Shown here: positions 1 through 26,772 of the stretch, piece by piece | Layout of the letters: each line of letters begins with the position of its first letter | How positions within the stretch are numbered: position 1 is the first letter of the stretch | Assembly (NCBI GenBank): GCA_023271515.1 | Contig: JALPXQ010000008.1 | Location: 1-26,772, forward strand | Direction of reading: 5' to 3' | Origin: Dehalococcoidia bacterium | GTDB taxonomy: Bacteria; Chloroflexota; Dehalococcoidia; SZUA-161; SpSt-899 | Length of the DNA: 26,772 nucleotides | Position numbers and translations under genes: made by a program | Notes under the pieces: model-generated | Databases searched by the model: none | The model's input: only the letters and a program-made list of their open reading frames with translations | What the model was told of the DNA's origin: nothing

Positions 1-476
1 AGCACTCGGTACTCGGTCGGGTGGCGGTGATTGGGGGAGGCAATACGGCTGTTGACTGCGCTCGGACGGCCAGGCGCCTTGGAGGGGAGGAGGTGAGGAT
101 CATCTACCGTCGCTCCCGGGCCGAGATGCCGGCCTTGAGCGAAGAGGTAACTGCGGTGGAGGAGGAAGGGATAGGGATAGATTTTCTGACGGCACCGGTG
201 CGATTTCTCTCTGAAGGGGGAAGGCTTACGGGGATGGAGTGCATCAGGATGAAGCTCGGGGAGCCGGATGCCAGTGGCCGGGCCCGTCCGGTCCCCATTG
301 AGGGGTCGGAGTTCAGGATGGGTGTGGATACGGTGATAGCTGCTCTGGGACAGGTGCCGGAGACCGGATTCGTCCGGGAACTCGGGATATCACTGGGGAA
401 GACGGGCACGATAGAGACTGATCCCCGTACCGGGGCGACGAGCATCGAAGGGGTATTTGCCGGGGGGACGTGGTGA
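1..476 (+). CDS. NAD(P)H-binding pyridine nucleotide-disulfide oxidoreductase domain (GltD/SudA-like), 5'-partial. It runs off the window start and forms the N-terminal module of an HdrA-like fusion. The reading frame breaks in a G6 run at 462-467.
   Basis: Motifs VAVIGGGNTAVDCARTARRLG and, after the shift, GDVVTGPAFAIDAIAAGKRAA are typical of GltD-like oxidoreductases. There is no stop upstream of position 21 in frame. This ORF ends at TGA 477-479 only because of the frame change. Confidence 0.7.
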   Translation, partial: HSVLGRVAVIGGGNTAVDCARTARRLGGEEVRIIYRRSRAEMPALSEEVTAVEEEGIGIDFLTAPVRFLSEGGRLTGMECIRMKLGEPDASGRARPVPIEGSEFRMGVDTVIAALGQVPETGFVRELGISLGKTGTIETDPRTGATSIEGVFAGGTW

Positions 477-1849
477 CTGGACCTGCCTTTGCCATCGATG
501 CCATCGCTGCGGGGAAGAGGGCGGCGCGTTCGATAGGCCGCTATCTGAATGGCGAGCCGATGGAGGTTGAGGAAGAGGAGGGCAAGCCGGAGAGGCTCTC
601 CGAGGAGGAGGTCAAGTCATTAAAGGAACAGTTTCCAGCGGAGAAGCGGGTGGAGATGGGGGAGGAACCGGTAAAAGAGAGGGTTGCTGACTTCCGAGAG
701 GTGGTCCTGGGGTATACTGAGTTGGAGGCAGTTGGGGAAGCTTCACGGTGTCTTGCAGGGCAGATAGAGGGGTGCATCGAGTGCCGGGAGTGCAAGAGGC
801 GGTGTGATGCTGGGGCGATCAATTATGAGATGAAGGATGAAACTATCCAGGTGGAGGTGGGGAACATCATCCTGGCCACTGGTTACGATCAGTTCGATCC
901 CTCGGTTATCCCGGAGTACGGATATGGAAGGTATGAGAACGTTATCACCGGGTTGGAATTTGAGCGGCTCTCAAATGCTGCCGGGCCGACGGCGGGGCAG
1001 ATACTGCTGAAGAATGGCCGGCCACCCCGGAGTGTAGCTATTATTCACTGTGTGGGCAGCCGGGATAAAAACTTTCACCAGTACTGCTCCCGGGTTTGCT
1101 GTATGTATGCTTTGAAATTTGCGCATCTGATCAGGGAGAAGACCGACGCCGAGGTATATCAGATGTACATCGACATGCGATGCTTTGGGGAGGGATATGA
1201 GGAATTTTACGAGCGTGTGGGGACCGAGGACGGGGTGAACTTTATCCGGGGGAAGGCGTCGCGGGTAACCGACCAGGCTTTGAACGAGGAGGAGGAAGGG
1301 AAGCTCATCGTCTGCGTGGAAGATACGCTGCTGGGCAATTTCATGCGGGTGCCGGTGGAGATGGTCATCCTCTGCACTGCGCTGGAGCCGAGGGCCAATG
1401 CGGAGGAGGTAGCCCGGCTCTTCTCCATCGGGCAGAGAGCGGATGGATTCTTCCTGGAGAGGCATGTCAAGCTTGCCCCAATAGCGACCATGACCGAGGG
1501 GATGTTCATTGCCGGGTGCTGCGGAGGCCCGCGGGACATCCCGGACACGGTGGCTCAAGCTAAGGCGGCCGCTTCCGATGTGTTGAGTCTGCTGGCGCGG
1601 GGCAAGGTAGGGATCGAGCCTATTGTTGCCTCGGTGGACGAGGAGGTCTGCGCTGGCTGCGGTCTGTGTGAGAAGATATGCTCCTATAGTGCGCCCTCGA
1701 TTGACAGGCTTCGGAGAGTGACGGTGGTCAACAAGGCTTTATGTAAGGGTTGCGGTGCCTGTGCCGTCACCTGCCCTTCAGGGGCGATGAGCTTAAGCCA
1801 TTTCACTCATCGCCAGATACTGGAGGAAGTGGAGGCCTTGGTCTATTAG
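470..1849 (+). CDS. hdrA: Heterodisulfide reductase subunit A-like (HdrA) portion. It contains the inserted ferredoxin domain, the remainder of the FAD domain and a C-terminal 2x[4Fe-4S] domain. It is the continuation of the upstream GltD-like ORF.
   Basis: CIECRECKRRC, ILATGYDQFDP, CVGSRD, YCSRVCCMYALKFAHLI, the C-terminal CAGCGLCEKIC...CKGCGACAVTCP cysteine clusters and FIAGCCGGPRDIP all match HdrA. The N-terminal 25 aa of this ORF (VVTGPAFAIDAIAAGKRAA) belong to the GltD-like domain of the upstream ORF. Confidence 0.8.
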   Translation: MVTGPAFAIDAIAAGKRAARSIGRYLNGEPMEVEEEEGKPERLSEEEVKSLKEQFPAEKRVEMGEEPVKERVADFREVVLGYTELEAVGEASRCLAGQIEGCIECRECKRRCDAGAINYEMKDETIQVEVGNIILATGYDQFDPSVIPEYGYGRYENVITGLEFERLSNAAGPTAGQILLKNGRPPRSVAIIHCVGSRDKNFHQYCSRVCCMYALKFAHLIREKTDAEVYQMYIDMRCFGEGYEEFYERVGTEDGVNFIRGKASRVTDQALNEEEEGKLIVCVEDTLLGNFMRVPVEMVILCTALEPRANAEEVARLFSIGQRADGFFLERHVKLAPIATMTEGMFIAGCCGGPRDIPDTVAQAKAAASDVLSLLARGKVGIEPIVASVDEEVCAGCGLCEKICSYSAPSIDRLRRVTVVNKALCKGCGACAVTCPSGAMSLSHFTHRQILEEVEALVY

Positions 1850-1918
1850 CCCCTAGAAGTGCCTCTGTGGTGGATAGCCACAATTTTGGGTCCGGCTTGT
1901 CCGGGATAGGAGGATAAA

Positions 1919-2689
1919 ATGGAGTATCGGGAAATAATCCTGCTGAAGCAGGGCGAAATGGCCAGGATCACCATCAACCGACCCCCGGTTAACGTGATGA
2001 CCTTGAACACCATAGCCGAGCTGAACCAGGCACTAGGGGGATTGAGGGAAGATCCCGAGGTCAAGGTGGTGATCATCCGGGGAAGCGGGGAGCGGGCCTT
2101 CTCCGCCGGCGTGGAGGTGGCCGACCATCTGGGCGAGAAGTTACCCTGGATGTTGGAGGAGTTTGGCCGGCTGTTTAAGTCGCTGAGGAATGTAGACAAA
2201 CCGATTGTAGCAGTGGTAAACGGCGTCGCTTTGGGAGGCGGTTGCGAGCTGGTGGCCGGGTGCGATATGGCTATCGCCTCGGACAAAGCTAAATTCGGTC
2301 AGCCGGAGATAAAGTAGGGTGTGAACCCTCCGCCGGCCAGCGTGCTTTTCCCCAAGATCATAGGGATGAAAAAGGCCCTGGAGTTGATCCTCACTGGCGA
2401 TTCCATAGATGCGTGGGAGGCGCAGAGGATAGGTCTGGTGAACAAAGTGGTCCCCCACGAAGAATTGGATCAGGCTGCGGAGGAATTCGCCAACCGACTT
2501 CTGGAGAAAAGCGGATACATACTGAAGTTGAGCCGGGAAGCCTTCTACAAGGTTAGCGAGATAAGCGACTATGAGAAGGCCCTTGACTTTATGAACTGCC
2601 GGTCGCGTAGGATCATGGAATCTGAGGACGCCGTCGAGGGACTGACCTCTTTCATCGAAAAGCGCAAGCCGGTCTGGAAAAACCGGTGA
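1919..2689 (+). pseudogene. Enoyl-CoA hydratase/isomerase (crotonase) family protein, interrupted by an in-frame TAG at 2315-2317 and split into 132 aa and 122 aa ORFs.
   Basis: The N-terminal part has the crotonase fold motifs (INRPPVNVMT, VIIRGSGERAFSAGVEV, VNGVALGGGCELVAGCDMAIA, KFGQPEIK). The C-terminal part continues in the same frame (KALELILTGD...). There is a Shine-Dalgarno site AGGAGGA upstream of ATG 1919. The TAG sits where the conserved Leu of FGQPEI-L-G is expected. Confidence 0.65.
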
Positions 2690-3806
2690 TGGCAAGTATA
2701 ATAGACGAACTGGAGCCCATCATTAATCCCCGAAGCATCGCCGTGATAGGAGCCTCAGATAATCCCGCTAAGCTGGGCTATCACTGCATGAAGAGCCTGA
2801 AAGAGAGCGGGCTTCAGTCCATATATCCCATAAATCCGCGCTCTTCGGAGATTTGGGGATTTCCGGCCTATTCCTCGCTGAGAGAGATAGATCAGGAAAT
2901 CGACCTGGCTATCGTGATTGTGCCGGCCTCTGCGGTTCCTTCAGCAATAGAGGATTGTGCCCGGAAGGGGATAAAAGGCATTGTCCTTATGACTGGTGGA
3001 TTCAGGGAAGCGGAAGATCTGGCGGGCTCCAGGATGAAATAGGTTTGCTGGCAAACAAGAGTAGAATCAGGGTGATCGGTTCCAACGCATTCGGTCCATC
3101 TAAATGCCTCCTTACCCCGGAATTCCTTGCTACTTGAGGGTAAGCCTTATAAGTCAAAGTGGCGAGATATGCCACCCTCCTTGCTGATGGAATCGGAGAA
3201 AGTAATCGGCTTTTCCAAGATCGTGGACCTAGGCAACCGATGCAAATTTTCCCAACATGCTGGAGTACCTGGCGGTGGACCTGGAGACCAGGGTGATCCT
3301 GATGTATCTCGAGGGGATAGATGATGCCCGCAGGCTTATCGAGATTGCTCGGTGAGTGGCGCCCCAAAAGCCCATAGTAGCCTTCAAGTCAGGAAAGATG
3401 ACCACTGCGGACAGAGCGGCTTATTCTCATACCGGTTCCCTGGCGGGAAAGCATAAGGTCTATCTCGCCGCTTTCAGGCAGGCCGGGATCCTGTTGGCAA
3501 GCGATTTCGAGGAATTGCTGGATATCTGACCCGAACGTTGATGCCCTCTTGTTTCTCTCTGCCTATGCCTCAGCCAACGAGCCCGTAATTAGAGCGCTCG
3601 CTGCAGTGCTGAGGGAGGAGATCGAGGCTCGCCGGAAGCCGATCCTCACCTGCTTCCCGACACCACTGCGAATCTGGGAGGAAAGGGTCGAGCTGGAGAA
3701 GAGCGGCATTCCGGTTTATGCTACGCCGGAGAGGGCGGCTAGATCTCTGGCAGGTTTGGTCTGCTACGGAGATATCCCGGCTTTGGCGCTATTCACGAAA
3801 ACTTGA
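2686..3806 (+). pseudogene. ADP-forming acetyl-CoA synthetase (acetate--CoA ligase) alpha subunit, heavily degraded. It has at least 4 to 5 frameshifts, an in-frame TGA at 3353-3355 and an apparent internal deletion of about 250 nt.
   Basis: An N-terminal CoA-binding domain is intact in ORF 2686-3042 (SIAVIGASDNPAKLGY...IVPASAVPSAIEDCARKGIKGIVLMTGGF). Homology then continues across three frames: LQDEIGLLANKSRIRVIGSN, HLNASLP, ISQSGEIC, GIGFSKIVDLGN, LEYLAVDLETRVILMYLEGIDDARRLIEIAR-TGA-VAPQKPIVAFKSGKMTTADRAAYSHTGSLAG. The C-terminal tail is in ORF 3549-3806. Total length is about 1.1 kb against about 1.4 kb expected. Confidence 0.7.
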
Positions 3807-4872
3807 ACCTCCCATATTTTTCCACCATTTTTTGGTCAATGGAAGGTCCCGTCTTGTGGATCACCTCCACTAAGTCTCTCATTTCCACATCCCTTGCAAT
3901 GCCGGTCTGGATATTCTCTCTAAAGGGGATCAGCGAGGCTTTAAGGCAGATCTGCCTTATGTCCGCGCCGCTATGACCCTCGGTCATCTGTGCCAGGTTG
4001 TCGAAATCAATATCCTCTGCCAGCGGCTTTCCCTGGAGATTCAATTCAAAAATCTTTTTCCTCGCCTGAGAATCAGGGAGAGGAACATAGATAGTCTCGT
4101 CAAATCTTCCCGGTCTAAGGGCAGCATGGTCAATGCTCCATGGCTCGTTGGTTGCCCCGATGAAGAGGAGGTTCTCATTTTTCGACTCCATCCCCTCCAT
4201 CTCCGCCAAAATCTGAGGAACAACCCGTTGCATCACCGTAGACCCGGAATCCTTCCTCTTTGGAATCAGTGCTTCAACCTCGTCAATAAAAATCACCGCT
4301 CTCTTCTGATTCCTCGCCGAAGAAAACAGCTTCGCTATATTCTGCTCACTCTCCCCGACCCACTTGCTCATAATTTCGCTCGGCTTTATGCTGAAGAATA
4401 CCGCATCCACTTCATTGGCAACCGCCTTTGCGATGTAAGTCTTGCCTGTGCCAGGGGGACCGTAGAGCAAGATTCCTCCCCCGGATCTGATCCCAAACCT
4501 CTTCGCCTCTTCAGGATATAGAAAAGGATAGATTATCTTGTTCTTGATCTCCTCTTTGATATTCTCCAGTCCTGCCACGTCGTCGAAGGTTACGGCAGGT
4601 CGTTCCTGCAAGATGAATTCTGCACCTTTTCCCCTTCCCGCAGCAGCCTCCTTTTCCTTAAGAGTGATAGACTTTGCCTTCTCCAGGAGTTTCTGGGCGT
4701 TTTCAACCCTTATCAGCTTCACCCTCCCCTGCGATTCGGAAGACGCATTAAAGAGTTGTCTGCTCGCCTGCAGGTAATAGTCTCTGGCTTTTCGCAACTC
4801 GCTTTGCGCTTCCGCCTTCATTGCCTCGGCGATATATTCTTCGGCTTTTTGAAGAAATACGTCAATGCTCAT
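3793..4872 (-). CDS. vps4: MIT-domain AAA+ ATPase, Vps4/CdvC-like (copy 1).
   Basis: It has an N-terminal three-helix MIT-like region. It has Walker A GPPGTGKT, Walker B IFIDEVE, arginine finger RPGRFDE and a Vps4-type C-terminal helix. Its start overlaps the stop of the upstream ESCRT-III-like gene. Confidence 0.85.
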   Translation of the reverse strand: MSIDVFLQKAEEYIAEAMKAEAQSELRKARDYYLQASRQLFNASSESQGRVKLIRVENAQKLLEKAKSITLKEKEAAAGRGKGAEFILQERPAVTFDDVAGLENIKEEIKNKIIYPFLYPEEAKRFGIRSGGGILLYGPPGTGKTYIAKAVANEVDAVFFSIKPSEIMSKWVGESEQNIAKLFSSARNQKRAVIFIDEVEALIPKRKDSGSTVMQRVVPQILAEMEGMESKNENLLFIGATNEPWSIDHAALRPGRFDETIYVPLPDSQARKKIFELNLQGKPLAEDIDFDNLAQMTEGHSGADIRQICLKASLIPFRENIQTGIARDVEMRDLVEVIHKTGPSIDQKMVEKYGRFKFS

Positions 4873-4875
4873 CGC

Positions 4876-5475
4876 CTACCCCTTCCGCATCATGTCCTCG
4901 ACTTCCTTGATGCCCCTGGAAATCCTCTCATCCAGGCCCTTTTCCTCAGTCTCTGCCTCCCCTTCCATTGTTTTTACAATTTCGTTGATGTCTCTATCAG
5001 AGAAACCTTCGGCACTCAAGATACCCTCGCTGGCCATGTCTAAAGTAGTGGACAACGCCTCGTCGATGCCCTCTGCCTGTGCCATCGCCTTCTCAAATTC
5101 CACCTGCATGCCGGCGATCTTTTCTACATCTGGGCCTTCGGTAATGGACTCGCTTATGTCCTTAGCAAAGGTTACAAAATCCCCGGAGATCTTGACCATC
5201 TCCCGTTGAAGTCTGGCCTCGTCCATCAGCAGGAGCATCCGCTGTCCCTTTCTTATCCGTTCCTGCAAGACCAGATATTTGGCAGCCTGCCTCTTCAAAA
5301 ACTTCTCTTCATTTAGTCTAGCCGCCTGCCTTCCCTGATCGTATATCGTCTTTTGCAGGTCCATCAGCTTCGAGATGTAGCCTTTAACCCTTGCTTTCGC
5401 CTTCCTGTACCTTATCTCCCTCTCGATCTCCTTCTCTTCCCTTGATTTTCCCTTCAACTTTTTCAATATGCCCAT
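4876..5475 (-). CDS. ESCRT-III/Snf7-like protein (copy 1). It is an all-helical protein of about 200 aa with a basic N-terminus and an acidic C-terminal tail.
   Basis: The N-terminus is MGILKKLKGKSREEK..., the sequence is predicted coiled coil, and the C-terminus is acidic (EGEAETEEKGLDERISRGIKEVEDMM, MIM-like). It is translationally coupled to the Vps4-like gene. There is a GGAG Shine-Dalgarno site 7 nt upstream of ATG 5475. Confidence 0.6.
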   Translation of the reverse strand: MGILKKLKGKSREEKEIEREIRYRKAKARVKGYISKLMDLQKTIYDQGRQAARLNEEKFLKRQAAKYLVLQERIRKGQRMLLLMDEARLQREMVKISGDFVTFAKDISESITEGPDVEKIAGMQVEFEKAMAQAEGIDEALSTTLDMASEGILSAEGFSDRDINEIVKTMEGEAETEEKGLDERISRGIKEVEDMMRKG

Positions 5476-5492
5476 TCTTTCACTCCTTTGAC

Positions 5493-5542
5493 GGGTTTAC
5501 GGTTCACGGTTCTGCATAGTCTAGAGTCTAGAGTCTAGAGTC
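5493..5542. promoter_or_regulatory. Upstream region of the ESCRT-III-like copy 1 gene. It carries a partial GGTTCACGGTTC motif followed by a (AGTCTAG)x3 heptad array, which equals three overlapping palindromic TCTAGA sites spaced 7 bp apart.
   Basis: The sequence is gggtttacggttcacggttctgcat agtctag agtctag agtctag agtc. It lies 20 to 70 nt upstream of ATG 5475 on the minus strand. Confidence 0.4.
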
Positions 5543-5561
5543 CCCCGCTCCACCCCTACCT

Positions 5562-6299
5562 TCAACCTTCAGCCTTCAGCCTATCCACCTGAGTAGCTAG
5601 GATTACAGTTATATTGTCCCTTCCGTCGGTCTCTTTCGCAGAGTTTATGAGCTTCTCGCAGGCTTCATCGAGGTCTTTTGAACTTATTATGATCCGTCTT
5701 ATTTCTTCACCCCGTAAGGAATCTGTCAATCCATCAGAGCACAACAACAGATATTGACCACAAATCCGGATCTCGTAGAGGTCAGGTTTTATATCGGCAT
5801 CCGTTCCCATCACCCTGGTAATGATATTCTTTTCCGGATGATCAAAGGCCTCCTCTTCTGAGATAATACCTCTATCCACCAGTTCTTGAACGAAGGAATG
5901 GTCCTTGGTCTGCTGCTTTATCTCCTCTCCTATCAGATAAGCCCTGCTGTCGCCTATATTTGCGATCACACATCTTTCTTCTTCAATCAAGGCAGCCACC
6001 AGCGTTGTGCCCATATTACTATAGTCTGGATTTTCCCGGGCTAAACTGTATATCTCCCTATTTGTCTTCTCAAAAGCCTGCTGAAGCAGCATCCTGAAGT
6101 CAGTAATCCCCTCGCTAAATCCTTTGTTCACCGCCTCTTCCAGCTCTATCACTGCCAGCCCACTGGCAATCTCGCCGGCGCTGTGCCCGCCCAGACCGTT
6201 GGCAACGGCAAGGAGGTAAATGTCGCCGAAGCGCGTTACCGCAAGGCTATCCTCGTTATTTGCTCTCTTCCCGCTGTCAGTAAGAGATGCTATCTTCAT
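5562..6299 (-). CDS. PP2C-family (PPM) Ser/Thr protein phosphatase.
   Basis: AVANGLGGHSAGEIAS, GTTLVAALI, ANIGDSRAY and LLCSDGLTD are the conserved PPM metal-binding motifs. Its start overlaps the kinase stop by 4 nt. Confidence 0.9.
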   Translation of the reverse strand: MKIASLTDSGKRANNEDSLAVTRFGDIYLLAVANGLGGHSAGEIASGLAVIELEEAVNKGFSEGITDFRMLLQQAFEKTNREIYSLARENPDYSNMGTTLVAALIEEERCVIANIGDSRAYLIGEEIKQQTKDHSFVQELVDRGIISEEEAFDHPEKNIITRVMGTDADIKPDLYEIRICGQYLLLCSDGLTDSLRGEEIRRIIISSKDLDEACEKLINSAKETDGRDNITVILATQVDRLKAEG

Positions 6300-8548
6300 C
6301 CTTCTGTCCTCGCTTTGCGGATAATTCTATCCATATCGTTTAATCTACGGGGTTCTAATGTTGGATCACGATGCTTAATGCAATGATTAAGGACACCGAT
6401 TTGCTGGTCGATCAAATCCTGTGTCTCACTGGATTTCACCTGGGTTTTTAAGGAATTCAGGTAATCGATACATTTGTTCAGCGCACTCAAGCGCGTCTCA
6501 CGATGTTCCGAGCTGCTATATGCCTGTCGTAAGAGCATATCCGACATCTCGCAATAGAGCGTTATTCTCTCCAGTCGTTCTATGGTTATCTTCACCTTTT
6601 GTTTGTGTTCTATTTCCAGAACGTCTGCCAAGTGATTATGGAGCTCTTCTATGCTCTGGTAGCGCCTCTCCTTTTCCTTCTCCAGACAGCGCATGATTAC
6701 AGGTTCGACGAATTTAGCTTCCTGGTTAATGCTTGAGGGTAAGGGAGGATCGTGCTTCTTTATTTTCTCCATTATGGCAGATTCATCGGCGGCTTCAAAG
6801 GGAGGCTTGCCGGTTACCAGCTCATAGAATATCTGACCGAGCTGGAATATGTCGGTTCTTCCATCTACCTTCCCTCCGCTTATCTGCTCCGGCGTGGCAT
6901 AGAGGGTAGTGTATCCTCTGGCTTGATCATCTGACTGCTTTGAAGCCCGTATCATCTTTGCCAGCCCCCAATCCACGATTTTCGGCTCCTTATTACCATC
7001 AAGCATGATATTGCCAGGCTTCAGGTCGAGGTGAAATACAGGTCGCGGTCTTCCATGAGCATATCTTAAGCCATCTGCTATCTTGAAGATCAGATGACCC
7101 GCTTTTCTCGGATCAAGCGGTATCAAATCCTCAATCGAGCCAGCCAGAAGCTCCATCTCGATATATGGCCTGGGATAAGAGCTATAGTCGTATATCGTGG
7201 CTATGTTCTTGTGATCGAGTTCCTTCCAGATTTGTATTTCGTCTATAAAGCTCTTGGCGGTCTTTTTATCATGGTACCTGGCGATCTTTATGGCCACCAT
7301 GGCACTGTCCTTCTTCCGCTGTGCGCGGTACACCCAGGAACTTCCACCCTCGCCGACGTATTTAGGTTGATGATAGTATTCATGGAGCTCCTCCGGAAAG
7401 GCGAACATCGGTTGGCCTTTTCTTATGCCAGGTCCAACTGCGGGTTCCAATGTTATATCCTCAACCTTTATTGGCTTTCGTACCTCGTCGCCTTTTGCGA
7501 CAGCGCTCCTTGCGCGGACCAGAGTATCGGTGCACAACCTTATATTTGCTGTGCAGGCATCAGTTGACTTTTCGATCCTTGTCTTTTCCTCTTCCAGACC
7601 GTGTTCGGCAGCAAGCTCACGAATGCCGTCGAAGTGTGTCTGAGCATTCCTGTATTGGTCTCTTGCTTTGAGGTATTCTCCCTTGTTGAACCACTTCTCG
7701 GCATCCTCGATTAGCCCGTTCCCGATTTCAATCTTTCCCTCCACCAAGCCTCTGTATGCCGTTGTTTTCAATTGGTTGTAGGTTGCGTTATCCGAGGAGA
7801 ACGATTCCAGGTACTTTATCACTTCTGAGAAGGCATTCTCCTTTTCCTTGCCTTTTTCCTTATTGGCCTGCTCGATTAACTTATCTCCCTTGTGCAGGAG
7901 GCATGCCTCGATGCTAACCTCCATGTTTGCTACTGCTCGATTGATCGTTGGCTCGTCCTCAAACCCGAATTTGCCTGCAACCCCAGCGCCTTTTGCATAC
8001 GTCTCTCTCGCTGACCGGAATCCTTCTCTGGCAGCATCGAAATCTCCTGCCTCAAACATTCTTTTCGCCTCGTTCACGGTCTTGTTTGCCTCATCAACGA
8101 GTGCAGCCATCTCTTTCCGGGCTCTGTTTACCGCAGCAGTCTTTATATCTTTCTCGATGCTTCCCATAGAGGGTTTAAGAGCCTCAACTATCTCCCCCTC
8201 GTTCCTTTCGCTCGCCAACTGCACCACACGGGTGTATTCTTCGAGAGCCCTTTCCCAGAGCGTTATGGCTTCTGAGTAATCTTCTCTCTGGTATGCCTCG
8301 CTGCCATCGTCGGCTATCTTTTTCGCTCTATCCAGAAGATATTCGGTAGTGGGTCTAGCGGCCAGTTGGGCCTTCTTGGTCAGCTCCAGCGCTCTTGCGA
8401 ACTCCTTCTTCTTCACCGATTCCGCCGCTTCCTTGAGGAGGCTCCTTGCCTCATCCAGGTTGGCGCCTATATGGTGCTGATTTATCAGACCTCTAGCAAC
8501 CTCCACTTCCTTGTGCAGCCCTTCGAGTTCTTTCACAATACTGCCCAT
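6296..8548 (-). CDS. Hanks-type Ser/Thr protein kinase with an N-terminal helical-repeat region of about 380 aa and a C-terminal tail of about 100 aa.
   Basis: The kinase domain spans about 6600-7400. Motifs are GEGGSSWVY, VAIK, HLDLKPGNIM, DWGLAK (a DFG variant) and YATPEQ. The start is ATG 8548 or TTG 8551, with GGAGG 8 nt upstream. Confidence 0.9.
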   Translation of the reverse strand: MGSIVKELEGLHKEVEVARGLINQHHIGANLDEARSLLKEAAESVKKKEFARALELTKKAQLAARPTTEYLLDRAKKIADDGSEAYQREDYSEAITLWERALEEYTRVVQLASERNEGEIVEALKPSMGSIEKDIKTAAVNRARKEMAALVDEANKTVNEAKRMFEAGDFDAAREGFRSARETYAKGAGVAGKFGFEDEPTINRAVANMEVSIEACLLHKGDKLIEQANKEKGKEKENAFSEVIKYLESFSSDNATYNQLKTTAYRGLVEGKIEIGNGLIEDAEKWFNKGEYLKARDQYRNAQTHFDGIRELAAEHGLEEEKTRIEKSTDACTANIRLCTDTLVRARSAVAKGDEVRKPIKVEDITLEPAVGPGIRKGQPMFAFPEELHEYYHQPKYVGEGGSSWVYRAQRKKDSAMVAIKIARYHDKKTAKSFIDEIQIWKELDHKNIATIYDYSSYPRPYIEMELLAGSIEDLIPLDPRKAGHLIFKIADGLRYAHGRPRPVFHLDLKPGNIMLDGNKEPKIVDWGLAKMIRASKQSDDQARGYTTLYATPEQISGGKVDGRTDIFQLGQIFYELVTGKPPFEAADESAIMEKIKKHDPPLPSSINQEAKFVEPVIMRCLEKEKERRYQSIEELHNHLADVLEIEHKQKVKITIERLERITLYCEMSDMLLRQAYSSSEHRETRLSALNKCIDYLNSLKTQVKSSETQDLIDQQIGVLNHCIKHRDPTLEPRRLNDMDRIIRKARTEG

Positions 8549-8553
8549 CAATT

Positions 8554-9735
8554 CTACCTCCTGCCTTGATTTACAACCTCATCTATCATCTCAAGAATCG
8601 CTCTCTTTTTCCTTTCAATCTCCTCCCTCTCGGCCTTCTTCTTTCGCCCGTAGGAAAAAATGCCTATTGACAGGATCACGGCAAAAGCAAGTGTCCCCAC
8701 GTAGATGTGATTGTTATTGATCGTCGGTGCAAAGTCTCTATAGTTGACCACGCCGTCTTGATCCAGGTCCATGGCAAGAGACTTTGCCCTTGTTGCCATC
8801 TCAAATGCCGTTTTATAATCTGCATCCTCAAATGCCTCCTCACTACCTGAAAGCAAAGCCTCGGCCATGGCTACATTGAATCCTCGTAGCTCTGCTACTC
8901 TAATTGCCTCCCTTGCCTGGTCGATCCCTTCAATGGCCAGTTCACCGTCTCTTTTAATCGTTTCTGCCGTAGTCTTTGCCTGCTCAGCAAGGGTTTTGGC
9001 GCGTCCAAAATGCCCTCCTGCAAGCGCCCTCTCGGCCTGCCGAAGAAGACCCTCAGCCTCTGTCATATCGAGCCCTTCGGCTCTCCCCCTTTGAATCGCT
9101 TTGGCGATCTCTTCAATGATAGCGGCAATTAGTGCTTCTTCCGATTCAACCTTTATCAGCCAGAGATCACTCTCACCTGCGCCAAAAGACATTGTCCAAC
9201 CGGTTACGATAAATCCGCCGTCATCGGTCTGCTGGACTGAGAGGCCCGAATCACTTTTTGCGCCACCGAATGTGCGGCTCCACTCCTTATTCCCCGCAGA
9301 ATCGGTCTTTATCAGCCAGAGATCCGACTCACCTGCGCCGAAAGACCCTGTCGTTCCGGTTACGATAAACCCGCCGTCAACCGTCTGCTGGACTGAGCAG
9401 CCCCAATCCCTGGCTGTGCCACCGAACGTGCGGCTCCACTGCTTATTACCCGCAGGATCGGTCTTTATCAGCCAGAGATCCGACTCACCTGCGCCAAAAG
9501 AGCGTGTCCAACCGGTTATGATAAATCCGCCGTCAGTTGTCTGCTGGACTGAGAGGCCCCGATCAGATTCTGCGCCACCAAATGTGCGGCTCCACTCCTT
9601 TGCCGGCGCTCGCTCTGTGGTCTCGTCAGCCACGGCCACGCCTACGAGAGGGAAAGGGAACGCCGTTACCAGCGCGGCAACCATAAGCACCACTGCCACC
9701 CCAAACAGGATTGGTGTCAGACTTTTCATGATCAA
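8554..9735 (-). CDS. Type-I membrane surface protein. It has a signal peptide, 3 tandem blade-like repeats of about 47 aa, a helical repeat, a DxDGVVN motif, a C-terminal TM helix and a conserved basic cytoplasmic tail.
   Basis: There is an N-terminal hydrophobic signal. There are three copies of [42 protein letters not shown]. The C-terminus is [55 protein letters not shown]. Confidence 0.75.
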
Positions 9736-9769
9736 AACCTCCCTGAAGATTCTTAGCGCCTCCCCCTAC

Positions 9770-10012
9770 TCATTTCCCCATTTCCCTCTCAATCCCTCTC
9801 TCCCAAATGTGCTTTGCCTCTTCAATGCTTTCATCACTGATTTTAACACTCTTCCAGATTCCTCGAAGAGAGATCACCTCCCCCTCTGGTGGAGTTTTCT
9901 GGGGCTCCCCATGAAGGATTTGCATTCTTACTCGCTCGTTCTCTCTTAAGCCAACTTTGTCCAGAAGTTTGATCACCCCTTTTTGATAGATGCCCTCTAT
10001 GACCTCGGCCAT
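9770..10012 (-). CDS. Small DUF104-like protein (archaeal antitoxin-like), orphan.
   Basis: The N-terminus MAEVIEGIYQKGVIKLLDKVGLRENERVRMQI resembles archaeal DUF104 antitoxin-type proteins. There is a GGAGGT Shine-Dalgarno site 7 nt upstream of the ATG. There is no PIN or other toxin partner adjacent. Confidence 0.45.
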   Translation of the reverse strand: MAEVIEGIYQKGVIKLLDKVGLRENERVRMQILHGEPQKTPPEGEVISLRGIWKSVKISDESIEEAKHIWERGIEREMGK

Positions 10013-10042
10013 TTTCGTTACCTCCGCTAGTTTTTGCCCACA

Positions 10043-11653
10043 CTACCCCCTGCCCTCATTTACAACCTCATCTATCATCTCAAGAATCGCTCTCTCTTTC
10101 CTTTCAATCTCCTCCTTCTCGGCCTTCTTCCGTCGGCGGCGAAAAGAAACGCCTGCTGATGCAGAGATAAGGCCCAGGACAAGAAGAAATGCTCCCATGT
10201 AGATATGATTGTTGTTGATCGTCGGTGCAAAGTCTTCATGGTTGACCACGCCGTCCCGATCCACATCTAAGGCAAGCGATTTTGCGGTTGCGGCCAGTTC
10301 TACCGCTCTTTCATACTCTCTATCATCAAATGCGCTCTCAGCCTGAGAAAGCGAGCTTTCGGCCTCCACAACATCGAAACCTTTTGCCCTTTCCTGAGAG
10401 ATTACCTGCCTTGCTTCTTCGATAGAGCTTCTTGCCAGTCTCAGTTCTCTGGTAATTTCTTCCGCTTTTGCCTTTGCCTGCCGGGCAAGGCTTATGGCTC
10501 CTCCAAAATCCCCTCCTGCAAGTGTCTCCTCAGCCTGCGAAAGTACACCCTCCGCCTCGGTCATATCGAGTCGTTTGTCTATCCCCTCCTCGATTGCATC
10601 CCTGGCCTGGTTGATCGCATCAAGCGCTGCCTGAGCTTCCCCTTTTACCTCTCGTGCGGTAACCTCTGCCTGCTGGGCAAGGCTCATGGCTTCTCCATAA
10701 TCCCCTCCTGCAAGCGCCCTCTCGGCCTGCCGCAGGAGATCCTCAGCCTCAGCCATATCGAGCCCTTCGGCTCTGCCTGTTGTTATTGCCTCCTTTGCTT
10801 GCTCGATCTGCTCCAGTGCCGCTGCCCTTCTAATCCCTTCTACCTTAGCCTCTGCCTGCTGGGCAAGGCTTATGGCTTGTTCAAAATCCCCTCCTGCAAG
10901 TGCCCGCTCGGCCTGCCGAAGGAGACGCTCGGCGTCTGTCATATCAAGCCCTTCGGCTGTTCTGGCTTCGATTACTTCTCTTGCTTTGTCGATCTCTTCA
11001 ATCGCTGCTTCAGCATCCTCTTTAATGCCTTCTGCTTTAGTCTTTGCCTGCTCAGCAAGGCTTACGGCTCTTTCAAAATCGTCTGCTGCAAGCGCCCTCT
11101 CGGCCTGCCGGAGGATATCCTCAGCTTCAGCCATGTTGAGCCCTTCGGCTCTCCCGGCTTCGATTGCCTCCCTTGCCTGGGCGATGGCATTGATGGCAAA
11201 TTGAGGCATGGGGATTTCAACAAGGTTATGGTGGATGATCTGCGCGGCATGCTGGACTATTATCCGCGGCCGCACCCTATCGGCGAGGATAGAAACCTCG
11301 CCCGGGACTTGAATAAGGTTATGGTGGATGATCTGCGCGGCATGCTGGATTATAATGCGGGGCATCACCTCACCTGCGAGGCTCACCAGGGTCTCCGCAG
11401 GCTCCACAAGGTCAAATTCTTGCACGCTGTCGGCGTCTTCCACGACAATCTCAGGGCCGCTTGCGGCATGCACCCTGGAATTTACCGCCAGATATGCCGA
11501 TACGGCCAGCACCAACGCGGCCAGAATCAAGACCATCAGGGGGATTCTCCCCCTGAAACCCCCTGAAGAGCGGTCATCCTTAGGATTTTTAAAGGAGCTT
11601 CGCTCCTTTATTCTCCAGGGCGGTTTACACTGGTTTATCCTTATCCTGAACAA
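10043..11653 (-). CDS. Type-I membrane surface protein, paralog of 8554-9735. It has a signal anchor, a 2x 31-aa tandem repeat and 5 helical repeats of about 37 aa. It ends with a DxDGVVN motif, a TM helix and the conserved tail.
   Basis: The C-terminus [72 protein letters not shown] is nearly identical to the upstream paralog at the DNA level. It contains repeats of the form [32 protein letters not shown]. The true start may be the internal Met near 11536 (MVLILAALVLAVSAYLA). Confidence 0.7.
   Translation of the reverse strand: MFRIRINQCKPPWRIKERSSFKNPKDDRSSGGFRGRIPLMVLILAALVLAVSAYLAVNSRVHAASGPEIVVEDADSVQEFDLVEPAETLVSLAGEVMPRIIIQHAAQIIHHNLIQVPGEVSILADRVRPRIIVQHAAQIIHHNLVEIPMPQFAINAIAQAREAIEAGRAEGLNMAEAEDILRQAERALAADDFERAVSLAEQAKTKAEGIKEDAEAAIEEIDKAREVIEARTAEGLDMTDAERLLRQAERALAGGDFEQAISLAQQAEAKVEGIRRAAALEQIEQAKEAITTGRAEGLDMAEAEDLLRQAERALAGGDYGEAMSLAQQAEVTAREVKGEAQAALDAINQARDAIEEGIDKRLDMTEAEGVLSQAEETLAGGDFGGAISLARQAKAKAEEITRELRLARSSIEEARQVISQERAKGFDVVEAESSLSQAESAFDDREYERAVELAATAKSLALDVDRDGVVNHEDFAPTINNNHIYMGAFLLVLGLISASAGVSFRRRRKKAEKEEIERKERAILEMIDEVVNEGRG
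11222..11407. repeat. 93-bp tandem direct repeat (2 copies) within surface protein gene 10043-11653.
   Basis: aaggttatggtggatgatctgcgcggcatgctgga occurs at 11222 and 11315. It encodes the duplicated 31-aa segment PRIIIQHAAQIIHHNL. Confidence 0.8.
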
Positions 11654-11814
11654 AGGTTCACCTCCCGTCGCGAGCGCATGCCCGAGATGGCAATCATGCC
11701 TTGTCCATCAGTCTAAAGGGTGGAGCAAAGACCAGGTTCATCCCTCTCGGTAGACAAGGACGATAGCAAATGATCCTGCCCACACCCTCGCGATTTGGTG
11801 GAACACATCTGGCC

Positions 11815-12513
11815 TTAGCTGAGCCGGTGAGAGTGTTCCATGTGAGTCTGCTCCCGCAACTCGCTCTCCATCAATATTAAGGGGGGGGGGTCGGTCATGA
11901 ACGACCTCTCAAAGACGGTTAAGGCCCCGGGTATCTTGAGGTTAAAGCTGTCATGGTCAACAATGATCATCATCCTATCAGCATCGGGGTGTCTGAAGTC
12001 GTAGTGTTTTACCTCGGCAATACCCACTCCAGCAGCCGTGGTTACCTGCATCAGTACTCTCTCCAGCCTTGTGCTGCCCAAATCCCCCAGGTCAATTATC
12101 CTGGCTACCGGATGCTCGCGGCCATAAAAGGCCACTATCCAACCATTCCGGTGGAGAAAGACATGTGCATCCCACTCTTCGTCGTGCCCAGGCACTCCGA
12201 CTGAGCCGATAATGTATTCATCCGTCTCGCGCTCTATCGTTCTGAATGCCCCCCTTGCCCTCACCAGATCAATCTCCCGGCCCACATTGGTAAAGGCCGA
12301 GATTCCCGCCTGCTCCTCAAGGAAATTGGCCCCCGCTGTTCCGGCGGCAAACGCCGGCCGCGCCAGGGTGATCAGTCCGGATATTCCGGCCGCCGCGCGG
12401 GGAGTCTCGCCGCCCCCCGCCCCGGAACCCGGTGGGATAAAGACCGGAACCGCGGCAACGATCACCGCCAGGACTACCAAAGCCCCACCAATCCTCCAGA
12501 TATGCTTCCTCAT
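11815..12513 (-). CDS. Secreted or membrane-anchored protein of unknown function, with an N-terminal TM or signal sequence.
   Basis: It is a 232 aa ORF with a hydrophobic N-terminus (GGALVVLAVIVAAVPVFI). It contains a G10 homopolymer at 11881-11890 that encodes PPP near the C-terminus. Confidence 0.5.
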   Translation of the reverse strand: MRKHIWRIGGALVVLAVIVAAVPVFIPPGSGAGGGETPRAAAGISGLITLARPAFAAGTAGANFLEEQAGISAFTNVGREIDLVRARGAFRTIERETDEYIIGSVGVPGHDEEWDAHVFLHRNGWIVAFYGREHPVARIIDLGDLGSTRLERVLMQVTTAAGVGIAEVKHYDFRHPDADRMMIIVDHDSFNLKIPGALTVFERSFMTDPPPLILMESELREQTHMEHSHRLS

Positions 12514-12595
12514 GGTTTACCTCCCTAAAATAGAGATTTTGCTTGGTCTGATCAGACATGCTTTTACACGATGCCCCTCCTCGTATCCATCGCCG

Positions 12596-15500
12596 TCAGG
12601 CAGCTCGTCTTTTTATGAGTAAGACGATCAGTCCTAGCGCTGCAATTCCGGCTGCGATCCACGGGTTCGCCTGAACAAGCTGAATAAGCTGAGCAAGTAG
12701 TCTTTCACCAATGCGAAGTAGTCTTTCGCCAATATCAAGTAGTCTTTCACCAATGTCTGGTGCCTGGGGCAAGACCACCTCGACTATTGTTGAGAAACTA
12801 TTTATCACCCCATCGTTATCTGCTATCGTCAGTGTTACCATATAGTCTCCAGCAACTGAAAAGCTATGCTCGATTACCCTACCAGTTCCAGTGGTTCCAT
12901 CCCCAAAGTCCCATTCATAGGATATTATCTCGCCATCAGGGTCAGACGAACCAGACGCATCGAAGGTGATGGGCTGATCTACAATCATCTCCTCCGGGGA
13001 GTATGCAAAAGATGCGATTGGTTGTTGAAGCATTCTCTGTTCCTCAAATACCCCGTCGCCATCAGCATCCGTCTTCATGGTAACCCCTGCCTGGACGGGA
13101 ACTTCTGTATCAATAACAAATCGGTGTGTTGTAGTCTCTGTCGTGGGGACATCAGTAATAGCAAAACTCTCAATTTGTCCTTCCACGCTAGAAATCGTTG
13201 TTAATCGATATGTTGCCTCCTCTATACCTGCAACCTCTAAGTAATAGATGCCAGTTGGAGCAAATATAGTAACAATCTTATTTTCCGTATCATACATTGA
13301 ATATGGAATTTCTTCTTTTACTACTCCATCTACTAAACCAGTAACTCGTCCCTGAGAATCGTAAACCCGTAACTCTCCAGGACTGGCAAATGCTACAACT
13401 CTGAGGTCAGCAGGCAATATATTCAGAAATTCTCTTCTGATAAAATGTGCTGCGATATTCTTGTGAGAATCCATCCTGATAGTGGTAACGGGTGCATGTA
13501 CATCTGCAATAGTCCCAACATCTCCTTTCCAACCAACAAACTTCCAACCTGGAGCAGGATATGCCCTAATTTCTACTTGTTTTAGTTCTCCTCTAGGAAA
13601 AATAGTATCTCCAGGTTTATTAACTGTCCCCTCGCCAATAATATCCATTGAAAGTGTTACATCTTCGGAAATGAAGGTAACCAATGCAAACCCTATTATT
13701 GGATTCCCCCTCCAAAAATCTTGATATACACCTATTCCAAGACTTACAAGAGTATTTCCTGCAGCTCTAATAAGATTAATAGGAGCAAGGAGACGGTCTA
13801 TAACCCACCCTTTACCATACTCCCTAACTGTATCAGATTTTGCAATATCAAGTAAAAGTGGTGGTAAAGAATTAAGTACGACTTCACGCCCTTCAGGACA
13901 GAATACAATAGTTCTAGGAGTTAACACAAGCTGCCCCATCTGTAATAATGTTCTAGATTGAATATATTCTACAACTTCTTTTAAATGCTCATGATCCTCA
14001 AATTCTATATAAAGTTGTAATGCAAACTTAGGTTCAGCCGGAACTCCAAATACTCCTAATGCTGCTGATAATAATTCCATTGCTATTGCAACGTGCACTA
14101 TCGCCATTTCAACTTCCAATATATCTCCAGGTAGAAGAGTATTAAGCTTCACCGTGTATGTTACGCTTCCCTTAGGAGGGACTAGTCTAAAATAATTACC
14201 AAAACTTTCTTTCTGAAGATGTTCCATAAAGCCATCTATACTTTCTAAAGTTACATCTTCCCTAATAAACCGAGGTTTAAATTCAACCCACATATCTAAA
14301 GAGTTGTGTACAGTTAGCTCAACAATGCGCTTCTCCTCATCGACATATATAGGAGCAGATCCCCTTATACGCCAATCATCACCGCTAATTTTAAAAAACG
14401 CTGTTTTATATGGTAGTGCCGGCGGGGTGACTTCTAGTGCCTCGGTGAAGGTCCTTGAAGCCAGGTGCCGATCCCCAGCATCTATCCTGCCGTTGTTGTT
14501 GACATCCTCCACCAGAGAGACGAGCAGGTTATACCTGCCTGGGGGTGCATCTGTCGGCATTACAAACGAACGCTGGACGGTGCTGGAACCTGAAACGATG
14601 GCGACCTGGCGATCATTGGCCGGATCGCTCAGAGGCGATCTCCCGGGCAACTGGATGCTGGCCCCCAACAGAACCGTCCTTGTGGGCCCTGGATTTGCCA
14701 CGTTGTATGTAATGGTGATCGTCTCTCCGGCCGCAGCGGTGCTGGGTGACGGGTGAGCAGATGTGATTGTTGGGTCTGGTGGTGGCGCCGGCGGGGTGAC
14801 TTGTAGTGCCCCGGTGAAGGTCCTTGAAGCCAGGTGCCGATCCCCGGCATCTATCCTGCCGTTGTTGTTGACATCCTCCACCAGAGAGACGAGCAGGTTA
14901 TACCTGCCTGGGGGTGCATCTGTCGGCATTACAAACGAACGCTGGACGGTGCTGGAACCTGAAACGATGGCGACCTGGCGATCATTGGCCGGATCGCTCA
15001 GAGGCGATCTCCCGGGCAACTGGATGCTGGCCCCCAACAGAACCGTCCTTGTGGGCCCTGGATTTGCCACGTTGTATGCAATGGTGATCGTCTCTCCGGC
15101 CGTAGCCGTGCTGGGTGACGGGTGAGCAGATGTGATTGTTGGGGCTGGTGGTGGTGCCGCCAGTAGACGAAGCCTGCTGGGCGTGGAGCTGCCAATGTTG
15201 TTATTCTCATTCGATTCGGTGACTTGTTTAAAGCCATCAACAAAGACTGTCACATAGTAATCCCCCGGGGCAGGAACTGCTGATGGGATGGCGTTAGTGG
15301 TGATAGTGAGCGTTCTAGAGGCACCAGGACCGAGCGAGGCTACAGGGAAATTGCCCAAACCGTGGCGAGTTCCCCATCGACGGGTGGATAGAGAAACACG
15401 GAGGTGGAATGAGCCCGAGGCGGCATCACCCCGGTTTTTCACTGTAAAAGCAACCGAAATTTCATCGCCGTGAGCTACCTCAGCAGGGTCGAAGGTGACG

Positions 15501-15631
15501 CGGGTCGTCACAGTAAGATCAGGGAGTCCAGCGCTGGCTATCGCGGTGGGTACTGTCAAAGCGCTCGCGCTGAACAGCAGCAGGGTGGTCATAAGGATGG
15601 CGAAAATGCTGAGAGTAGTTCTCTTTTGCAT
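12596..15631 (-). CDS. Large surface adhesin-like protein of 1011 aa. It has a signal peptide, a CARDB-like domain, 2 identical Ig-like repeats of 123 aa, a central domain of unknown function, a PKD domain and a C-terminal TM anchor preceded by 3x IGERLL.
   Basis: The N-terminal signal is followed by a CARDB-like segment (PDLTVTTRVTFDPAEVAHGDEISVAFTVKNRGDAASG). The PKD motif is ITFDASGSSDPDGEIISYEWDFGDGTTGTG...GDYMVTLTIADNDG. The C-terminus is PWIAAGIAALGLIVLLIKRRAA. There is an AGGAGG Shine-Dalgarno site upstream of ATG 15631. Confidence 0.8.
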   Translation of the reverse strand: MQKRTTLSIFAILMTTLLLFSASALTVPTAIASAGLPDLTVTTRVTFDPAEVAHGDEISVAFTVKNRGDAASGSFHLRVSLSTRRWGTRHGLGNFPVASLGPGASRTLTITTNAIPSAVPAPGDYYVTVFVDGFKQVTESNENNNIGSSTPSRLRLLAAPPPAPTITSAHPSPSTATAGETITIAYNVANPGPTRTVLLGASIQLPGRSPLSDPANDRQVAIVSGSSTVQRSFVMPTDAPPGRYNLLVSLVEDVNNNGRIDAGDRHLASRTFTGALQVTPPAPPPDPTITSAHPSPSTAAAGETITITYNVANPGPTRTVLLGASIQLPGRSPLSDPANDRQVAIVSGSSTVQRSFVMPTDAPPGRYNLLVSLVEDVNNNGRIDAGDRHLASRTFTEALEVTPPALPYKTAFFKISGDDWRIRGSAPIYVDEEKRIVELTVHNSLDMWVEFKPRFIREDVTLESIDGFMEHLQKESFGNYFRLVPPKGSVTYTVKLNTLLPGDILEVEMAIVHVAIAMELLSAALGVFGVPAEPKFALQLYIEFEDHEHLKEVVEYIQSRTLLQMGQLVLTPRTIVFCPEGREVVLNSLPPLLLDIAKSDTVREYGKGWVIDRLLAPINLIRAAGNTLVSLGIGVYQDFWRGNPIIGFALVTFISEDVTLSMDIIGEGTVNKPGDTIFPRGELKQVEIRAYPAPGWKFVGWKGDVGTIADVHAPVTTIRMDSHKNIAAHFIRREFLNILPADLRVVAFASPGELRVYDSQGRVTGLVDGVVKEEIPYSMYDTENKIVTIFAPTGIYYLEVAGIEEATYRLTTISSVEGQIESFAITDVPTTETTTHRFVIDTEVPVQAGVTMKTDADGDGVFEEQRMLQQPIASFAYSPEEMIVDQPITFDASGSSDPDGEIISYEWDFGDGTTGTGRVIEHSFSVAGDYMVTLTIADNDGVINSFSTIVEVVLPQAPDIGERLLDIGERLLRIGERLLAQLIQLVQANPWIAAGIAALGLIVLLIKRRAA
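14400..15137. repeat. Perfect tandem duplication, 2 copies of 369 bp differing by a few SNPs, inside adhesin gene 12596-15631.
   Basis: The block starting near 14421 (ggcggggtgacttctagtgcc...) recurs at 14790. The two ORF-track antisense ORFs 14304-14756 and 14763-15125 are near-identical. The duplication encodes a duplicated Ig-like module of 123 aa. Confidence 0.9.
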
Positions 15632-15752
15632 GATTTCCTCCTTAATATTCTAGCACCTCTTGCAGGTCTGCTCCCACTGAATTTTCAATTCTTTTGCAAG
15701 GTAAGCGTTCAGCCAGCCTTTCCCCATTTATCCCTCCTTTGACCTTCACCCT

Positions 15753-17009
15753 TCAGCCTACCTTATATTCCCTGGCAGCCTCTATCAACTCCCTGAACAT
15801 CTCACCCTCTCCCGTTCCGCTTAATTCTTTGACTGCTTTTGGATACCAAGAAGCAAGCACAGTCTTCTTCCCTTTCAACACCTGGTCGAAGTCTTCCATC
15901 GTTATCTCTCTCCTGGGGGTCATCTCTTTGATCCTCTCCCCCAGGGGAATCATTGCCGCCTTCTCACAGATATCTGCGATCTCAGCGCTGGCATATCCCT
16001 CGGTGATCTCTGCCAGTCTCTGCAGACTGACTGATCTGGAGACAGGCTTATTCTTCAGATTTATCTCCAGGATTTTTTTGCGAGCCTCAATATCGGGATG
16101 GGGGAGGAAAACCGTTGTATCGAACCTCCCTGACCTTCTCAAAGCAACATCAACAGCCCAGGGGCGATTGGTAGCTGCAAGAACAAGATAGCGTTTAGTT
16201 GTGCCTTTCGCTTCCAGACCATCCATCTGTGATAACAGCTCGCTTACCAGGCTTCTCTCGTGCCCCTCCATTGACCCGGAGCGCTCCCCTGCCAGGGAGT
16301 CGAACTCATCGAAGAATAACATTGCCTTTTCATAGCTTCTGGCAACGTTGAAGATTTCCTTGATGTTTTTCTCGCTTTCTCCTACGTATTTGTCCTTGAT
16401 ATCGCTGCCTTTTAGACTGACGAAGGCTGCATCGGATTCGGCCGCCGCCGCCGCCGCGAGCATCGTTTTTCCGCATCCCGGAGGACCGTATAAGAGAATC
16501 CCCCCACCCGGTTTAACCCCAAAGTACTCGTACTCCTCCGGGTACTTGAAGGGATAAACAATTGCCTCCTTGATGTTCTCCTTTACTCTGGCTAAACCGG
16601 CGATATCGCTGAATCTTATCTTCGGTTTTTCCGCCAGGATCAGACCTTTAACCCTCTCCCCTGTCTTTTCTTTCTCTATCCTCCCCCCGGGTGTCTTTTT
16701 AACCCCTTCCTCCGGTGGTATCATGCCATCCGTATATACTTTAACAGTCCCTTCTTTGAGCCCCTCGGCGATCTCCCTGAATTTCTTGGATCTGTCCAGC
16801 AGCTCTTTTCGCTTATCCCTCGGTGACATATCTGCAAGATGCTCCAGGAATTTAGCGCACTTTAAGTACTCCACACTGGCTTTCGCCATGCTGCCTTCAT
16901 CATAGTGCCTCCTGGCCAGATTAAGGGATTTCTTATACTCGGCTTGGACCGCATCTCTCAGCTCCATACTTATTCCCTCCATAGTCGGGTTATCGGGTTC
17001 AGGGTTCAC
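15753..17009 (-). CDS. vps4: MIT-domain AAA+ ATPase, Vps4/CdvC-like (copy 2). The likely true start is ATG 16967 (MELRD...).
   Basis: It has an MIT-like N-terminus. It has Walker A GPPGCGKT, Walker B LFFDEFD, RSGRFDT and a Vps4-like C-terminus. The ORF-track start 17009 is GTG. An internal ATG at 16967 is preceded by GGAGGGA with a 6 nt spacer. Confidence 0.85.
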   Translation of the reverse strand: MNPEPDNPTMEGISMELRDAVQAEYKKSLNLARRHYDEGSMAKASVEYLKCAKFLEHLADMSPRDKRKELLDRSKKFREIAEGLKEGTVKVYTDGMIPPEEGVKKTPGGRIEKEKTGERVKGLILAEKPKIRFSDIAGLARVKENIKEAIVYPFKYPEEYEYFGVKPGGGILLYGPPGCGKTMLAAAAAAESDAAFVSLKGSDIKDKYVGESEKNIKEIFNVARSYEKAMLFFDEFDSLAGERSGSMEGHERSLVSELLSQMDGLEAKGTTKRYLVLAATNRPWAVDVALRRSGRFDTTVFLPHPDIEARKKILEINLKNKPVSRSVSLQRLAEITEGYASAEIADICEKAAMIPLGERIKEMTPRREITMEDFDQVLKGKKTVLASWYPKAVKELSGTGEGEMFRELIEAAREYKVG

Positions 17010-17106
17010 GGGTCACGGTTGATGGTTCACGGTTCATGGTTATTTGTCTAACCGTTCAATCTTGATCGCTCTAACCTTGAACCGTGAACCCCGGCAACTT
17101 TGAATC
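16987..17106. repeat. GGTTCA-rich inverted-repeat intergenic element (copy B), in the 5' region of the Vps4-like copy 2 gene.
   Basis: The sequence is gggttatcgggttcagggttcacgggtcacggttgatggttcacggttcatgg...taaccgttcaatcttgatcg...cttgaaccgtgaacc. The arms GGTTCACGGTTCA and TGAACCGTGAACC form a dyad. Confidence 0.7.
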
Positions 17107-17113
17107 TAAGCAG

Positions 17114-17743
17114 CTACAGCGTCTCTAACTCTTCTTCCTCCCTCTCTCTGGCAACTCTCTCTTTTAGCAGCCTCTCAGCTATCTGCTCAGCTTCGGCTTC
17201 ATTTGCCGTTTCCAAGACGTCCATGTATCTCTTTATCTCTTCGTCCTCCTTGGGTTTGGCAAGTAAGCCCAATTCTCCATCTAACATCTCAAGTAAGTTG
17301 TCCACATTCCCTTTCGCTATCTCATTCTGCAGGTTCACTTGTGCCAGAAACTTTTCCAGCTTACTCGCCGGTAGTTTGGTCAGCTTGGTCATTATGCCCT
17401 TATGTGCCAGCAACTCTTGGCTCTCCTGGGTGAAAACCAGATTGTCCACTACTCGAAGTTGGTCGTTGATGTTCTTCAGATACTTGTCGTCGAGTGCCAT
17501 CTCGCGCTCCAAACGCAGCATCTGCCTTGCAGTGCTCCTTTTCTTCGCCTCGCTGCTTTCTCCCGAGCCTTGTTTTATTAGCGCCCTGAACTGCTGAGAC
17601 GCCTTGTCAACCTTTGCTATCCTCAGCTTCTCTTCCCTTTCCAGCCTGATCCTTTCGGCTATCAGGTCATCCTTCTTCAGCTTCTCGAAGGGGTTTCCCT
17701 TTATTTTGTCCAGAATTCCCATTGTGTTTGCCTCCTTTTTCAT
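17114..17743 (-). CDS. ESCRT-III/Snf7-like protein (copy 2). The likely true start is ATG 17722 (MGILDKIKG...).
   Basis: An internal start MGILDKIKG mirrors MGILKKLKG of copy 1 and has an AAGGAGG Shine-Dalgarno site 8 nt upstream. It is all helical with an acidic C-terminus (AREREEEELETL). It lies directly upstream of Vps4-like copy 2. Confidence 0.6.
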   Translation of the reverse strand: MKKEANTMGILDKIKGNPFEKLKKDDLIAERIRLEREEKLRIAKVDKASQQFRALIKQGSGESSEAKKRSTARQMLRLEREMALDDKYLKNINDQLRVVDNLVFTQESQELLAHKGIMTKLTKLPASKLEKFLAQVNLQNEIAKGNVDNLLEMLDGELGLLAKPKEDEEIKRYMDVLETANEAEAEQIAERLLKERVAREREEEELETL

Positions 17744-17771
17744 TTGAGCCAGTTTGTCTTTGCTGTTTGTA

Positions 17772-17879
17772 GCTAGTCAGGTTGTCAGGTTCACGGTTCA
17801 TGGTAGTTTGTCTAACCGTTCAATCTTGATCGGTTGATCGGTGTAACCTTGAACCTCGGAACTTTGAACCTGACTAGTC
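17772..17879. repeat. GGTTCA inverted-repeat element (copy C1), flanked by a perfect 12-nt inverted repeat gctagtcaggtt / aacctgactagc.
   Basis: It has the same core as copy B (caggttgtcaggttcacggttca...tctaaccgttcaatcttgatcgg...taaccttgaacctcggaactttgaacctga). It lies upstream of the ESCRT-III-like copy 2 gene. Confidence 0.7.
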
Positions 17880-17925
17880 TTTGCTGCCTACATTTCATTC
17901 TTTCCTGTGACTTCTCACCTCCTTT

Positions 17926-17997
17926 CAGGTTGTCAGGTTCACGGTTCAATCTTGATCGGGCTAACCTTGAATCGTGAACCCCGGAACTTTGAACCTG
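17926..17997. repeat. GGTTCA inverted-repeat element (copy C2).
   Basis: The sequence is caggttgtcaggttcacggttcaatcttgatcgggctaaccttgaatcgtgaaccccggaactttgaacctg. It is a direct repeat of the C1 core 147 bp downstream. Confidence 0.7.
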
Positions 17998-18002
17998 AGT
18001 AC

Positions 18003-18295
18003 TTAGCATTGACTTAGCATATTCTCGATGGCAATGCGCTCTTTCTCAAGGAGACCCAATGCTTCATACTCCCCAGCCCATATCATTGCCTCCTGATCGT
18101 CTCCATCAAGACCCTTCTCGAATTTCTTGAGAAATTCTTTGCTGCTCATTCCTGTACTCTGCTCAAAATCTCTCAGCTTCTTCCTTGTGGTAGAGATGCT
18201 CCTATCCAGCAAGAGCTTTTCTCTTTTAAGCGATGCTTCCAACACGCCAACCGCTGTCACAACATCTGGAACCTCAAGCTTTATCACACCCATAT
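18003..18295 (-). CDS. Small hypothetical protein of about 96 aa, the last gene of the six-gene operon.
   Basis: There is a GGAGGT Shine-Dalgarno site 6 nt upstream of ATG 18295 (MGVIKLEVPD...). It lies downstream of 18356-19978. The longer ORF-track start at 18359 is unlikely because it overlaps the upstream gene. Confidence 0.45.
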
Positions 18296-18355
18296 AATTA
18301 CCTCCTACTACCCTCATTTCATCTCCACCTGGTATGTAAGGATTCCCCAAAATTC

Positions 18356-19978
18356 TCACCTCAAATAGCCCCGCTCGAGTCTAACCGTATCTCCAACATC
18401 CACCCCCAGTATATCTCTCACCATCCTGTTGACCTTGATCACATCTCGATCACCGTCATCCAGCGGGCGAACGGTTACAAGATGTTCCCTGCCGGAAAAG
18501 ACAATTCTTGCCCGATCAATCCCTTGCAGACCCAGCCGTTCCATTATCTCTGGGTGAACCCGCACGACATTGCCGTATCTATCCTTCGGATGTGGATGGG
18601 TTACCCGCAGCAGTATCTCAACTGACTGGCTGCAAATTGTCTCCACCATATTGATTGGAATGCCGGTTTCAATTGATAATGCAAAGATCTCTTTTCTCAG
18701 TTGATCTCCCTTCACACCAGCCAACCGCTCCTGCATTTTCCTCAATTCTTCCGGTGCTATGTCAAATCTCTCCGATAGGCTCTTGCTATCTTTCCCTGTA
18801 ATCTTTTCAACGCCATCAGAGGTTTGGGATATGGTTTCAAGATCAGACAGGCTGTCCAGTAATTGTTGCATATGATTTCTCAACCCGGGAAGCTCTGTTT
18901 TCGCCATCGCCACATTCAAGATATCCCTTGCTCTTGCATAATGACGCAAGGACGCATCATCATCCCCGGTATGCCGCAGAAGGTCTGCAAGCAGCATCTC
19001 CTCATAGCCACCAAGTATCGTGCTGAGTGCATCTATCCCCGTTGCGATTTCGGTCTTACCTATCTTCTCAAAGTACAACCTGCTCGCCTCAAATGATGAT
19101 CTTGCCTGGCTGATCTCTGATTGTAGTAGAGATAGGTGATCATCATTGTGGCTTAACATCAGATGCATCAGTTGTGTCAGGTGGGCCCAGCCATTACAGA
19201 ACCTGCTGCTTGTAAATAACCCCTCCCTTGTCTCTTCCGAATCTGCATGGAGAGCTGCTTCATAATACATCTTTGCTGCCGCAAGGAAACGGTGCTTGGC
19301 AGCACGGTAATCCCCTTCTCTGTATGATGCTGCCCCCTCCTGCTCGTTATGGATTGCCATCTCGAGCGGCCTCTTTGTCTCAACGATCTCCTTTGCAGGT
19401 GTAACTATTATGTGGCGACCGATAGGTACTCGGAGGTAATCTTCAAAAGCCAGTCCGTACCTCTCCTCCAGGTAATCTCTCATTCCCTTTGGCAACTGAC
19501 CGAATACCGCATTCTTAGCGATCGGATCCATTGGGACCTGTTCACCAGTTGACTGCTGCAGCTCGATATACACGTGCTCTGGAAGGATCACAAAGATGGG
19601 TTCAAATCCGATGGAGCCGAGCATCGCGGCAAGCAGGATCGCCTGGTCATCACAATCCCCGGCGCTGACCTCCAGTGTCGCCACCGCCGGCTGGAAGTGA
19701 TCACCGGGCGGATCATTGATATACTCAATGTTGTCTCGCACCCAGAGAAAGATCGCCTCAGCCACCTTATTGCGATCCGCATCACTCATCCTCTTGACAT
19801 CAAGCGGCGCATCATAAATCTTCTTCACCACCTCGTATGCCGTCTTCCTTACAACAGGTTCTCGTGAGCCCCTTTTTGCCTGCTCAATCATCTCGGCTAC
19901 CTTCAGTATTTTCCTTGACGGCATAAAATTGAGGGAGCCGCAAGAGGTATCACCCGGGGATACTTTCCCATCTCTCAT
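18356..19978 (-). CDS. Transglutaminase-like cysteine protease domain protein. It has a central TPR-like helical region and a C-terminal Cdc48/VAT-N-like double-psi barrel segment.
   Basis: The transglutaminase-like core motif is SAGDCDDQAILLAAMLGSIGFEPIFV, with downstream His and Asp. The C-terminus NVVRVHPEIMERLGLQGIDRARIVFSGREHLVTVRPLDDGDRDVIKVNRMVRDILGVDVGDTVRLE resembles the Cdc48 N-domain. Confidence 0.6.
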   Translation of the reverse strand: MRDGKVSPGDTSCGSLNFMPSRKILKVAEMIEQAKRGSREPVVRKTAYEVVKKIYDAPLDVKRMSDADRNKVAEAIFLWVRDNIEYINDPPGDHFQPAVATLEVSAGDCDDQAILLAAMLGSIGFEPIFVILPEHVYIELQQSTGEQVPMDPIAKNAVFGQLPKGMRDYLEERYGLAFEDYLRVPIGRHIIVTPAKEIVETKRPLEMAIHNEQEGAASYREGDYRAAKHRFLAAAKMYYEAALHADSEETREGLFTSSRFCNGWAHLTQLMHLMLSHNDDHLSLLQSEISQARSSFEASRLYFEKIGKTEIATGIDALSTILGGYEEMLLADLLRHTGDDDASLRHYARARDILNVAMAKTELPGLRNHMQQLLDSLSDLETISQTSDGVEKITGKDSKSLSERFDIAPEELRKMQERLAGVKGDQLRKEIFALSIETGIPINMVETICSQSVEILLRVTHPHPKDRYGNVVRVHPEIMERLGLQGIDRARIVFSGREHLVTVRPLDDGDRDVIKVNRMVRDILGVDVGDTVRLERGYLR

Positions 19979-19990
19979 TTCATAATCCCC

Positions 19991-20227
19991 CTATTTCTTG
20001 TCCACCCTCGAGCCTATTTTGTATAAGATTGCGGCGAGAACGCCGCTGGCTAAGGCGCCGCCCACGGGGCCGCCTATGGCACTACCCAACGTCAAGCCGA
20101 GAGCGGTTCCAGTGGTCATACCAGCAACCTCAAAAAAGCCGTCAAACTCCTCTGGCTCGCCTTCAACATACCTATACTCAACAGCCTTAACCCATTCTAA
20201 ATGCTGATATATTATCTCGCTGTCCAT
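19991..20227 (-). CDS. Small membrane protein of 78 aa with a glycine-zipper TM segment.
   Basis: The C-terminal half is GTALGLTLGSAIGGPVGGALASGVLAAIL, made of GxxxG repeats. It is wedged between the SPFH gene and the transglutaminase-like gene, with a 6 nt gap to the SPFH gene and 12 nt to the transglutaminase-like gene. Confidence 0.5.
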   Translation of the reverse strand: MDSEIIYQHLEWVKAVEYRYVEGEPEEFDGFFEVAGMTTGTALGLTLGSAIGGPVGGALASGVLAAILYKIGSRVDKK

Positions 20228-20233
20228 CGTAAA

Positions 20234-22048
20234 TCACCCCCTATGCGCGATCGTAGCGCCACAATTCGTGCAGAACTTCGTGCCGACAGGCAACTCCACA
20301 TTACATCCGGTGCAGATAACGACCCTCTTTGTTTCCTGAGCCGGCGGTGAGGGTGTTCCACCTATTATTACCGGTTGCCCCTGTTGTCCGCCCGTTACTA
20401 CGGTTGTCCCTCCTGTCTGTGCTCGCGTAGAAGCTGTGGTCCCCATCTGTTCCAGTGCCTTTGCCGCCAGGCGCTCGATTCTATCTCCGCCTTTATCTGC
20501 CATCTCCTGTATTGTCTTAAGCATCTTATCCCTATCGCCAAGGCGATCCTCGTAAATGCTCATAATCTCCTCGGCACTCTTCGACTTATATCTCTCCTTG
20601 AATGCTTCAGCTATGGCAGCGCTGTCCCTCGCTCCAAGGGCAAGTATCTGCTCGTCTGTAAGGCCGGTGGCTAACTTCATTCTTGCCAGTTCGGTGAGGT
20701 GCTCTGCCTGTTTGCTCTCCACCATAGAAATGAGAGCCTCATCCGAAGCCGCAGAACGCACCTTAAGCCGCTGTTCCTCAAGCTCGGCTTCTTTCTGCAT
20801 CCGCTCAATCTCAAGTTTCTGATAGCCGGCCACATCCTCTCTTTTTGCTGCTTTCAAATCTCTCAGAGCTTTCAATCCCATATCCAGTTCTTCTCGATCT
20901 TGCTCCATCTCTAGCTCATGCGACTTTCGCCCCATCTCCAGTTCATGCAAACGCCGTTCAGCATCCATATCCAGCGCGTGTCTCTGTTCAACTCGTTTCA
21001 GCATCAAATCCCGTGCAAAGGCTCGATCCTGGCGATTCTCCTCAAATATTTGTTTGAGTTCAACCATCTCGTTCTCTTGAATGACCTTGCTCCTGTCGAG
21101 CTCGTGCAAGAACTTTTCAAGGTCTTCTGCATTCTGGAGTTCATTGATCTTATCAGCAGTGAGCCTTGCACGCATCCTCCTTGTGAGATCAAGCCGCCTA
21201 TCCGCAAGAGTTTCTCGCTCTTCATCCCTGGCGTATTCACCTCGCTCTCTGCGTATGGCTTCCCAGTAGCTTTCATCATAGTCGAAATATGAAAGATACA
21301 CCAGGTTAAGCCCGTTTCGACTGAGCGTTGTATCCAGGTGATGCCTGAAATCCTGCTCGATCTCCTTTTTCAATTCGAGATTGCCATACAACTCCTCGAA
21401 CGAATACTGCTTGATCTTTGATTGCAGTATATTCAGCAGCTCACTCCTCAACATCGCTTCAATATCTGTTATCAGTATCTCCTCTTTGGTTTTCATGAGG
21501 TTCTGGAAGAACAGTATCGGCTCCTCGATGTTCAGAACGACTTTCCCTCTCACCCCGGCATCGAAGTTCTCTCTTGTTCTCAGACCACCGATATTGAAAT
21601 TGAGTCCAACATCGGCGTCATCCACTAATATTATAGTTGCCCTCTCTGCCAGATTGAGATTCTTTATCATCGAGATAAGCCCCCCTACATTGTATCTCCC
21701 GGGCGGCAATTCCCCAAAGAACCTTCCTTCCTGCAAGACTATCGCCTTCGTTCCTGAGGTGATAGTTATGTTCTTGCTGAAGATCCCTTTGATGTCGCTG
21801 ACCTCCAATCTGCGCGCAAAGTCATTGGGACCTCTTTGCCAGGTGCTTATTTTGCCGGGGTCTTCCCTCTTTTCTACGAACTGGCTGCTCGCACCACAAC
21901 CGGGGCAGAACTTATATTCCGGCTCTATTGACCTGCCGCAGTTGCTGCAAACCGATTCAGAGAAGAGAGGGCTTCCACATTGCGAGCAGAATCTGCTCTT
22001 GGGATCACTCCTTACTCCACACTTGCTGCACGTTATTTTTTCAAACAT
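20234..22048 (-). CDS. Zinc-ribbon / SPFH (band-7/flotillin-like) / long coiled-coil / zinc-ribbon protein of 604 aa.
   Basis: The N-terminus has four CxxCG pairs (CSKCG, CSQCG, CSNCG, CPGCG). There is an SPFH-like segment (AIVLQEGRFFGELPPGRYNV...ILITDIEAMLRSELLNILQSKIKQYSFEELYGN). A coiled coil of about 250 aa is rich in E, R and A. The C-terminus is CTGCNVELPVGTKFCTNCG. There is a GGAGGA Shine-Dalgarno site 6 nt upstream of the ATG. Confidence 0.65.
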   Translation of the reverse strand: MFEKITCSKCGVRSDPKSRFCSQCGSPLFSESVCSNCGRSIEPEYKFCPGCGASSQFVEKREDPGKISTWQRGPNDFARRLEVSDIKGIFSKNITITSGTKAIVLQEGRFFGELPPGRYNVGGLISMIKNLNLAERATIILVDDADVGLNFNIGGLRTRENFDAGVRGKVVLNIEEPILFFQNLMKTKEEILITDIEAMLRSELLNILQSKIKQYSFEELYGNLELKKEIEQDFRHHLDTTLSRNGLNLVYLSYFDYDESYWEAIRRERGEYARDEERETLADRRLDLTRRMRARLTADKINELQNAEDLEKFLHELDRSKVIQENEMVELKQIFEENRQDRAFARDLMLKRVEQRHALDMDAERRLHELEMGRKSHELEMEQDREELDMGLKALRDLKAAKREDVAGYQKLEIERMQKEAELEEQRLKVRSAASDEALISMVESKQAEHLTELARMKLATGLTDEQILALGARDSAAIAEAFKERYKSKSAEEIMSIYEDRLGDRDKMLKTIQEMADKGGDRIERLAAKALEQMGTTASTRAQTGGTTVVTGGQQGQPVIIGGTPSPPAQETKRVVICTGCNVELPVGTKFCTNCGATIAHRG

Positions 22049-22136
22049 TTTCTATCCTCCTTCTTCTAGGTTCTACGTTGTCTGGTCACTGCCGACCTCT
22101 GACTTCTCACCTGTCACTTCTGACCTCTGTACACGC

Positions 22137-23297
22137 TTACTTTAGTTTTCCCCCACAAAAGGGGCAGGCGATCCACTCCGCTTCTACCTTCTGACCGCAT
22201 TGGGAGCACTTCAATTCAAGTTCGGTCCCGCAGAACGGACACATGCGCCACCCTTCTTGTAGTTTATTGTTGCATTTTGCACACCTCCTTTCAACATCAC
22301 TAGCATCTGCCCCACCACCTATCTCACTGCGCTGAACTATACTATCGCTCACCTCAATGCTTCTACCCTTCGTTGATGAGTCACCTGTCTTGCCAGTTTC
22401 CGCTGCGCCAACTGTGCTTCTTTGAATTACGCTATCTTTGATCTGCGTTGCTCCAGAAGATACAACTTCGCCGATTGACCCTATATCAACCTTTGTTACC
22501 GTTTTATCGGCCTCCATTACCTGAACTAAAAAATCCTTTTCGGCATGGTATTTTACTCCATTTACATCAATGCAGACCACATCCAAATTCAGGCTTACAA
22601 AACCACTTTCTCGTGTTCTTAGAACCGGCTGGATAACCACACTCTGGTTCGGCCTCAGGAACTCGGTGCAGACCAGTGTCTTATCCAGTTCAAACTTTGA
22701 ATTCTCTTTCAATGAGACGGTTATGCTTGCGATGTTTTCTTTGCTTATATTTTTGAAAATACAATCCAACGGCTTCCACTGCTCCTGTATCATTTCTTGT
22801 GCCTTCAGCTGGATACTCAGCGGACTGACATACACCTCCATCTCGTTCGAAAGCAGATCATCGAGTGAAAACTTGTTCTCGATCTCGCAGACTGCTCGTG
22901 TTGAAAAATGGCCGCCGGTATTGGCCCGGATTCGGTATTGATATTCTTTCTCTTCGCCCGGAGCTAGTTGGCATACCATATCAGGCATGTCCCCAATCAA
23001 CTCGAATTGTGGAGGGATTTCATCTGTGACAATGCAGTCTAACAGACCTGCTCGGCGCCGGCTTTGAAGTTTTATCGTTATAGTTATTGCCTCTCCGATT
23101 TCAATATATTTGTTTGAGCACACCTTGGAAAATGAAAGAATAGAGTCATCTCCCGATATCTTTGCGATCCCCTTTTGAATACCACTCACAACTGCGTCAA
23201 CTTTTGCTTTTTGGGTTGCGTCCTGAATCTTCTCTTTTATTCCGCTTGCATCTATTCTATCCTTCACTATCCTGGAGAAGTCTTTAATGTCCTTCAT
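22137..23297 (-). CDS. Protein with an N-terminal helical segment, beta-rich Ig-like middle domains and a C-terminal double zinc ribbon.
   Basis: The C-terminus is CAKCNNK...CPFCGTEL...CSQCGQK...CPFCGGKL. There is a GGAGGTGGAG Shine-Dalgarno site upstream of ATG 23297. The start overlaps the stop of the upstream gene (ATAATG). Confidence 0.55.
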   Translation of the reverse strand: MKDIKDFSRIVKDRIDASGIKEKIQDATQKAKVDAVVSGIQKGIAKISGDDSILSFSKVCSNKYIEIGEAITITIKLQSRRRAGLLDCIVTDEIPPQFELIGDMPDMVCQLAPGEEKEYQYRIRANTGGHFSTRAVCEIENKFSLDDLLSNEMEVYVSPLSIQLKAQEMIQEQWKPLDCIFKNISKENIASITVSLKENSKFELDKTLVCTEFLRPNQSVVIQPVLRTRESGFVSLNLDVVCIDVNGVKYHAEKDFLVQVMEADKTVTKVDIGSIGEVVSSGATQIKDSVIQRSTVGAAETGKTGDSSTKGRSIEVSDSIVQRSEIGGGADASDVERRCAKCNNKLQEGWRMCPFCGTELELKCSQCGQKVEAEWIACPFCGGKLK

Positions 23298-24871
23298 TAT
23301 CTCTCCACCTCCATCATACCTTTAATGATTGCGAATTCCTTCTCCGAGATCCTTTCTCTAATTCTCAGTGTGTCGGCCCCATTGGCGATAACAGAACGCT
23401 TGCGCGAAGAAGAACCAAGAATAGAATTACTGGATATGTGTCCCAGAAGCGCTAATTCAAGTTCCCGATCACTCATCAACCTGTTTGTCAGATTCTCCGT
23501 GAATAGAGCATCAAGCCCTTCCCGATGATCCCCCCCGCTGAATTTTGCAAGCAAGGATGAAGCAAGTGATTTCGACTCCTCTGTGACAGAGTTTGGTGGA
23601 AATATCATGAATCTCTGCGTTCCTGCTTTTTCATCCTTGAAAAGAGCAACGAAAGCTGGAATATATACCAAAAAGGAGCCCTGAGCATCTTCGGCCACGC
23701 CGGGTAAGGGCAGGCTGATACTTAATTCATTTATCCTGTCAGTCAGTGCGTTCTTTGCATTTATGATGTATGCCTCTTTAGCAGCCATGAATCTCTCGAG
23801 CAGACGCTCGACACTTTGCATCTTCTCCTTGAATTCATACCTGATGCTCTCTGTCTCATTGTCGAAATTCTCCACTTGCTCATCCAGAGCCAGCAGTTGA
23901 TTATGTAGTTCTGTTCTACGGTTTGCGGCTCTCTCTTTGATTTCTCTGATAGCCTTGTCTATATCCACCAACTGATTCTTACATTCGGTGATAGAGTCTT
24001 TAAGCCGTTCCACTTCACCGGAAGTGCTGGAGAGTTGTTTATTTAGCTGCTGAATCTTGTGTTCTACGGTCTTCCGGCGACCCATACGATCAGAGAGCAA
24101 ATTCTCCTCATCTTCGTCGTTATCCCTTTTCAATTGCTTTATCTCGGCCGCCTTTATCTTAAACGCATCTATCATCTCTCTCCGTTTCTTGTTCCTCATC
24201 ACCATCGTCTTTTCACATTCTTCGGAGAGATTTGCTATCAATAACTGGCTTCTTTGTGTTATTAGTTCCTGAATATCATCCAGGTGAGATGGCAAACTGG
24301 ACAATTTGTCCTCCTCGCACTCCAGCATCTGATGAATCTCTTCAACCTCCTTATTTTGCTCGAAGCTATCGGTGTCGAATAAGAAAACATCTGTGCTTTC
24401 CGTTTCAAAGACGGAGCCCAAAAGCTCCCTTAAATCGTCCAGAGCTTGTTTGCCAGGCAGCGACTCGAATGCTCGTGTATGCTCTTTAACCTCTGCAATC
24501 GATGCGACCAGTGTGGAAAGTCCCCTTATGAACTCATCATAGTCGGTCTCTGCTCGAGCGAATGTTTTCTCCAGAGATTCTAGATCGTGCACCACAATCT
24601 CCGGGAAGGATAAGATCTTCTTTTGTGCCAAAGCCTCATGCAAGATCACTATACCCCGTCCCCGGCGAGCATAAAAAGATATAAGAACGGGGATAGCCAA
24701 CTCTGCTATCCCCCTCACAATCTCCGCCGACTTCTTAAAGAGCCCACCACCCTTTTTGCTCCGGTGCACATTCAGCACCAACCTGGGCAGATATTCCGCT
24801 TCCGGCATCCTGCTTCCACTTGATATTGCAAAGTGAACTGACTTCATGTTTCCCCCTCTTATCAGGTTCAA
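23297..24871 (-). CDS. Coiled-coil protein of unknown function, the first gene of the six-gene operon. The likely true start is ATG 24847 (MKSVHF...).
   Basis: It is a 524 aa ORF with a long central coiled coil (residues about 200-380) and a C-terminal globular part. The ORF-track start 24871 is TTG. An internal ATG at 24847 has a G-rich Shine-Dalgarno site. Confidence 0.5.
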   Translation of the reverse strand: MNLIRGGNMKSVHFAISSGSRMPEAEYLPRLVLNVHRSKKGGGLFKKSAEIVRGIAELAIPVLISFYARRGRGIVILHEALAQKKILSFPEIVVHDLESLEKTFARAETDYDEFIRGLSTLVASIAEVKEHTRAFESLPGKQALDDLRELLGSVFETESTDVFLFDTDSFEQNKEVEEIHQMLECEEDKLSSLPSHLDDIQELITQRSQLLIANLSEECEKTMVMRNKKRREMIDAFKIKAAEIKQLKRDNDEDEENLLSDRMGRRKTVEHKIQQLNKQLSSTSGEVERLKDSITECKNQLVDIDKAIREIKERAANRRTELHNQLLALDEQVENFDNETESIRYEFKEKMQSVERLLERFMAAKEAYIINAKNALTDRINELSISLPLPGVAEDAQGSFLVYIPAFVALFKDEKAGTQRFMIFPPNSVTEESKSLASSLLAKFSGGDHREGLDALFTENLTNRLMSDRELELALLGHISSNSILGSSSRKRSVIANGADTLRIRERISEKEFAIIKGMMEVER

Positions 24872-24908
24872 GGCTCAGGGGTTCACGGTTCAAGGGTTCC
24901 CCTGAGGG
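24864..24908. repeat. GGTTCA-type element (copy D) with a hairpin ctcagggg...cccctgag, in the 5' leader of the six-gene operon.
   Basis: The sequence is caggttcaaggctcaggggttcacggttcaagggttcccctgagg. Confidence 0.55.
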
Positions 24909-25085
24909 ATCACCCTGAAGGGTTAGACCGCTCAAGATTCGTAGAGCTTTCTCCTCTCATCCTCCCCACCTTATGCACCAGGATGTCGGCCTGGTTCACG
25001 AGTTCAGCCGGAATAGGCGTCTTTTTCTTCACTCTCCGCTTTATCTGTTCTCTTAAGGTGTATCAAGCTGTTGTGCCACGATTGT

Positions 25086-26772
25086 TCATTTCATCAGCAC
25101 CCGCTTTGTAAGGGTTTCTATCTCTCTAATATGCTCTTCTTCGCCTGGTTCAATGCCCTTTTTCTGCCGGTGGTATATTCCTTGGATTACATTCTCGATC
25201 TGTGCCTTGTCTTCCTCTTTTGCGTAGCCTTTCAGAGCCGAGAGATTCTTCAACATCTCAGTGTAATCGCCATATTTCGCAGCAAGCAGAACCAGGTCAG
25301 CACAGAAGAGCCTTGATTTTGTGAGATCGCCACTTGAGGAGCTTTTTTTCAGTGATTCGGTCAGTTGGACTTTCAAATACCCGGCAAGTGCTCTCTGGAG
25401 CTCGGCAGCGCTTTGATAGCGATCCTCTTTCCTCTTCTGGAGGCACTTCATAATAATCGGCTCAACATCTTTTGCCCGCGGGTTTATCTCGGAAGGCAGA
25501 TCAGGCTCCTCGCCTACTATTGCACTGCTGATCTCCATAATAGAATCGCCCTCAAATGGCAGCCTGCCGGTTACAAGCTCATAGAAGATCACTCCCACTT
25601 GATAGTTATCAGTCCTTGGGTCAGGTCGGCCGAACTGCTTCGGGGCAACCTGTTCCGGGGTTGCATACAGGGGTGAAAAGCCTGTTATGCTCGATGATTT
25701 GCTCTCTGCCACTACTTTGCTGAGTCCCCAGTCTGAGATTTTGGGGGTTAAATCCCCGGTGAGCAAGACGTTCTGCGGCTTTAAGTCTCGATGGATAACC
25801 CCTTTATCGTGCGCATATTTCAACCCCGAGAGGATTTCAAAGATGATCCTGGCTGCCTCTTCGGCCTCCACCGGCTTGCTCAATGCTTCAAGGTTCCCCT
25901 TGTCTGCATACTCCATCTCGAAATATGGGATAGGCATTATGTTTACATCGTACAGTTGGATGATGTTCTCGTGCCTTAGCTCTTCCCATGCCTTGATCTC
26001 CTTGAGGAAGCTTCTGCCAGTCGCCTCGTCCAGGCTCAGGGGGACCTTCAGCGCTACGGTTCTGCCGTCGCTTACCCTCTTTGCCCGGAAAACCCTCGCA
26101 AAGCCACCCTTGCTGATGTATTTCACATCCCTGTATTTAGGCTGAAGCTCTGCCGGGAAGGTGGAGGGGGTTGTTGGACGGGGGGTAAACTCTGCCGGTC
26201 TTATCTCTTCTATAGTTTCAGCTTCCCCAACACTCAGGATGAACTCATTTGTGGTATCGTATGCCTCGCCATCCAGGTCTTCATATCTTATATCAACCTC
26301 CAGAGGAATCTCTCCCGCATTCTTTGGCATGAGCATAATACCCAATCGCTGCTCATCTCCGATATTAAGGTTCAATTCCCTCAATCCCTTGACCTCTACT
26401 TCCTTTGAGAAGCTTAAGCTTATCGCTTTTGCATGTGCAGTCCCCGTATTCTTCAGGAGTATATCTACCTTCTCCCAGTAATTTGGTCTGAAGTTATGCT
26501 TTGTCAGGTGTAATGTAATCTCAGGCCTTGCGCCCGCTTTTAATGTTTTTGATTGCTCTATGGCATTCTTTGCAATAGTGATCCCCTCTTTATAATTGCC
26601 GGCAGAAACTGCTGATCTTGCTTGGTTCAATAGCTCTTCAGCTTCTGTAACCTCGCAGCCAAGCCTCTTTGCATCCCCTATCGCCGATTCTGCGGATTTT
26701 ATCTGGTTGTTTAGCTCATTGAAATCGGTCAATCTTCCTTCGATCCGTTCATTCGCTTCTTTTGCAATAGTG
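25086..26772 (-). CDS. Hanks-type Ser/Thr protein kinase paralog. Its N-terminus has a helical repeat and an Ig/CARDB-like beta-sandwich. The 5' end runs off the window.
   Basis: Kinase motifs are KGGFARVF, VALK, HRDLKPQNVLL, DWGLSK and YATPEQ. The C-terminal tail motif EDRYQS..EL is shared with kinase 1. The reading frame is open to the window end (TIAKEANERIEG... upstream of the annotated start). Confidence 0.85.
   Translation of the reverse strand, partial: TIAKEANERIEGRLTDFNELNNQIKSAESAIGDAKRLGCEVTEAEELLNQARSAVSAGNYKEGITIAKNAIEQSKTLKAGARPEITLHLTKHNFRPNYWEKVDILLKNTGTAHAKAISLSFSKEVEVKGLRELNLNIGDEQRLGIMLMPKNAGEIPLEVDIRYEDLDGEAYDTTNEFILSVGEAETIEEIRPAEFTPRPTTPSTFPAELQPKYRDVKYISKGGFARVFRAKRVSDGRTVALKVPLSLDEATGRSFLKEIKAWEELRHENIIQLYDVNIMPIPYFEMEYADKGNLEALSKPVEAEEAARIIFEILSGLKYAHDKGVIHRDLKPQNVLLTGDLTPKISDWGLSKVVAESKSSSITGFSPLYATPEQVAPKQFGRPDPRTDNYQVGVIFYELVTGRLPFEGDSIMEISSAIVGEEPDLPSEINPRAKDVEPIIMKCLQKRKEDRYQSAAELQRALAGYLKVQLTESLKKSSSSGDLTKSRLFCADLVLLAAKYGDYTEMLKNLSALKGYAKEEDKAQIENVIQGIYHRQKKGIEPGEEEHIREIETLTKRVLMK

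Follow-up and report, generated by a model that had tools for sequence, protein, structure and literature searches.

The window considered here, a complete Dehalococcoidia assembly contig of 26,772 bp, begins within a gene whose reading frame breaks at a run of six Gs, and the question raised by this locus is whether the break is carried by the cells or was introduced when their DNA was amplified and assembled. The run (462-467, plus strand) is preceded by C461 and followed by A468, and the reading frame moves from frame 3 to frame 2 exactly on it, a shift of -1 (or +2). The two open reading frames concerned, 21..476 and 470..1849, confirm the G6 and the -1 change of frame that the original prediction had placed there: the first, in frame 3, has the tail ...SIEGVFAGGTW and then TGA at 474-476; the second, in frame 2, starts with (M)VTGPAFAIDAIAAGKRAA..., and the same frame carries DVVTGPAF.... 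With its G6 and the stop at 474-476, the window has no single uninterrupted ORF for this gene.

Regarding its repair, one added G gives a continuous partial protein of 615 aa that reads ...GVFAGGDVVTGPAF...; the restored frame across the junction is ...GVFAGGDVVTGP..., and the junction peptide can also be given as GVFAGGDVVTGPAFAIDAIAAGK. A search of a large protein collection matched the restored protein to P0001 with 95% identity over 100%, and five sibling contigs have the seventh G, so that the frame is restored by a single extra base, as had been proposed. The Pfam model Pyr_redox_2 matches residues 6-171, straight across the junction at residue 155/156, and the NCBIfam GltD-like models match residues 5-270, likewise spanning it.

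The window has three G runs and six C runs of at least six bases, and the G-run as such is unremarkable; that a frame change sits exactly on it exceeds chance. G-quadruplex motifs are also found near the tract, with a role that is speculative.

Identity and Architecture of the Gene

Judged by homology, the gene is an ordinary member of the HdrL or HdrA-NfnB family, namely an HdrA with an NfnB/GltD-like insert of ∼500 aa in its inserted ferredoxin domain. The arrangement is best seen in the full-length sibling product (1,141 aa), of which residues 2-287 correspond to HdrA 3-291, residues 291-791 to the NfnB/GltD-like chains (9BOV, 9N5U, 4YLF, 5JCA), and residues 782-1138 to HdrA 291-648. In L001 and L004, two of the sibling contigs, the frame runs upstream without a stop to METRTGVYICHCG..., a typical HdrA N-terminus, and in each of the four siblings whose contigs span the gene, the frame stays open for about 1,144 codons. 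By comparison with these full-length relatives, the HdrA N-terminal half, a further 290 aa, would lie upstream of the window, which holds only the C-terminal ∼270 residues of the NfnB/GltD-like module, followed by the HdrA C-terminal half (part of the FAD domain and the 2x[4Fe-4S] domain). The original prediction of a GltD-like::HdrA-like single polypeptide was right in that the modules are joined; the simple N-to-C fusion that it pictured gives way to a module inserted in the HdrA ferredoxin domain.

As for the upstream piece (3..476, plus strand, frame 3), it is the C-terminal part of the NfnB/GltD-like NAD(P)H/FAD module, cut at its 5′ end by the contig start and closed by the premature TGA; it is ∼50% identical to the NfnB-like modules of solved structures. 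Its dinucleotide-binding motif GGGNTAVD (33..56, plus strand), in the Rossmann fold of the module, aligns with GGGNTAMD and GAGNTAMD of 9bov_A and 4ylf_B, and is presumably, by what is known of the family, the NAD(P)H site. The frameshift falls in the C-terminal FAD-binding motif, GVFAGG|DVVTGP, of the same module: the F-A-G-G|D codons occupy 456..469 (plus strand), with the Asp codon GAC (467-469) in the shifted frame. The motif is also found in NfnB and GltD structures, and its F, second G and D are 99-100% conserved among 116 homologs. The gene is indeed broken, as first proposed, but the cut lies inside the FAD motif and not between the modules; the HdrA-like part begins ∼100 residues further on, and the module boundary is elsewhere. 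Once one G is added, the NfnB/GltD-like module is present with both GGGNTAVD and FAGGD.

The downstream piece (467..1849, plus strand, frame 2) extends from Asp156 to the TAG stop at 1847-1849. It contains the HdrA-like C-terminal half (761..1840, plus strand), that is, part of the thioredoxin-reductase-like FAD domain and the C-terminal ferredoxin domain, matched by the NCBIfam HdrA2/HdrA models at residues 254-613 and, with phmmer, by residues 291-649 of 5odc_A with an E value of 5e-113. CIECRECKRRC (773..805, plus strand), a [4Fe-4S] motif of the CxxCxxCxxxC type, belongs to the second half of the HdrA inserted ferredoxin domain, where HdrA homology resumes after the insert, from residue 291 of 5odc_A. 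The C-terminal 2x[4Fe-4S] ferredoxin domain (1628..1789, plus strand; Pfam Fer4, residues 543-596) has the motifs CAGCGLCEKIC (1649-1681) and CKGCGACAVTC (1742-1774).

Homologs of the gene number in the thousands in the large protein collection, and the best 120 were examined at the junction. In agreement with the proposed comparison to intact orthologs, a single chain spans the junction in 118 of these 120, as it does in the four siblings with the long open frame; the two that do not span it are P0045, with another N-terminal architecture, and P0074, a fragment at a contig edge. None of the best 120 is split there, which disposes of the idea that orthologs carry two separate genes at this position.

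Homology to the Nfn and Hdr structures suggests an electron path in the intact enzyme, which would lead from NAD(P)H to the FAD and Fe-S clusters of the insert, and from these to the HdrA flavin and its ferredoxin domains; in all HdrL-type proteins, the NAD(P)H-linked function is predicted from homology. The architecture of an NAD(P)H-linked HdrA is real and was already described in 2009 and 2022. With intact copies of 95% identity already in public databases, little is gained here for enzymology.

Comparison with Known Systems

The HdrL protein of Desulfobacterium autotrophicum has the same architecture (PMC2702500), and an HdrL was detected in the Syntrophobacter proteome (PMC5947623). Like HdrL, the window gene would encode a large HdrA-type protein that has an NAD(P)H-binding module of the GltD type, and for both a link between NAD(P)H and Hdr-type electron transfer is predicted; in L001 an MvhD/FlpD-like gene and other Hdr-like genes are found near the HdrL-type gene. 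Two differences are evident: known HdrL proteins often contain selenocysteine, whereas the window gene needs no TGA-Sec; and known HdrL genes adjoin mvhD, dsr or hdrBC, while the neighbors in the window are a dead enoyl-CoA hydratase and a dead ADP-forming CoA-ligase-like gene.

An HdrA with an NfnB insertion has also been described in ANME-1, where HdrA9/10/11 have an identical topology, with an NfnB-like insertion of ∼500 aa in the inserted ferredoxin domain (PMC9012536); these proteins are archaeal, whereas the window gene is from bacterial Dehalococcoidia. The insert itself aligns end to end with NfnB of Thermotoga maritima (PDB 4YLF/4YRY) and with the NfnB-like modules of 9BOV, 9N5U and 8OH5 (E 1e-109 to 1e-125), and has in common with these chains the motifs GGGNTAxD and GVFAGGD(I/V)VTG, the latter being the one that holds the frameshift. 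The NfnB-like part is here a domain within HdrA, and elsewhere a subunit of NfnAB or of a formate-dehydrogenase-type complex. As for HdrA of Methanothermococcus thermolithotrophicus (PDB 5ODC), the frame-2 ORF aligns to its residues 291-649, C-terminal 2x[4Fe-4S] domain included; the window gene differs by having Gly for Gln in GACQGPKDIP and by the NfnB-like insert, and the window is without hdrB and hdrC.

Tract Length in the Sibling Contigs

The tract was compared over 13 contigs, including the window. Five siblings (L001, L002, L003, L004 and L006), each 96-97% identical to the window, have G7 at the DNA level (GCC GGG GGG GAC), and the tract is the only indel in 1,859 aligned bases between them and the window. 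L007 and L009 have G6, like the window, and L008 has G8; the upstream fragments of these shifted siblings also end with ...GVFAGGTW. Four more contigs read through the site at the protein level (P0125, P0127, P0128, P0134), giving nine in frame, three with G6 and one with G8. Gain or loss of one base is sufficient to switch the frame, with G7 in frame and both G6 and G8 out of it. A further match by DNA pattern, the metagenome contig L005, was a chance match in an unrelated gene and was discarded.

L001 (GCA_023271655.1, Dehalococcoidia) is syntenic with the window; its gene order is HdrL-type gene, enoyl-CoA hydratase, CoA-binding/ligase, AAA ATPase, a 199-aa protein, PP2C and Ser/Thr kinase. 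The window, L007 and L008 each have different SNPs at up to 50 nt from the tract, which indicates at least three independent events, and three other assemblies deposit the same kind of break, as seen in the 90% clusters of P0001 and P0002. Variation in tract length thus occurs on different haplotypes, with every sequence coming from amplified single-cell assemblies. The break is an ordinary homopolymer indel, and its only unusual trait is its recurrence in both directions among sibling single-cell genomes.

Age of the Breaks and Selection

Downstream of the break, dN/dS is 0.20 (window versus L001), no higher than in the intact neighbors, with a range for the gene of 0.20-0.35. Codon changes private to the window comprise 19 synonymous and 14 nonsynonymous ones; among singletons downstream of the tract, the four shifted alleles have 20 synonymous and 13 nonsynonymous, and the five in-frame alleles 8 and 3, respectively. 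When changes were polarized with distant homologs, the clear amino-acid changes were only four derived in the window versus two derived in the clade, too few to be informative about relaxed selection. No second lesion was found in any shifted allele, and this, together with continued purifying selection, indicates that each break is very recent relative to the ∼1% sequence divergence.

The two genes that follow are in a different state, and both are true pseudogenes. The enoyl-CoA hydratase gene (1919-2689) carries a single TAG (2315-2317) in place of the CTG (Leu) of L001 and L004, and it is largely deleted in L002, L003, L006 and L007. The CoA-binding/ligase gene (2689-3806) has seven deletions in all, of 7, 17, 1, 7, 7 and 5 nt plus one of 254 nt. 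The window and L007 have in common a 7-, the 1- and the 254-nt deletion, L007 having private ones too, and L004 has only the 254-nt deletion in common with them; the same lesions being present in independent assemblies, they are not artefacts. Position 3525 marks a step in the synonymous divergence from L001, which is 0.12-0.22 to its left and 0.02-0.05 to its right, and the amino-acid haplotypes of HdrL are mosaic among the siblings; this step and the mosaic haplotypes together indicate frequent recombination.

Origin of the Tract-Length Variation

The G6 of the window is very probably a slippage-prone G7 that has recently lost one base, in an HdrL-type gene that is otherwise intact and maintained by selection. 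The original prediction left two options, a pseudogenised gene or one miscalled at a homopolymer, and with tracts of 6, 7 and 8 Gs in the siblings this is still the right pair. Our preference is for slipped-strand mispairing in the cells themselves, a reading held at even confidence. The G7 tract (A-G-G-D, GCC GGG GGG GAC) has contracted to G6 in the window contig, which brings in a stop three codons later, within the FAD-binding motif, and puts the following 459 codons out of frame. According to the preferred reading, mutation would be concentrated at the tract, its length changing among 6, 7 and 8 Gs in the natural Dehalococcoidia population, and these changes would create short-lived, possibly reversible null alleles of a gene otherwise kept by selection. 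The shifted allele would be expected to make no functional enzyme.

General miscalling of homopolymers is unlikely, and was rejected on comparisons of run lengths and on the state of other G7 tracts. Other runs of at least five bases had no length difference in 198 pairwise comparisons, and those of at least six bases none in 24. Four contigs extend as far as a second G7 within this gene, and each of them has it in frame. In the window, the only other coding G7 (23530-23536, AGC GGG GGG GAT) lies in a gene with a full-length product of 516 aa in 10/10 assemblies; by accession order, these ten apparently include the ones holding the window, L007 and L008, and G7 at the DNA level in the nine other than the window is deduced from their 97-99% identity. 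In a likelihood-ratio test made by hand from the counts, a common error rate for both G7 tracts was rejected (p ∼0.02).

Three further points speak for an in vivo origin, which we infer rather than one in whole-genome amplification. Both contigs with a heavily decayed ligase gene, the window and L007, carry G6, a coincidence with a chance of ∼0.08; the locus demonstrably loses genes in vivo; and a reversible G7 switch in glpK may serve as a precedent (PMC6667613). In Mycobacterium tuberculosis, the GGGGGGG tract of this metabolic gene undergoes reversible frameshifts (PMC6667613, 10.1101/717272, PMC10334774). The likeness lies in a tract of seven Gs in a metabolic gene that varies by one base either way, with null alleles appreciable among close relatives and the remaining ORF intact; the difference is that glpK variation was confirmed by Sanger sequencing in cultured isolates and linked to a phenotype, whereas the HdrL tract is known only from amplified single-cell assemblies. 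Against an in vivo origin, a null-allele frequency of 31% is more than mutation-selection balance would readily give at a tract of seven bases, and the region is a trouble zone for amplification and assembly, given its contig breaks, chimeric-looking members, palindromic repeat and G-rich motifs. A search of the literature on mismatch repair in Dehalococcoidia returned nothing usable. If the variation is real, about one third of the sampled cells would have a fresh null allele of a conserved energy-metabolism gene, and single cells would offer a direct view of homopolymer phase variation, of which cases outside pathogens are rare.

The main rival is that the cell has an intact G7, and that G6 and G8 arose by polymerase slippage in single-cell amplification or library preparation, the slipped form then becoming the consensus through thin or clonal coverage beside a contig break; we give this a substantial chance, one that falls short of even. 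The titles of the relatives have the form "isolate AH-958-xxx ... NODE_n", which fits genomes amplified from single cells and assembled by SPAdes, and the window contig starts inside a hairpin-forming palindromic repeat. In particular, an insertion of palindromic heptamer repeats is present in the gene, and at positions 1..29 (plus strand) the contig starts within its 3′ arm, base 1 of the window being L001 10746; the inverted repeat has arms of 26 nt (L001 10689-10714 and 10736-10761) that are 77% complementary, with a DNA fold z-score of -2.3. The break in the assembly at this point is probably due to such a repeat. As another cause of the contig breaks, a local repeat in the locus was considered, and was rejected when self-BLAST of L001 gave none overlapping the break zone.

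Contig ends are indeed frequent near the tract, with 8/12 sibling contigs breaking within ∼530 nt upstream of it. The four shifted contigs have their starts at 228-461 nt before the tract, and G7 is present in each of the four gene-spanning contigs; four others that start 81-528 nt upstream are nonetheless in frame, and the association of contig start with shift is not significant (Fisher's exact test by hand, ∼0.14). Most cluster members are partial or oddly joined in this gene, and P0129 and P0137 look chimeric. Four recent, independent events in both directions (-1 and +1) on unrelated haplotypes, with no second lesion and normal purifying selection, are predicted by an artefact without any further assumption. 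Moreover, a second homopolymer frameshift is present in the same contig, at a G10 run (11881-11890); it is the one exception in the remaining ∼23 kb, which consist of long intact minus-strand ORFs for kinases, PP2C, AAA ATPases, zinc-ribbon/SPFH and CARDB/PKD proteins.

One point against an artefact is the rate: a consensus error in 4/13 assemblies needs a slip rate far above the usual one, and slippage at 7-base runs is ordinarily far below that level. The main text of the single-cell assembly method paper gives no indel rate. The other coding G7, intact in all ten assemblies and apparently in three of the four with the shifted tract, and the 198 comparisons of other runs are likewise at odds with it, and the first 461 nt of the contig are without other indels, their substitutions being haplotypes common to other assemblies. 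Should the artefact be the correct reading, the tract would be a reproducible, context-dependent error site in single-cell genomics, and pseudogene counts should allow for such sites.

A stronger form of the preferred reading, slippage in the cells, is that the tract is a genuine contingency switch, with which single cells of an uncultivated population would turn HdrL off and on under fluctuating selection, through reversible slippage between G6, G7 and G8; we consider this unlikely. Were it true, an environmental anaerobe would be phase-varying one of its core cytoplasmic redox enzymes. Its variant, in which -1 slippage on the run allows partial decoding of the G6 allele, is less likely.

Old Gene Loss and Recoding as Improbable Readings

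That HdrL was lost long ago, together with the whole HdrL-hydratase-ligase block, and that G6 was inherited since then, is very improbable. The idea draws on the two broken genes that follow, on the age of the ligase remnant, with deletions both private and common to L007, on the G6 of both these contigs, and on residue 508. The latter is Gly in the window (GGA, 1523..1525, plus strand, in the motif GCC-G-GPRDI), a change private to it and downstream of the break; the residue is Glu in the siblings and Gln or Glu in 116/117 more distant homologs, and it aligns with the Gln of the HdrA motif GACQGPKDIP. From this conservation, Glu508Gly is possibly damaging and a possible sign of relaxation, but it is isolated. 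The single 1-nt indel, with no further indel or stop in 1.86 kb, and the dN/dS of 0.20 with its 19:14 and 20:13 synonymous to nonsynonymous changes disfavor an old, decayed pseudogene; moreover, the window and L007 have different sequences immediately beside the tract, so that G6 was not simply inherited with the dead ligase.

Functional recoding, by which G6 would still yield the full-length protein through -1 ribosomal frameshifting or transcriptional slippage, or else a split enzyme, is equally improbable. On GGGGGG, a P-site tRNA-Gly could move back by one base and pair again without mismatch, with a product identical to the wild type, a Shine-Dalgarno-like G-rich GAAGGGG is found 8 nt upstream, and the downstream ORF is under purifying selection in all shifted alleles. 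However, C GGG GGG does not fit the canonical heptamer pattern X XXY YYZ when read in the zero frame (GC C GGG GGG ACG), and the P-site codon would re-pair with CGG, with a mismatch in the first position; the downstream 60-100 nt fold more weakly than shuffled controls (z from +0.9 to +1.5 for 468-530, 468-560 and 440-540). The search for programmed frameshift signals that had been suggested thus revealed no stimulatory fold, no canonical heptamer and no Rfam match within the window, and a programmed -1 frameshift was rejected on these grounds and for its unconserved configuration: five siblings need no shift, the G8 one would need the opposite shift, and the best 120 homologs include none split at the site. 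As for a split enzyme, a cut through the FAD motif of a Rossmann fold makes a working one unlikely.

Annotation of the Gene

In the deposited record, the downstream ORF is a separate CDS of 458 aa, MCL0059158.1, named "4Fe-4S binding protein" and starting from GTG at 473; P0130 is identical to the window translation from that position. The gene is split in this manner, into a "FAD-dependent oxidoreductase, partial" and the 458-aa "4Fe-4S binding protein", in at least four assemblies, and the annotated products of the intact siblings are ∼280 residues too short at the N-terminus.

Structure and annotation of the HdrL locus

In some haplotypes, the coding sequence of HdrL, an HdrA with an NfnB/GltD-like insert, includes a palindromic element built of heptamer repeats, (TTCCGAG)n ... 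(ACTCAGC/ACTCGGT)n. This element occupies window positions 1-29 and positions 10687-10761 of L001, a sibling contig from the assembly GCA_023271655.1, and the window's contig terminates in its 3' arm. It contributes ~24 residues (SEFRVPSSEVGGGDSALSTQHSVL) to the protein, which are missing in other siblings, as in the HdrL-cluster protein P0125, and in distant homologs.

As for the annotation, the deposited HdrL proteins of the intact siblings (L001 9170-12595, and also L003, L004, and L006) have 845-870 aa. The open frame in these four contigs is longer, at ~1,144 codons, and the N-terminal half of HdrA matches the first 290 residues that it encodes; the public annotations appear to start ~280 residues too late.

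Directly 3' of the HdrL stop codon, and before the enoyl-CoA hydratase gene, L001 (12605-13096) and L004 carry a PDDEXK_3 family gene on a segment of 493 bp that the window lacks; the segment is thus an insertion/deletion polymorphism.

Regarding the protein architecture, in P0045 (499 aa, from a Chloroflexi assembly) a different, ferredoxin-like N-terminus precedes an HdrA C-terminal half that shares 88% identity with the window's, and the NfnB-like module is missing. The C-half of HdrA seems to be shuffled between architectures.

Gene decay downstream of HdrL and probable recombination

The enoyl-CoA hydratase gene (window 1919-2689; Pfam ECH_1, E 2e-59) is interrupted by an in-frame TAG at 2315-2317; the corresponding codon in L001 and L004 is CTG (Leu), which differs at two bases. 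Most of the gene is deleted in L002, L003, L006, and L007. No sign of pyrrolysine or of an altered genetic code was found for this TAG. Because dN/dS of the gene between the window and L001 is 0.19, the nonsense change must be recent.

The next gene (2689-3806), CoA-binding and succinyl-CoA-ligase-like, is a decayed pseudogene in the window, with deletions of 7, 17, 1, 7, 7, 5, and 254 nt with respect to an intact sibling version of 471 aa. The 7-, 1-, and 254-nt deletions are common to L007, which has additional private ones, and just the 254-nt deletion is found in L004. Being common to independent assemblies, these lesions are real in vivo.

At the point of the 254-nt deletion, the divergence from the siblings shifts abruptly: at synonymous sites, it amounts to 0.12-0.22 on the left side (1-3525) and to 0.02-0.05 on the right (3526-9033). 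This step, together with the mosaic HdrL haplotypes across siblings, suggests that homologous recombination is frequent in the population.

A second homopolymer frameshift

Besides the one in HdrL, a homopolymer frameshift occurs at a G10 run (11881-11890) in the minus-strand gene at 11741-12513. Its only homolog, P0153 (258 aa), aligns in two frames, with 93% identity over 12513-11887 and 88% over 11887-11741; this change of frame at 11887 indicates that the deposited 232-aa protein has a wrong C-terminus. Judging from its amino-acid sequence, the corresponding tract in P0153 would be interrupted.

Repeats, duplications, and a putative signalling island

Intergenic heptamer tandem repeats (ACGGTTC, AGTCTAG, and GGTTCAC) at 5490-5542 and 16996-17041 vary in copy number across the sibling contigs and are similar to the repeat units of the HdrL element; all these heptamers may be members of a single small-repeat family that is spreading in the genome. 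A minus-strand ORF (8554-9729), which encodes 391 aa with a hydrophobic segment at the N-terminus, contains longer, 156-nt tandem repeats (9151-9600; 2.9 copies, 84% matches); L001 and L006 hold more copies, so that the repeat number differs from cell to cell. On the same strand, the gene for a 1,011 aa CARDB/PKD-domain protein (12596-15631) contains a 369-nt tandem duplication (14411-15159, 97% identical), and its GC content drops to 40% at 13-14 kb versus ~50% elsewhere.

Finally, two similar minus-strand gene sets (3793-8548 and 15753-26732) both encode a Ser/Thr kinase, an AAA ATPase, and an uncharacterised coiled-coil-like protein, with a PP2C phosphatase in the first only. They are accompanied by a zinc-ribbon/SPFH pair and a transglutaminase/CDC48_N protein, and together constitute an apparent signalling island.

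Follow-up and report, generated by a model that had tools for sequence, protein, structure and literature searches.

Does the stretch between positions 2686 and 3806, in which an earlier note had read the broken gene of an ADP-forming acetyl-CoA synthetase (ACD) alpha subunit, still encode a working protein, or is it what remains of a gene that is being lost? We addressed this question in a contig of 26,772 nucleotides, called the window here; the acdA, crotonase and hdrA-like features described below lie on its plus strand. The host genome is that of a Dehalococcoidia bacterium, as homolog matches and a genome scan with highly specific peptide patterns showed, and an earlier reading of the host as an archaeon was wrong. 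The close relatives of the window are assemblies named 'AH-958-xxx', a group placed in the Dehalococcoidia order SZUA-161, family SpSt-899, with assemblies that are 52–66% complete (PMC10570749), and the plate-well style of their names suggests that they are single amplified genomes. L001 (contig JALPYJ010000004.1) encodes an intact 471-aa ortholog, P0001, in the gene order crotonase (256 aa), acdA (471 aa), AAA ATPase (359 aa), 199-aa protein, PP2C (245 aa) and Ser/Thr kinase. An intact 471-aa acdA is found at the orthologous position in L002 as well, the flanks of both loci matching the window, and at least five sister copies are intact at this length among the cluster members listed (15 of 32). 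A metagenome scan with the intact ortholog as query returned nothing closer than a match of 84% identity.

Within 2686–3806 of the window long ORFs are lacking, those of 118, 57 and 85 aa being the longest, and three-frame and piecewise translation confirmed that ACD-alpha homology runs through all three forward frames, as the earlier note had described. When P0001 was compared with the whole window by tblastn, three HSPs were obtained in frames 1, 2 and 3 that span residues 1–200, 162–294 and 378–471; residues 295–377 were missing, and this search found no second copy of acdA within the window. Correction of at most one indel clearly does not yield a continuous alignment. The stitched translation is 81% identical to P0001, much more than chance could give, and matched the Pfam families Succ_CoA_lig (E = 4.8e-44) and CoA_binding_2 (E = 2.2e-24), and no Pfam match to the third domain (PF19045) was obtained on the stitched protein. 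Codon starts modulo 3 run 1, 0, 1, 0, 2, 1, 2, 0 along the remnant, and the frames predicted from the sizes of the deletions are the frames that show homology. DNA alignment to L001 and L002, together with tblastn and Pfam, places the whole remnant of the 471-aa gene at 2689..3806. Its ATG (2689) overlaps the stop codon TGA of the upstream crotonase (2687–2689) by one base, in the TGATG at 2687–2691, and alignment to intact orthologs puts the original stop codon TGA at 3804–3806.

Nucleotide alignment to the intact orthologs of L001 and other relatives was used to place the individual lesions. Six small deletions were found: 7 bp at 3025/3026, 17 bp at 3090/3091, 1 bp within a T run at 3111/3112, 7 bp at 3140/3141, 7 bp at the poly-C site 3175/3176 and 5 bp at 3245/3246. 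Five frame switches had been proposed, near 3030, 3085, 3125, 3170 and 3245, and these positions are near right, but those at 3111 and 3140 had been merged as 3125. A single in-frame TGA had been reported too; it does lie at 3353–3355, exactly between LIEIAR and VAPQKPIVAFKSGK, where every relative aligning there has CGA (Arg), but a second TGA at 3135–3137 had been overlooked, at a codon for which intact orthologs have CGA (Arg) and L156 and L157 have TTC. The jump to the C-terminal tail, with ~85 aa missing, proved to be a 254-bp deletion with the junction GGATAT/CTGACCC at 3525/3526 (3525..3529), by which ~85 codons of the C-terminal domain (residues ~295–378) were lost, the frame was shifted and a new stop codon, TGA at 3527–3529, was generated. 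With these lesions acdA of the window falls into eight or more frame segments, its Succ_CoA_lig domain is split over four frames and by two TGA codons, and conserved residues are deleted, such as FGFVNL and the 85 residues of the C-terminal domain. It is the most damaged acdA allele found; a full-length product is impossible, and translation could yield at most a 117-aa N-terminal CoA-binding fragment.

Nested subsets of the same lesions are present at identical junctions in independent AH-958 assemblies. In L004 (AH-958-J08) the sole deletion is the 254-bp one, with a junction identical to that of the window, and the His codon of the SHTGS motif is CGT (Arg). L157 shares the 254-bp junction and carries in addition the 17-bp, 1-bp and 7-bp (after 3140) deletions and the poly-C lesion, and L156 has the 7-bp deletion after 3025, those of 17, 1 and 7 bp (after 3140) and the poly-C lesion, with a different neighbourhood from ~3398 on. 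L158 and L159 have in common a 3′ truncation, unlike that of the window, at ~3283 in window coordinates, where a radical SAM gene is joined to it. Annotations in other assemblies include truncated products of 294, 175, 153, 117 and 85 aa; the 294-aa products P0123 (two accessions) and P0131 end in ...FEELLDI, an ending that is the signature of the 254-bp deletion, so that this deletion is present in at least two other loci (L004 and L157) and implied by three further annotated products. Five of the seven deletions of the window recur at identical junctions in L004, L156 or L157, and because the same junctions occur in separate assemblies, these five are inherited mutations and not sequencing artefacts.

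The lesions might nevertheless have been introduced by single-cell amplification, sequencing or assembly while the real gene is intact in the cell, and we consider this highly improbable. The assemblies do appear to be of single cells and incomplete, and amplification can make chimeras. Moreover, the 5-bp deletion after 3245 and both TGA codons of acdA, the TAG in the crotonase gene and a change from G7 to G6 in a homopolymer of the hdrA-like gene are found only in the window, and the deletion length at the poly-C site 3175, which varies among assemblies (−6, −7, −8 and −10), resembles homopolymer errors; one reading that fits this variation is that a 6-bp deletion created a C7 run, which would then have slipped as homopolymers do. 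However, the assemblies that share the five junctions otherwise differ from the window, deletions of 5–254 bp and a two-base codon change are atypical of short-read errors, the other 23 kb of the window have long uninterrupted ORFs like those of the relatives, and the gene is already dead without counting the lesions seen only in the window, for which alone an artefact is conceivable. This is consistent with the judgement of the earlier note that the locus is a genuine relic rather than the result of a single sequencing error, a judgement borne out by the junctions shared with L004, L156 and L157 and by the intact orthologs of L001 and L002. Full-length homology at the orthologous position, several disabling lesions beyond a single repair and lesions in independent genomes were all found, and 2689–3806 is very likely a pseudogene, a relic without function of the alpha gene of an NDP-forming acyl-CoA synthetase, a gene once translationally coupled to the upstream enoyl-CoA hydratase. 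Separate signs of loss of function are the His to Arg change of L004, the 3′ truncation of L158 and L159, and the absence of the crotonase gene, wholly deleted in L002, L158 and L159.

The intact ortholog shows what this gene was. P0001 matched known ACD-alpha structures end to end (residues 9–457 with the 457-aa Pyrococcus protein 2csu, E = 1.8e-98; residues 6–460 with 4xyl, ACD1 alpha of Ca. Korarchaeum cryptofilum, E = 4.3e-87), it shares with them the SHTGS(L/I)AG motif, and it carries CoA_binding_2, Succ_CoA_lig and a weak Ligase_CoA_2 match (PF19045, E = 4.9e-4) in a single ORF. The N-terminal CoA-binding Rossmann domain (PF13380 / PF02629) is present in the window remnant, and the flavodoxin-like Succ_CoA_lig domain (PF13607) with the SHTGxxAG His motif is present in the stitched remnant. 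Unlike 4xyl and 2csu, the window copy is divided into frame segments and lacks ~85 residues of its C-terminal domain, and a third domain within one ORF of about 460–470 aa is not found there. The ACD-alpha family part of the original label therefore stands, but the acetyl-CoA specificity does not: P0001 scored 432 bits against TIGR02717, the equivalog for the alpha subunit of acetate--CoA ligase (ADP-forming), under the cut-off of 567 bits, and because of this low score specificity for acetate is not established. The partner gene of P0001 is an enoyl-CoA hydratase and not a beta (ATP-grasp) subunit gene, and none of the window, L001, L003 and L057 showed a beta-subunit gene adjacent to acdA. 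Judged from sequence, the safest name would be NDP-forming acyl-CoA synthetase alpha subunit, with no substrate assigned, coupled to an enoyl-CoA hydratase. A literature search for ACD in Dehalococcoidia returned nothing directly relevant.

Parts of the gene survive in recognizable form. The 5′ piece is an ORF of 117 aa (2689..3042), publicly annotated as MCL0059159.1 'CoA-binding protein', which contains most of the CoA-binding Rossmann domain and ends at TAA 3040–3042 in the frame shifted by the first deletion; it matched the ACD-alpha structures 2csu (E = 3.5e-26) and 4xyl (E = 1.8e-21). The C-terminal tail (3526..3806, residues ~378–471) lies in the third frame and is 94% identical in amino acids to P0001 over 3522–3803 by tblastn, and within it an 85-aa ORF (3549–3806) is called, with equivalents annotated elsewhere (P0125, P0129). 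Between them the His codon CAT (3428..3430) of the AYSHTGSLAG motif is kept but stranded between stop codons; this His is the residue that we take to be the phosphohistidine of ACD alpha.

The 5′ piece raises another explanation, namely remodelling of the gene instead of loss, with the 117-aa ORF kept as a functional stand-alone CoA-binding protein. Stand-alone CoA-binding proteins of ~140 aa do exist (PF13380; 1y81, 2d59, 1iuk), and the ORF matched them with E = 1.7e-12 to 1.8e-07. An ORF of the same length with the identical ending ...AEDLAGSRMK* is found in L156 (P0124), so that two assemblies have it, the start codon is still coupled to the crotonase reading frame, and dN/dS between the window and L156 is 0.14 in the 5′ 110 codons, on very small counts of 12 synonymous and 6 nonsynonymous changes. 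In contrast to the stand-alone proteins, however, the 117-aa ORF is a truncated part of a protein of three domains; its own domain is incomplete, ending near position 95–100 of the 116-position CoA_binding_2 profile, its tail after the frameshift is out of frame and it shows no sign of function, and the crotonase gene to which it is coupled is itself cut by a TAG in the window. Moreover, the 5′ variants also occur on alleles without the frameshift, L158 having the variants of L156, and because of this the 5′ variation goes back to older haplotypes and was moved by recombination. The low dN/dS of the 5′ region (0.14–0.19 among lesion-bearing alleles) is explained more simply by such recombination of older haplotypes than by a retained fragment, and we regard retention as very unlikely.

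The probability that the pseudogene is in fact expressed by recoding, that is by programmed frameshifts, stop read-through or an alternative code, is vanishingly small. Nothing more than the mere presence of in-frame TGA and TAG codons speaks for it, whereas six frame changes of different sizes would be required and the deletions take away conserved residues. In addition, crotonase, acdA and hdrA of the window and its relatives have conserved C-termini at which TGA and TAG serve as ordinary stops, and close relatives encode the protein in a single frame.

The condition of the neighbouring genes shows how far the loss extends. The upstream operon partner, the enoyl-CoA hydratase (crotonase) gene at 1919..2689, is interrupted by TAG at 2315–2317, a codon that is CTG (Leu) in L001, L004, L156 and L157, from which it is two base changes apart, and that is TAG only in the window. 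L156 alone has the crotonase joined to an hdrA fragment, a fusion that may be a chimera. Crotonase and acdA are also adjacent in L003. Because the crotonase is nonsense-mutated in the window and deleted in three relatives, loss of the crotonase–acdA operon across the population is supported. The earlier note had extended the decay to a whole hdrA–crotonase–acd block; this holds for crotonase and acdA, at the level of the population, but only weakly for hdrA. This gene (1..1849, cut by the contig end) encodes an Fe-S flavoprotein like HdrA and the small subunit of glutamate synthase and is split by a 1-bp deletion, a run of G6 at 462–467 in the window only, against G7 in L002, L004 and L158. 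Its window-specific substitutions (n = 59) comprise 35 synonymous and 24 nonsynonymous changes, and 38 of the 59 are at third codon positions. The hdrA-like gene is without visible decay, and the change from G7 to G6 could be recent or an error. On the other side of acdA, the adjacent island is intact, as had been claimed: the next genes are uninterrupted and as long as in L001 (359, 199 and 245 aa), followed by a gene of 751 aa, against 749 aa there.

Substitutions are concentrated in acdA as well, with 55 window-specific changes in its 1.2 kb against 10 in the next 2.9 kb. When changes were polarised with the outgroups L003 and L057, 23 of the 32 that are window-derived were GC→AT transitions. 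dN/dS between the window and the intact alleles is 0.26–0.30, compared with 0.11 between L001 and L002, which are both intact; by segment, values for the pseudogene are 0.19–0.42, well below 1, estimates that are confounded by recombination and by older variation of functional haplotypes. We attribute the low values to such older variation of functional haplotypes, together with recombination and later neutral change.

All six small deletions and the TGA at 3135–3137 lie in one lesion-dense, highly diverged patch of the alignment, 3020..3250, and the chance that six such deletions fall within 221 of 1121 bp is ~0.002 by our rough scan-statistic estimate. In this patch 15.4% of the aligned sites differ from L001, and in its flanks 3–5%; its dS is 0.50, compared with 0.07–0.10 elsewhere, and reaches the level that separates L001 from L003, a far more distant locus. 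The clustering of both lesions and divergence in this patch is unexpected under simple uniform neutral decay. A private burst of hypermutation was considered for the patch and rejected: the greater part of its variants recur, by sub-tract, in L156 or L157, and some of the variants match outgroup states. Variants at 3020–3087 are common to the window and L156, those at 3102–3167 to the window, L156 and L157, and those at 3201–3207 to the window, L157 and L159. Because variants are shared in sub-tracts and match outgroups, we take the patch to be an old mosaic haplotype. Moreover, the lesion combinations include all four gametes (the window shares the 7-bp deletion after 3025 with L156 and the 3201–3207 variants with L157), and hence the acdA alleles are recombinant mosaics. 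As for the clustering of lesions, diverged and indel-rich sequence could resist recombinational replacement by intact alleles.

On the reading of the locus as a pseudogene, selection on the crotonase–acdA pair would have been relaxed in this population, and inactivating deletions would then have arisen, namely the 254-bp deletion, the cluster of 1–17-bp deletions and, in other cells, larger 3′ truncations. Homologous recombination would have shuffled these lesions among alleles, and GC→AT-biased substitutions, the two CGA→TGA changes among them, would have continued. A broader model can be considered tentatively, although we think it rather unlikely as it stands: acdA and crotonase may have been lost repeatedly and independently in one subsurface Dehalococcoidia population, with recombination spreading null alleles and tracts that bear lesions from lineage to lineage, and the patch 3020–3250 may persist as an 'island of decay', its indels and ~15% divergence blocking repair. 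The group does contain three or more distinct large 3′ truncations or deletions, the cluster of small deletions and separate deletions of crotonase. If true, this model would provide a natural single-cell snapshot of gene death in a population that recombines, with selection for the loss as a possible driver.

Bacterial pseudogenes are said to decay under a deletional bias in reductive genomes, a view credited to Mira, Ochman and Moran in 2001 and to Kuo and Ochman in 2010. The acdA remnant is like such pseudogenes in having several small deletions, no net insertions, a GC→AT bias, nonsense codons and intact orthologs in close relatives, and in that one population carries both intact and null alleles. 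It is unlike them in that its lesions are packed into a deeply diverged tract of 230 bp and that the lesion combinations violate a single tree, which points to recombination among null alleles. Nevertheless it is an ordinary polymorphic pseudogene and a case of ordinary gene loss, which leaves general understanding unchanged. Its value is more local. For annotation, the public 'CoA-binding protein' of 117 aa and the small ORFs are pieces of a dead gene, and in metabolic reconstructions of this group, with its low completeness, neither a functional ADP-forming acyl-CoA synthetase nor a functional enoyl-CoA hydratase should be credited to the locus. Later members of SpSt-899 have been suggested to have lost the capacity for acyl-CoA and aromatic degradation (PMC10570749), and the loss of acdA and crotonase agrees with this suggestion. 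The sister cells, whose alleles range from intact through lightly to heavily damaged, also make a tidy case of stepwise gene death with recombination.

The intact island next to acdA had been labelled ESCRT. For its 199-aa protein the single-sequence AlphaFold model was unusable (pLDDT 53), and an alignment-based model was used in its place. A literature search for Vps4 with ESCRT-III in Chloroflexota returned nothing directly relevant. Support for the label extends no further than a divergent Snf7-like family together with a CdvC/Vps4-like AAA ATPase; at that level, a Vps4/Snf7-like module in a bacterium is the more unusual feature of the window, above the pseudogene.

Downstream of the acdA pseudogene, the remnant of an NDP-forming acyl-CoA synthetase alpha-subunit gene, we found a module of four genes on the - strand (window 3793-8551), with related loci at L160 and L161, that encodes an AAA ATPase, a 199-aa protein, a PP2C phosphatase and a Ser/Thr kinase. 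The ATPase (3793-4872, - strand) is a CdvC/Vps4-like single-domain protein, which matched the NCBIfam CdvC model over its full length at 258 bits, a score that does not reach the model cut-off of 650 bits, and it carries a weak MIT match (E=0.007). Adjoining it is the gene of the 199-aa all-helical protein (4876-5475, - strand), followed on the same strand by those of the PP2C phosphatase and the Ser/Thr kinase (751 aa). The contig is bacterial (Dehalococcoidia), yet it encodes this CdvC/Vps4-like ATPase.

On profile matches and a predicted structure, the 199-aa proteins are assigned to a divergent Snf7/ESCRT-III family. Pfam Snf7 was matched by 11 of the 32 aligned members, with a best E of 1e-5, and a structural model with a pLDDT of 73 found CdvB2, CdvB and CHMP proteins as its best Foldseek matches in the PDB, although these matches were weak (E=0.16-0.3). 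Among named homologs, the closest (68-75% identity) come from MAGs that were binned as archaeal (Hydrothermarchaeales and Halobacteriota), and the whole kinase-PP2C-Snf7-like-AAA module is likewise present there. A review of the PspA/Snf7 superfamily reports that bacteria acquired Vps4-like ATPases by transfer, with snf7 displaced (PMC11237479); the present module may thus have been little described, and transfer between archaea and bacteria, or mis-binning, may lie behind it.

Further genes of the island, all on the - strand between 10043 and 22048, suggest by their predicted domains membrane-remodelling or AAA-ATPase functions. They encode a protein that carries MIT-like and DUF4398 repeats (10043-11653), a CARDB/PKD surface protein in a 1011-aa ORF (12596-15631), another AAA ATPase (15753-17009), a protein that has both a transglutaminase core and CDC48_N (18356-19978) and a zinc-ribbon and Band-7/SPFH protein (20234-22048). 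Sister genomes that are otherwise near-identical differ strongly in the repeat-rich proteins encoded downstream of the kinase gene. Comparison of window 8554-12709 with 7022-11753 of the sister contig L001 gave BLAST pieces that were 74-95% identical, shuffled and multiply matching, which suggests that the internal repeats of these proteins evolve rapidly. G+C is 0.38-0.42 at 13000-14500, within the CARDB/PKD ORF, and about 0.48-0.60 elsewhere; it is higher in the hdrA-crotonase block (0.56-0.63) than in the island (about 0.48-0.50).

The hdrA-crotonase-acdA locus itself varies among sister assemblies. In L004, an extra insert of ∼490 bp (8679-9170), absent from the window, separates hdrA from the crotonase gene, and a small ORF in it resembles, by eye, GxxExxY/PD-(D/E)XK-type small proteins. 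L158 (∼2261-2400) and L159 (∼2696-2800) have in common an identical junction, at about window 3283, where a truncated acdA is fused to a radical SAM/SPASM gene at the 3′ end of the latter, and both are without the crotonase; this junction marks a distinct rearrangement of the acdA locus on a larger scale. The L001 contig, which bears the intact operon, begins just upstream of the crotonase, and its first ∼50 bases (1-53), which contain repeated CTGTGAAC motifs and are unrelated to the hdrA-crotonase spacer of the window, may represent a repeat, or the end of a mobile element, at which the assembly was interrupted.

Follow-up and report, generated by a model that had tools for sequence, protein, structure and literature searches.

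A kinase- and phosphatase-linked gene pair of predicted ESCRT-III/Vps4 type in a Dehalococcoidia bacterium

The window analyzed here, 26,772 nt in length, is an entire contig from the single-cell genome of a Dehalococcoidia bacterium (GTDB order SZUA-161). Two genes on its minus strand form the pair under study: an ORF of 199 aa (4876-5475, ATG start), predicted to encode an ESCRT-III protein of the Snf7 clade, and an ORF of 359 aa (3793-4872, ATG start), predicted to encode a Vps4-like MIT-AAA ATPase. As an earlier note on this DNA had claimed, the two are separated by exactly 3 nt (4873-4875), the TAG stop codon of the ESCRT-III gene being followed by this spacer and then by the ATG of the ATPase gene; the stretch immediately 5′ of the ATPase start codon is GGAAGGGG. 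A Shine-Dalgarno-like AAGGAG can be read at 5483-5488 (minus strand), with 7 nt between it and the ATG of the ESCRT-III gene. More than 60 conserved relatives were found for the 199-aa protein and likewise for the 359-aa protein, and the two genes are adjacent in at least eight independent loci from different assemblies (L001, L002, L006, L007, L009, L010, L013, and L016). The pair is real and above chance level. Scans for promoters and terminators gave no signal above chance level, and no tRNA was found in the window.

Directly upstream of the ESCRT-III gene, after an 86-nt spacer, lies a gene for a PP2C Ser/Thr phosphatase of 245 aa (5562-6299, minus strand; Pfam PP2C_2, E = 4e-16). Its start is overlapped by 4 nt by the gene for a Ser/Thr protein kinase of 751 aa with an N-terminal helical-repeat region (6296-8551, minus strand; Pfam Pkinase, E = 8e-43). 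PP2C adjoins the ESCRT-III gene in seven loci (L006-L008, L010-L012, and L017), and loci L008, L010-L012, and L017 also link a kinase to the pair. Kinase and phosphatase probably belong to one operon with the pair. CdvA, Vps22/25/36, and ubiquitin-system domains, which the earlier note had described as absent nearby, were indeed not detected by Pfam (E ≤ 0.1) in the 16 large ORFs of the window, a scan that may miss divergent winged-helix domains.

In the AF2 model of the 359-aa protein (mean pLDDT 85), residues 3-76 form a three-helix bundle at the N-terminus; a disordered linker (74-85) leads to the AAA cassette, and a helix (347-354) closes the chain. The model contains no beta-domain. The bundle (4645-4866, minus strand) corresponds to a predicted MIT domain. 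As an isolated domain it matched Pfam MIT with E = 3.4e-4, under the Pfam cut-off, and the whole protein scored sub-threshold for both MIT and Vps4_C. At the level of the family, Pfam MIT was matched by 28 of 29 N-termini (best E 8e-8), and a profile built from these N-termini retrieved solved MIT domains from the PDB, including those of Vps4A and Vps4B. The AAA cassette and lid (residues 88-328; 3889-4611, minus strand) were delimited by motif reading and alignment to yeast Vps4, and the protein matched Pfam AAA with E = 1e-43. Walker A (GPPGTGKT), Walker B (FIDEVE), pore loop 1 (SKWVGESE), and the SRH (LRPGRFD) are all recognizable; pore loop 1 differs from the yeast SKWMGESE in a single residue, whereas the SRH reads RRF/SRF in yeast and Thermococcus Vps4. 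The terminal helix (3811-3834, minus strand) appears to be of the Vps4_C type (Pfam Vps4_C, E = 0.012), a model matched by 32 of 38 relatives. Both the MIT domain and the C-terminal helix had been proposed from the sequence beforehand, and model and family agree with the proposal. Since Vps4_C also ends the D2 domain of Cdc48, this match cannot tell Vps4 from Cdc48 D2.

Several comparisons bear on that distinction. The 359-aa protein aligned collinearly, MIT domain included, with the verified yeast Vps4 (37% identity, 210 bits), a similarity about equal to that of its cassette to p97 D2, the nearest solved cassette (228 bits). Matches of the model in Foldseek were dominated by p97, so that Foldseek is unable to part Vps4 from Cdc48 D2. 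The NCBIfam model for CdvC aligned over its full length (residues 8-355 on model positions 9-363) but scored 258 bits where the equivalog cut-off is 650, and the protein is thus not a CdvC orthologue; scores for CdvC, CDC48, and PAN were non-discriminating for the window ATPase and likewise for the Vps4-type ATPase of a Thermococcus locus. In a neighbor-joining (NJ) tree the 359-aa protein fell with the Vps4 of yeast and Thermococcus, and Cdc48 D1 and D2 stood separate (bootstrap 67). The earlier note had suggested placing the AAA domain among Vps4/CdvC, katanin, and spastin; the tree is small, samples Vps4 and Cdc48 but not PAN, FtsH, katanin, or CdvC, and gives a tentative placement. The sequence comparisons support classification of the protein as a Vps4-like MIT-AAA ATPase.

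The 199-aa protein belongs to a small family, which makes up 218 clusters in a set of 1.84 billion proteins. Among close relatives 26 of 36 matched Pfam Snf7, and among the distant members 40 of 103 did so (best E 1.5e-11); PspA_IM30 was matched by only one of the 103 (E = 0.002). The window protein itself did not match the PspA_IM30 profile and scored 12.2 bits against Snf7 (PF03357; E = 0.14), under the cut-off of 27.3, with the sub-threshold alignment covering residues 29-178. Searching the PDB by sequence, with the protein alone and with its family profile, returned nothing. The AF2 model (mean pLDDT 79.7) is all-helical (helices 12-53, 57-113, 117-149, and 160-198), and the predicted fold, a helical hairpin (helices 1 and 2/3) followed by the shorter helices 4 and 5, has the ESCRT-III layout. 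In Foldseek the best match was the CdvB2 filament, which was not significant, and the top matches include closed CdvB and CHMP2A-CHMP3. Residues 1-100 are basic (pI 10.3, net charge +14) and residues 101-199 acidic (pI 4.2, net charge −15). An all-helical ESCRT-III-like protein of about 200 aa with this charge distribution is what the earlier note had described, and the outcome it had named as speaking against such a protein, PspA/Vipp1 or an unrelated coiled coil, was not obtained.

The family-conserved C-terminal motif of the 199-aa protein, E..LDERIsKGikevE.mM, falls within a putative MIM1-like helix (residues ~178-199, E..LDERISRGIKEVEDMMRKG; 4879-4944, minus strand). This helix is the most conserved C-terminal block of the family, with E178, D182, I185, and M196 invariant and R184, G188, and E193 conserved to at least 90%. 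The MIM1 consensus is (D/E)xxLxxRLxxL(K/R); the LDERIsKGik block resembles it, but one additional residue precedes the last hydrophobic position. At the other end, the basic segment MGILKKLKGKS (5443-5475, minus strand), read from the sequence, contains an invariant K10 and a nearly invariant S11. It is a possible membrane-binding helix 0, by analogy with the N-terminal motifs of ESCRT-III proteins (PMC7619361). Identification of the protein as a divergent Snf7-type ESCRT-III is supported by its family; as the window proteins themselves lie below Pfam thresholds, the ESCRT-III/Vps4 case leans on family-level and transitive evidence.

Makarova et al. (2024; PMC11188069) described a euryarchaeal 'Main' clade of loci combining Vps4 and ESCRT-III with a Ser/Thr kinase and a phosphatase; in their survey, genes for a kinase, a phosphatase, and SPFH-zinc-ribbon proteins accompany euryarchaeal ESCRT genes, beyond the TACK and Asgard archaea. 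The second criterion of that survey is a Vps4 coded beside the ESCRT-III gene, which is the arrangement found here. The neighbourhood that the earlier note had called 'very different' from CdvABC or Asgard clusters has a precedent in the euryarchaeal loci; neither the type of neighbourhood nor the basic identity of the genes is new. In a 'Main'-clade example, plasmid NZ_CP014751 of Thermococcus peptonophilus, the ESCRT-III protein shares 48% identity with the 199-aa protein, PP2C lies directly upstream of ESCRT-III, a kinase and an MIT-AAA ATPase are part of the cluster, and relatives of a 209-aa protein of the window are present. Gene order differs (kinase-Vps4-PP2C-ESCRT-III in Thermococcus, kinase-PP2C-ESCRT-III-ATPase in the window), as do the ATPases, with only 34% identity and different SRH motifs. 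Relatives of the Thermococcus 607-aa coiled-coil and 172-aa proteins were not found in the window at the sequence level, where remote folds could escape; the two fit the descriptions of arCOG09748 (coiled coil plus winged helix) and arCOG08177 (Cas2-like plus DUF3568) in Makarova et al. (2024). A further difference from the 'Main' clade is the host, which is a bacterium.

CdvABC of TACK archaea shares with the window an ESCRT-III protein and an MIT-AAA Vps4 without beta-domain, a domain that crenarchaeal Vps4 is not known to have. The CdvC model aligns full-length, and Foldseek placed CdvB2 and CdvB first for the small protein. In contrast to CdvABC, CdvA (PRC barrel plus helical region) was not found in any large ORF of the window, the ESCRT-III protein lacks a winged-helix extension, its C-terminal motif is MIM1-like instead of the proline-rich MIM2 reported for CdvB, and the CdvC score is far under the equivalog cut-off. 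With the eukaryotic and Asgard systems the window shares the collinear MIT-AAA architecture of yeast Vps4, a near-identical pore loop 1, and a putative leucine-type MIM1-like C-terminal helix; it differs in that Pfam detected no ESCRT-I, ESCRT-II, or ubiquitin genes nearby, and in that the ATPase has no beta-domain and an SRH of the LRPGRFD type. Bacterial PspA and Vipp1 are membrane-acting and have the fold of the same ESCRT-III superfamily (PMC8281802, PMC7619361), but the window family matches Snf7, not PspA_IM30, and is coupled to an MIT-AAA ATPase.

We consider it likely that the genes constitute a euryarchaeal-type, kinase/phosphatase-associated ESCRT-III/Vps4 membrane-remodelling module in the chromosome of a Dehalococcoidia bacterium. 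What the analysis shows is how the genes are built and which domains they encode, to which families they belong, that their linkage is conserved, and that the host is bacterial. From systems characterised in archaea and eukaryotes one can propose how polymerisation, MIM-MIT contact, and phospho-regulation might proceed. The 199-aa protein would polymerise with its basic N-terminal half on the cytoplasmic face of the membrane, and the MIM1-like helix that ends its acidic C-terminal half would recruit the MIT domain of the ATPase. As a hexamer, the ATPase would thread subunits through its central pore (pore loop SKWVGES), and the resulting turnover of the polymer could lead to membrane deformation, scission, or repair. 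The kinase and PP2C encoded upstream would most likely toggle assembly by phosphorylation. As to its cellular role, vesicle formation or membrane repair appears more probable than cell division, by analogy with archaea that also have FtsZ.

The pair sits in the chromosome of a Dehalococcoidia bacterium. It is present in at least ten other single-cell genomes, and its junction with metabolic genes of Chloroflexota type is common to three separate single-cell contigs, L006 and L007 being collinear with the window across it. For the enoyl-CoA hydratase in the flank, every named relative is from Chloroflexota, one of them on a 2.3-Mb Dehalococcoidales contig, and bacterial marker genes assign the AH-958 genomes to the Dehalococcoidia order SZUA-161 (PMC10570749). 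Relatives also occur in independent bins labelled Dehalococcoidia, Chloroflexi, and Planctomycetes. On the other hand, the closest relative outside the population (75%) is from a Hydrothermarchaeales bin, amplified single-cell assemblies are sometimes chimeric, and L006 departs from the window sequence upstream of PP2C; the locus could be archaeal DNA wrongly assigned to bacterial genomes because cells were sorted together, amplification produced chimeras, or contigs were mis-binned. Given the recurring junction, the number of genomes, the Chloroflexota flank, and the marker-gene placement, contamination of the single-cell genomes was judged unlikely, and a host other than a bacterium is in our view very improbable. 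Horizontal acquisition of the module from archaea is probable: the ESCRT-III gene is nested among archaeal sequences in an NJ tree, and GC content is 0.48-0.49 in the locus as compared to 0.55-0.60 in the flank. The proposed direction of transfer leans on this rough tree and on the record titles of metagenome bins.

Other readings of the pair concern its biochemistry or its use. On one of them the pair is no ESCRT module: the small protein would be a stress protein, either of PspA/Vipp1 type or a generic coiled coil, and the ATPase an unfoldase like Cdc48 whose helical N-domain is unrelated, as the sub-threshold Snf7 score of the window protein and the p97 D2 matches of the cassette would allow. 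We regard this as highly improbable in view of the 48% identity to the ESCRT-III of the Thermococcus locus, the MIT matches among the N-termini, the collinear yeast Vps4 alignment, and the grouping with Vps4 in the tree; its PspA part was rejected on the ratio of Snf7 to PspA_IM30 matches among family members (40 to 1 of 103). A Cdv-like role in division of the host is likewise highly improbable. TACK archaea divide by ESCRT-III/Vps4 (PMC11188069), but the Pfam scan of the window gave no CdvA-like gene, euryarchaeal systems of the same type occur alongside FtsZ and are not believed to serve division, and the gene content 5′ of PP2C varies among single-cell genomes of one population, which makes an essential division machine unlikely. 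The same variability, together with the lower GC of the locus, would fit a conflict or defence island with unchanged biochemistry, in which a kinase signal on phage or other envelope attack would cause ESCRT-III to repair the membrane or to shed its infected parts. Compatible with such an island are further products of the window, namely a transglutaminase/CDC48_N protein, CARDB/PKD surface proteins, and a second kinase, and the PADLOC models IetA (AAA) and PD-T4-6 (kinase) were matched. However, these PADLOC matches reflect generic AAA and kinase domains, with none for the ESCRT-III protein; no relatives were found in a search of a phage collection, neither a nuclease nor any other recognised effector domain turned up, and the same gene set in archaeal loci is read in the literature as vesicle or protein-sorting systems. 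A defence function is unlikely.

For the membrane-remodelling module, the new element is the bacterial host, i.e. a known kind of locus in an unexpected domain of life. ESCRT-III/Vps4 is held to be archaeal and eukaryotic, with bacteria thought to be limited to the PspA/Vipp1 branch without Vps4; a 2025 review states that a Vps4-like ATPase appears absent in bacteria (PMC7619361), and a 2024 survey of ESCRT systems found no homologues there. The locus holds a complete pair of Snf7-type ESCRT-III and MIT-Vps4 with kinase and phosphatase partners, repeated across many single cells. It suggests that the module is able to cross a domain boundary, widens the kinase-associated ESCRT class of euryarchaea, and provides, with its two to four genes, a compact system for reconstitution; it also opens the question of the minimal partner set for an ESCRT machine in a foreign envelope. 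That the SZUA-161 lineage took over an archaeal ESCRT-III/Vps4 machine of Snf7 type in complete form, kinase/phosphatase switch included, and puts it to use is a conjecture to which we give slightly less than even weight. Such use may be feasible if SZUA-161 shares a trait of cultured Dehalococcoidia, which are not known to have a peptidoglycan wall. If true, it would be a bacterial case of ATP-driven ESCRT membrane scission and would contradict the current statement on Vps4-like ATPases in bacteria, and the relatives in Chloroflexi- and Planctomycetes-labelled bins would be marks of repeated transfer of the module between domains.

Further genes of the window were compared with known ESCRT loci. 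The family of the 209-aa protein, considered as ESCRT-III of a second pair, gave 6.5% probability in hhalign against the Snf7-like family and no Pfam match, so that its ESCRT-III nature is not established. When the MIT profile was aligned in hhalign to the N-terminal part of the kinase and to two repeat proteins of 536 aa and 393 aa, each a single sequence, the probability stayed below 4%. ProX, known from 'Meth_adaptin'/'Halo_adaptin' systems, was not found in the window, and those systems are described without a kinase/phosphatase pair (Makarova et al. 2024). Shared with them are an SPFH protein with zinc ribbons (20234-22048), another zinc-ribbon protein, and Ig-like CARDB/PKD surface proteins, which the window codes along with the second kinase. 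A CDC48_N/VAT_N-type domain is also common to both; in the window it is located on a separate transglutaminase protein (18356-19978) and not on the ATPase.

The putative ESCRT-III gene (4876–5475, minus strand) is an ORF of 199 aa ending in TAG, and only 3 nt separate this stop from the ATG of the 359-aa ATPase ORF (3793–4872, minus strand), so that the layout of the pair described from the sequence alone was borne out in coordinates and spacing. An AAGGAG motif lies 7 nt upstream of the ESCRT-III start codon, and the stretch GGAAGGGG immediately precedes that of the ATPase. The next genes upstream encode a PP2C phosphatase (5562–6299, minus strand; 86 nt from the ESCRT-III gene) and a Ser/Thr kinase (6296–8551, minus strand), whose gene shares 4 nt with the start of the PP2C gene. 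The minus strand carries every gene across 3793–26732. Between the PP2C and ESCRT-III genes, the spacer (5495–5541) contains two short arrays of tandem heptamers, (GACTCTA)n and (GAACCGT)n; the palindrome TCTAGA is present in the first. The window has 3 and 2 copies, against 4 and 3 in L006 and L007, two contigs of sister single-cell genomes; copy number thus varies among genomes within one population. The spacer may act as a regulatory region that varies between cells, or the variation may be plain slippage.

For the 199-aa protein alone, the Pfam Snf7 profile stayed below threshold (E = 0.14, aligned over residues 29–178), and a search of PDB sequences gave no match. The assignment was therefore made at the level of the family, the match of the lone sequence being weak. 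We collected 68 relatives of about 200 aa with 44–98% identity, and Snf7 matched 26 of the 36 examined. Searched exhaustively with a profile, 1.84 billion representatives yielded only 218 clusters, so the family is small; among its full-length distant members, Snf7 was matched by 40 of 103 (best E = 1.5 × 10−11), compared with a single match to PspA_IM30. These sequence comparisons agree with the earlier view of the protein as ESCRT-III-like.

Pfam detected a strong AAA domain and lid in the ATPase, together with weak matches to MIT (E = 0.007) and Vps4_C (E = 0.012). When the first 72 residues were searched in isolation, the MIT match improved to E = 3.4 × 10−4, and 28 of 29 N-termini of the family matched MIT (best E = 8 × 10−8). 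Among solved MIT domains, a profile of these N-termini matched that of an oomycete chitin synthase (E = 2 × 10−5) and, with weaker scores, those of Vps4A, Vps4B, yeast Vps4 and calpain-7, which upholds the claimed MIT domain. In the AlphaFold model (pLDDT 85), a three-helix bundle is followed by a disordered linker, the AAA fold and a last helix, and a beta-domain insertion is lacking. The proposed C-terminal helix is thus present in the model, and Vps4_C is matched by 32 of 38 relatives, although this profile is not discriminating because Cdc48 D2 sequences match it as well.

By both sequence (228 bits for that domain) and structure, the nearest solved relative of the AAA cassette is p97 D2. 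Yeast Vps4 (reference sequence identical to PDB 5uie_A) aligns collinearly with the ATPase from the MIT domain through the lid (37% identity, 210 bits), with pore loop 1 reading SKWVGESE in the window and SKWMGESE in yeast; Thermococcus Vps4 aligns more poorly with the yeast protein (31%, 177 bits). The CdvC HMM aligned over the full length at 258 bits, far under its equivalog cut-off. In a neighbor-joining tree of AAA cores, the ATPase family, the family of a second ATPase in the window, and yeast and Thermococcus Vps4 grouped together (bootstrap 67), separate from archaeal Cdc48 D1 and D2. The tree thus lends moderate support to a placement with Vps4, its sampling being limited. Operationally, Vps4 proteins are recognized in the field by an MIT domain or by an ESCRT-III neighbor (PMC11188069); the 359-aa protein has both and qualifies as a Vps4-family ATPase.

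The pair is therefore an ESCRT-III/Vps4 module of a known kind. A CdvABC system was rejected since no CdvA was found among the large ORFs of the window and the CdvC score falls below the equivalog level. The gene set of kinase, Vps4, PP2C and ESCRT-III is that of the euryarchaeal ‘Main’ clade, including Thermococcales (PMC11188069). On a plasmid of Thermococcus peptonophilus, genes for a kinase, an MIT-AAA ATPase and PP2C stand in a row with one for a 188-aa protein, whose 48% identity to the 199-aa protein further ties the latter to ESCRT-III. The neighborhood, first described as very different from known ones, is indeed unlike the Cdv and Asgard arrangements, but in 2024 ESCRT genes of euryarchaea were already reported in association with a kinase, a phosphatase and SPFH-zinc-ribbon proteins (PMC11188069). 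The module does not fit the ‘Main’ clade cleanly, because sequence comparison revealed no arCOG09748- or arCOG08177-like genes in the window and the ATPase of the module shares only 34% identity with that of Thermococcus.

What is unexpected is the bacterial host, an unusual phyletic position for such a pair. According to a 2024 survey, no ESCRT homologues can be identified in bacteria, and a 2025 review states that a Vps4-like ATPase appears absent there; one comparative study describes Vps4-like ATPases transferred to bacteria, with the snf7 gene displaced. A full-text literature search for Vps4 together with Dehalococcoidia returned nothing relevant. The window proteins match exactly NCBI entries MCL0059161–MCL0059177, encoded on a 26,772-bp contig from a single-cell genome labeled ‘Dehalococcoidia bacterium’, and the same project yielded at least 10 further single-cell genomes with the pair. 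We take the host to be a bacterium, and contamination to be an unlikely source of the locus, because (i) the junction of the pair with the metabolic genes (1–3800) is also found, collinear with the window, in two sister single-cell contigs; (ii) the named relatives of the intact flanking enoyl-CoA hydratase are all Chloroflexota, one on a 2.3-Mb Dehalococcoidales contig; and (iii) in an independent study, bacterial single-copy genes place the ‘AH-958 group’ in the Dehalococcoidia order SZUA-161, family SpSt-899 (PMC10570749). A rough tree of ESCRT-III family members shows those of Dehalococcoidia nested among archaeal sequences (Hydrothermarchaeales, Halobacteriota, Methanoperedens and Thermococcus), and GC content drops from 0.55–0.60 in the flank to 0.48–0.49 in the locus. 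Acquisition of the module from archaea would fit both observations. The 49-kb Thermococcus peptonophilus plasmid (NZ_CP014751; locus at 15642–27331), which holds the full kinase/Vps4/PP2C/ESCRT-III locus as well as Cas2-like and coiled-coil partner genes, is a possible vehicle of such modules between lineages.

In the window itself, the enoyl-CoA hydratase gene (1919–2689, plus strand) is broken by an in-frame TAG at 2315–2317, and the adjacent CoA-binding gene (2686–3806, plus strand) is split across several frames, whereas both are whole in L006 (12831–13601 and 11947–12834). These may be pseudogenes, assembly errors or true differences between cells. L006 is 95–97% identical to the window in the part they share. 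Upstream of PP2C, however, L006 retains just the final 113 codons of the gene for the 751-aa kinase, and the genes beyond differ (L006 1–9148 compared with window 6638–15500). Either the locus thus varies within the population or one assembly is chimeric. A dip in GC content to 0.40 was seen at 13001–14000, within the gene of a 1011-aa CARDB/PKD surface protein (0.48–0.60 otherwise).

The ESCRT-III and ATPase genes are also neighbors in a JGI metagenome, in two more single-cell genomes and in bins labeled uncultured Halobacteria, Methanoperedens, Dehalococcoidia and Planctomycetes; in a Hydrothermarchaeales bin the pair is adjacent with one intervening stretch. PP2C lies upstream of the ESCRT-III gene in seven loci, usually with a kinase close by, and a zinc-ribbon SPFH protein is likewise recurrent. 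A second pair comprises a 209-aa helical protein (17114–17743, minus strand) encoded upstream of a 418-aa AAA ATPase (15753–17009, minus strand), whose N-terminus (residues ~15–85) reads like an MIT three-helix domain, with no MIT call by Pfam. It was found again in four loci (L010, L011, L016 and L003), and the Thermococcus ESCRT locus holds two paralogues of the 209-aa protein. The N-termini of the 209-aa and 199-aa proteins are similar (MGILDKIKG versus MGILKKLKG); hhalign gave no link between the 209-aa and Snf7-like families (probability 6.5%). The MIT-AAA ATPase has a sister subfamily (54–55% identical) in L003, from a bin labeled Chloroflexi, and in the Logan contig L005. This subfamily has no adjacent Snf7-like gene in either; its surroundings encode numerous Ser/Thr kinases in fusion with FGE-sulfatase, PQQ or WD40 propellers. 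At a distance of 8 kb, L003 also carries three genes grouped on their own, encoding a 209-aa-like, an AAA and a Snf7-like (201 aa) protein.

By analogy with characterised systems (PMC7619361; PMC11188069), we infer four steps: the ESCRT-III protein would polymerise on the inner face of the membrane; its C-terminal helix would recruit the MIT domain of the ATPase; the hexameric ATPase would pull subunits through its pore, remodelling polymer and membrane; and the kinase and phosphatase, presumably co-transcribed, would probably gate assembly. Euryarchaeal systems of the same type occur together with FtsZ, and vesicle formation or sorting has been proposed as their function (PMC11188069); vesicle budding or membrane repair would therefore be the more likely role.

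Helical repeats of the form A..ll.eA...l..GdfeeA make up the N-terminus of the kinase (residues 1–380) as well as a 393-aa (8554–9735, minus strand) and a 536-aa protein (10043–11653, minus strand). The latter passed Pfam DUF4398 in four stretches (E = 3 × 10−15) and barely reached the NRBF2_MIT cut-off (29.2 bits). Comparison of the MIT profile with all three by hhalign, using single-sequence targets, gave probabilities below 4%. In eukaryotes, ULK3 is a precedent for a kinase docking on ESCRT-III; if the repeats were MIT-like arrays, docking of the kinase on ESCRT-III would recall it. Finally, a 540-aa protein (18356–19978, minus strand) joins a transglutaminase-like core (residues 68–126) to a C-terminal CDC48_N/VAT_N-type domain (457–535), an unusual combination beside AAA ATPases.

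Follow-up and report, generated by a model that had tools for sequence, protein, structure and literature searches.

Genes for kinases and phosphatases occur in archaeal ESCRT loci, an example being the order STK-Snf7-Vps4-PTC1-STK listed for Methanocaldococcus vulcanius (Makarova et al., 2024, Table S2; PMC10936438). In the archaeal 'Main'-clade and Halo_FHA loci, an ESCRT-III gene lies directly upstream of the gene for an MIT-AAA ATPase, a Hanks kinase and a PP2C phosphatase are encoded in the same co-directional cluster, and phosphorylation has been proposed to control the system (PMC10936438). The locus described here, which lies in a window of 26,772 nucleotides (the whole stretch of DNA analyzed), resembles these loci in all of these features and is read in the same way. 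It differs from them in its bacterial host and in its order, kinase–PP2C–ESCRT-III–ATPase with an ATGA overlap. The kinases of the 'Main' and Halo_FHA loci have a transmembrane (TM) segment and Ig-like repeats, whereas the kinase here (STKa) is soluble and has an N-terminal array of MIT-like units. The 'Main'-clade signatures arCOG09748 (C-terminal wH) and arCOG08177 (Cas2-like/DUF3568/TBP) were not detected in the island ORFs scanned, a scan that used Pfam models only. A kinase and a phosphatase beside ESCRT genes are thus already in the literature and ordinary on their own, although the earlier note on this DNA knew of no described prokaryotic ESCRT locus with them. What is new is the bacterial host, a soluble kinase with about four N-terminal MIT-like units, and a tail common to the neighboring membrane proteins.

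Other described systems share parts of this arrangement. The 'Meth_adaptin' loci (Methanosarcinales, e.g., Methanosalsum zhilinae; PMC10936438) also encode Zn-ribbon–SPFH–coiled-coil and Zn-ribbon proteins near a pair formed by a small helical protein and an AAA ATPase. Kinase and phosphatase are present here but not described in that clade (PMC10936438), and its ProX found no match among the scanned island ORFs. The crenarchaeal Cdv system (CdvA-CdvB-CdvC) likewise pairs an ESCRT-III protein with an MIT-AAA ATPase; unlike Cdv, the present locus has no CdvA, its ESCRT-III protein (E3a) has no wH extension, its ATPase scores far under the CdvC cut-off, and ESCRT-based division is not known in its host. 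In the abscission checkpoint, the human Ser/Thr kinase ULK3 (PDB 4wzx), which has tandem MIT domains, binds the ESCRT-III proteins IST1 and CHMP1/2 and phosphorylates them. The MIT array of ULK3 is C-terminal with two units, whereas that of STKa is N-terminal with about four; ULK3 has no dedicated phosphatase partner, and the two MIT–kinase fusions are very probably independent.

In bacteria, PspA and Vipp1 are the sole members of the ESCRT-III superfamily that are generally accepted. Some PspA loci have SPFH/Band-7 partners, PspA systems are without a Vps4-like ATPase (PMC7619361), and bacteria have no Vps4-like ATPases according to reviews. Unlike PspA and Vipp1, E3a belongs to a family whose profile matches eukaryotic and archaeal ESCRT-III. 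The bacterial Stk1/Stp1 pairs (PrkC/PrpC, PknB/PstP) are similar to the present pair as translationally coupled Hanks kinases and PP2C phosphatases. In contrast to them, STKa has neither a TM segment nor PASTA domains, and its gene precedes that of the phosphatase rather than following it.

The four genes and their products

The four same-strand genes claimed in the earlier note, for a kinase, a PP2C phosphatase, an ESCRT-III protein and an AAA ATPase in that order, were verified as ORFs on the minus strand, and its three junctions are borne out by the sequence: kinase and PP2C overlap by 4 nt in a common ATGA, 86 nt separate PP2C from the ESCRT-III gene, and 3 nt separate the latter from the ATPase gene (TAG gcg ATG). 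The 86-nt spacer (5476..5561, minus strand) contains heptamer tandem repeats (GACTCTA x3.5 and GAACCGT x2) and, 7 nt 5' of the E3a ATG, the ribosome-binding site AAGGAG. The heptamer copy number varies between sister single-cell genomes, giving PP2C/E3a spacers of about 70–114 nt. No terminator-like hairpin and no promoter-like site were found in the 86-nt spacer, and a scan of positions 3300–12700 for sigma-70 promoters and terminators yielded no more sites than shuffled sequence did. As a correction to the earlier note, the unit begins not with the kinase but upstream of it: the gene of a 393-aa membrane protein stops 2 nt before the kinase ORF, and same-strand genes run on upstream of that gene to 11653 with gaps of at most 86 nt.

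E3a (5475..4876, minus strand; 199 aa) is, on the evidence of sequence profiles, a genuine ESCRT-III protein of the Vps2/Vps24/CHMP1-3-like type, which upholds its earlier label of ESCRT-III-like. The sequence alone gave nothing in direct Pfam/NCBIfam searches or in single-profile PDB searches, with Snf7 reaching only E=0.14; the identification came only through a broader profile (A2) from an exhaustive HMM search, with 75 family representatives. Against the PDB, the family profile matches Vps24 over its full length (E=1.6e-8; profile 11-194 to chain 18-220), followed by CHMP2A (3e-6), CHMP3 (8e-6), CHMP1B (1e-5), Asgard ESCRT-IIIB (3e-5) and CdvB (5e-4), and a Snf7 chain is also among the matches. 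Pfam Snf7 is matched by 28 of the 75 family members (best E=1.4e-8). Conversely, none of 23 family members matched PspA_IM30 at E<=1, and no PspA/Vipp1 chain appeared among the PDB matches of the family profile (E<=10). In the AF2 model, a predicted hairpin (12-53/57-110) is followed by helices at 117-151 and 160-198, the ESCRT-III arrangement of an alpha1-alpha2 hairpin and the shorter helices alpha3-alpha5. The N-terminus is basic (MGILKKLKGKS), and the position of S11 beside it is occupied by Ser or Thr in all close family members (100%) and in 69% of the distant ones. The MIM1 consensus is (D/E)xxLxxRLxxL(K/R). The C-terminal helix of E3a, EKGLDERISRGIK (178-190), fits most of its positions and is a putative MIM1-like motif; this segment is conserved in the family and aligns to the Vps24 C-terminus.

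The AAA+ ATPase Vps4a (4872..3793, minus strand; 359 aa) has an N-terminal MIT-like region (7-69) and one AAA+ cassette that carries the Walker A/B motifs and an aromatic pore loop (Pfam AAA, E=1e-43, and AAA_lid_3; GPPGTGKT 138-145, SKWVGESE 169-176, FIDEVE 195-200, RPGRFD 253-258). Pfam MIT aligns to residues 7-69 over nearly its whole length (profile 1-64 of 66) at E=6e-4, which is under the gathering score, and MIT is the top Pfam family for the N-termini of all eight Vps4a orthologues (best E=2.2e-5). A PDB search with the single-sequence N-terminus returned no MIT domain; the profile of orthologue N-termini has as its best match 2mpk_A (E=0.006), a chain that bears the annotation chitin synthase 1 and is an MIT domain. 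These matches provide moderate support for an N-terminal MIT domain. The label Vps4-like holds for the architecture of MIT plus one AAA cassette but not for the AAA domain itself, whose closest PDB sequences are Cdc48/p97 D2. The 60 best PDB sequence matches of Vps4a are of p97/Cdc48/VAT/AFG2/NVL/Rix7 type with no Vps4 chain among them, Pfam Vps4_C finds no match in the protein, and the arginine-finger region RPGRFD is of Cdc48 D2/PAN type. The CdvC model NF041006 aligns to the full length with 258 bits, below its equivalog cut-off of 650, and the CDC48 model TIGR01243 aligns locally with 268 bits. With an ESCRT-III gene directly upstream, Vps4a has the gene context of criterion ii of Makarova et al. 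(2024).

The Ser/Thr kinase STKa (8551..6296, minus strand) has 751 aa when read from TTG; the likelier start is the ATG at 8548, 8 nt after GGAGG. It is a soluble protein with no TM segment and consists of about four MIT-like three-helix units (residues 1-356), a Hanks domain (393-640) and a helical C-terminal domain (641-751). The Hanks domain (Pkinase E=8e-43; 147 bits against a cut-off of 31.7) has intact catalytic motifs (Gly-rich loop, VAIK, HLD...N, DWG, TPE) and is of the non-RD type (HLD); with the PknB_PASTA model it reaches 177 bits, below the cut-off of 450. MIT domains are modules that normally bind ESCRT-III. The N-terminus of STKa has an MIT-like fold in a high-confidence predicted model, with the CdvC MIT domain (2w2u) as one of the top structural matches to its repeats; the three-helix bundle is a simple fold, and the model also scores high against de novo designed bundles and TPR proteins. 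This model was built on only 4 sequences, since a word-indexed search with the kinase N-terminus gave only 3 proteins.

The PP2C Ser/Thr phosphatase (6299..5562, minus strand; 245 aa; PP2C_2 E=4e-16), whose ATG lies in the ATGA overlap with the kinase stop, passes the NCBIfam Stp1/IreP model NF033484 (259 bits, cut-off 230). The window copy reads VANGLGG, with N34 (AAC, 6198-6200) replacing the metal-binding Asp of DGxGG, and may therefore be impaired. All 10 relatives compared (six copies from sister genomes and four orthologues from archaea or metagenomes) have D at this position, and N34 reflects either genuine variation or an error introduced by single-cell amplification or by sequencing.

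Conservation of the linkage and the wider island

The linkage is conserved in part of the relatives. Kinase and PP2C adjoin E3a orthologues in 6 of 12 informative non-sister archaeal or metagenomic loci: L007 (Hydrothermarchaeales), L009 (Methanoperedens), L010 (a Halobacteriota MAG) and the metagenomic L016, L018 and L019. Because the linkage is found again in these loci, it is more than chance; it spans distinct archaeal orders at only 31–37% kinase identity, and in L018 PP2C sits directly between Vps4b (the second ATPase of the island) and E3a. The remaining six loci are without kinase and PP2C, and the switch is therefore accessory. E3a lies upstream of the ATPase gene in L007, L008, L011, L014–L016, L018 and L019; in five of these loci the two genes are immediate neighbors.

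The island is larger than the four genes, which form its 3' end; it also encodes a second ATPase pair, another kinase and an SPFH protein. The earlier note had overlooked this second candidate pair and second kinase, as well as the upstream extension of the operon and the bacterial host. Directly upstream of STKa, the 393-aa membrane protein (9735..8554, minus strand) has a signal/TM segment, extracellular beta-propeller-like and helical repeats, a second TM segment and a 30-aa cytoplasmic tail; its homologues precede the kinase in the sister genomes and in L010. A 536-aa membrane protein (11653..10043, minus strand) has six DUF4398/NRBF2_MIT-like helical repeats (DUF4398 E=3e-15; NRBF2_MIT E=1e-6) between two TM segments. 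The helical repeats of both proteins were considered as cytoplasmic MIT domains and rejected as such; flanked by two TM segments in proteins with a positively charged N-terminus and C-terminal tail, they are probably extracytoplasmic. The two proteins share a short cytoplasmic tail (...ILEMIDEVV...), which may be a docking motif; the tail motif [ILV]x[DES]MI[DEK][DE] is found in membrane proteins encoded in the window and in archaeal loci.

Further upstream on the minus strand, E3b (17743..17114; 209 aa) and the AAA ATPase Vps4b (17009..15753; 418 aa; AAA E=5e-39) form a pair that adjoins E3a again in L009, L016, L017 and L018. E3b has only its N-terminus, MGILDKIKG, in common with E3a, and no similarity to ESCRT-III appeared in hhalign comparison with the E3a profiles or in a PDB profile search; as a second ESCRT-III it was reduced to a positional candidate. 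Beyond the pair, still on the minus strand, Pfam and its domain matches define a transglutaminase-core/CDC48_N protein (19978..18356), a Zn-ribbon–SPFH–coiled-coil protein (22048..20234; DZR/Zn_Ribbon_1 and Band_7 matches), a 386-aa Zn-ribbon protein (23297..22137), a coiled-coil protein (24871..23297) and the second kinase STKb (26732..25086). Homologues of the SPFH protein and STKb recur in the E3a loci L015, L016 and L018, the SPFH homologue of L015 at 64% identity.

The bacterial host and alternative explanations

The island resides in a bacterium of Dehalococcoidia SZUA-161/SpSt-899, the group in which the AH-958 genomes have been placed (PMC10570749). The host flank in the window (1..3806, plus strand) encodes, by Pfam, an HdrA-like Fe-S flavoprotein, a split enoyl-CoA hydratase and a CoA-binding/CoA-ligase remnant; a 459-aa flank protein has named best matches that are all bacterial, mostly Chloroflexota/Dehalococcoidia. 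The 3' end of Vps4a overlaps the CoA-ligase remnant convergently, and this overlap is identical in seven single-cell assemblies, the window and six others (L001–L006). A CoA-ligase gene beside Vps4a in the metagenomic L016 was considered as a shared flank and rejected as a coincidence at 31% identity. The 38-kb contig L001 has bacterial genes on both sides of the island, with DnaJ-MerR-ClpB at one end and, at the other, Mfd and tRNA genes that follow a perfect TTGACA-17-TATATT promoter, and its island is bordered by toxin–antitoxin-type genes (DUF433/DUF5615, AF2212-like). In L001 and L005, tRNA genes lie close to the island; they showed no sign of serving as integration sites, and no integrase was seen.

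We consider it probable that an archaeal-type ESCRT-III/Vps4-like membrane-remodeling module with its own kinase/phosphatase switch was gained by a Dehalococcoidia lineage via horizontal transfer. A different origin, in which archaeal DNA was misjoined to bacterial DNA by single-cell amplification or contamination and there is no bacterial ESCRT, would fit the nearest non-sister relatives of E3a and Vps4a, which are archaeal at 75% identity, as well as the incomplete AH-958 assemblies (52–66%; PMC10570749) and the broken flank genes of the window. It is nevertheless very unlikely, as a chance joint does not agree with an identical Vps4a/CoA-ligase overlap in seven assemblies or with bacterial genes on both sides of the island in one contig. 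The GC content of the island (0.49–0.50) is also shifted from that of the archaeal loci (0.37–0.48) towards that of the host flank (0.57), and an independent Dehalococcoidia MAG has the STKa N-terminus at about 90% identity. The kinase and phosphatase might instead be an ordinary Stk/Stp pair that lies upstream by accident, with a promoter in the spacer and independent regulation of ESCRT-III and ATPase. Kinase–phosphatase pairs are common in bacteria, 86 nt with variable heptamer repeats would suffice for a promoter, and half of the informative E3a loci have neither gene. This explanation appears improbable given the spacer without promoter-like or terminator-like sites, the linkage across distinct archaeal orders despite the low kinase identity, the PP2C of L018 flanked directly by Vps4b and E3a, and a non-catalytic kinase domain that resembles an ESCRT-III-binding module.

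The locus could also be a stress or anti-phage defense module in a variable genomic island, with the kinase as a sensor of infection or of damage to the envelope and with the ESCRT-III-like protein and the AAA ATPase as membrane effectors or repair machinery, PspA-like, rather than as a machine for sorting or budding. Island content does differ among closely related sister cells, toxin–antitoxin-type genes border it in L001, the neighboring membrane proteins have large extracytoplasmic sensor-like domains, and PADLOC models match the kinases (PD-T4-6, mad6) and AAA proteins (IetA, TRIP13). We think such a role unlikely: the PADLOC matches are to generic kinase and AAA domains only, and E3a, E3b, the SPFH protein and the membrane proteins have no match; in the PDB, the E3a profile finds ESCRT-III sensu stricto but no chain of PspA/Vipp1; and archaea have the same set of genes conserved, which is interpreted there as an ESCRT system. 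Variability of the island, together with a kinase cut down to its last 113 residues in L005, would also fit a transferred element that is decaying and serves no function in its bacterial host.

A putative phosphorylation switch

Returning to a transferred ESCRT-III/Vps4-like module with its own switch, the earlier proposal that reversible Ser/Thr phosphorylation is tied to such a machine is supported by the tight gene spacing, the conserved linkage and the MIT-like kinase N-terminus; its claim to novelty is not supported. From family knowledge and the features above, we infer binding partners, substrates and a cellular process. This process would not be division but the budding of vesicles, the sorting of proteins or the repair of membranes. 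E3a would polymerize on the cytoplasmic face of the membrane via its basic N-terminus, and the MIT domain of Vps4a would bind the MIM1-like helix at the E3a C-terminus and disassemble or remodel the polymer. STKa, soluble and carrying about four MIT-like units, might dock onto helical motifs of this kind, with the E3a C-terminus, the conserved tails of the membrane proteins encoded upstream, or both as candidate ligands. It could then phosphorylate E3a, the ATPase or those membrane proteins, and the translationally coupled PP2C would reverse this, so that polymer assembly, or the selection of cargo or site, could be switched on and off.

More tentatively, the free-living lineage SpSt-899 may keep a working archaeal-type ESCRT-III/Vps4-like machine, which would be the first in Bacteria. 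Its MIT-array kinase would be recruited to MIM-like helices, both those of ESCRT-III and those in the cytoplasmic tails of membrane proteins that act as sensors or cargo, so that the system would parallel in a prokaryote the checkpoint logic of ULK3 and ESCRT-III; we regard this fuller proposal as possible but doubtful. A bacterial copy that assembles reproducibly would provide a counter-example to the absence of Vps4-like ATPases from bacteria, with inter-domain gene transfer as the simplest explanation, and would allow one to ask what role a minimal ESCRT machine has in a bacterial cell. The MIT-array kinase offers a concrete, testable route by which phosphorylation may be targeted to a prokaryotic ESCRT-III, a connection that archaeal surveys infer from gene neighborhood only.

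Four-gene unit and its products

Four co-directional genes lie on the minus strand. Their transcription order, kinase, PP2C, 199-aa ORF and AAA ATPase, is the one that the earlier note had described. The kinase STKa (8551–6296, 751 aa) has a Pkinase domain at residues 393–640 (E = 8e-43), and the PP2C phosphatase (6299–5562, 245 aa) matches PP2C_2 (E = 4e-16) and NCBIfam Stp1/IreP (259 bits, cut-off 230). They are followed by E3a (5475–4876, 199 aa), which as a single sequence has no family match, and Vps4a (4872–3793, 359 aa), with AAA (E = 1e-43) and AAA_lid_3 matches. The junctions also read as claimed: ATGA is common to the kinase stop and PP2C start (4-nt overlap), 86 nt separate PP2C from the ESCRT-III gene, and the ESCRT-III/ATPase junction is TAG-gcg-ATG (3-nt gap). 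The start of STKa is probably the ATG at 8548, preceded by GGAGG. Inside the 86-nt spacer, AAGGAG stands 7 nt ahead of the E3a ATG, and a sequence scan of this spacer found no terminator-like hairpin. Only 2 nt separate the kinase ORF from the stop of the preceding gene, which codes for a 393-aa membrane protein. From 11653 down to 3793 genes are co-directional with all gaps ≤86 nt, so a longer unit exists and the kinase-to-ATPase genes form its 3′ end. The spacer (5476–5561) and its equivalents in six sister single-cell assemblies carry tandem heptamers, GACTCTA and GAACCGT, whose copies vary between cells (3.5–6.5 and 2–3; spacer length about 70–114 nt); one sister, L003, has a different, G-rich sequence.

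A word-indexed search returned 68 close E3a clusters, a few with precomputed Snf7 matches. Weak full-length Snf7 matches occur in 14 of 23 aligned family members, and the close-family profile had no match in the PDB. An exhaustive HMM search over 1.8 billion cluster representatives found 219 relatives at E ≤ 0.001. A broad profile built from 75 full-length representatives and run against the PDB matched yeast Vps24 end to end (E = 1.6e-8), CHMP2A (3e-6), CHMP3 (8e-6), CHMP1B (1e-5), Heimdallarchaeal ESCRT-IIIB (3e-5), CdvB (5e-4) and, more weakly, Snf7; no PspA or Vipp1 chain was matched. Pfam Snf7 is matched by 28 of the 75 representatives. Candidate phosphosites of E3a, judged from conservation, are S11, which adjoins the basic N-terminus and corresponds to Ser or Thr in every close relative and in 69% of the distant ones, and further conserved serines in the low-confidence alpha4–alpha5 linker.

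The N-terminal 70 residues of Vps4a cover the whole Pfam MIT profile (E = 6e-4). MIT is the top family for all eight orthologue N-termini compared (best E = 2e-5), and their profile has as its best PDB match 2mpk_A (chitin synthase 1, E = 0.006), which we take to be a MIT domain. The AAA cassette, with intact Walker motifs, pore loop SKWVGESE and arginine-finger region RPGRFD, is nearest by sequence to Cdc48/p97 D2; Vps4_C is absent, and the score against the CdvC equivalog model is 258 bits (cut-off 650). Vps4a is covered by the working definition that Makarova et al. apply, which asks for either a MIT domain or neighbouring ESCRT genes (PMC10936438), and does not pass a strict test for the Vps4 family. 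Having a MIT match and ESCRT neighbours but a Cdc48-D2-like AAA cassette, a low CdvC score and no Vps4_C, it is therefore best termed Vps4-like.

A second pair at 15753–17743, a 209-aa small helical protein (E3b) and an AAA ATPase (Vps4b), recurs beside E3a in archaeal loci. E3b starts with MGILDKIKG, as does E3a, and has no detectable similarity to ESCRT-III. The Vps4b orthologue of Methanoperedens (575 aa; L009, 5164–6891) has an additional C-terminal domain that by eye resembles DisA_N/diadenylate cyclase; if this reading is true, the ATPase would be tied to c-di-AMP signalling.

MIT-like array of the kinase and its possible ligands

Residues 1–356 of STKa are predicted to form twelve helices, or about four three-helix units (pLDDT 87.5, from only four sequences), each with the signature x(E/G)(D/E)(F/Y)xxAxxx(F/W/Y)xxA, a pattern that Vps4 MIT helices typically show as well. 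High scores for the array model are also obtained with TPR proteins and with designed three-helix bundles, which marks the fold as a simple one, yet MIT domains are strikingly enriched among its matches. The closest functional analogue of STKa is human ULK3, a kinase that binds and phosphorylates ESCRT-III by means of tandem MIT domains. A 652-aa metagenomic protein (P0191) joins an STKa-type N-terminal MIT-like array to a non-kinase C-terminus resembling a 432-aa protein of the Methanoperedens locus, which makes the array a mobile module.

Upstream, the 393-aa protein (8554–9735) has two TM segments around a large propeller-like extracytoplasmic part, and a 536-aa protein (10043–11653) has two around extracytoplasmic DUF4398-type helical repeats. 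Both have only about 30 cytoplasmic residues, as a C-terminal tail whose motif [ILV]x[DES]MI[DEK][DE] is shared with otherwise unrelated membrane proteins of L007 and L010. MIT domains may dock on this motif; we infer that the MIT units of kinase and ATPase would recognise the C-terminus of E3a as well as these tails. Between the two membrane-protein genes lies an 80-aa ORF (9770–10012) whose N-terminus (MAEVIEGIYQKGVIKLL) looks, by eye, like an AF2212/DUF104-type antitoxin; in the sister assembly L001, the island is likewise bordered by an AF2212-like gene.

Recurrence, host and state of the island

E3a-orthologue loci were gathered from species-representative genomes and metagenomes, and the window proteins were mapped onto them. 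The kinase/PP2C/ESCRT-III linkage was found in six: L007 from Hydrothermarchaeales (E3a 75% identical; STKa-like kinase, two small membrane proteins, PP2C, E3b-like, E3a, HEAT-like, Vps4a), L009 from Methanoperedens (E3b, Vps4b, membrane kinase with extracellular propeller, PP2C, E3a, second kinase), L010 from a Halobacteriota MAG (tail-bearing membrane protein, STKa-like kinase, PP2C with a 3-nt gap, E3a), L016 and L019 (STKa-PP2C, then E3a, farther along Vps4a) and L018 (Vps4b-PP2C-E3a-Vps4a, kinase 5 kb upstream). Both genes are missing in six other informative loci (L008, L011, L012, L014, L015 and L017), so the pair is a frequent but accessory part; that linkage is kept despite kinase identity of only 31–37% argues for function. 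The collected E3a loci also contain counterparts of the window's second pair, second kinase and SPFH protein; the 23-kb island as a whole is a single composite system that recurs. The products of its part at 18356–26732 are a transglutaminase-core/CDC48_N protein, one that combines Zn ribbon, SPFH and coiled coil, a further Zn-ribbon protein and a coiled-coil protein of 524 aa, along with the second Hanks kinase, in which one helical unit is joined to an Ig/CARDB-like domain. This upstream part resembles published Meth_adaptin ESCRT loci, which carry an SPFH-coiled-coil-Zn-ribbon protein (PMC10936438). A 1011-aa surface protein (12596–15631; CARDB, internal duplication, PKD, C-terminal TM segment), with a GC dip to 0.40 at 13001–14000, is reduced to its last 37 residues in L002, so island content is variable.

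The exact E3a protein is present on 14 contigs of single-cell genomes named 'Dehalococcoidia bacterium AH-958-...', a group, including GCA_023271155.1 (L002), placed in the Dehalococcoidia order SZUA-161, family SpSt-899 (Zehnle et al., 2023, PMC10570749). An assembly chimera is unlikely: the window and six other assemblies share one convergent arrangement, in which Vps4a overlaps a CoA-ligase gene by 14 nt and the enoyl-CoA hydratase and HdrA-like genes come next, and the 38-kb contig of L001 has the island between bacterial genes on both sides (Mfd, tRNA-Pro, tRNA-Met and a radical-SAM gene; CoA ligase, an HdrA-like gene, HIT, DnaJ, a MerR-family regulator and ClpB). The tRNA-Met gene encodes its CCA, and 10 nt ahead of it a perfect sigma-70 promoter (L001 562–602; TTGACA, 17 nt, TATATT) is direct evidence for a bacterial flank. 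Named relatives of the HdrA-like protein are all bacterial, mostly Chloroflexota, and the kinase N-terminus occurs at about 90% identity in an independent Dehalococcoidia MAG. When 185,579 species representatives were scanned with two peptide patterns, an insensitive method, the E3a family turned up only in two members of Dehalococcoidia and in seven archaea. With island GC3 (0.41–0.65) below that of host genes (0.65–0.70) and island GC (0.49) above that of archaeal loci (0.37–0.48), the composition, flanks and relatives are as expected of transferred, partly ameliorated archaeal DNA.

Such an element could be decaying. PP2C codon 34 (6198–6200) is AAC, giving N34 in place of the DGxGG metal-binding Asp kept in all ten relatives compared (six sister copies, four archaeal or metagenomic orthologues); N34 is either genuine, and then inactivating, or the product of an error in amplification or sequencing. 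L005 (AH-958-J08) has only the last 113 kinase residues (8813–9148), with upstream DNA unrelated to the island and intact PP2C, E3a and Vps4a. In the window flank, the enoyl-CoA hydratase (1919–2689) is broken at 2317/2321, leaving two ORFs, and the CoA ligase (2686–3806; 471 aa in sister genomes) is a 118-aa CoA-binding ORF plus fragments. These are signs of decay, some of which single-cell amplification could have introduced by error. A defence or stress island was also considered, but PADLOC yields only generic kinase and AAA matches. Kinase and PP2C were likewise considered as an unrelated Stk/Stp pair; the conserved linkage and the predicted MIT-like array support their functional coupling to ESCRT. 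The earlier suggestion of phosphorylation tied to the ESCRT machine stands to that extent, for an accessory pair.

Relation to archaeal ESCRT systems

The earlier note knew of no prokaryotic ESCRT locus with a kinase/PP2C pair. This novelty claim fails, since genes for a Ser/Thr kinase and a phosphatase are present in many 'Main'-clade and some Halo_FHA archaeal loci, for instance STK-Snf7-Vps4-PTC1-STK in Methanocaldococcus vulcanius, and in Thermococcus kinases and a PP2C fusion alongside Snf7 genes (Table S2), and phosphorylation was concluded to be key to such systems (Makarova et al., 2024, PMC10936438). Those kinases typically sit in the membrane and carry Ig-like repeats plus a PCI-like domain at the C-terminus; MIT domains fused to kinases are not described in the main text of that study, and its supplementary files have no entry for Methanoperedens or Hydrothermarchaeales (PMC10936438). 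A Vps4-like ATPase was apparently missing from bacteria in a 2025 review (PMC7619361), and our literature search found no paper tying ESCRT/Vps4 to Dehalococcoidia or Chloroflexota. The type of system is thus already described in archaea; new in this instance are the bacterial host, the soluble MIT-array kinase and the tail-bearing membrane partners.

Follow-up and report, generated by a model that had tools for sequence, protein, structure and literature searches.

A C-terminal membrane cassette with a putative docking helix, encoded beside a Ser/Thr kinase and ESCRT-like genes in a Dehalococcoidia bacterium

Two membrane-protein genes, A and B, in a 26,772-nt stretch of DNA from a Dehalococcoidia bacterium (GCA_023271515.1, JALPXQ010000008.1; hereafter the window) end in a common C-terminal module, previously unannotated and present in more than 100 protein clusters. 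As predicted from sequence, the module comprises an extracellular acidic DxDxDG loop with a conserved 12-residue stretch, one transmembrane (TM) helix, a basic stop-transfer cluster and a cytoplasmic, amphipathic C-terminal helix of approximately 30 residues. All tail-bearing loci examined have kinase, phosphatase or ESCRT-III/Vps4-like genes, and the tail is, on that basis, probably a docking tag to that machinery. Our leading, though tentative, interpretation is that it represents a MIM-like docking helix read by MIT-like bundles of a kinase, the whole amounting to a receptor kinase in separate chains that is coupled to an ESCRT-like module.

Prokaryotic ESCRT-like loci with a kinase and a phosphatase are already catalogued, and the tail helix offers a handle on their connection to membrane proteins. 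A portable C-terminal helix together with an MIT-like kinase N-terminus turns the question of cargo or input into a problem of peptide-domain binding.

Genes A and B and their shared 3' ends

The two genes and their parts are as follows.

8554-9735, minus strand: gene A, 393 aa, with an N-terminal hydrophobic anchor or signal, blades, helical units and the cassette (ORF list, repeats, hydropathy)
8701-8769, minus strand: gene A juxtamembrane block, predicted extracellular, 23 aa, with likeness to the DxDxDG loop of TSP3 and EF-hand
8647-8700, minus strand: gene A TM helix, 18 aa (hydropathy peak at residues 342-363)
8557-8646, minus strand: gene A tail, predicted cytoplasmic, 30 aa (tail HMM, E 9e-11)
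8557-8562, minus strand: AGGAGG, Shine-Dalgarno site of the kinase gene, identical with the last two gene A tail codons (Arg-Arg); kinase start at 8551/8548
9770-10012, minus strand: small AF2212-like (DUF104) gene between B and A (Pfam PF01954, 9e-10)
10043-11653, minus strand: gene B, 536 aa, with an N-terminal anchor, a tandem repeat, helical units and the cassette (ORF list, Pfam, repeats)
10199-10267, minus strand: gene B juxtamembrane block, 23 aa (alignment with A)
10142-10198, minus strand: gene B TM helix, MGAFLLVLGLISASAGVSF (alignment and hydropathy)
10046-10141, minus strand: gene B tail, predicted cytoplasmic, 32 aa (tail HMM, E 7e-10)

The 3' ends of the two genes, both on the minus strand, align over 8554-8800 and 10043-10300 with a mean column identity of 89%, and a repeat search recovers the pairs 8554-8670/10043-10159 and 8672-8884/10170-10382. 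Near-identity over approximately 150 nt had been described in an earlier note on this DNA; the alignment and the repeat search bear it out, and the peptide motifs quoted there for both gene ends are correct when checked against the translations. However, the repeat, although real, is a mosaic, in which a conserved tail and a conserved juxtamembrane block flank a diverged TM helix. The tails share 93% nucleotide identity, with 25 of 29 codons identical and not one synonymous-only difference, and the juxtamembrane DxDG..NNNHIY block shares 87%. The corresponding values for the TM helix are 60% for nucleotides and 37% for amino acids, with a five-codon indel, so the helix that the note had described as conserved is the least conserved part.

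The homology also extends well beyond 150 nt. BLASTP aligns the last 204 residues of the two proteins with 55% identity (E 1e-50), and it spans about 200 residues because gene A also carries helical repeats of the B type. The ectodomain of gene A consists of three 156-nt beta-blade repeats (9151-9618), weakly matching the SBBP-type beta-propeller, followed by two DUF4398-like helical repeat units. That of gene B has a short 93-nt tandem repeat (11211-11381) and five DUF4398-like units; in Pfam the protein matches DUF4398 at 3e-15 and NRBF2_MIT exactly at the cut-off. A division into a beta-blade ectodomain in one protein and a helical one in the other, as first proposed, is therefore not maintained. 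Codon choice at conserved residues differs at 23 of 63 positions in the flanking helical region and at none of 25 in the tail. Chance is excluded as the source of the tail identity. No third copy of the cassette is detected in the window by tblastn.

In an AF2 model the tail and TM segment of gene A form one continuous helix (pLDDT 77-84), and the DxDxDG loop is a low-confidence loop (pLDDT 53-56). There is a net charge of +5 over the 15 residues following the TM segment. The predicted topology fits the positive-inside rule and the existence of natural fusions to kinases, both in keeping with the cytoplasmic placement of the tail suggested earlier. The gene A tail contains no Ser, Thr or Tyr and so is no phospho-acceptor.

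The true start of gene A is probably the ATG at 9729. At its other end, a TAG stop at 8554-8556 and a change of frame precede the kinase start, and the placement of AGGAGG within the last tail codons recurs in loci L002, L004 and L055. The AF2212-like gene is missing between B and A in L055, a 98%-identical relative, and is an accessory indel outside the system.

A portable C-terminal cassette

A 77-position cassette profile matches 123 representative protein clusters at E ≤ 1e-3, 34 of them at E ≤ 1e-10. The matches are nearly all C-terminal, below varied ectodomains that include PQQ, PD40 and NosD, and the cassette falls outside every Pfam and NCBIfam model. The juxtamembrane block is the most conserved core of this 123-member family in the profile search; the DxDxDG motif, written as a regular expression, is matched by 108 of 124 family proteins, and in 93 proteins lies no more than 110 residues from the end. 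Compared with this exhaustive profile search, word-index searches (one protein, then the four tiny TM-plus-tail proteins P0125-P0128) had far lower sensitivity.

The tail motif, ..IEkEKAEIIdMIDEaL, is present in 36 of the 123 clusters, in 35 of which it ends 0-17 residues from the C-terminus. Tail identity among these clusters falls as low as 23-50%, on unrelated membrane scaffolds. The same tail also terminates polytopic or tiny proteins that have no DxDxDG loop, of 163 aa in L006, 170 aa in L007 and 84 aa in L008, with P0126 (60 aa), P0127 and P0128 as further examples. By these distributions it is an independent, strictly C-terminal unit. A further class, type-3 tails (IYVFDKETGEL), may belong to another system; one context was read (L013) and holds no kinase or ESCRT-like genes.

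The cassette shares with the TSP3, EF-hand and dockerin loops an acidic ladder, D-x-D-x-D-G-x-x-N-x-x-D-F-x-P, and the pattern DxDxDGxx(D/N)xxD is present in A and in B (in the latter as DVDRDGVVNHED). Its weakest profile matches are TSP3-like OmpA-family and EF-hand proteins (P0080, P0117, P0100 and P0107). It differs from those loops in being single-copy and in leading directly into an invariant (T)INNxYIY and the membrane, and neither A nor B matches Pfam TSP_3, EF-hand or Dockerin at E ≤ 0.01. The loop may bind Ca2+.

A second likeness is to the PEP-CTERM and PGF-CTERM sorting signals, in which a short conserved motif likewise sits just ahead of the C-terminal TM helix and its basic residues, on many surface proteins with unrelated ectodomains. 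In those proteins only a few residues follow the TM helix, and exosortase or archaeosortase cuts the signal off, whereas here a conserved tail of 30-32 residues follows. With this tail, no match to NCBIfam CTERM models at E ≤ 0.1, and no exosortase or archaeosortase in a Pfam scan of 20 window proteins, we rejected an archaeosortase-type sorting signal.

Neighbouring genes and candidate readers of the tail

Gene A is followed by four genes on the same strand.

6296-8551, minus strand: Ser/Thr kinase (STK), 751 aa, starting 2 nt past the gene A stop (Pkinase, 8e-43)
7481-8551, minus strand: kinase N-terminus, 357 aa, a predicted array of MIT-like three-helix bundles (AF2 model)
6632-7375, minus strand: kinase catalytic domain
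5562-6299, minus strand: PP2C-type protein phosphatase (Pfam PP2C_2, 4e-16), overlapping the kinase stop codon
4876-5475, minus strand: ESCRT-III (Snf7)-like coiled-coil protein, 199 aa (full-length Snf7 match, sub-threshold)
3793-4872, minus strand: Vps4-like AAA ATPase (Pfam AAA, 1e-43, and AAA_lid_3), with an N-terminal MIT-like domain at 4666-4854

The ESCRT-like character of these neighbours, put forward in the earlier note, is supported by the ESCRT-III- and Vps4-like matches and by a locus type known from the literature, with the caveat that the matches are sub-threshold. The Snf7 match has an E value of 0.14 for the window protein and 5.4e-5 for its L006 orthologue, below the cut-off of 27.3 bits, and the 199-aa protein has no sequence match in the PDB. 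For the ATPase the MIT match (4e-4) scores 20.8 bits against a cut-off of 30; its orthologues give weak Vps4_C matches, and in the PDB its sequence is closest to CDC48/p97 D2 domains. The kinase N-terminus, modelled by AF2 from an alignment of four sequences only, has MIT domains as its best structural matches, with a three-helix bundle superposable on solved MIT domains; against Pfam MIT (PF04212) it falls below the gathering threshold (E 0.073, 13.6 bits, cut-off 30). A degenerate, TM-less cassette in this N-terminus ('FEDEPTIN' resembling 'HEDFAPTIN' in BLASTP) was considered and dropped since the kinase orthologues in L007 and L014 do not retain the motif. A neighbouring 1011-aa protein gives a weak Dockerin_1 match.

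Partner genes were tallied in 23 independent cassette loci spanning 4 kb or more: 16 have an STK, AAA or Snf7-like gene, 12 have an STK and seven show no partner gene within the DNA examined. All loci examined with a type-1 tail carry a Ser/Thr kinase, Vps4-like AAA and Snf7-like genes, or both. Of the conserved links of the tail, that to the kinase gene just downstream is the tightest. A gene ending in the tail stands directly before an orthologous MIT-like kinase in five independent lineages (the window group, L006, L007, L014 and L047), the two genes overlapping by up to 11 nt or lying 0-9 nt apart in most, and approximately 93 nt apart in L006. P0003/L003 joins the tail in frame to the kinase domain, and in P0073, P0089 and both L011 genes the loop and TM helix are fused to a kinase. 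Some kinases at tail loci carry other N-termini, HEAT in L006, which also has an MIT-like kinase, and an FGE-sulfatase domain in L008. Several tail-bearing proteins can be encoded per locus, with two in the window, three in L008 and two each in L006 and L007.

We propose that the module tags the membrane proteins of a gene cluster for a Ser/Thr kinase, PP2C phosphatase, ESCRT-III-like protein and Vps4-like ATPase. The C-terminal helix, as an analogue of a MIM, would be bound by the MIT-like three-helix bundles of the kinase encoded downstream, and A and B would be alternative sensor or anchor subunits of one split receptor kinase. The kinase and its PP2C partner would in turn control the ESCRT-III/Vps4-like membrane-remodelling pair.

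Kinases with MIT domains that read the C-terminal tails of ESCRT-III, human ULK3 and Atg1 with its tandem MIT, provide the closest precedent. In the window kinase the bundles form an N-terminal array of approximately 357 residues, the candidate ligand lies on membrane proteins and not on ESCRT-III subunits, and the host is prokaryotic. The tail resembles a MIM in being a short helix at the extreme C-terminus (35 of 36 carriers; helical in AF2). The MIM1 consensus is (D/E)xxLxxRLxxL(K/R), and by inspection no register of the tail or of its family consensus fits it.

The single-chain receptor Ser/Thr kinases, with ectodomain, one TM helix, juxtamembrane segment and kinase domain in one polypeptide, offer a second comparison. 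The P0003, P0073, P0089 and L011 genes show the same layout on the same cassette, the tail taking the juxtamembrane position. In the window the chain is split, the kinase has a large helical N-terminus of its own, and there are two sensor genes per kinase.

Archaeal ESCRT loci with an STK and a phosphatase (the 'Main' clade) have the same components as the window operon, namely MIT-like AAA, Snf7-like, STK and PP2C genes, and a second module with AAA, Snf7-like, Zn-ribbon-SPFH and Ig-domain STK genes recalls the archaeal 'Meth_adaptin' loci with SPFH and Zn-ribbon (PMC11188069). The hosts there are archaeal, whereas close relatives here are labelled Dehalococcoidia and the L004 contig has a bacterial-type Mfd. 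Makarova et al. (2024) state that such ESCRT systems were not found in bacteria, and text searches of that paper give nothing on a C-terminal tail conserved among the membrane proteins encoded alongside, nor on a DxDxDG-TM cassette in them (PMC11188069). The present loci would place an archaeal-type ESCRT/STK system in genomes labelled bacterial.

Does the kinase, or another component, read the tail? In L006, L008, L016 and L017 the AAA gene is immediately followed by cassette genes, which makes the MIT-like domain of the ATPase an equally well placed reader. The tail could then be, as the earlier note had suggested, a cargo or recruitment signal, read by that domain or by the Snf7-like protein, serving vesicle sorting or a nucleation of ESCRT-III of the CdvA kind. 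The MIT match of the ATPase and the full-length Snf7 match of the 199-aa protein are compatible with this, the tiny proteins consisting only of TM helix and tail resemble pure membrane adaptors, and cargo action has been proposed in the literature for such loci. Nevertheless we consider such a role unlikely: tail genes pair most regularly with the kinase gene, naturally occurring fusions involve kinase domains and never AAA or Snf7-like proteins, and the tail is unlike the conserved Snf7-like C-termini, the expected MIT ligands, to which the tail HMM gives no match. In Sulfolobus, a short C-terminal segment of the membrane-associated CdvA recruits ESCRT-III by adding a strand to the winged-helix domain of CdvB. 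The tail here is predicted to be helical, and a winged helix is not apparent in the 199-aa protein.

An explanation that dispenses with a separate reader is that the tail extends the TM segment as a coiled coil, or 'signalling helix', mediating homo- or hetero-oligomerization. It draws on the uninterrupted TM-tail helix of the AF2 model, the heptad-like a/d spacing of I-x6-I-x2-M-I-x2-V-V and the co-encoding of several tail-bearing proteins per locus. Only about 2.5 heptads are hydrophobic, however, self-association requires neither a strictly C-terminal position nor fixed adjacency to a kinase gene, and the TM helix that would be extended is poorly conserved between A and B. We regard this as quite improbable.

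More doubtful still is a general cargo or adaptor code, by which ESCRT-III/Vps4, through MIT-like readers on both kinase and ATPase, would select membrane proteins for phospho-regulated budding or remodelling in a Dehalococcoidia bacterium that has acquired an archaeal-type ESCRT. If true, ESCRT machinery would sort selected cargo in an organism that is neither a eukaryote nor an Asgard archaeon.

Concerted evolution of the tails

Between the A and B tails there are 4 differences in 72 nucleotides, none of them synonymous, whereas comparison of the gene A tail with its orthologues gives 5-8 in 72, two or three of them synonymous. Over the 40 codons upstream of the tail gene B is the most distant sequence, with 45 differences in 120. 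The two tails of L055 differ by 1 nt in approximately 85. In the BBPD01 population the A-type (L001) and B-type (L015) genes have in common the derived K-S-E and ILAMI states, which neither the window nor L055 shows, and the tandem paralogues of L008 display the same gradient, from about 45% nucleotide identity in the ectodomain to about 90% over TM helix and tail. Such sharing of population-specific substitutions by paralogous tails indicates gene conversion, and the tails evolve in concert within populations. The earlier note had offered gene conversion or a strongly selected cassette, and both halves hold, the second on the 123 clusters and the 36 with the tail.

Under the docking-helix interpretation, gene conversion and purifying selection would together keep the tails alike, because both must fit one reader, and the ectodomains and even the TM helix would drift. 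The pair would be a clear example of gene conversion holding a functional interface constant as the sensor domains diverge. The idea of a tail without a function, its identity left behind by recent duplication or gene conversion and by nucleotide constraints such as the Shine-Dalgarno site, accords with the DNA-level homogenization evident in the lack of synonymous differences and the shared polymorphisms, and with the AGGAGG in the last two gene A codons, but that site covers 6 of 90 nt, a single conversion tract does not explain a diverged TM helix between two conserved blocks, and conservation of the protein sequence across 36 clusters, at tail identities down to 23-50% on unrelated scaffolds, largely refutes it and leaves it very improbable.

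As to the origin of the tail, we considered whether it derives from the helix that opens the helical repeat of the ectodomain, truncated ahead of the KGFDV loop. Its similarity to the repeats of B is not significant; against those of A, 9 of 500 and 22 of 500 shuffles reach the score, a marginal result that we retain as a weak lead only.

Mosaic similarity and concerted evolution of the 3′ ends

Genes A and B encode paralogous membrane proteins, both on the minus strand according to the ORF list, and belong to an operon comprising, in order:

10043-11653 (-), gene B, 536 aa
9770-10012 (-), an AF2212-like (DUF104) antitoxin-type gene
8554-9735 (-), gene A, 393 aa
6296-8551 (-), a 751-aa Ser/Thr kinase (STK)
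then, also (-), a PP2C phosphatase, a 199-aa coiled-coil protein and an AAA ATPase

The DUF104 gene is an indel. In L055, a 98%-identical related locus, the B-to-A spacer is 55 nt and its ends match the sequences flanking the insertion in the window. Other toxin-antitoxin-like genes (HicB-like, DUF433/PIN-like) occur at varying positions in L003 and L004.

The near-identity of the A and B 3′ ends reported in the earlier note is a real feature. Mean column identity in the nucleotide alignment is 89%, and a repeat search in the window pairs 8554-8670 with 10043-10159 and 8672-8884 with 10170-10382. A codon-by-codon comparison reveals that the similarity is mosaic.

Nucleotide identity between A and B
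Cytoplasmic tail: 93%, with 25 of 29 codons the same
TM helix, between tail and DxDxDG block: 60%, with a 5-codon indel
Juxtamembrane DxDxDG block: 87%
Helical-repeat region upstream: 63%, with differing codons for 23 of 63 conserved residues

All four differing tail codons alter the amino acid and synonymous-only differences number zero. Of the conserved TM helix and tail described previously the tail stands, but conservation is lowest in the TM helix. The ectodomains do diverge in the beta-blade repeats of A, yet they are partly homologous. Three such repeats in A are followed by B-type helical repeats, and A/B homology spans the last 204 residues (55% identity, E 1e-50). The original observation is confirmed in part and its interpretation partly supported. 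No third copy of the cassette (DxDxDG loop, TM helix and tail) was found in the window.

The ectodomain is highly plastic among close relatives; gene A carries three beta-blade repeats in the window (8554-9735), six in L004 (8780-10234) and seven in L055 (within 4766-8544), with one to three helical units. A stop codon splits gene B of L055 into 396 and 173 aa (within 4766-8544). In the window, gene B has a 93-nt tandem duplication of 83% identity just past the N-terminal anchor (11211-11381), encoding RIIIQHAAQIIHHNL(I/V).(V/I)P.

Over a 24-codon tail core A and B differ at 4 of 72 nucleotides, none synonymous, whereas A and its orthologues in L001-L003 differ at 5-8 of 72, two to three of these being synonymous. 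In the 40 codons upstream of the loop B is the outlier, with 45 of 120 nucleotides differing from A as against 14 of 120 between A and L002. The A and B tails of L055 are one nucleotide apart in approximately 85, and at the Q/E site its gene A has GAG, the B-type codon. In the BBPD01 assembly derived K-S-E and ILAMI states are common to A-type L001 and B-type L015, and absent from both paralogues in the window and L055. The tandem paralogues of L008 display the same gradient, from approximately 45% nucleotide identity in the ectodomain to about 90% in TM helix plus tail. Paralogues within a population are therefore more alike than orthologues, and the uniformity of the tail is gene conversion on top of purifying selection. 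The choice offered by the earlier note, gene conversion or a strongly selected cassette, is resolved in favour of both. In L001 an A-type body is joined to a B-type tail end and downstream flank, perhaps by a true crossover or perhaps, since the contig contains Ns, through mis-joining of the assembly across the repeat.

Distribution and tail classes of the cassette

A word-index search gave one relative of the cassette only. A profile search run exhaustively over 1.84 billion cluster representatives gave 123 proteins with E ≤ 1e-3, 34 of them at E ≤ 1e-10, the match being C-terminal in nearly all. The ectodomains above it are unrelated; among them are a NosD beta-helix and propellers of PQQ/BamB-like and PD40/TolB-like type. 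The cassette is covered by no model in Pfam or NCBIfam. The conserved core runs from the last DUF4398-like repeat through A(K)sLAlDIDqDGVxNexDFAPtI(N/K)NxYIY to the TM helix and a basic cluster; the loop regular expression is matched by 108 of 124 proteins, and the motif lies within 110 residues of the C-terminus in 93.

Classes of cytoplasmic tail
Type 1, found in A and B: ..IEkEKAEIIdMIDEaL, including a ..MKQEILDKIEEV variant; 36 proteins
Type 2: ..EQWKrEGYDVSELEEMLK; at least 17 proteins
Type 3: IYVFDKETGEL; 4 proteins
Kinase fusion, cassette joined directly to a Ser/Thr kinase domain: 4 proteins (P0003, P0073, P0089, P0093)
Long helical, with longer cytoplasmic helical regions: several proteins

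In 35 of its 36 carriers the type-1 tail stops 0-17 residues short of the C-terminus; only the kinase fusion P0003 departs from this. It also occurs without the DxDxDG loop, ending polytopic proteins of 163 aa (L006) and 170 aa (L007), an 84-aa two-TM protein (L008), a partial ORF in L014, and P0126 (60 aa), P0127 and P0128, which are hardly more than TM helix and tail. The type-1 tail is portable and strictly C-terminal. The cassette is a real, widespread and previously unannotated module, with a role that is plausible and directly testable.

The type-2 motif forms the end of numerous cassette proteins, which come mostly from metagenomes of hydrothermal sediment (L016 9779-9955; L017 10255-11367, 11564-13525 and 13610-15190; L019-L054); it is also found in a polytopic protein, within a cytoplasmic loop. 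Type-1 and type-2 tails co-occur in the same loci.

Hydropathy assigns to A and B an N-terminal hydrophobic segment and a single C-terminal TM helix. Net charge is +5 (A) or +3 (B) over the 15 residues that follow this helix and -1 or -2 over the 15 preceding it, which by the positive-inside rule places the tail in the cytoplasm. The tails of A and B contain no Ser, Thr or Tyr, and hence no phospho-acceptor residues.

Genomic context, the candidate kinase partner and the proposed role of the tail

The gene set of the window operon recurs near distant cassette proteins. The cassette is accompanied by an STK, the 199-aa protein and an AAA ATPase (weak Vps4_C) in L006, by a kinase in L007, and by a kinase, PP2C, AAA ATPase and two Snf7-like genes in L014. 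L008 carries an STK, a 200-aa protein, an AAA ATPase, two tandem cassette genes, a receptor kinase and PP2C, and L011 two cassette-kinase fusions. A metagenome scan added 40 loci, which were scored using HMMs derived from the window and the five loci above. Among independent loci 4 kb or longer, 16 of 23 have an STK, AAA or Snf7-like gene (STK in 12), as do all type-1-tail loci among those examined. The anchor-plus-tail module is restricted to STK/PP2C/Snf7-like/AAA loci. Archaeal Vps4/ESCRT-III loci have been described, some with STK and phosphatase (STP) genes and some with SPFH/Zn-ribbon proteins (Makarova et al. 2024, PMC11188069); a text search of that paper found no mention of the tail or cassette.

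Orthologues of the window kinase have a helical N-terminus of approximately 360 residues in common, and the gene immediately upstream always ends in a type-1 tail. In the window A precedes the kinase by a 2-nt gap, and its last two codons, AGGAGG, are the ribosome-binding site of the kinase gene. The close relatives L002, L004 and L055 have the same arrangement. Elsewhere the two genes overlap by 11 nt (L007), are 9 nt apart (L014) or abut (L047), and in L006 the gene for the 163-aa tail protein precedes a kinase gene at the contig end. The pair is thus present in five independent lineages. Type-2-tail genes lie just upstream of, and overlap, kinase genes in L049 and L054, and in L017 a membrane-anchored kinase has a type-2-like motif in cis, right behind its TM helix. 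In L003 the tail is fused in frame to a kinase catalytic domain (433-2115), the helical N-terminus of approximately 370 residues being absent, and a separate downstream ORF (2143-2325) holds the kinase C-terminal helical region; this locus may be decaying or mis-assembled.

The module is portable, the tail-gene/kinase pair is fixed, fusions to kinase domains occur naturally and the tails evolve in concert. The tail very probably serves as a docking element in the cytoplasm that links co-encoded membrane proteins to the STK/PP2C/Snf7-like/AAA gene cluster.

The predicted structure of the kinase N-terminus is MIT-like. Its best 60 matches include 12 MIT-type chains, among them calpain-7 tandem MIT with IST1, MITD1, Vps4 MIT (two entries), ULK3 MIT, katanin, Vta1, spartin-IST1, spastin, Atg1 tMIT and NRBF2. 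Designed three-helix bundles and TPR proteins match the model equally well, and Pfam MIT scores far under threshold. The ectodomain repeat of A gave no match to MIT domains, matching DUF4398 and generic bundles instead. MIT domains read C-terminal helical tails (PMC9477494), and the ULK3 kinase binds ESCRT-III through its MIT domains, then phosphorylates it (PMC4475061). The tail might dock in MIM-like fashion onto the kinase's MIT-like array. On this view a split receptor kinase would have A and B as interchangeable sensor and anchor subunits and, together with PP2C, would regulate the ESCRT-III/Vps4-like pair. Taken as a whole this scheme is tentative, with a chance somewhat short of even.

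Other products of the operon could read the tail. Across its full length the 199-aa family aligns with Snf7, though below threshold (E 0.14 in the window, 5e-5 in L006), and the N-terminus of the window AAA ATPase gives a sub-threshold MIT match (4e-4). The tightest link of the type-1 tail is to the kinase family. It seems unlikely that the reader is the Snf7-like protein or the MIT-like domain of the ATPase, in which case the tail would act as a signal for cargo or recruitment. An oligomerising signalling helix is a slightly poorer prospect still. AlphaFold2 applied to residues 244-393 of A (18-sequence alignment, pLDDT 84) predicts TM segment and tail as one unbroken helix (pLDDT 77-84), together with a confident three-helix repeat and a low-confidence loop for the DxDxDG block. 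We give very little credence to DNA-level homogenisation of an otherwise functionless tail.

Host assignment and a second ESCRT-like module

A relative of the kinase at NCBI, 98% identical, is named 'serine/threonine protein kinase, partial [Dehalococcoidia bacterium]'. The cassette occurs in two genome records with the title Dehalococcoidia, one a MAG and the other, AH-958-E22, not flagged as such and by its name presumably a single-cell genome; a third record bears the title Bacillota. The Cedars serpentinising springs, the source of MAGs with names of the GPS1Bxx form, harbour Dehalococcoidia. In L004 a bacterial-type Mfd is encoded on the cassette contig. If the bacterial assignment holds, these loci contrast with the statement that ESCRT components or homologues are not identifiable in bacteria (Makarova et al. 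2024, PMC11188069).

A second ESCRT-like module occupies 15753-26732 of the window:

15753-17009, AAA ATPase
17114-17743, 209-aa Snf7-like-sized protein
18356-19978, transglutaminase-core and CDC48_N protein
20234-22048, Zn-ribbon-SPFH protein
22137-23297, double Zn-ribbon protein
25086-26732, second Ser/Thr kinase, with helical repeat and Ig/CARDB-like region

Its gene content resembles the archaeal 'Meth_adaptin'/'Main' loci (Makarova et al. 2024, PMC11188069), whereas relatives of the window are labelled Dehalococcoidia. An intergenic element of 84 nt, GGTTCACGGTTCATGG...TTGAACCGTGAACC, is present in three copies on either side of the 209-aa protein gene (17024-17107, 17788-17871 and 17914-17997), with 64-79% identity to the reference copy; it could be a regulatory repeat or small mobile element.

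Elsewhere in the window, the gene for a 1011-aa CARDB/PKD surface protein (12596-15631) has a 98%-identical 300-nt internal direct repeat (14411-14710 and 14780-15079), the protein ending in a GERLL(D/R)I triple repeat, a plain TM anchor and a short RRAA tail. An in-frame TAG (2315-2317) divides an enoyl-CoA hydratase gene (1919-2689, +) into two ORFs that jointly cover Pfam ECH_1 4-127 and 138-250. It lies within the conserved FGQPEIK*GV, and could be a nonsense mutation, mark a pseudogene or be a sequencing error.

Follow-up and report, generated by a model that had tools for sequence, protein, structure and literature searches.

A DUF4398-type three-helix repeat shared by surface proteins and kinases in a Vps4/Snf7-like locus on a Dehalococcoidia contig

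Two surface proteins (S1 and S2) and two kinases (K1 and K2) encoded in a 26,772-nt stretch of DNA from a Dehalococcoidia bacterium (contig JALPXQ010000008.1; the whole stretch is called here the window) share a helical repeat, which is a DUF4398-type three-helix rod repeat. The explanation that we favour, with a probability of about 0.7, is that the repeat units are a structural scaffold, neutral with respect to the compartment and stacked into rods, and that the surface proteins, K1 and a PP2C phosphatase constitute a split receptor kinase in a Vps4/Snf7-like locus. There is little new in the repeat itself, since its domain family is already catalogued and the structure of a member has been solved.

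Results

An earlier analysis, made from the DNA letters and their translations (the sequence-only reading), had described a shared helical repeat of 35-37 amino acids. The repeat is real, but its size was underestimated: the true unit in S1 and S2 is 62-64 amino acids long and has three helices, of which only helices 2 and 3 had been noticed. The copy numbers given at that time, five in S1 and one to two in S2, agree well with the five and two units found in this work, and all seven can be aligned without gaps in a single register (Table 1). The S1 array is visible also in the DNA, where Tandem Repeats Finder detected a period of 192 nt between positions 10470 and 11176 (3.7 copies, 73% matches).

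Whereas the repeat had been thought to match no nameable family, S1 matches Pfam DUF4398 (PF14346) with 56.7 bits over four stretches, well above the gathering cut-off of 27.9, and the close homolog P0001 does so with 79.4 bits. Neither S2 alone (15.1 bits) nor the K2 ortholog (17.0 bits) reached the DUF4398 cut-off, and K1 gave no DUF4398 match; S2, K1 and K2 are tied to the family through the profile of the S1 units. A helical hairpin had been suggested as the fold to look for, and structure prediction did give a helical unit, with three helices in a bundle, not two. The predicted bundle can be superposed on the solved DUF4398 member 4FM3. An AF2 model of three consecutive units (pLDDT 96.1) contains 40-residue helices, 41-80 and 105-143, which cross the unit borders. 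The S1 sequence, when compared with the PDB, found TM0693 alone (E 0.06).

Table 1. Positions of the features discussed in the text (nucleotides of the window, residues of the encoded protein)
Feature	Nucleotides	Residues	Strand	Evidence or remark
S1 gene	10043..11653		-	536 aa; translation, hydropathy 2.78, tail HMM 32.3 bits
S1 signal or anchor helix		40-65	-	
S1 His-rich repeats, 31 aa each		92-148	-	
S1 array, five units of 62-64 aa	10244..11197	153-470	-	
S1 unit boundaries	11006-11197, 10814-11005, 10628-10819, 10436-10627, 10244-10435		-	
S1 DxDxDG-DFAPxINN motif	10208-10267	463-482	-	
S1 membrane helix	10142-10207	483-504	-	
S1 conserved cytoplasmic tail	10046-10141	505-536	-	tail HMM 32.3 bits
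S2 gene	8554..9735		-	393 aa; begins with signal peptide
S2 SBBP beta-propeller repeats, three	9142-9594		-	NCBIfam SBBP-repeat match; TRF period 156
S2 array, two units	8746..9129	203-330	-	98.4 and 93.7 bits with unit HMM; gap-free alignment
S2 motif, as DxDxDG-DFAPxINN of S1	8710-8769		-	
S2 membrane helix	8650-8709		-	
S2 tail	8557-8649		-	aa 363-393; tail HMM 35.8 bits
K1 gene	6296..8551		-	751 aa, soluble Ser/Thr kinase; Pfam Pkinase E 7.9e-43; hydropathy maximum 0.69
K1 N-terminal unit, divergent copy of the S1/S2 unit	8354..8518	12-66	-	profile, hhalign, AF2
K1 all-helical N-terminal remainder	7493..8347	69-353	-	longer helix-loop-helix bundles
K1 MIT-like bundle	8123-8347	~69-143	-	
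K1 kinase domain	6632-7375	393-640	-	
PP2C phosphatase gene, directly downstream of K1	5562..6299		-	Pfam PP2C_2 E 3.9e-16
K2 gene, 5'-truncated by contig end	25086..26772		-	at least 2 units; Pfam Pkinase E 1.4e-43
K2 preceding unit, C-terminal 13 residues, cut by contig end	26733..26771		-	frame open to window end
K2 complete unit	26535..26714	7-66 of the mechanically called ORF	-	HMM, hhalign, SAXB
K2 beta-sandwich	26223-26522	71-170	-	
K2 kinase domain	25407-26135	200-442	-	

The kinase copies were compared with an HMM built from the seven surface-protein units alone. Residues 9-65 of K2 scored 32.6 bits and residues 15-66 of K1 13.7 bits, in both cases over all three helices and in the same register. 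Comparison of families by hhalign gave probabilities of 97.5% (P 8e-12) for K2 and 93.3% (P 2.6e-7) for K1 against the surface units, and the independent NCBIfam profile SAXB matches K2 residues 9-63 at E 9.3e-5. The K1 orthologs score between 14 and 24 bits with the unit profile, and there are intermediates that outscore K1 itself (P0014 with 24 bits, the L003 kinase with 20.6 bits). In the AF2 model of the K1 N-terminal unit the helices span residues 2-24, 32-47 and 51-65.

The concern that the kinase N-termini resemble the surface repeats merely through a generic Ala/Glu/Leu-rich helical composition, which the sequence-only reading had itself raised, was not borne out. Taken by itself the K1 score is low, and the further K1 segments that had been quoted score hardly at all, but none of 5000 composition-preserving shuffles reached the real K1 or K2 score, the remaining coiled-coil-rich proteins of the window scored at most 3.4 bits with the surface-unit HMM, and the MIT regions in the N-termini of the ATPases AAA1 and AAA2, used as negative control, had hhalign probabilities below 7% with the units. 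Together with the common register, the hhalign results, the intermediates and the SAXB match, these data refute generic composition in the case of K2 and of the first K1 unit, both of which are, as judged from their sequences, homologous to the units of S1 and S2; as a general account of the similarity it is scarcely credible.

The details of the earlier placement need some correction. Of two copies proposed for K1, the first one holds, while the second, AKRMFEAGDFDAAREGF (aa 152-176), is not significant by sequence (2.2 bits); it occupies an equivalent helix-loop-helix in the model. All three additional K1 segments (aa 85-102, 152-176 and 280-311) gave 0.2-2.2 bits with the surface-unit HMM, which is not significant, and for these generic composition is, as far as the sequence goes, the likely reading. 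The K2 copy, homologous as it is, is not N-terminal: the reading frame is open to the end of the window and the tail of another unit lies upstream. The upstream residues, TIAKEANERIEGRL, match the inter-unit junctions of a complete, 797-aa ortholog (L002:733-3126), which consists of three to four tandem units, the sandwich and the kinase domain, and has no membrane segment. K2-type kinases in general have one to six units, followed by a beta-sandwich and the kinase domain.

One module is present both in those parts of S1 and S2 that lie outside the cytoplasm and in soluble kinases, as had been proposed; the profile, shuffle and hhalign evidence agree on this point. Of the two explanations offered for it, a misjudged topology of the kinases does not fit the hydropathy values. 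The 19-residue maximum of K1 is 0.69, that of K2 0.83 and that of its complete ortholog 1.25, as against 2.78 for S1 and 2.57 for S2, and the kinases lack a membrane segment. The layouts of the relatives are also consistent with soluble kinases: in the receptor-kinase relatives a membrane helix separates the units from the kinase domain, and in the K2-type relatives units and kinase are joined without a membrane segment.

The other explanation was a common binding partner. Word-indexed homolog searches had yielded few proteins, mostly from sister genomes (nine with S1, one with the K2 N-terminus and four with the K1 N-terminus); it took an exhaustive search to reveal the family. Searching with the unit profile, a check that had been recommended, led to at least 1468 cluster representatives. 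Among the best 149 of these 1468 relatives 108 have no membrane segment, 30 have the units followed by a membrane helix, i.e. as the stalk of an ectodomain, more than 50 contain the K2-like cassette of units plus sandwich, and many are archaeal; the giants (~1500 aa) belong to Thermoplasmata archaea. Giant arrays of 10-30 units in the cytoplasm make up most of the relatives, the highest copy number in one protein being about 30. The columns that are invariant between the surface and kinase copies are apolar only (I, A, L, A), which fits a structural building block and not a shared binding site. As the unit is a known three-helix bundle, probably strung into rods, which serves inside as well as outside the membrane, its sharing by surface proteins and kinases does not require a common partner. 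For these reasons we consider it highly improbable that surface proteins and kinases have in the units a common sensor for a ligand or a partner. The units do belong to the ectodomain in proteins that are true receptor kinases (P0082, P0049, L004) and the loop motif G-x-(D/N)-(L/M/V)-x-EAE is kept in surface and kinase copies, but the two sets of copies occupy different compartments, the copy number varies freely between sister genomes (five to eight units in S1-like, one to three in S2-like proteins), and units are wholly absent from some of the tail-bearing proteins that accompany K1-type kinases.

K1 starts 2 nt past the stop codon of S2, and the succession of a surface protein, a K1-type kinase and PP2C is conserved. 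A membrane protein with the S1/S2-type tail was found directly upstream of the K1-type kinase in all eight loci (L003, L005-L011), and PP2C follows the kinase wherever the sequence extends that far (L003, L007-L011). Every K1-type kinase examined is preceded by between one and five membrane proteins that have the tail motif ..EI(I/L)xMI(D/E)E(V/A).., even where the ectodomains of these proteins are devoid of units. In P0082, P0049 and L004:94-3207 a signal peptide, a propeller, four units, the DFAPSINN motif, a membrane helix and a kinase domain are combined in one chain. On the strength of these fused archaeal relatives and of the conserved gene order S2 and K1 look like a split receptor kinase, whose two parts are predicted to be coupled. 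In the archaeal receptor kinases the partner fused to the S2-like ectodomain is a kinase domain that is not necessarily of the K1 type.

The locus also encodes Vps4-like ATPases and a Snf7-like protein. AAA1 matches NCBIfam CdvC over residues 8-355 with 257.9 bits, a score under the equivalog cut-off of 650, and Pfam MIT over residues 7-69 (E 0.007). Four of the six members of the Snf7-like family (E3a) match Pfam Snf7, the best with E 1e-6, and for the copy in the window E is 0.14, over residues 29-178; the Snf7-like protein shares 75% identity with its Hydrothermarchaeales ortholog. Neither the E3a sequence and profile nor the E3b sequence had a match in the PDB, so that Pfam Snf7, compared with the family members, was the one source of a signal. 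Also encoded in the window are PQQ-like propellers, Ig-like zinc-ribbon proteins and an SPFH protein in which a coiled coil is combined with a zinc ribbon. The locus was found on contigs labelled Dehalococcoidia in five independent assemblies (the contig studied here and four others).

Discussion

We infer a rod or spacer function for the units from their predicted structure and from the variation of their copy number. In the model helix 3 of each unit runs unbroken into helix 1 of the next one, which suggests that an array forms a stiff rod of stacked bundles, with an estimated length of ~3 nm per unit. In S1 and S2 the rod would be a membrane-proximal stalk keeping a variable head off the membrane (in S2 this head is the SBBP propeller, in S1 it is made of the 31-aa His-rich repeats), and would end in the DxDxDG-DFAPxINN motif, a single membrane helix and the conserved cytoplasmic tail. 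Changes of copy number between sister genomes are what one expects of a spacer. Inside the cell divergent copies of the unit would be used as scaffold in K1 and K2, the K1-type kinases having one unit plus longer, MIT-like bundles. S2, as well as S1, would form with K1 and PP2C the split receptor kinase of what may be a Vps4/Snf7-like membrane-remodelling locus. The units may have a binding role as well.

Human ULK3 is a MIT-bearing kinase that is recruited to ESCRT-III, and Atg1/ULK1 likewise bears a MIT domain. It is possible, though we hold it to be rather doubtful, that the N-terminal helical bundles of K1, and perhaps of K2, are MIT-like docking modules for short C-terminal amphipathic helices, the targets being the cytoplasmic tails of S1 and S2 or the C-terminus of the Snf7-like protein, in a recruitment resembling that of ULK3. 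Such docking would be compatible with the rod. K1 residues 73-115 have a weak match to Pfam MIT (PF04212), at 15.4 bits short of the gathering cut-off of 30; the likeness of K1 to the MIT kinases is putative. NRBF2_MIT scores 29.2 bits with the S1 units, exactly its cut-off, and 34.4 bits, above it, with P0001; the units of S1 and S2 are nearer to DUF4398 than to MIT. The tail-motif proteins upstream of every K1-type kinase examined and the presence of Vps4-like ATPases and a Snf7-like protein in the locus also speak for docking, whereas the locus's own MIT regions, those of AAA1 and AAA2, are dissimilar to the units, and the S-tail profile scores -3.1 bits with the C-terminus of the Snf7-like protein. 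Two more specific ideas were rejected on these last two results: that the units are the same as the MIT domains of the ATPases encoded in the locus (at the sequence level), and that the S1 and S2 tails mimic the MIM-like C-terminus of the Snf7-like protein.

DUF4398 is described in Pfam as comprising small, single-domain, secreted bacterial proteins. The solved structure of PA2901 from Pseudomonas aeruginosa (PDB 4FM3) has the three-helix fold that is predicted for the units described here, which differ in forming tandem arrays, 2-30 copies long, whose helices run on from one copy to the next, and in occurring in archaea and Dehalococcoidia, often in cytoplasmic proteins and kinases. In the literature searched three papers touch on DUF4398, each in passing, and nothing relevant was found on PA2901, 4FM3 or SAXB. 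A domain listed as of unknown function would emerge as a rod-forming tandem repeat that has at least 1468 cluster representatives and serves on either side of the membrane. The scaffold proposed here has an architectural analogy in spectrin-like, Ebh/EbhA, EzrA and BB0323 rods. In spectrin, too, helix C runs on into helix A of the repeat that follows, as in our model (41-80, 105-143), but the spectrin repeat is longer (~106 aa versus 62-64 aa), and no Pfam spectrin match was found at E <=0.1.

The window can be compared with the archaeal ESCRT loci containing a Ser/Thr kinase and a phosphatase that were described by Makarova et al. 2024 (PMC11188069). In common are the Vps4-like ATPases, the Snf7-like protein, the kinase and PP2C, and also the SPFH protein, the Ig-like zinc-ribbon proteins and the PQQ-like propellers mentioned above. 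The kinases of that study are membrane-anchored and have Ig-like repeats; a term search of the paper found no mention of spectrin-like repeats. The loci described there are archaeal, whereas the window and the four further assemblies are labelled Dehalococcoidia. A search of the literature for Dehalococcoidia with ESCRT found nothing relevant.

The conserved gene order and the fused relatives provide a testable model of surface proteins that talk to a Vps4/Snf7-like machine. In a bolder version, which we regard as unlikely, variable surface proteins marked by their tails, a soluble kinase docking on the tails by an N-terminal chain of DUF4398/MIT-like bundles, PP2C and the Vps4/Snf7-like machine would together be a split receptor kinase, with the task of sorting surface cargo for an ESCRT-like apparatus or of reporting on it. 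This would be an archaeal-type system in Dehalococcoidia, apparently transferred from archaea, to judge by the 75% identity of the Snf7-like protein with its Hydrothermarchaeales ortholog. If this were true, MIT-bearing kinases such as ULK3 would have a counterpart in prokaryotes, and the view that bacteria lack systems of Vps4 plus ESCRT-III would have a counter-example. The Dehalococcoidia contigs from five assemblies bear on the alleged absence of ESCRT-type systems from bacteria.

In L009, a locus from archaea, a segment that resembles the units (15 bits) is positioned past the membrane helix, so that even among the surface proteins the units are not tied to one side of the membrane.

The repeat unit in the surface proteins

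The repeat of the surface proteins S1 and S2 is real and statistically sound. Five units in S1 and two in S2 align without gaps at a period of 62-64 residues. The sequence-only reading, which described a helical repeat of 35-37 aa, was right about its existence but not about its length: the consensus that it gave spans helices 2 and 3 only. The S1 array is detectable in the DNA, with a 192-nt period, 3.7 copies and 73% matches, and has a further two-unit super-period of 378 nt. All genes between 3793 and 26772 are carried by the minus strand of the window.

The repeat had been thought to match no nameable family, but S1 passes the cut-off of Pfam DUF4398 (56.7 vs. 27.9 bits). The AlphaFold2 model of three S1 units is of very high confidence (pLDDT 96.1) and shows a three-helix bundle per unit, helix 3 being continuous with the first helix of the following unit (model helices 41-80 and 105-143). 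We infer that unit arrays would be stiff rods to which each unit adds about 3 nm, a length estimated from the 40-residue connecting helix that spans two bundles. The unit thus belongs to a catalogued type of three-helix bundle, DUF4398, and probably serves as a general element of rods or scaffolds.

Table. Features of the window that bear on the repeat unit and its gene neighbourhood
Feature	Position	Remarks
S1 gene	10043-11653	minus strand
S1 unit array	10244-11197	minus strand; encloses 10390-11160, the segment first noticed
S1 array detectable in DNA	10470-11176	
S1 His-rich repeats	11210-11380	aa 92-148; two 31-aa repeats (..PRIIxQHAAQIIHHNL..), DNA period 93 nt
S1 conserved tail	10046-10141	after single membrane helix
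S2 gene	8554-9735	minus strand
S2 SBBP beta-propeller repeats	9142-9594	52 aa, DNA period 156 nt
S2 conserved tail	8557-8649	after single membrane helix
K2 gene	25086-26772	
Two sets of Vps4/CdvC-like AAA ATPase + ~200-aa protein	3793-5475 and 15753-24871	E3a family matches Pfam Snf7
SPFH protein with coiled coil and zinc ribbons; beta-sandwich zinc-ribbon protein	3793-5475 and 15753-24871	
Transglutaminase with CDC48_N domain	within 3793-5475 and 15753-24871	
CARDB/PKD surface protein	12596-15631	1011 aa

Homology of the kinase copies

A profile built solely from the seven S1 and S2 units matched the kinases K2 (aa 9-65, 32.6 bits) and K1 (aa 15-66, 13.7 bits) over all three helices and in the same register; the remaining helix-rich proteins of the window scored at most 3.4 bits. 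Among 5000 shuffled versions of the kinase N-termini none attained the real scores; the best of them reached 11.7 and 14.0 bits, whereas the intact segments score 38.0 and 20.0 bits. For K2 and the first K1 unit the similarity goes beyond generic Ala/Glu/Leu-rich composition. Profile-profile comparison linked the units to the K2 family with 97.5% probability (P 8e-12) and to the K1 family with 93.3% (P 2.6e-7), and the independently built NCBIfam profile of the SoxAX-binding protein matched S1 at 51.4 bits as well as aa 9-63 of K2 at E 9.3e-5. Distant K1 relatives outscored K1 itself (P0014, 24.0 bits; a metagenomic ortholog, 20.6 bits), as would be expected of true homologs. The MIT regions of the window's Vps4-like ATPases AAA1 and AAA2, which served as negative control, were unlike the units (hhalign probability <7%). 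The presence of the repeat in the kinases was thus borne out by profile, shuffles and profile-profile comparison for K2 and for the first K1 unit; the additional K1 copies proposed earlier scored only 0.2-2.2 bits with the surface-only profile, which is not significant.

The K2 copy had been placed at the N-terminus of the protein. The frame is, however, open through the last base of the window, and the residues upstream of the unit, TIAKEANERIEGRL (26733-26772), are the end of another unit. K2 is cut by the contig end and the gene is incomplete; mechanical ORF calling placed an artefactual TTG start at 26732, and the contig break probably lies inside the 195-nt repeat. The full-length ortholog of a sister genome (797 aa, starting with MGLFDSLFGRKGK) has 3-4 units in tandem, each scoring 25-34 bits, then a beta-sandwich and the kinase domain, and has no membrane segment. 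P0010, a neighbouring paralog, combines one unit with the K2-type sandwich and a zinc ribbon.

Comparison of P0014 with L003:7722-9512 shows that the helical N-terminal region of K1-type kinases also exists without a kinase. In P0014 it is joined to another kind of C-terminal domain, similar to the C-terminal part of a repeat protein in L003, so that the helical region behaves as an independent module.

Distribution of the unit and membrane topology

When 1.84 billion cluster representatives were searched exhaustively with the profile, 1468 proteins matched at E <=0.001, 460 of them at E <=1e-10. When the best 149 of the 1468 were grouped, 108 had no membrane segment (median 1454 aa, up to ~30 units, some with zinc ribbons, several from Thermoplasmata archaea), and 30 had a signal peptide and propeller head, units, and a PN..DFAPxINN motif before the membrane helix. 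A kinase domain was present in three. Two of these, P0082 and P0049, are receptor kinases with an S2-layout ectodomain and the kinase domain past the membrane helix; P0082 closely resembles a protein from Methanosarcinaceae. The third, P0058, is soluble and of the K2 type, with six units plus the sandwich. More than 50 of the best 149 contain the K2 cassette of units and sandwich. This grouping, together with the recurrence of the cassette, shows that the module is not tied to either side of the membrane. The need for a common binding partner, proposed earlier to account for its occurrence in both kinds of protein, is not supported.

A misjudged topology of the kinases was the other explanation offered. 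Maximum 19-residue hydropathy gives no sign of it, being 0.69 for K1, 0.83 for K2 and 1.25 for the K2 ortholog vs. 2.78 for S1 and 2.57 for S2. In the fused receptor kinases the membrane helix separates the units from the kinase domain, which fixes the S-type units as extracytoplasmic. The membrane side is not fixed even among propeller surface proteins, since in L009:2-1225, from a Hydrothermarchaeales archaeon, a unit-like segment (15 bits) is cytoplasmic, between the membrane helix and the conserved tail. One part of the novelty is this tandem use of DUF4398, a domain of unknown function, in two compartments.

Giant proteins of ~1500 to 3900 aa (e.g. P0023, P0037, P0039) contain 10-30 units and no membrane segment, and many of them also have a beta-sandwich like that of K2 and end in a zinc ribbon; several are from Thermoplasmata archaea. 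The named ones (among P0015-P0163) are all annotated as hypothetical, and the giants make up an uncharacterised family of putative rod proteins of the cytoplasm.

Gene order and the conserved tail

S2 ends 2 nt before the start of K1, and the PP2C phosphatase gene lies downstream of K1. Searching with the N-terminal region of K1 brought up seven loci at species level, of which five are from Dehalococcoidia, one is from a Hydrothermarchaeales archaeon and one from a Halobacteriota archaeon. In these and in a metagenomic locus the order is 1-5 membrane proteins, K1-type kinase, PP2C, Snf7-like protein and Vps4-like ATPase, with some elements missing at individual loci. All these membrane proteins, including those without units, share a cytoplasmic C-terminal tail, ..KxxEI(I/L)xMI(D/E)E(V/A).., so the common element of the surface proteins is the tail and not the repeat. 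One to five otherwise unrelated tail-bearing proteins are encoded 5' of every K1-type kinase found, in Dehalococcoidia and archaea (L003, L005-L011). The tail may serve as a signal for docking or sorting. Taken together, the gene order, the shared tail and the existence of fused receptor kinases lead us to infer that S2 (and S1), K1 and PP2C make up a split receptor kinase, in which the K1 bundles might dock on the S1 and S2 tails.

The Snf7 assignment is based on Pfam, which matches four of the six members of the family with a best E of 1e-6 and the copy in the window with E 0.14; that of Vps4 is based on a CdvC match that covers nearly the full length but stays below threshold. The segments 3793-5475 and 15753-24871 form a putative ESCRT locus of archaeal type, although the contig is labelled Dehalococcoidia. 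It is of the same type as archaeal loci that contain a kinase and a phosphatase, SPFH zinc-ribbon and Ig-like zinc-ribbon proteins (Makarova et al. 2024, PMC11188069). The second part of the novelty is that contigs labelled as bacterial combine surface proteins marked by the tail with a kinase that has MIT-like bundles and with a Vps4/Snf7-like machine. E3a, the Snf7-like protein of the window, is 75% identical to the Hydrothermarchaeales ortholog and ~35% to those of other Dehalococcoidia, a pattern which suggests recent inter-domain transfer or mis-binning.

Repeat-number variation in the surface proteins

In sister genomes S2-like proteins have 1-3 units and S1-like proteins 5-8, and the SBBP repeats of S2 number 3 to 8 (homologs P0005-P0008, L005). 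These differences show that surface proteins of the S1/S2 type change repeat numbers quickly. The 31-aa His-rich repeats of S1 occur in 3-4 copies in sister genomes; PF27144 is listed for homologs in precomputed annotation and was not reported by local Pfam scans. The CARDB/PKD surface protein has a long internal duplication of ~125 aa, and within its gene G+C falls to 0.40 (13001-14000) vs. 0.50-0.54 on both flanks.

Follow-up and report, generated by a model that had tools for sequence, protein, structure and literature searches.

The window (the whole stretch of DNA analyzed, 26,772 nucleotides) is 97-99% identical to contigs of single-cell genomes labeled Dehalococcoidia. This identity, together with the bacterial genes (pnp, for instance) that members of the repeat family adjoin in those genomes, led us to reject an archaeal origin and an archaeal reading of the promoters, to which the ESCRT label had pointed at first. 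Within its 27 kb lie five copies or relics of one repeat element, all adjoining two pairs of genes that a preliminary description of the sequence had called ESCRT-like, or an operon.

Repeat copies and neighboring genes in the window

Two minus-strand genes frame the copy that we call C1 (16977-17117, minus strand; HMM E = 1.2e-32). The first, the 'ESCRT-III-like' gene of the preliminary description (17114-17722, minus strand), lies between copies C2 and C1 and encodes 202 amino acids, 100% identical to P0001, from a true start at MGILDK; an exact look-up of the 209-amino-acid open reading frame (ORF) gave no match because the true start lies seven codons downstream. The protein has no Pfam or PDB sequence match, its AF2 model is a long helical hairpin, and a fold search returned weak matches to CdvB2/CHMP1B/Vipp1 (E of about 1). 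The second, the 'Vps4-like' gene downstream of C1 (15753-16967, minus strand), encodes a single-domain AAA ATPase (Pfam AAA, 4.5e-39, with AAA_lid_3) whose best PDB sequence matches are the D2 domains of CDC48/p97/VAT.

The repeats are real, with counts far above chance and every match at a place where the preliminary description had put one. The motif GGTTCACGGTTCA occurs 13 times in the window with at most two mismatches, against 0.48 expected (none of 100 shuffles reaches 13); the GGTTCAC heptamer also occurs 13 times (1.86 expected), and the core AACCGTTCAATCTTGATCG three times (0 expected). Copy boundaries were set with a family HMM and then by hand alignment against the family consensus, giving window copies of 82-141 nt, where most family members measure 80-300 nt.

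C1 has degenerate ends, a heptamer array at 16996-17041 (6.6 heptamers on one side) and internal 19-nt arms (17024-17042 and 17072-17090) that are 95% complementary; the stop codon of the 202-amino-acid gene (TAG, 17114-17116) falls within its outer inverted repeat. The perfect 12-nt terminal inverted repeats once ascribed to C1 belong in fact to C2, where they measure 11 nt (CTAGTCAGGTT, 17773-17783, and AACCTGACTAG, 17867-17877). C2 (17769-17881, minus strand; HMM E = 5.2e-27) is the most complete copy, with ends GTAGCTAGTCAGG (17769-17781) and CCTGACTAGTCTT (17869-17881) and an internal 8-nt duplication (TTGATCGG, twice). It is flanked by a candidate decayed target-site duplication, TGCTGTTT on the left (17761-17768) and TGCTGCCT on the right (17882-17889), which match at six of eight positions and are overlapped by a 10-nt direct repeat, GTCTTTGCTG, at 17756-17765 and 17877-17886. 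C3 (17925-18006, minus strand; HMM E = 1.6e-24) is an internal-deletion variant; its outer inverted repeat CTAAGTACTCAGG (17994-18006, two mismatches) overlaps the stop codon of a 118-amino-acid ORF, and its inner end is cut down to TCAGG. The inverse arm and spacer of about 40 nt earlier described as common to the copies thus need qualification: the arms of C3 are 19 nt apart, and the inverse arm of C2 is degenerate. Terminal repeats with two mismatches stand at 17769-17781, 17994-18006 and 5588-5600.

A fourth copy, upstream of the operon of the 516-amino-acid gene, had been recognized as a partial copy at 24864-24908; it is longer (24858-24939; HMM E = 1.7e-08), contains the core, after which it is truncated, and lies on the plus strand, opposite to C1-C3. 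Compared both with C1-C3 and with the copy that strain L002 has at this site, the middle of the fourth copy is inverted: the core matches that of L002 in reverse orientation (18 of 19 positions), and the outer arm and gene start are 100% identical and collinear. The remaining traces are a 19-nt arm relic with neither core nor terminal repeat (5494-5512, minus strand; below the HMM threshold) and relics of sister elements (5518-5600, minus strand), which comprise a terminal-repeat-like stretch (CTAGCTACTCAGG, 5588-5600), a (CTGAAGG)-type array (5558-5582) and a (GACTCTA)x3.6 array (5518-5542). A PP2C gene (5562-6299) has its final codons and its stop within these sister-element relics, and elements with the same terminus and other heptamer arms are present in locus L070.

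All genes flanking the copies are indeed on the minus strand, as the preliminary description had said in placing every copy in a 5' leader. C3 starts within the stop codon of the 118-amino-acid ORF and C1 at the stop of the 202-amino-acid gene, however, and the copies are therefore equally intercistronic. The suggestion that the element had seeded promoters here fares poorly, in that a sigma-70-type scan of 16900-18100 gave one site (0.9 expected), outside the elements.

A dispersed family with 8-bp target-site duplications

Full copies elsewhere have the form GTAACTAYTCAGG - (GGTTCAN)n - core - (NTGAACC)n - CCTGAGTAGTTAC. Common ends across the family are seen in both the alignment and the copy listing, with terminal inverted repeats GTAACTACTCAGGTT / AACCTGAGTAGTTAC, as expected of a MITE, in 68-73 copies. 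Target-site duplications, which the preliminary description had proposed to look for, are found family-wide and are 8 bp long. Among 68 non-redundant bounded copies, the flanks agree at 8/8 positions in 22, at 7/8 in 6 and at 6/8 in 8, and the 22 perfect duplications compare with about 0.5 in a permutation control and none in an offset control. In L003 and L043, which come from the related AH-958 single-cell genomes, copy flanks agree at 7/8. The window copies may be long dead, because their ends are degenerate and a duplication-like flank (6/8) is seen at C2 only.

The core pattern retrieved 16 true members from six assemblies labeled Dehalococcoidia, Bacillota, Methanophagales or unclassified bacterium, and a left-arm pattern retrieved at least 120 loci or contigs from metagenomes; further copies came to light with the HMM, among them three in the 2.3-kb contig L014, and a scan of viral contigs with the left arm gave 0 matches. 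Multiple dispersed copies occur on at least five contigs of AH-958-J08 and at least six contigs of one MAG. The elements are short (below about 500 bp) and carry ORF relics alone in place of coding capacity. Given the defined terminal inverted repeats, the 8-bp duplications, the many dispersed copies and the IS66-like termini described below, they are very probably variously decayed copies of a non-autonomous DNA transposon (MITE), which agrees with the preliminary description where it raised a miniature inverted-repeat element as an option.

Its other option was a regulon of the two ESCRT-like gene pairs and the operon, with the GGTTCA heptamer arrays as a shared operator for a transcription factor. 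All five window copies or relics do sit in short gaps before these genes, short-repeat arrays are plausible protein-binding sites, and a MITE can bring a regulator site with it, as Correia elements do with their IHF site (PMC10969869). We nevertheless consider a shared operator very unlikely: the element is neither confined to a linked gene set nor conserved in position upstream of one, and in related and unrelated genomes it flanks housekeeping genes with no link to this set (rpsM/map, pnp, nusA-infB, gatB/birA, accC, gdh, aroE, RtcB and acyl-CoA dehydrogenase). Copies face either way relative to genes (outside the window, 6 sense, 3 antisense and 2 convergent; within it, 3 sense and 1 antisense), and some lie downstream of convergent genes. 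The structure of the element differs grossly between strains with near-identical genes (four heptamers lost, core inverted), and its flanks bear transposon-type target duplications. The preliminary description had held that random spread through the genome, coding regions included, would speak against its proposal; the motif is indeed spread through genomes with no link to these genes, yet it keeps to intergenic DNA.

The GGTTCA hairpin elements are decayed, gene-less transposable-element copies adjoining unrelated genes in many sediment bacteria, and because they are scattered in this way they do not serve as a control site peculiar to the ESCRT-like genes. No ESCRT-like regulon is defined by them, and the intergenic similarity in the window is transposon litter. 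Local enrichment near the 'ESCRT-like' pairs and the operon could lie behind the presence of five copies or relics in 27 kb. A candidate IHF site in the core (ATCAAGATTGAA) showed by eye no fit to WATCAANNNNTTR.

The duplications also bear on two other sources of intergenic palindromes, namely a REP/REPIN-type repeat spread by a RAYT (an IS200/IS605-like tyrosine transposase) and an integron attC site, both suggested by the palindromic ends and a GTAG tetranucleotide within the terminal repeat (GAGTAGTTAC) and dropped when the 8-bp duplications were found. The general appearance, an intergenic palindromic doublet of about 100 nt with nested GC-rich hairpin modules in some copies, would suit either origin. 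Neither process creates 8-bp target duplications, however, which are frequent in this family and foreign to REP/REPIN repeats, and the termini are those of IS66-like DDE elements. Copies stand alone or at irregular intervals and in mixed orientation, without the same-orientation cassette arrays or R''/R' core sites of integrons; the ends read GTAAC / GTTAC, have spacers that are fully paired, and depart from the RYYYAAC / GTTRRRY pattern. Both origins are accordingly extremely improbable.

IS66-like ends and relics of an S23p gene

The ends of the family match those of IS66-like elements. An ISGka4-family element of pHTA426, with GTATCTATTCAGCCC / GGGCTGAATAGTTAC at its ends, has the 8-bp duplication GACGAGTT on its flanks; in ISDge4 (IS66 family, ISBst12 group) the repeats are GTGACTACTCAGCA / GTAACTGCTCAGCA and the direct repeat measures 8 bp (PMC12898284). 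Inverted repeats starting GTAA and 8-bp direct repeats, which mark an IS66 derivative of the ISBst12/ISGka4 type, are both found in our family, which has the terminal 12 nt (GTAACTAYTCAG) and the duplication length in common with these elements. The likeness is limited: beyond 12 nt the family (GGTTCAAAG) and the pHTA426 element (CCC) are no longer identical, known IS66 ends are without heptamer arms, and ISBst12/ISGka4-type elements are about 1.6 kb long and encode a DDE transposase of 450-485 amino acids, whereas the family encodes none. IS66-like elements from Geobacillus and Deinococcus were the only ones found to have matching ends.

A transposase with these termini was sought in 1.13 Mb of loci (scan for the IS66 CxxHxRR motif; tblastn with the pHTA426 transposase) and none was found, and terminal-repeat pairs 0.9-6 kb apart, as candidates for an autonomous partner, enclose ordinary genes (nuo, flagellar rod, pseudopilins). 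Because the termini and duplication length are those of IS66-like elements, the family most likely spread by mobilization in trans via an IS66-like DDE transposase; with no transposase in these loci, this reading rests on identity of termini and duplication with elements of other phyla.

Longer relatives carry, between the arms, a gene for a 130-amino-acid four-helix bundle (Pfam 23S_rRNA_IVP, 'S23p'). Perfect duplications flank the ORF-bearing copies L166 (TACGAATA, between aroA and aroK), L176 (GAAGGAAT) and L190 (TATTTTTT), and the full-length 130-amino-acid proteins of L166 and L176 carry precomputed PF05635 assignments. A full-length relative in L110, whose flanking repeats differ from those of the family, matches Pfam PF05635 at 5.9e-37 and TIGR02436 at 3.4e-33; from the family's own ORF, a 43-amino-acid N-terminal fragment matches at 2e-6, below the Pfam gathering threshold. 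More than 2500 relatives were found. All types of central module are relics of this ORF, and the conserved 'spacer' of the window copies (about 30 nt) is what is left of its first 20 or so and last 12 or so nucleotides. ORF-less derivatives outnumber ORF-bearing copies among the sampled loci.

In the explanation that we favor, a complete element consists of an outer terminal inverted repeat, two inverted arms with a variable number of 7-nt units and a central segment, and it inserts into AT-rich intergenic DNA with duplication of 8 bp of target. The parent is a cassette of about 460 bp, from which internal deletion produced the window copies, their 'spacer' being the remains of both ORF ends. 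Mobile insertion cassettes (MICs), such as MIC231 of Bacillus cereus, have a passenger gene without a transposase between IS-type inverted repeats and are presumably moved in trans. The parent form of the family has the same plan, and differs from MIC231, which uses IS231 ends, in its IS66-like ends and in a passenger that is always an S23p gene wrapped in heptamer arms. The element is of an ordinary kind with an unusual pedigree.

The target-site duplications around ORF-bearing copies constitute direct evidence, at the level of sequence, that S23p cassettes transpose; transposition of intervening sequences had earlier been advanced as a hypothesis (Ralph and McClelland 1993, as cited in PMC4990558). 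Heptamer arms also accompany S23p genes without these termini, in Riemerella and Nostoc, and they may serve a function outside the transposon model, because they are absent from known IS66 ends and present with terminus-less S23p genes. A broader reading is conceivable, although we hold it to be rather doubtful: an S23p gene in inverted short-tandem-repeat arrays would be a self-contained selfish cassette across phyla, of which one large lineage gained IS66-type ends and transposes, duplicating 8 bp. Those classical 23S rRNA intervening sequences that bear an ORF would then be insertions of the same kind, the repeat hairpin would let RNase III cut the element from rRNA or operon mRNA so that insertions are tolerated, and pentameric S23p would bind the arrays. 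If true, this would answer the 30-year-old question of the origin of rRNA intervening sequences and give S23p a role. The taxa named for this reading are Chloroflexota, Pseudomonadota, Bacteroidota, Cyanobacteria and Coxiella.

Strain variability, hairpins and known relatives

Between strains that are 97-99% identical in coding DNA, copies differ by gain or loss of heptamers, and in one the core is inverted. C1 in strain L001 has a 30-nt insertion and a 28-nt (four-heptamer) deletion, and the site at 24858-24939 has three different versions in three strains. Once lodged in short gaps between same-strand genes, copies change fast in heptamer number, and their centers would flip by recombination between the inverted arms.

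Folding of the transcribed RNA, another check that had been proposed, predicts hairpins for C1 (-42.3 kcal/mol, z -3.1), C2 (-41.7 kcal/mol, z -6.9; z -5.4 when folded as DNA) and C3 (-25.2 kcal/mol, z -2.7). These strong hairpins, together with the sense orientation of three window copies within a probable polycistronic unit, are compatible with a selected structured RNA (a cis-regulatory leader, or the small RNA of the preliminary description) as the functional unit, the DNA repeats being secondary; in addition, the sense strand has slightly more G.T than A.C pairs (46 versus 28), most of the excess coming from one column. The hairpins are real, but selection for a structured RNA appears very unlikely. 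At gathering score Rfam gave 0 matches (chance-level matches only, at E up to 10), and the outer 15-bp stem of 73 copies is maintained through conservation of its sequence, with almost no compensatory changes (972 Watson-Crick cells; mismatches number more than 120, double changes about 6). Some copies are sense and others antisense to transcription, and the central 'loop', of which many alternative deletion forms exist, is an ORF relic in decay.

A co-transcribed copy would form an imperfect hairpin of 20-35 bp in the mRNA. Judging by Correia elements and rRNA intervening sequences, this hairpin could either be a substrate of RNase III or act as a stabilizing stem, and it may affect the co-transcribed mRNA or the expression of neighboring genes. 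RNase III cleaves Correia elements, which are also able to invert (PMC10969869). Correia/NEMIS of Neisseria and ERIC of enterobacteria are, like our elements, non-coding MITEs of 80-160 nt with terminal inverted repeats and a target-site duplication, present in many intergenic copies, often co-transcribed, with a potential RNase III hairpin, inversion and strain polymorphism (PMC10969869). Correia elements differ in having a TA duplication and 26-bp repeats with promoters and an IHF site, whereas the present family has an 8-bp duplication, elements in which the scan above found no promoter-like site, tandem-heptamer arms, and a center derived from a passenger ORF rather than a transposase gene.

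The intervening sequence of Coxiella has a 28-bp terminal stem, an S23p ORF, variable-number tandem heptamers and excision by RNase III (PMC4990558). The S23p-bearing 23S rRNA intervening sequences of Coxiella burnetii and Leptospira resemble our family in their terminal inverted repeats within a long stem, an S23p/PF05635 ORF in the loop, strain-variable tandem heptamers directly upstream of the ORF, and reductive evolution of that ORF (PMC4990558); a long stem with an S23p ORF after tandem heptamers is found in the parent copies L166, L176 and L190. Those sequences occupy helix 25 or 45 of 23S rRNA, and their definition rests on excision by RNase III, whereas the copies here, those of the window included, are located between genes that encode proteins, and a search for six conserved rRNA motifs found none in any locus examined. 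The heptamers also differ in sequence (GACAGAT in Coxiella, GGTTCAN here).

The family joins three subjects that are as a rule handled separately, namely IS66-type transposition, the enigmatic S23p genes and heptamer-built hairpins like those of Coxiella. The element also matters in practice for the annotation of these genomes, because it is abundant in the searched metagenomes (at least 120 contigs), breaks assemblies, provides host genes with stop codons and marks places where strains have undergone rearrangement.

Copies of the element and the genes around them

The repeats lie at the positions named in the preliminary description, in numbers far above chance expectation: the window has 13 occurrences of GGTTCACGGTTCA when two mismatches are tolerated (0.48 expected), 13 of the bare heptamer (1.86 expected) and three of the 19-nt core (0 expected). 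The genes around them are on the minus strand throughout, as described, in the order kinase, fourth copy (24858-24939), a run of genes encoding 516, 385, 604, 78, 540 and 118 aa, C3 (17925-18006), C2 (17769-17881), the 202-aa gene, C1 (16977-17117) and a single-domain AAA ATPase; a second pair, a 199-aa gene and an AAA gene (3793-5475, minus strand), is preceded by a 19-nt arm relic (5494-5512). Three structural details needed correction. The perfect terminal inverted repeat attributed to C1 exists (11 nt) but is found in C2; C3, taken for a copy with the usual spacer, is a short deletion variant; and the 24.86-kb copy extends further than was supposed and lies on the strand opposite to C1-C3. 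The stop codons of the 202-aa gene (17114-17117) and the 118-aa ORF (18003-18006) fall within the outer inverted repeats of copies C1 and C3, respectively, so that the insertions set the present 3' ends of these genes (at L166, a locus discussed below, the target that was duplicated also covers a stop/start overlap).

Other heptamer arrays are present in the window. The gap before the 199-aa gene (5518-5600) holds three in succession (GGTTCAC x2.7, AGTCTAG x3.6 and ACCTTCA x3.6), together with the terminal-repeat-like CTAGCTACTCAGG; they appear to be remnants of sister elements whose arms had other sequences, and they encode the last ten or so codons and the stop of a PP2C phosphatase gene (5562-6299). 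Within 22049-22136, an array of GACCTCT x5.1 (22094-22129), ending in the right-terminus-like CAGACAACGTAGAACC, occupies the space separating the 385-aa gene from the 604-aa gene, and a 17-nt unit of this region, CCTGTGACTTCTCACCT, recurs at 17904-17920, in the gap between C3 and C2 (17882-17924).

The labels 'ESCRT-III-like' and 'Vps4-like' given to neighbouring genes (15753-16967, 17114-17722 and 3793-5475) are not established. Neither Pfam nor the PDB has a sequence match for the 202-aa protein; in its AF2 model (pLDDT 80.6) short helices follow a long helical hairpin, and for this model Foldseek returns only weak matches (E about 1) that include CdvB2, CHMP1B and Vipp1 among other coiled coils. 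Its homologues include proteins labelled archaeal as well as proteins labelled Dehalococcoidia. The best sequence matches of the ATPase are CDC48/p97 D2 domains.

Internal ORF, termini and target duplications

The aligned copies share the plan GTAACTACTCAGG TTCAAAGTTCCGGGGTTCAcGGTTCAAGGTTAGA - core - CAACCGTGAACC (NTGAACC)n TGACAACCTGAGTAGTTAC, with a nested GC-rich hairpin in some of them. The module, CCTGGGCCTGCGGCCGGGGGCAGGCC, recurs inside many copies of different genomes and can occupy either arm (right in L004, L011, L035, L043, L007 and L037; left in L003), and whole elements are nested in others at L147, L054, L058 and L082. In the longest versions an ORF begins directly 3' of the left arm (MKIERFEDIEAWQ...) and terminates within the right arm. 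A full-length relative of this ORF at L110, which has flanking repeats different from those of the family, matches PF05635 (23S_rRNA_IVP; 5.9e-37) and TIGR02436 (four helix bundle protein; 3.4e-33), and the 43-aa N-terminal fragment from the family itself reaches 2e-6 against PF05635, below the gathering threshold. Full-length proteins of 130 aa carry precomputed PF05635 annotation, and more than 2500 relatives exist. Each type of central module is the relic of a different part of the ORF; the 'spacer' of the window copies, CGATCAAGATTGAACGGTTAGACAAATAACC, corresponds to the first 20 or so nt, in which ATG has become ATC, fused to the last 12 or so.

The preliminary description had offered a miniature inverted-repeat element as one reading and suggested a search for target-site duplications. 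Shared ends, 8-bp duplications and dispersed copies show that this reading is right. Perfect 8-bp direct repeats border three intact copies that carry the ORF: L166 (TACGAATA, inserted exactly between aroA and aroK), L176 (GAAGGAAT) and L190 (TATTTTTT). Among 68 non-redundant two-ended copies, the 8-nt flanks agree at all eight positions in 22 (a count that includes three samples of the one L166 site; 0.5 matches by permutation and none with offset flanks), at seven in 6 and at six in 8. Copies in related single-cell genomes have flanks matching at 7/8; in the window only C2 retains a trace (TGCTGTTT / TGCTGCCT).

IS66-like elements have the same first 12 nt and the same duplication length. 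ISDge4 of Deinococcus (IS66 family, ISBst12 group) has GTGACTACTCAGCA and GTAACTGCTCAGCA as its repeats, with a direct repeat of 8 bp (PMC12898284), and on the Geobacillus plasmid pHTA426 a gene annotated 'IS66-like element ISGka4 family transposase' lies between the ends GTATCTATTCAGCCC and GGGCTGAATAGTTAC, outside which direct inspection of the sequence found the 8-bp duplication GACGAGTT. Given this agreement, mobilisation in trans by an IS66-like transposase is the best inference; the 1.13 Mb of collected loci contain no such transposase gene. Elements at L070 (9831-9870 and 14010-14186) combine the same terminus, GTAACTAYTCAG, with arms of CACAAAG-type repeats, indicating that the terminus is common to several arm subfamilies.

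Dispersal, strain variation and the regulatory readings

A core-pattern scan of one genome per species returned 43 loci, in 16 of which the flanks also match the element. True members come from AH-958-J08 (five contigs) and AH-958-E22 (two contigs), isolate names of a form given to single-cell amplified genomes, and from an unclassified bacterial MAG (six contigs), with a single member in each of three more MAGs, a second one of Dehalococcoidia, one labelled Bacillota and one of Methanophagales. More copies within those loci were picked up by an HMM. The members on contigs binned as Methanophagales (ANME-1; L024 2115-2216) and Bacillota (L007 1722-1865) reflect either a horizontal spread from one domain to another or errors in binning. 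A scan of metagenomes for the left arm only, which is blind to the core, gave at least 120 loci, and among the matches listed the same ends enclose several different central modules.

The alternative of a shared operator defining a regulon is not supported. Elsewhere the element neighbours rpsM, map, pnp, gatB, birA, accC, gdh, aroE and genes for RtcB, an ABC transporter and an acyl-CoA dehydrogenase, or sits between nusA and infB, and none of these neighbours is related to the genes of the window. Orientation is mixed, both outside the window (six sense, three antisense, two convergent) and inside it (three sense, one antisense), and copies vary between strains. GCA_023271155.1 encodes a protein identical to the 202-aa protein, and GCA_023271535.1 one with 97% identity to it; both assemblies are labelled Dehalococcoidia bacterium, and the former is assigned to the 'AH-958 group' of the Dehalococcoidia family SpSt-899 (PMC10570749); the coding DNA of the window is 97-99% identical to contigs of these assemblies, and the arrangement differs. 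In one related strain (contig L001) C1 carries 30 inserted nt and lacks four heptamers; the arms of C2 and C3 show clustered substitutions; the site upstream of the 516-aa operon has three different versions in three strains; and the fourth copy, relative to contig L002, is inverted in its central part, with the outer arm and gene start identical. The copies thus evolve much faster than the genes, which is unlike the behaviour of a conserved operator.

Strain differences of other kinds are also present. Between the 540-aa and 118-aa genes, both related strains have 2.8 kb that the window lacks (18344-18355 versus L001 6606-9384); this segment holds three genes (205 aa, 254 aa and a 334-aa Band_7 gene), and no copy of the element was detected where it breaks off. 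The gene for a 1011-aa secreted repeat/PKD protein (12709-15701), which contains a 369-bp tandem duplication (14411-15159; 97-98% identity), is present in L002 and absent from L001. Two paralogous membrane-anchored genes (393 and 536 aa; 8554-11653), with 3' ends 85-100% identical, contain tandem coding repeats of 156 nt and 192 nt, variable in number among strains.

A small structured RNA had also been proposed. Long imperfect hairpins are predicted for single-stranded C1, C2 and C3, both as RNA (-42.3, -41.7 and -25.2 kcal/mol; z -3.1, -6.9 and -2.7, respectively) and as DNA (z -4.2, -5.4 and -3.2). This reading is not supported, and we saw no evidence of a selected RNA, because an Rfam search with the element gave no match, sequence identity maintains the pairing of the outer stem across 73 copies, with very few compensatory double changes, and the excess of G.T over A.C (46 versus 28) comes mostly from one column. 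A promoter scan found one site (0.9 expected), located outside the elements. Co-transcription of the copies with their neighbours is plausible, because the cluster is tight and on one strand. Hairpins of Correia elements are cleaved by RNase III or stabilise the upstream message (PMC10969869), and those of co-transcribed copies could, by analogy, be RNase III targets or stabilise the message upstream.

S23p genes and rRNA intervening sequences

The kind of element is already known; its pedigree (IS66-type ends, a passenger S23p [PF05635] gene, heptamer arms and abundant ORF-less derivatives) has no description in the open-access literature searched. The intervening sequence of Coxiella burnetii has a 28-bp terminal stem with a decaying S23p ORF in the loop and, directly upstream of the ORF, tandem GACAGAT heptamers of strain-variable number; RNase III excises it, and its origin by transposition is hypothesised only (PMC4990558). 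The plan is that of our family, whose heptamers are different and which lies outside rRNA (no rRNA motif in any collected locus). Plasmids of cultured bacteria carry the same module without IS66-type ends: a Riemerella anatipestifer S23p gene (L192) is flanked by GGTTTAAGGTTCAAGGTTTAAG and AAACCTTAAACCTTGAATTTTGAACCTTGAACC, of GGTTYAA type (arrays at 310-345 and 810-880), and one from Nostoc sp. (L193) by (GGGAAAA)n and its inverse (340-385 and 775-815). An S23p ORF between inverted short-tandem-repeat arrays thus looks like a general unit across phyla, represented in the marine-sediment lineage by a version with transposon ends.

Follow-up and report, generated by a model that had tools for sequence, protein, structure and literature searches.

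Closest described systems

To our knowledge, non-Asgard archaeal ESCRT systems have been characterised by comparative genomics alone, and how they handle their cargo is unknown. A named relative of the locus described here is the 'Meth_adaptin' ESCRT neighbourhood, known from Methanosalsum, Methanococcoides and Methanohalophilus, in which an SPFH-coiled-coil-Zn-ribbon protein (arCOG15283), an Ig-like Zn-ribbon protein and a coiled-coil protein are encoded beside ESCRT-III and Vps4; its appendage-like proteins, of which one bears a Zn ribbon, combine an Ig-like domain with a TBP-like platform (arCOG15284; Makarova et al. 2024, mBio; PMC10936438). The window, the stretch of 26,772 nucleotides analysed as a whole, contains six genes (g1–g6) followed by E3b and V4b. 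The initial annotation could match this operon to no named system, but since g1–g3 match the Meth_adaptin architecture, such a relative does exist: an SPFH/coiled-coil/zinc-ribbon protein, an Ig-like Zn-ribbon protein extended at its N-terminus and a coiled-coil protein are common to both, and in both a gene in the ESCRT-III position is followed by a Vps4-like ATPase. The likeness of g3 is one of architecture, arCOG15283 and arCOG15284 having been compared by description only.

The two loci also differ in several respects. Meth_adaptin includes ProX and a GOLD-domain appendage protein, neither of which was seen in the scanned ORFs of the window. Its appendage protein has a TBP platform, whereas g2 contains two beta-sandwiches and lacks the TBP-like platform of the adaptin appendage; its coiled-coil protein carries a C-terminal wHTH, which was not detected at the C-terminus of g1; and its ESCRT-III belongs to the Snf7 family, whereas E3b gave no Snf7 signal. 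The g4–g5 peptidase pair is previously undescribed in archaeal ESCRT accessory sets. It is absent from the Meth_adaptin description, the text of which contains none of the words 'protease', 'peptidase' and 'papain' (PMC10936438); within the portions of the supplements that were covered, neither 'Transglut' nor the names Dehalococcoidia, ANME-2 and GoM-Arc1 were found. The locus thereby adds a conserved candidate thiol peptidase and adaptor domains of the eukaryotic-trafficking type to archaeal-type ESCRT, and offers a concrete enzyme that may carry out processing or deconjugation.

A second comparison is provided by the B. subtilis pspA-ydjGHI (samGHI) system, where the soluble SPFH protein YdjI, which has a C-terminal Zn finger, needs the membrane proteins YdjG/H and recruits PspA (Scholz et al. 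2021, PMC8581546). In the window, by contrast, the putative polymer is not PspA and is not demonstrably a member of the ESCRT-III superfamily, and the locus additionally encodes an AAA+ ATPase, a cysteine peptidase, and Ig-like and coiled-coil proteins. The SPFH domain of g3 matches Pfam Band_7; YdjI is a Band_7_1 member, and a separate Band_7_1 gene lies ahead of Snf7 in the related locus L006. HflK/C–FtsH and stomatin–STOPP (NfeD) are established SPFH–protease pairs and share with the window an SPFH scaffold that adjoins a membrane-associated protease, as well as an AAA+ ATPase. The protease of the window is however a thiol enzyme of the transglutaminase fold and neither a metallo- nor a serine protease; it is encoded separately from the ATPase, and the SPFH protein lacks its own membrane anchor. 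Finally, g5 resembles Bro1/ALIX (which works with the deubiquitinase Doa4) and alpha-SNAP (which works with NSF), a resemblance to be read as a lead and not as membership: g5 unites a solenoid with a thiol hydrolase and with a barrel like the one that Cdc48 and NSF carry at their N-terminus. The parallel with Bro1/Doa4 has a counterpart in L003, where g5 is followed by an E1-E2-Ubl-JAB (ubiquitin-like conjugation) operon, whereas the window encodes no ubiquitin-like system.

Host, gene order and domain content

The initial annotation had assumed an archaeal host, but both the contig and the flanks are Dehalococcoidia, and the host appears to be a Dehalococcoidia MAG. The island is flanked by the bacterial genes mfd and dnaJ-merR-clpB, and its nearest relatives were found in ANME-2/GoM-Arc1 archaeal MAGs. 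Its content varies between strains, with g1–g5 missing from L122 and g5 truncated at residue 158 in L123, so that the g1–g5 system is dispensable. Both here and in L006, the locus also holds a set of Snf7, Vps4, kinase and phosphatase genes that corresponds to the 'Main' type of ESCRT described previously. According to Makarova et al. (PMC10936438), no ESCRT components can be identified in bacteria, and Ravi et al. 2024 described only sporadic Vps4-like transfers to bacteria, with Snf7 displaced by an unrelated gene. A Dehalococcoidia lineage with Snf7 and Vps4, kinases, a phosphatase and an accessory operon would represent another archaeal cell-biology machinery in Chloroflexota, for which the archaellum is a precedent (PMC12488501).

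The six predicted ORFs were all recovered on the minus strand, together with the proposed junctions: g1 (23297..24847) and g2 (22137..23297) overlap at ATAATG, an 88-nt spacer (22049..22136, minus strand) separates g2 from g3 (20234..22048), and gaps of 6 and 12 nt precede g4 (19991..20227) and g5 (18356..19978), respectively. The g2–g3 spacer, which measures about 20 nt in relatives, contains a GGAGG motif as well as the 12-mer GGTGAGAAGTCA; this 12-mer is also present in the spacer between g6 and E3b. Purine-rich Shine-Dalgarno (SD) sites were found ahead of all six starts, although the GGAGG type that had been reported throughout applies to g2, g3 and g6 only, those of g1, g4 and g5 being of a GGGGG type. 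The start of g1 is most likely ATG 24847, which is preceded by GAGGGGG, and not TTG 24871, which lacks a good SD. Since the junctions are tight and no promoter- or terminator-like sites were found in the intergenic spacers between the operon genes, the arrangement fits a single transcript. The description as a tightly coupled six-gene operon nevertheless holds only for g1–g5, which are conserved, and not for g6, which is missing from relatives including the 93%-identical L042; the unit is therefore better described as five coupled conserved genes and one lineage-specific gene. Directly 5' of g1 lies a Ser/Thr kinase gene (STK_up; 25086..26732, minus strand; Pfam Pkinase 1.4e-43), the product of which has a helical and Ig-like region N-terminal to the kinase domain; its position is kept in L006, where the kinase is 46% identical.

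The domains initially assigned to g1–g5 were recovered by Pfam, hydrophobicity and structure or profile matches. The 516-aa g1 protein consists of an N-terminal domain of ~95 aa, a coiled coil at ~95–385 and a C-terminal domain of ~135–141 aa. Its matches were of the coiled-coil/SMC/LmuB type only and confined to approximately residues 95–385, while the C-terminal domain gave no Pfam or PDB sequence match. Orthologs are encoded in L006 (73% identity) and in Ca. Methanogaster (L015), where g1 overlaps g2 by 4 nt. In g2 (386 aa), an N-terminal helical/disordered region is followed by Ig-like beta-sandwiches at 51–165 and 166–262, a disordered linker and a double zinc ribbon at 338–385. The soluble SPFH protein g3 (604 aa), in which no transmembrane or hydrophobic segment was found, is composed of a double zinc ribbon at 5–54 (DZR, 4e-13), an SPFH/Band_7 domain at 95–271, a charged coiled coil at ~272–520 and a tail in which a G/T/Q-rich linker leads to a C-terminal zinc ribbon at 577–600. 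Band_7 scored 33.2 bits against a Pfam gathering cut-off of 23.6 and was also found in most orthologs, and all zinc-ribbon cysteines are conserved. The 112 homologs of g3 include some that are 43–47% identical in Methanoregula/Methanomicrobiales, which have no E3b, V4b or g4–g5 neighbours.

The 78-aa glycine-zipper membrane protein g4 has a conserved acidic stretch of ~35 aa at its N-terminus, followed by a hydrophobic glycine-zipper segment at ~36–70 (the Gly-zipper match being weak); in the rest of the operon, only the buried transglutaminase core of g5 is similarly hydrophobic (KD ≥ 1.6). Among 8 orthologs of g4, 21 positions are invariant. The protein is predicted to be a membrane tether. 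The 540-aa g5 protein comprises a transglutaminase core at ~68–160, a TPR-like alpha-solenoid at 204–388, a 3-helix unit at 401–452 and a Cdc48-N-type double-psi beta-barrel (DPBB) at 455–536. Transglut_core scored 30.7 bits against a cut-off of 23, and CDC48_N was likewise above its Pfam gathering score. The candidate triad of Cys109 (codon 19652–19654), His135 and Asp151 is invariant in 19 sequences at 50–92% identity. Judged by its sequence, g5 belongs to the transglutaminase-like cysteine peptidase superfamily, a fold that was poorly modelled in the predicted structure. The C-terminus matches the DPBB subdomain of the Cdc48/VAT N-domain in both sequence and fold, the best 50 Foldseek matches all being DPBB. 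No sequence-level Bro1 signal was found in g5, and a Pfam SNAP match in its orthologs stayed below threshold (24.3 bits vs a cut-off of 25).

Co-location of the genes in relatives had been proposed as a check, and the cluster indeed proved conserved, many of them having the gene of a Vps4-like AAA+ ATPase in physical linkage with it. The g4–g5 pair forms an invariant unit, with g4 immediately 5' of g5 in every relative, and such an ATPase lies within 10 kb in 10 of the 11 informative contexts. ATPases of the V4b type were found within this distance in the window, L042, L044, L001/L015, L005, L008/L012, L013, L016 and L048, and in L013 and L016 the ATPase gene is immediately 5' of the pair. In L006, the order STK-g1-g2-g3-g4-g5 has been kept and a pair of Snf7 (Pfam 1e-7) and Vps4-type genes lies about 6 kb away, while L003 has g3-g4-g5 and no ATPase within 10 kb.

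Downstream in the window, E3b (17114..17722, minus strand), a 202-aa helical protein with an acidic tail, is encoded immediately 5' of the Vps4-like AAA+ ATPase V4b (15753..16967, minus strand), which is the position of ESCRT-III. No significant similarity of E3b to Snf7 or PspA was obtained by Pfam, PDB or profile-profile tests. Its family counts 109 representatives, and Snf7 was matched by 1 of 76, at 2.5e-4. By hhalign, E3b aligned with 96.7% probability to the ~200-aa proteins encoded 5' of the V4b-type ATPases of relatives, but with only 3% to the Snf7-type E3a family. Natural SPFH-E3b-like-TIR fusions exist, and in P0182 an SPFH and an E3b-like domain share one protein, a Rosetta-stone fusion. 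V4b combines an N-terminal helical domain with a single classic AAA+ domain (Pfam AAA 4.5e-39, with AAA_lid_3), for which Cdc48, PAN, CdvC and FtsH models score about equally: the NCBIfam CdvC score of 224.8 bits covers the AAA part only and is comparable to those of PAN and Cdc48. An MIT domain, which the Vps4 of Meth_adaptin combines with AAA+, was not detected in V4b by sequence, and weak Vps4_C matches were obtained for its orthologs in L005 and L008. Its ATG at 16967 has the SD GGAGGG, the alternative GTG at 17009 none. Because E3b has no detectable ESCRT-III similarity, the label 'second ESCRT pair' given to these genes is unproven and is based on position and size only.

Possible modes of action

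The interpretation that fits best is close to the membrane-scaffold and remodelling role first suggested. We propose tentatively, at somewhat under an even chance, that g1–g5 are a membrane-proximal scaffold and adaptor set that, with E3b/V4b, forms an ATP-driven machine for membrane remodelling or sorting and represents a variant of the Meth_adaptin type. This reading is based on the synteny of g4–g5 with V4b, the Meth_adaptin-like architecture, the SPFH-E3b-like fusion P0182 and the precedent of YdjI, together with the active site and domains of g5, the hydrophobicity confined to g4 and an arrangement that fits one transcript. By analogy with B. subtilis YdjI, g3 might assemble beneath the membrane as an SPFH ring or cage and recruit a polymer-forming helical protein, while g4 would tether g5, and perhaps also g3, to the membrane. 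Through its solenoid and barrel, g5 could dock on the helical polymer and/or the ATPase, or on a ubiquitin-like client, and the client protein might then be cleaved or deconjugated by the thiol active site. In such a machine, g2 and g1 would serve as cargo adaptor and stalk, V4b would recycle the assembly, and the flanking kinases and PP2C could provide regulation. Vesicle budding, membrane repair and an antiviral response are candidate outputs.

Several observations speak against remodelling, namely the missing Snf7/PspA signal of E3b and the non-specific AAA scores of V4b, and also the partnerless g3 orthologs, the missing TBP-like platform of g2, the absence of the ATPase from L003 and the strain variation.

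Directly after the SPFH gene come those of a small membrane protein and of a peptidase whose catalytic triad is intact, an order that would also suit an SPFH-caged AAA+/protease proteostasis module, which we hold to be unlikely though worth weighing. Here, g3 would form the cage, V4b would be the unfoldase, g5 the peptidase with its Cdc48-N-type barrel binding substrates or adaptors in trans, and g4 the anchor. The module would be a split thiol-protease analogue of HflK/C–FtsH or stomatin–STOPP/NfeD, by which membrane proteins are degraded or processed and the membrane is not remodelled. Such SPFH partnerships being established, the classic-clade AAA+ domain of V4b with FtsH, PAN and Cdc48 scores as good as that of CdvC, its place immediately ahead of g4–g5 in L013 and L016, and an E3b unlike ESCRT-III would all agree with this. 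The module would however leave g1 and g2 without a role, and it does not account for the N-terminal helical domain of V4b, the weak Vps4_C matches of its orthologs or the ~200-aa helical protein that always precedes V4b, as ESCRT-III precedes Vps4. In addition, the operon shares its locus with the 'Main'-type Snf7/Vps4/kinase/phosphatase set in both the window and L006.

Similarly low in probability is an anti-virus or abortive-infection island, in which infection would be sensed at the membrane and answered by proteolysis or membrane collapse through the SPFH, peptidase, AAA+ and kinase genes. Its distribution is patchy and crosses domains, it differs between closely related strains, and E3b-like domains are fused to TIR with or without SPFH. 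Toxin-antitoxin modules have repeatedly been inserted among the genes in relatives, and the window has a TumA-like gene, but such modules are abundant throughout these genomes. Similarity to PD-T4-6/mad6 models was seen for the flanking kinases and to IetA/IteA for the AAA+ ATPase, yet these matches are generic and at the level of the fold. A search of PADLOC-DB 2.0, a screen for known defence systems having been advised, gave no model match for g2, g3, g4 or g5, only coiled-coil noise for g1 and a candidate family for g6, with no one system matched. Gene order is moreover held at 50–76% protein identity over several family-level lineages, and no full-length relatives were found in 2.9 million viral contigs.

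A more far-reaching form of the remodelling interpretation is quite improbable: that g4–g5 constitute a membrane-tethered cysteine peptidase with a Bro1/SNAP-like solenoid and a Cdc48-N-type barrel docking on the polymer or the Vps4-like ATPase, removing a ubiquitin-like or other cargo tag as a prokaryotic Bro1–Doa4 counterpart, and that the whole ESCRT-type island moved between ANME-type archaea and the Dehalococcoidia bacterium to give a working archaeal-style sorting machine. Least probable of all is that g1–g5 and E3b/V4b are neighbours by history only, co-transferred on one island with no joint action, as g3 orthologs lacking any partner, the ATPase-free g3-g4-g5 of L003 and the island sub-sets of individual strains might suggest, since the g4–g5/V4b linkage has outlasted rearrangement in about nine lineages, some with the genes directly adjacent in another order, and an SPFH-E3b-like fusion exists.

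The g6 gene and the intergenic repeats

The 96-aa g6 protein (18003..18293, minus strand) resembles the antitoxin of the TumE–TumA pair (Durairaj et al. 2023, PMC10584680), and the DNA around the gene is filled with repeats. It matched NCBIfam TumA at 5e-8 and PADLOC PDC-M44A at 8.7e-9, the matched region spanning residues 59–100 in the numbering of the 118-aa GTG-start ORF. With 33 bits against a TumA cut-off of 100 and no TumE toxin ORF beside it, g6 fails as a bona fide TumA antitoxin. Alternative starts are found at 18317 and 18359. From the SD-preceded ATG 18293, g6 sits 62 nt after g5, and the overlap between the two genes considered possible at first would arise only from the SD-less GTG 18359. 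No counterpart was found by tblastn after g5 in any related locus, and in L042 the gap between g5 and E3b is just 189 nt. The g6 gene is a lineage-specific TumA-antitoxin-like fragment or insert outside the conserved unit.

An 84-nt palindromic repeat occurs as a pair between g6 and E3b (17788..17997, minus strand; copies at 17788–17871 and 17914–17997) and once between E3b and V4b (17024–17107). Among the loci of relatives, its core was matched only once, at an isolated site in L006, the other 10 having no match. In the window, the core GAACCGTGAACC occurs 10 times against an expected 0.08, and the 84-nt repeats are predicted to form RNA hairpins with dG of -25 to -31 kcal/mol and z-scores of -2.6 to -5.5.

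Layout and conservation of the gene cluster

Six open reading frames follow one another on the minus strand of the window (24871-18003), encoding a coiled-coil protein (g1), an Ig-like/zinc-ribbon protein (g2), an SPFH protein (g3), a glycine-zipper protein (g4), a transglutaminase-TPR-DPBB protein (g5) and a TumA-like protein (g6). Read base by base, the junctions were as in the initial annotation, with ATAATG joining g1 to g2 and gaps of 88 nt (g2-g3), 6 nt (g3-g4) and 12 nt (g4-g5). The Shine-Dalgarno sites, described there as GGAGG-type throughout, are more broadly purine-rich and lie 5-10 nt 5' of every start, and g1 probably begins at the ATG at 24847, preceded by GAGGGGG, rather than at the TTG at 24871. 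The suspected overlap of g5 and g6 holds only with a GTG start of g6 that lacks such a site; from the ATG at 18293, which has one, g6 encodes 96 residues and lies 62 nt 3' of g5. Scans for sigma-70 promoters and terminators gave site counts not above those of shuffled sequences and no site inside the spacers between genes, which weakly supports a single shared transcript. An Rfam search of the window returned zero matches.

The g5 protein is rare: 44 proteins turned up in 5.8 billion clusters, a metagenome scan gave 11 full-length loci, and GTDB species genomes gave five. In its 20-kb neighbourhoods, examined wherever contigs were long enough, g4 lay directly 5' of g5 in every case, while g3 was usually found a few genes 5' of g4, often with toxin-antitoxin pairs, PQQ or HEAT proteins in between. 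The same start/stop overlap of g1 and g2 recurred in L123 (from the window's own population), L006 and Ca. Methanogaster, and g1 is 73% identical to its L006 counterpart. An AAA+ ATPase of the type of V4b, the Vps4-like protein encoded 3' of g6, occurred within 10 kb of g4-g5 in nine lineages, immediately 5' of the two genes in L013 and Ca. Argoarchaeum (L016); L006 has in its place a Snf7 and Vps4-type pair approximately 6 kb downstream. No counterpart of g6 was present in any related locus examined, and in L042, whose g5 is 93% identical, E3b, the helical protein paired with V4b, begins 189 nt after g5. Given the g4-g5 adjacency, the synteny of g1-g3, the proximity of the ATPase and the missing g6, the conserved unit, as judged from synteny, is g1-g5 with g4-g5 as its core, linked to an ATPase. 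The genes are thus co-located in relatives, as the proposed six-gene operon demanded, though g6 falls outside the conserved part.

L003 is the one informative exception. There (11750-14827 of L003/L004), g3-g4-g5 run straight into a eukaryote-like ubiquitin set made up of JAB, a ThiF-type E1, an 87-aa ubiquitin-like protein whose internal GG (in the sequence PDPTGG) is followed by eight more residues, and a UQ_con E2; further along, a 626-aa protein gives a weak Prok-RING match. The neighbours of g3 in Methanoregula were considered as E3b-like and rejected, since they do not resemble E3b. A virus-borne origin of the cluster was likewise discarded because full-length relatives of g5 or g3 were absent from IMG/VR.

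Domain content and likeness to a published system

The domain calls made initially were all borne out. For g1, only coiled-coil-type matches were obtained (about residues 95-385), and searches with its terminal domains matched nothing. The g3 protein has a DZR-Band_7-coiled coil-zinc ribbon architecture and no hydrophobic segment; the sole membrane-type segment is the glycine zipper of g4. In g5, Transglut_core and CDC48_N both scored over their Pfam cut-offs, Cys109, His135 and Asp151 were invariant among 19 sequences, and the protein ends in a double-psi beta-barrel (DPBB) of the Cdc48/VAT type. The top 50 Foldseek matches were all DPBB. For the middle domain, sequence searches yielded only TPR repeats, a SNAP match below threshold that covers approximately 60 residues in two of the orthologs, and a weak match (E 0.034) to PDB 2mpk, an entry listed as 'Chitin synthase 1', which we take to be an MIT domain. 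We call the middle domain a TPR-like solenoid that finds its closest structural analogues among trafficking adaptors; homology to Bro1 is no more than a lead.

The initial annotation matched the cluster to no named system. The architecture of g1-g3, however, is shared with counterparts in the Meth_adaptin ESCRT neighbourhood of Methanosalsum and relatives (Makarova et al. 2024, PMC10936438). Besides Vps4 and ESCRT-III, that neighbourhood holds an SPFH protein bearing a coiled coil and a zinc ribbon, 'adaptin appendage' proteins of Ig-like type, of which one has a zinc ribbon, a protein combining a coiled coil and a wHTH, ProX and a GOLD protein. Membership appears only partial: a TBP platform is missing from g2, the window's locus has neither ProX nor GOLD, the wHTH was undetected in g1, and E3b gives no detectable Snf7 signal. 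The words 'protease', 'peptidase' and 'papain' do not occur in the text of that study, and the portion of its supplement text searched contained neither 'Transglut' nor ANME-2/GoM-Arc1 names. The cluster is real and conserved, and g4-g5 is an undescribed enzyme pair in a variant of a published system type. The best experimentally studied analogue is pspA-ydjGHI of B. subtilis.

The E3b/V4b pair and a possible joint mechanism

In the 'second ESCRT pair' of the initial annotation, V4b has one classic-clade AAA+ domain behind an N-terminal helical region, and its orthologs gave weak Vps4_C matches. E3b, approximately 200 residues long, is helical with an acidic tail and belongs to a family with 109 representatives, which is clearly homologous to the approximately 200-aa proteins 5' of the relatives' V4b-type ATPases (hhalign 96.7%). 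Pfam searches with E3b and 76 family representatives produced a Snf7 match in one of the 76 (2.5e-4), a PDB profile search with E3b found nothing, and hhalign against the family of E3a, the Snf7-type protein of the window's other pair, gave a probability of 3%. E3b shows no Snf7/PspA signal; assignment to ESCRT-III was dropped on these results, and the label is unproven at the sequence level. In L042 (BBPD01007153.1, 2072-2644), E3b is 58% identical to that of the window, yet g5, V4b and a surface protein are 90-93% identical; either E3b changes far more rapidly than the genes around it, or it was replaced there.

The analysis shows which domains the proteins contain, the active site of g5, the one membrane segment of the cluster and the linkage of the genes; all interactions in the following joint mechanism are inferred, and we favour it at somewhat less than even odds. 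The g3 protein would assemble beneath the membrane as an SPFH ring and recruit E3b, while g4 would hold g5 at the membrane; g5 would dock via its solenoid and barrel and cleave or deconjugate a client. In this scheme g2 would be an adaptor and g1 a stalk, V4b would recycle the assembly, and kinases and PP2C would regulate it. One member of the E3b family, P0182, carries an N-terminal SPFH domain, and this fusion supports the view that proteins of the g3 and E3b types are physically linked.

The same SPFH protein, thiol-protease-like active site and ATPase could instead make up an SPFH-caged AAA+/thiol-protease proteostasis module; the AAA part of V4b scores alike against CdvC, PAN, Cdc48 and FtsH models, and we consider this module unlikely. 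A defence island seems equally doubtful. P0182 and a second family member, P0184, fuse the E3b-like domain to a C-terminal TIR, which hints at immune roles in some relatives, and g6, left unplaced initially, is similar to the TumA antitoxin and to PDC-M44A, a PADLOC candidate; it scores well under the curated threshold, however, and has no toxin gene as a neighbour.

A strain-variable island in a bacterial genome

The initial annotation assumed an archaeal host, and the relatives come from MAGs that bear the names Ca. Ethanoperedens, Ca. Argoarchaeum, Ca. Methanogaster and Methanosarcinales, with GC-consistent labels, so that a misbinned archaeal contig was our first reading. It was rejected because independent assemblies of 16-49 kb connect mfd, dnaJ-merR-clpB and ACD genes with the island, and because three separate studies give these flank genes a Dehalococcoidia label. 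The g5 protein is identical to MCL0059175.1, from a MAG labelled Dehalococcoidia bacterium. On the 38.5-kb contig L122 (JALPXU010000002.1, another MAG), V4a, the Vps4-type partner of E3a, is identical to that of the window, and the contig runs past the window's left end through intact ACD-alpha, GltD/HdrA-like, HIT, dnaJ-merR-clpB and ERCC4 genes. The 16.3-kb contig L123 (JALPXM010000018.1, from a third MAG) has versions of g1-g4 that are 87-98% identical, approximately 5 kb from mfd (TRCF) and NfeD, and the flank genes cluster, at 90% identity or above, with sequences that two other studies likewise label Dehalococcoidia. With these contigs and labels, the island is embedded in a bacterial genome.

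The ESCRT-like island spans approximately 23 kb between a radical-SAM/mfd side and an ACD/HdrA-like/dnaJ-merR-clpB side, and its genes have a GC3 of 0.41-0.67 versus 0.70-0.74 in the left-flank metabolic genes. It varies by strain: L122 lacks everything from the repeat protein p536 to g1, keeping only the kinase-PP2C-E3a-V4a part, and L123 has g1-g4 and a g5 truncated at residue 158, with the downstream genes absent. We consider it very unlikely that mere co-transfer explains why g1-g5 and the E3b/V4b pair are neighbours. A bacterial host is unexpected for this cluster; sporadic transfers of Vps4-like genes to bacteria have been noted (Ravi et al. 2024), and the Chloroflexota archaellum offers a precedent for archaeal machines in the phylum (PMC12488501). 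A second bacterial locus joining ESCRT-like with SPFH genes was seen in L010 (GCA_964572825.1, GC 67%, 3700-11731), assigned to a bacterium by its sigma-70 and GGDEF neighbours; it encodes, in this order, a kinase, AAA+, Snf7-like and Vps4-like (47% identical to V4a) proteins, a 150-aa protein and a DZR-SPFH protein (30% identical to g3).

An 84-nt palindromic intergenic repeat, unmatched in Rfam, occurs in three copies (17024-17107, 17788-17871 and 17914-17997) that form strong hairpins (z -5.5, -3.6 and -2.6). At 5494-5512, 16996-17035 and 24880-24898, just upstream of E3a, V4b and g1, there is either the repeat core GAACCGTGAACC or a run of heptamers resembling GAACCGT, and GAACCGTGAACC was matched 10 times versus 0.08 expected. 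A regulatory site common to the system was rejected, as the palindromic repeat is lineage-specific and nearly absent from the relatives' loci (a single isolated match, in L006). The 12-mer GGTGAGAAGTCA was found in the g2-g3 spacer (22100-22111) and the g6-E3b spacer (17908-17919), two matches versus 0.05 expected.

Elsewhere in the window, at 1919-2689 and 2686-3324, an in-frame TAG (2318-2320) splits an enoyl-CoA hydratase gene, and the ACD-alpha (CoA-binding) gene is reduced to a fragment of 117 aa, compared to 471 aa for the intact L122 gene; both could be pseudogenes, assembly errors or cases of stop-codon read-through. The proteins p393 and p536 (8554-11653) are arrays of approximately 52- and 62-aa helical repeats, with 156-nt and 186-192-nt periods and DUF4398 and NRBF2_MIT-type matches; the repeat type forms the N-terminus of STK_up, the Ser/Thr kinase 5' of g1, and recurs near g5 in L005, L006, L008, L016, L046 and L050. 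Finally, the gene at 12596-15631, which encodes a secreted CARDB/PKD protein of 1011 aa anchored at its C-terminus, contains a 300-nt internal duplication (14411-14710 and 14780-15079, 98% identical) and spans a stretch at 13-14 kb where GC falls to 0.40.
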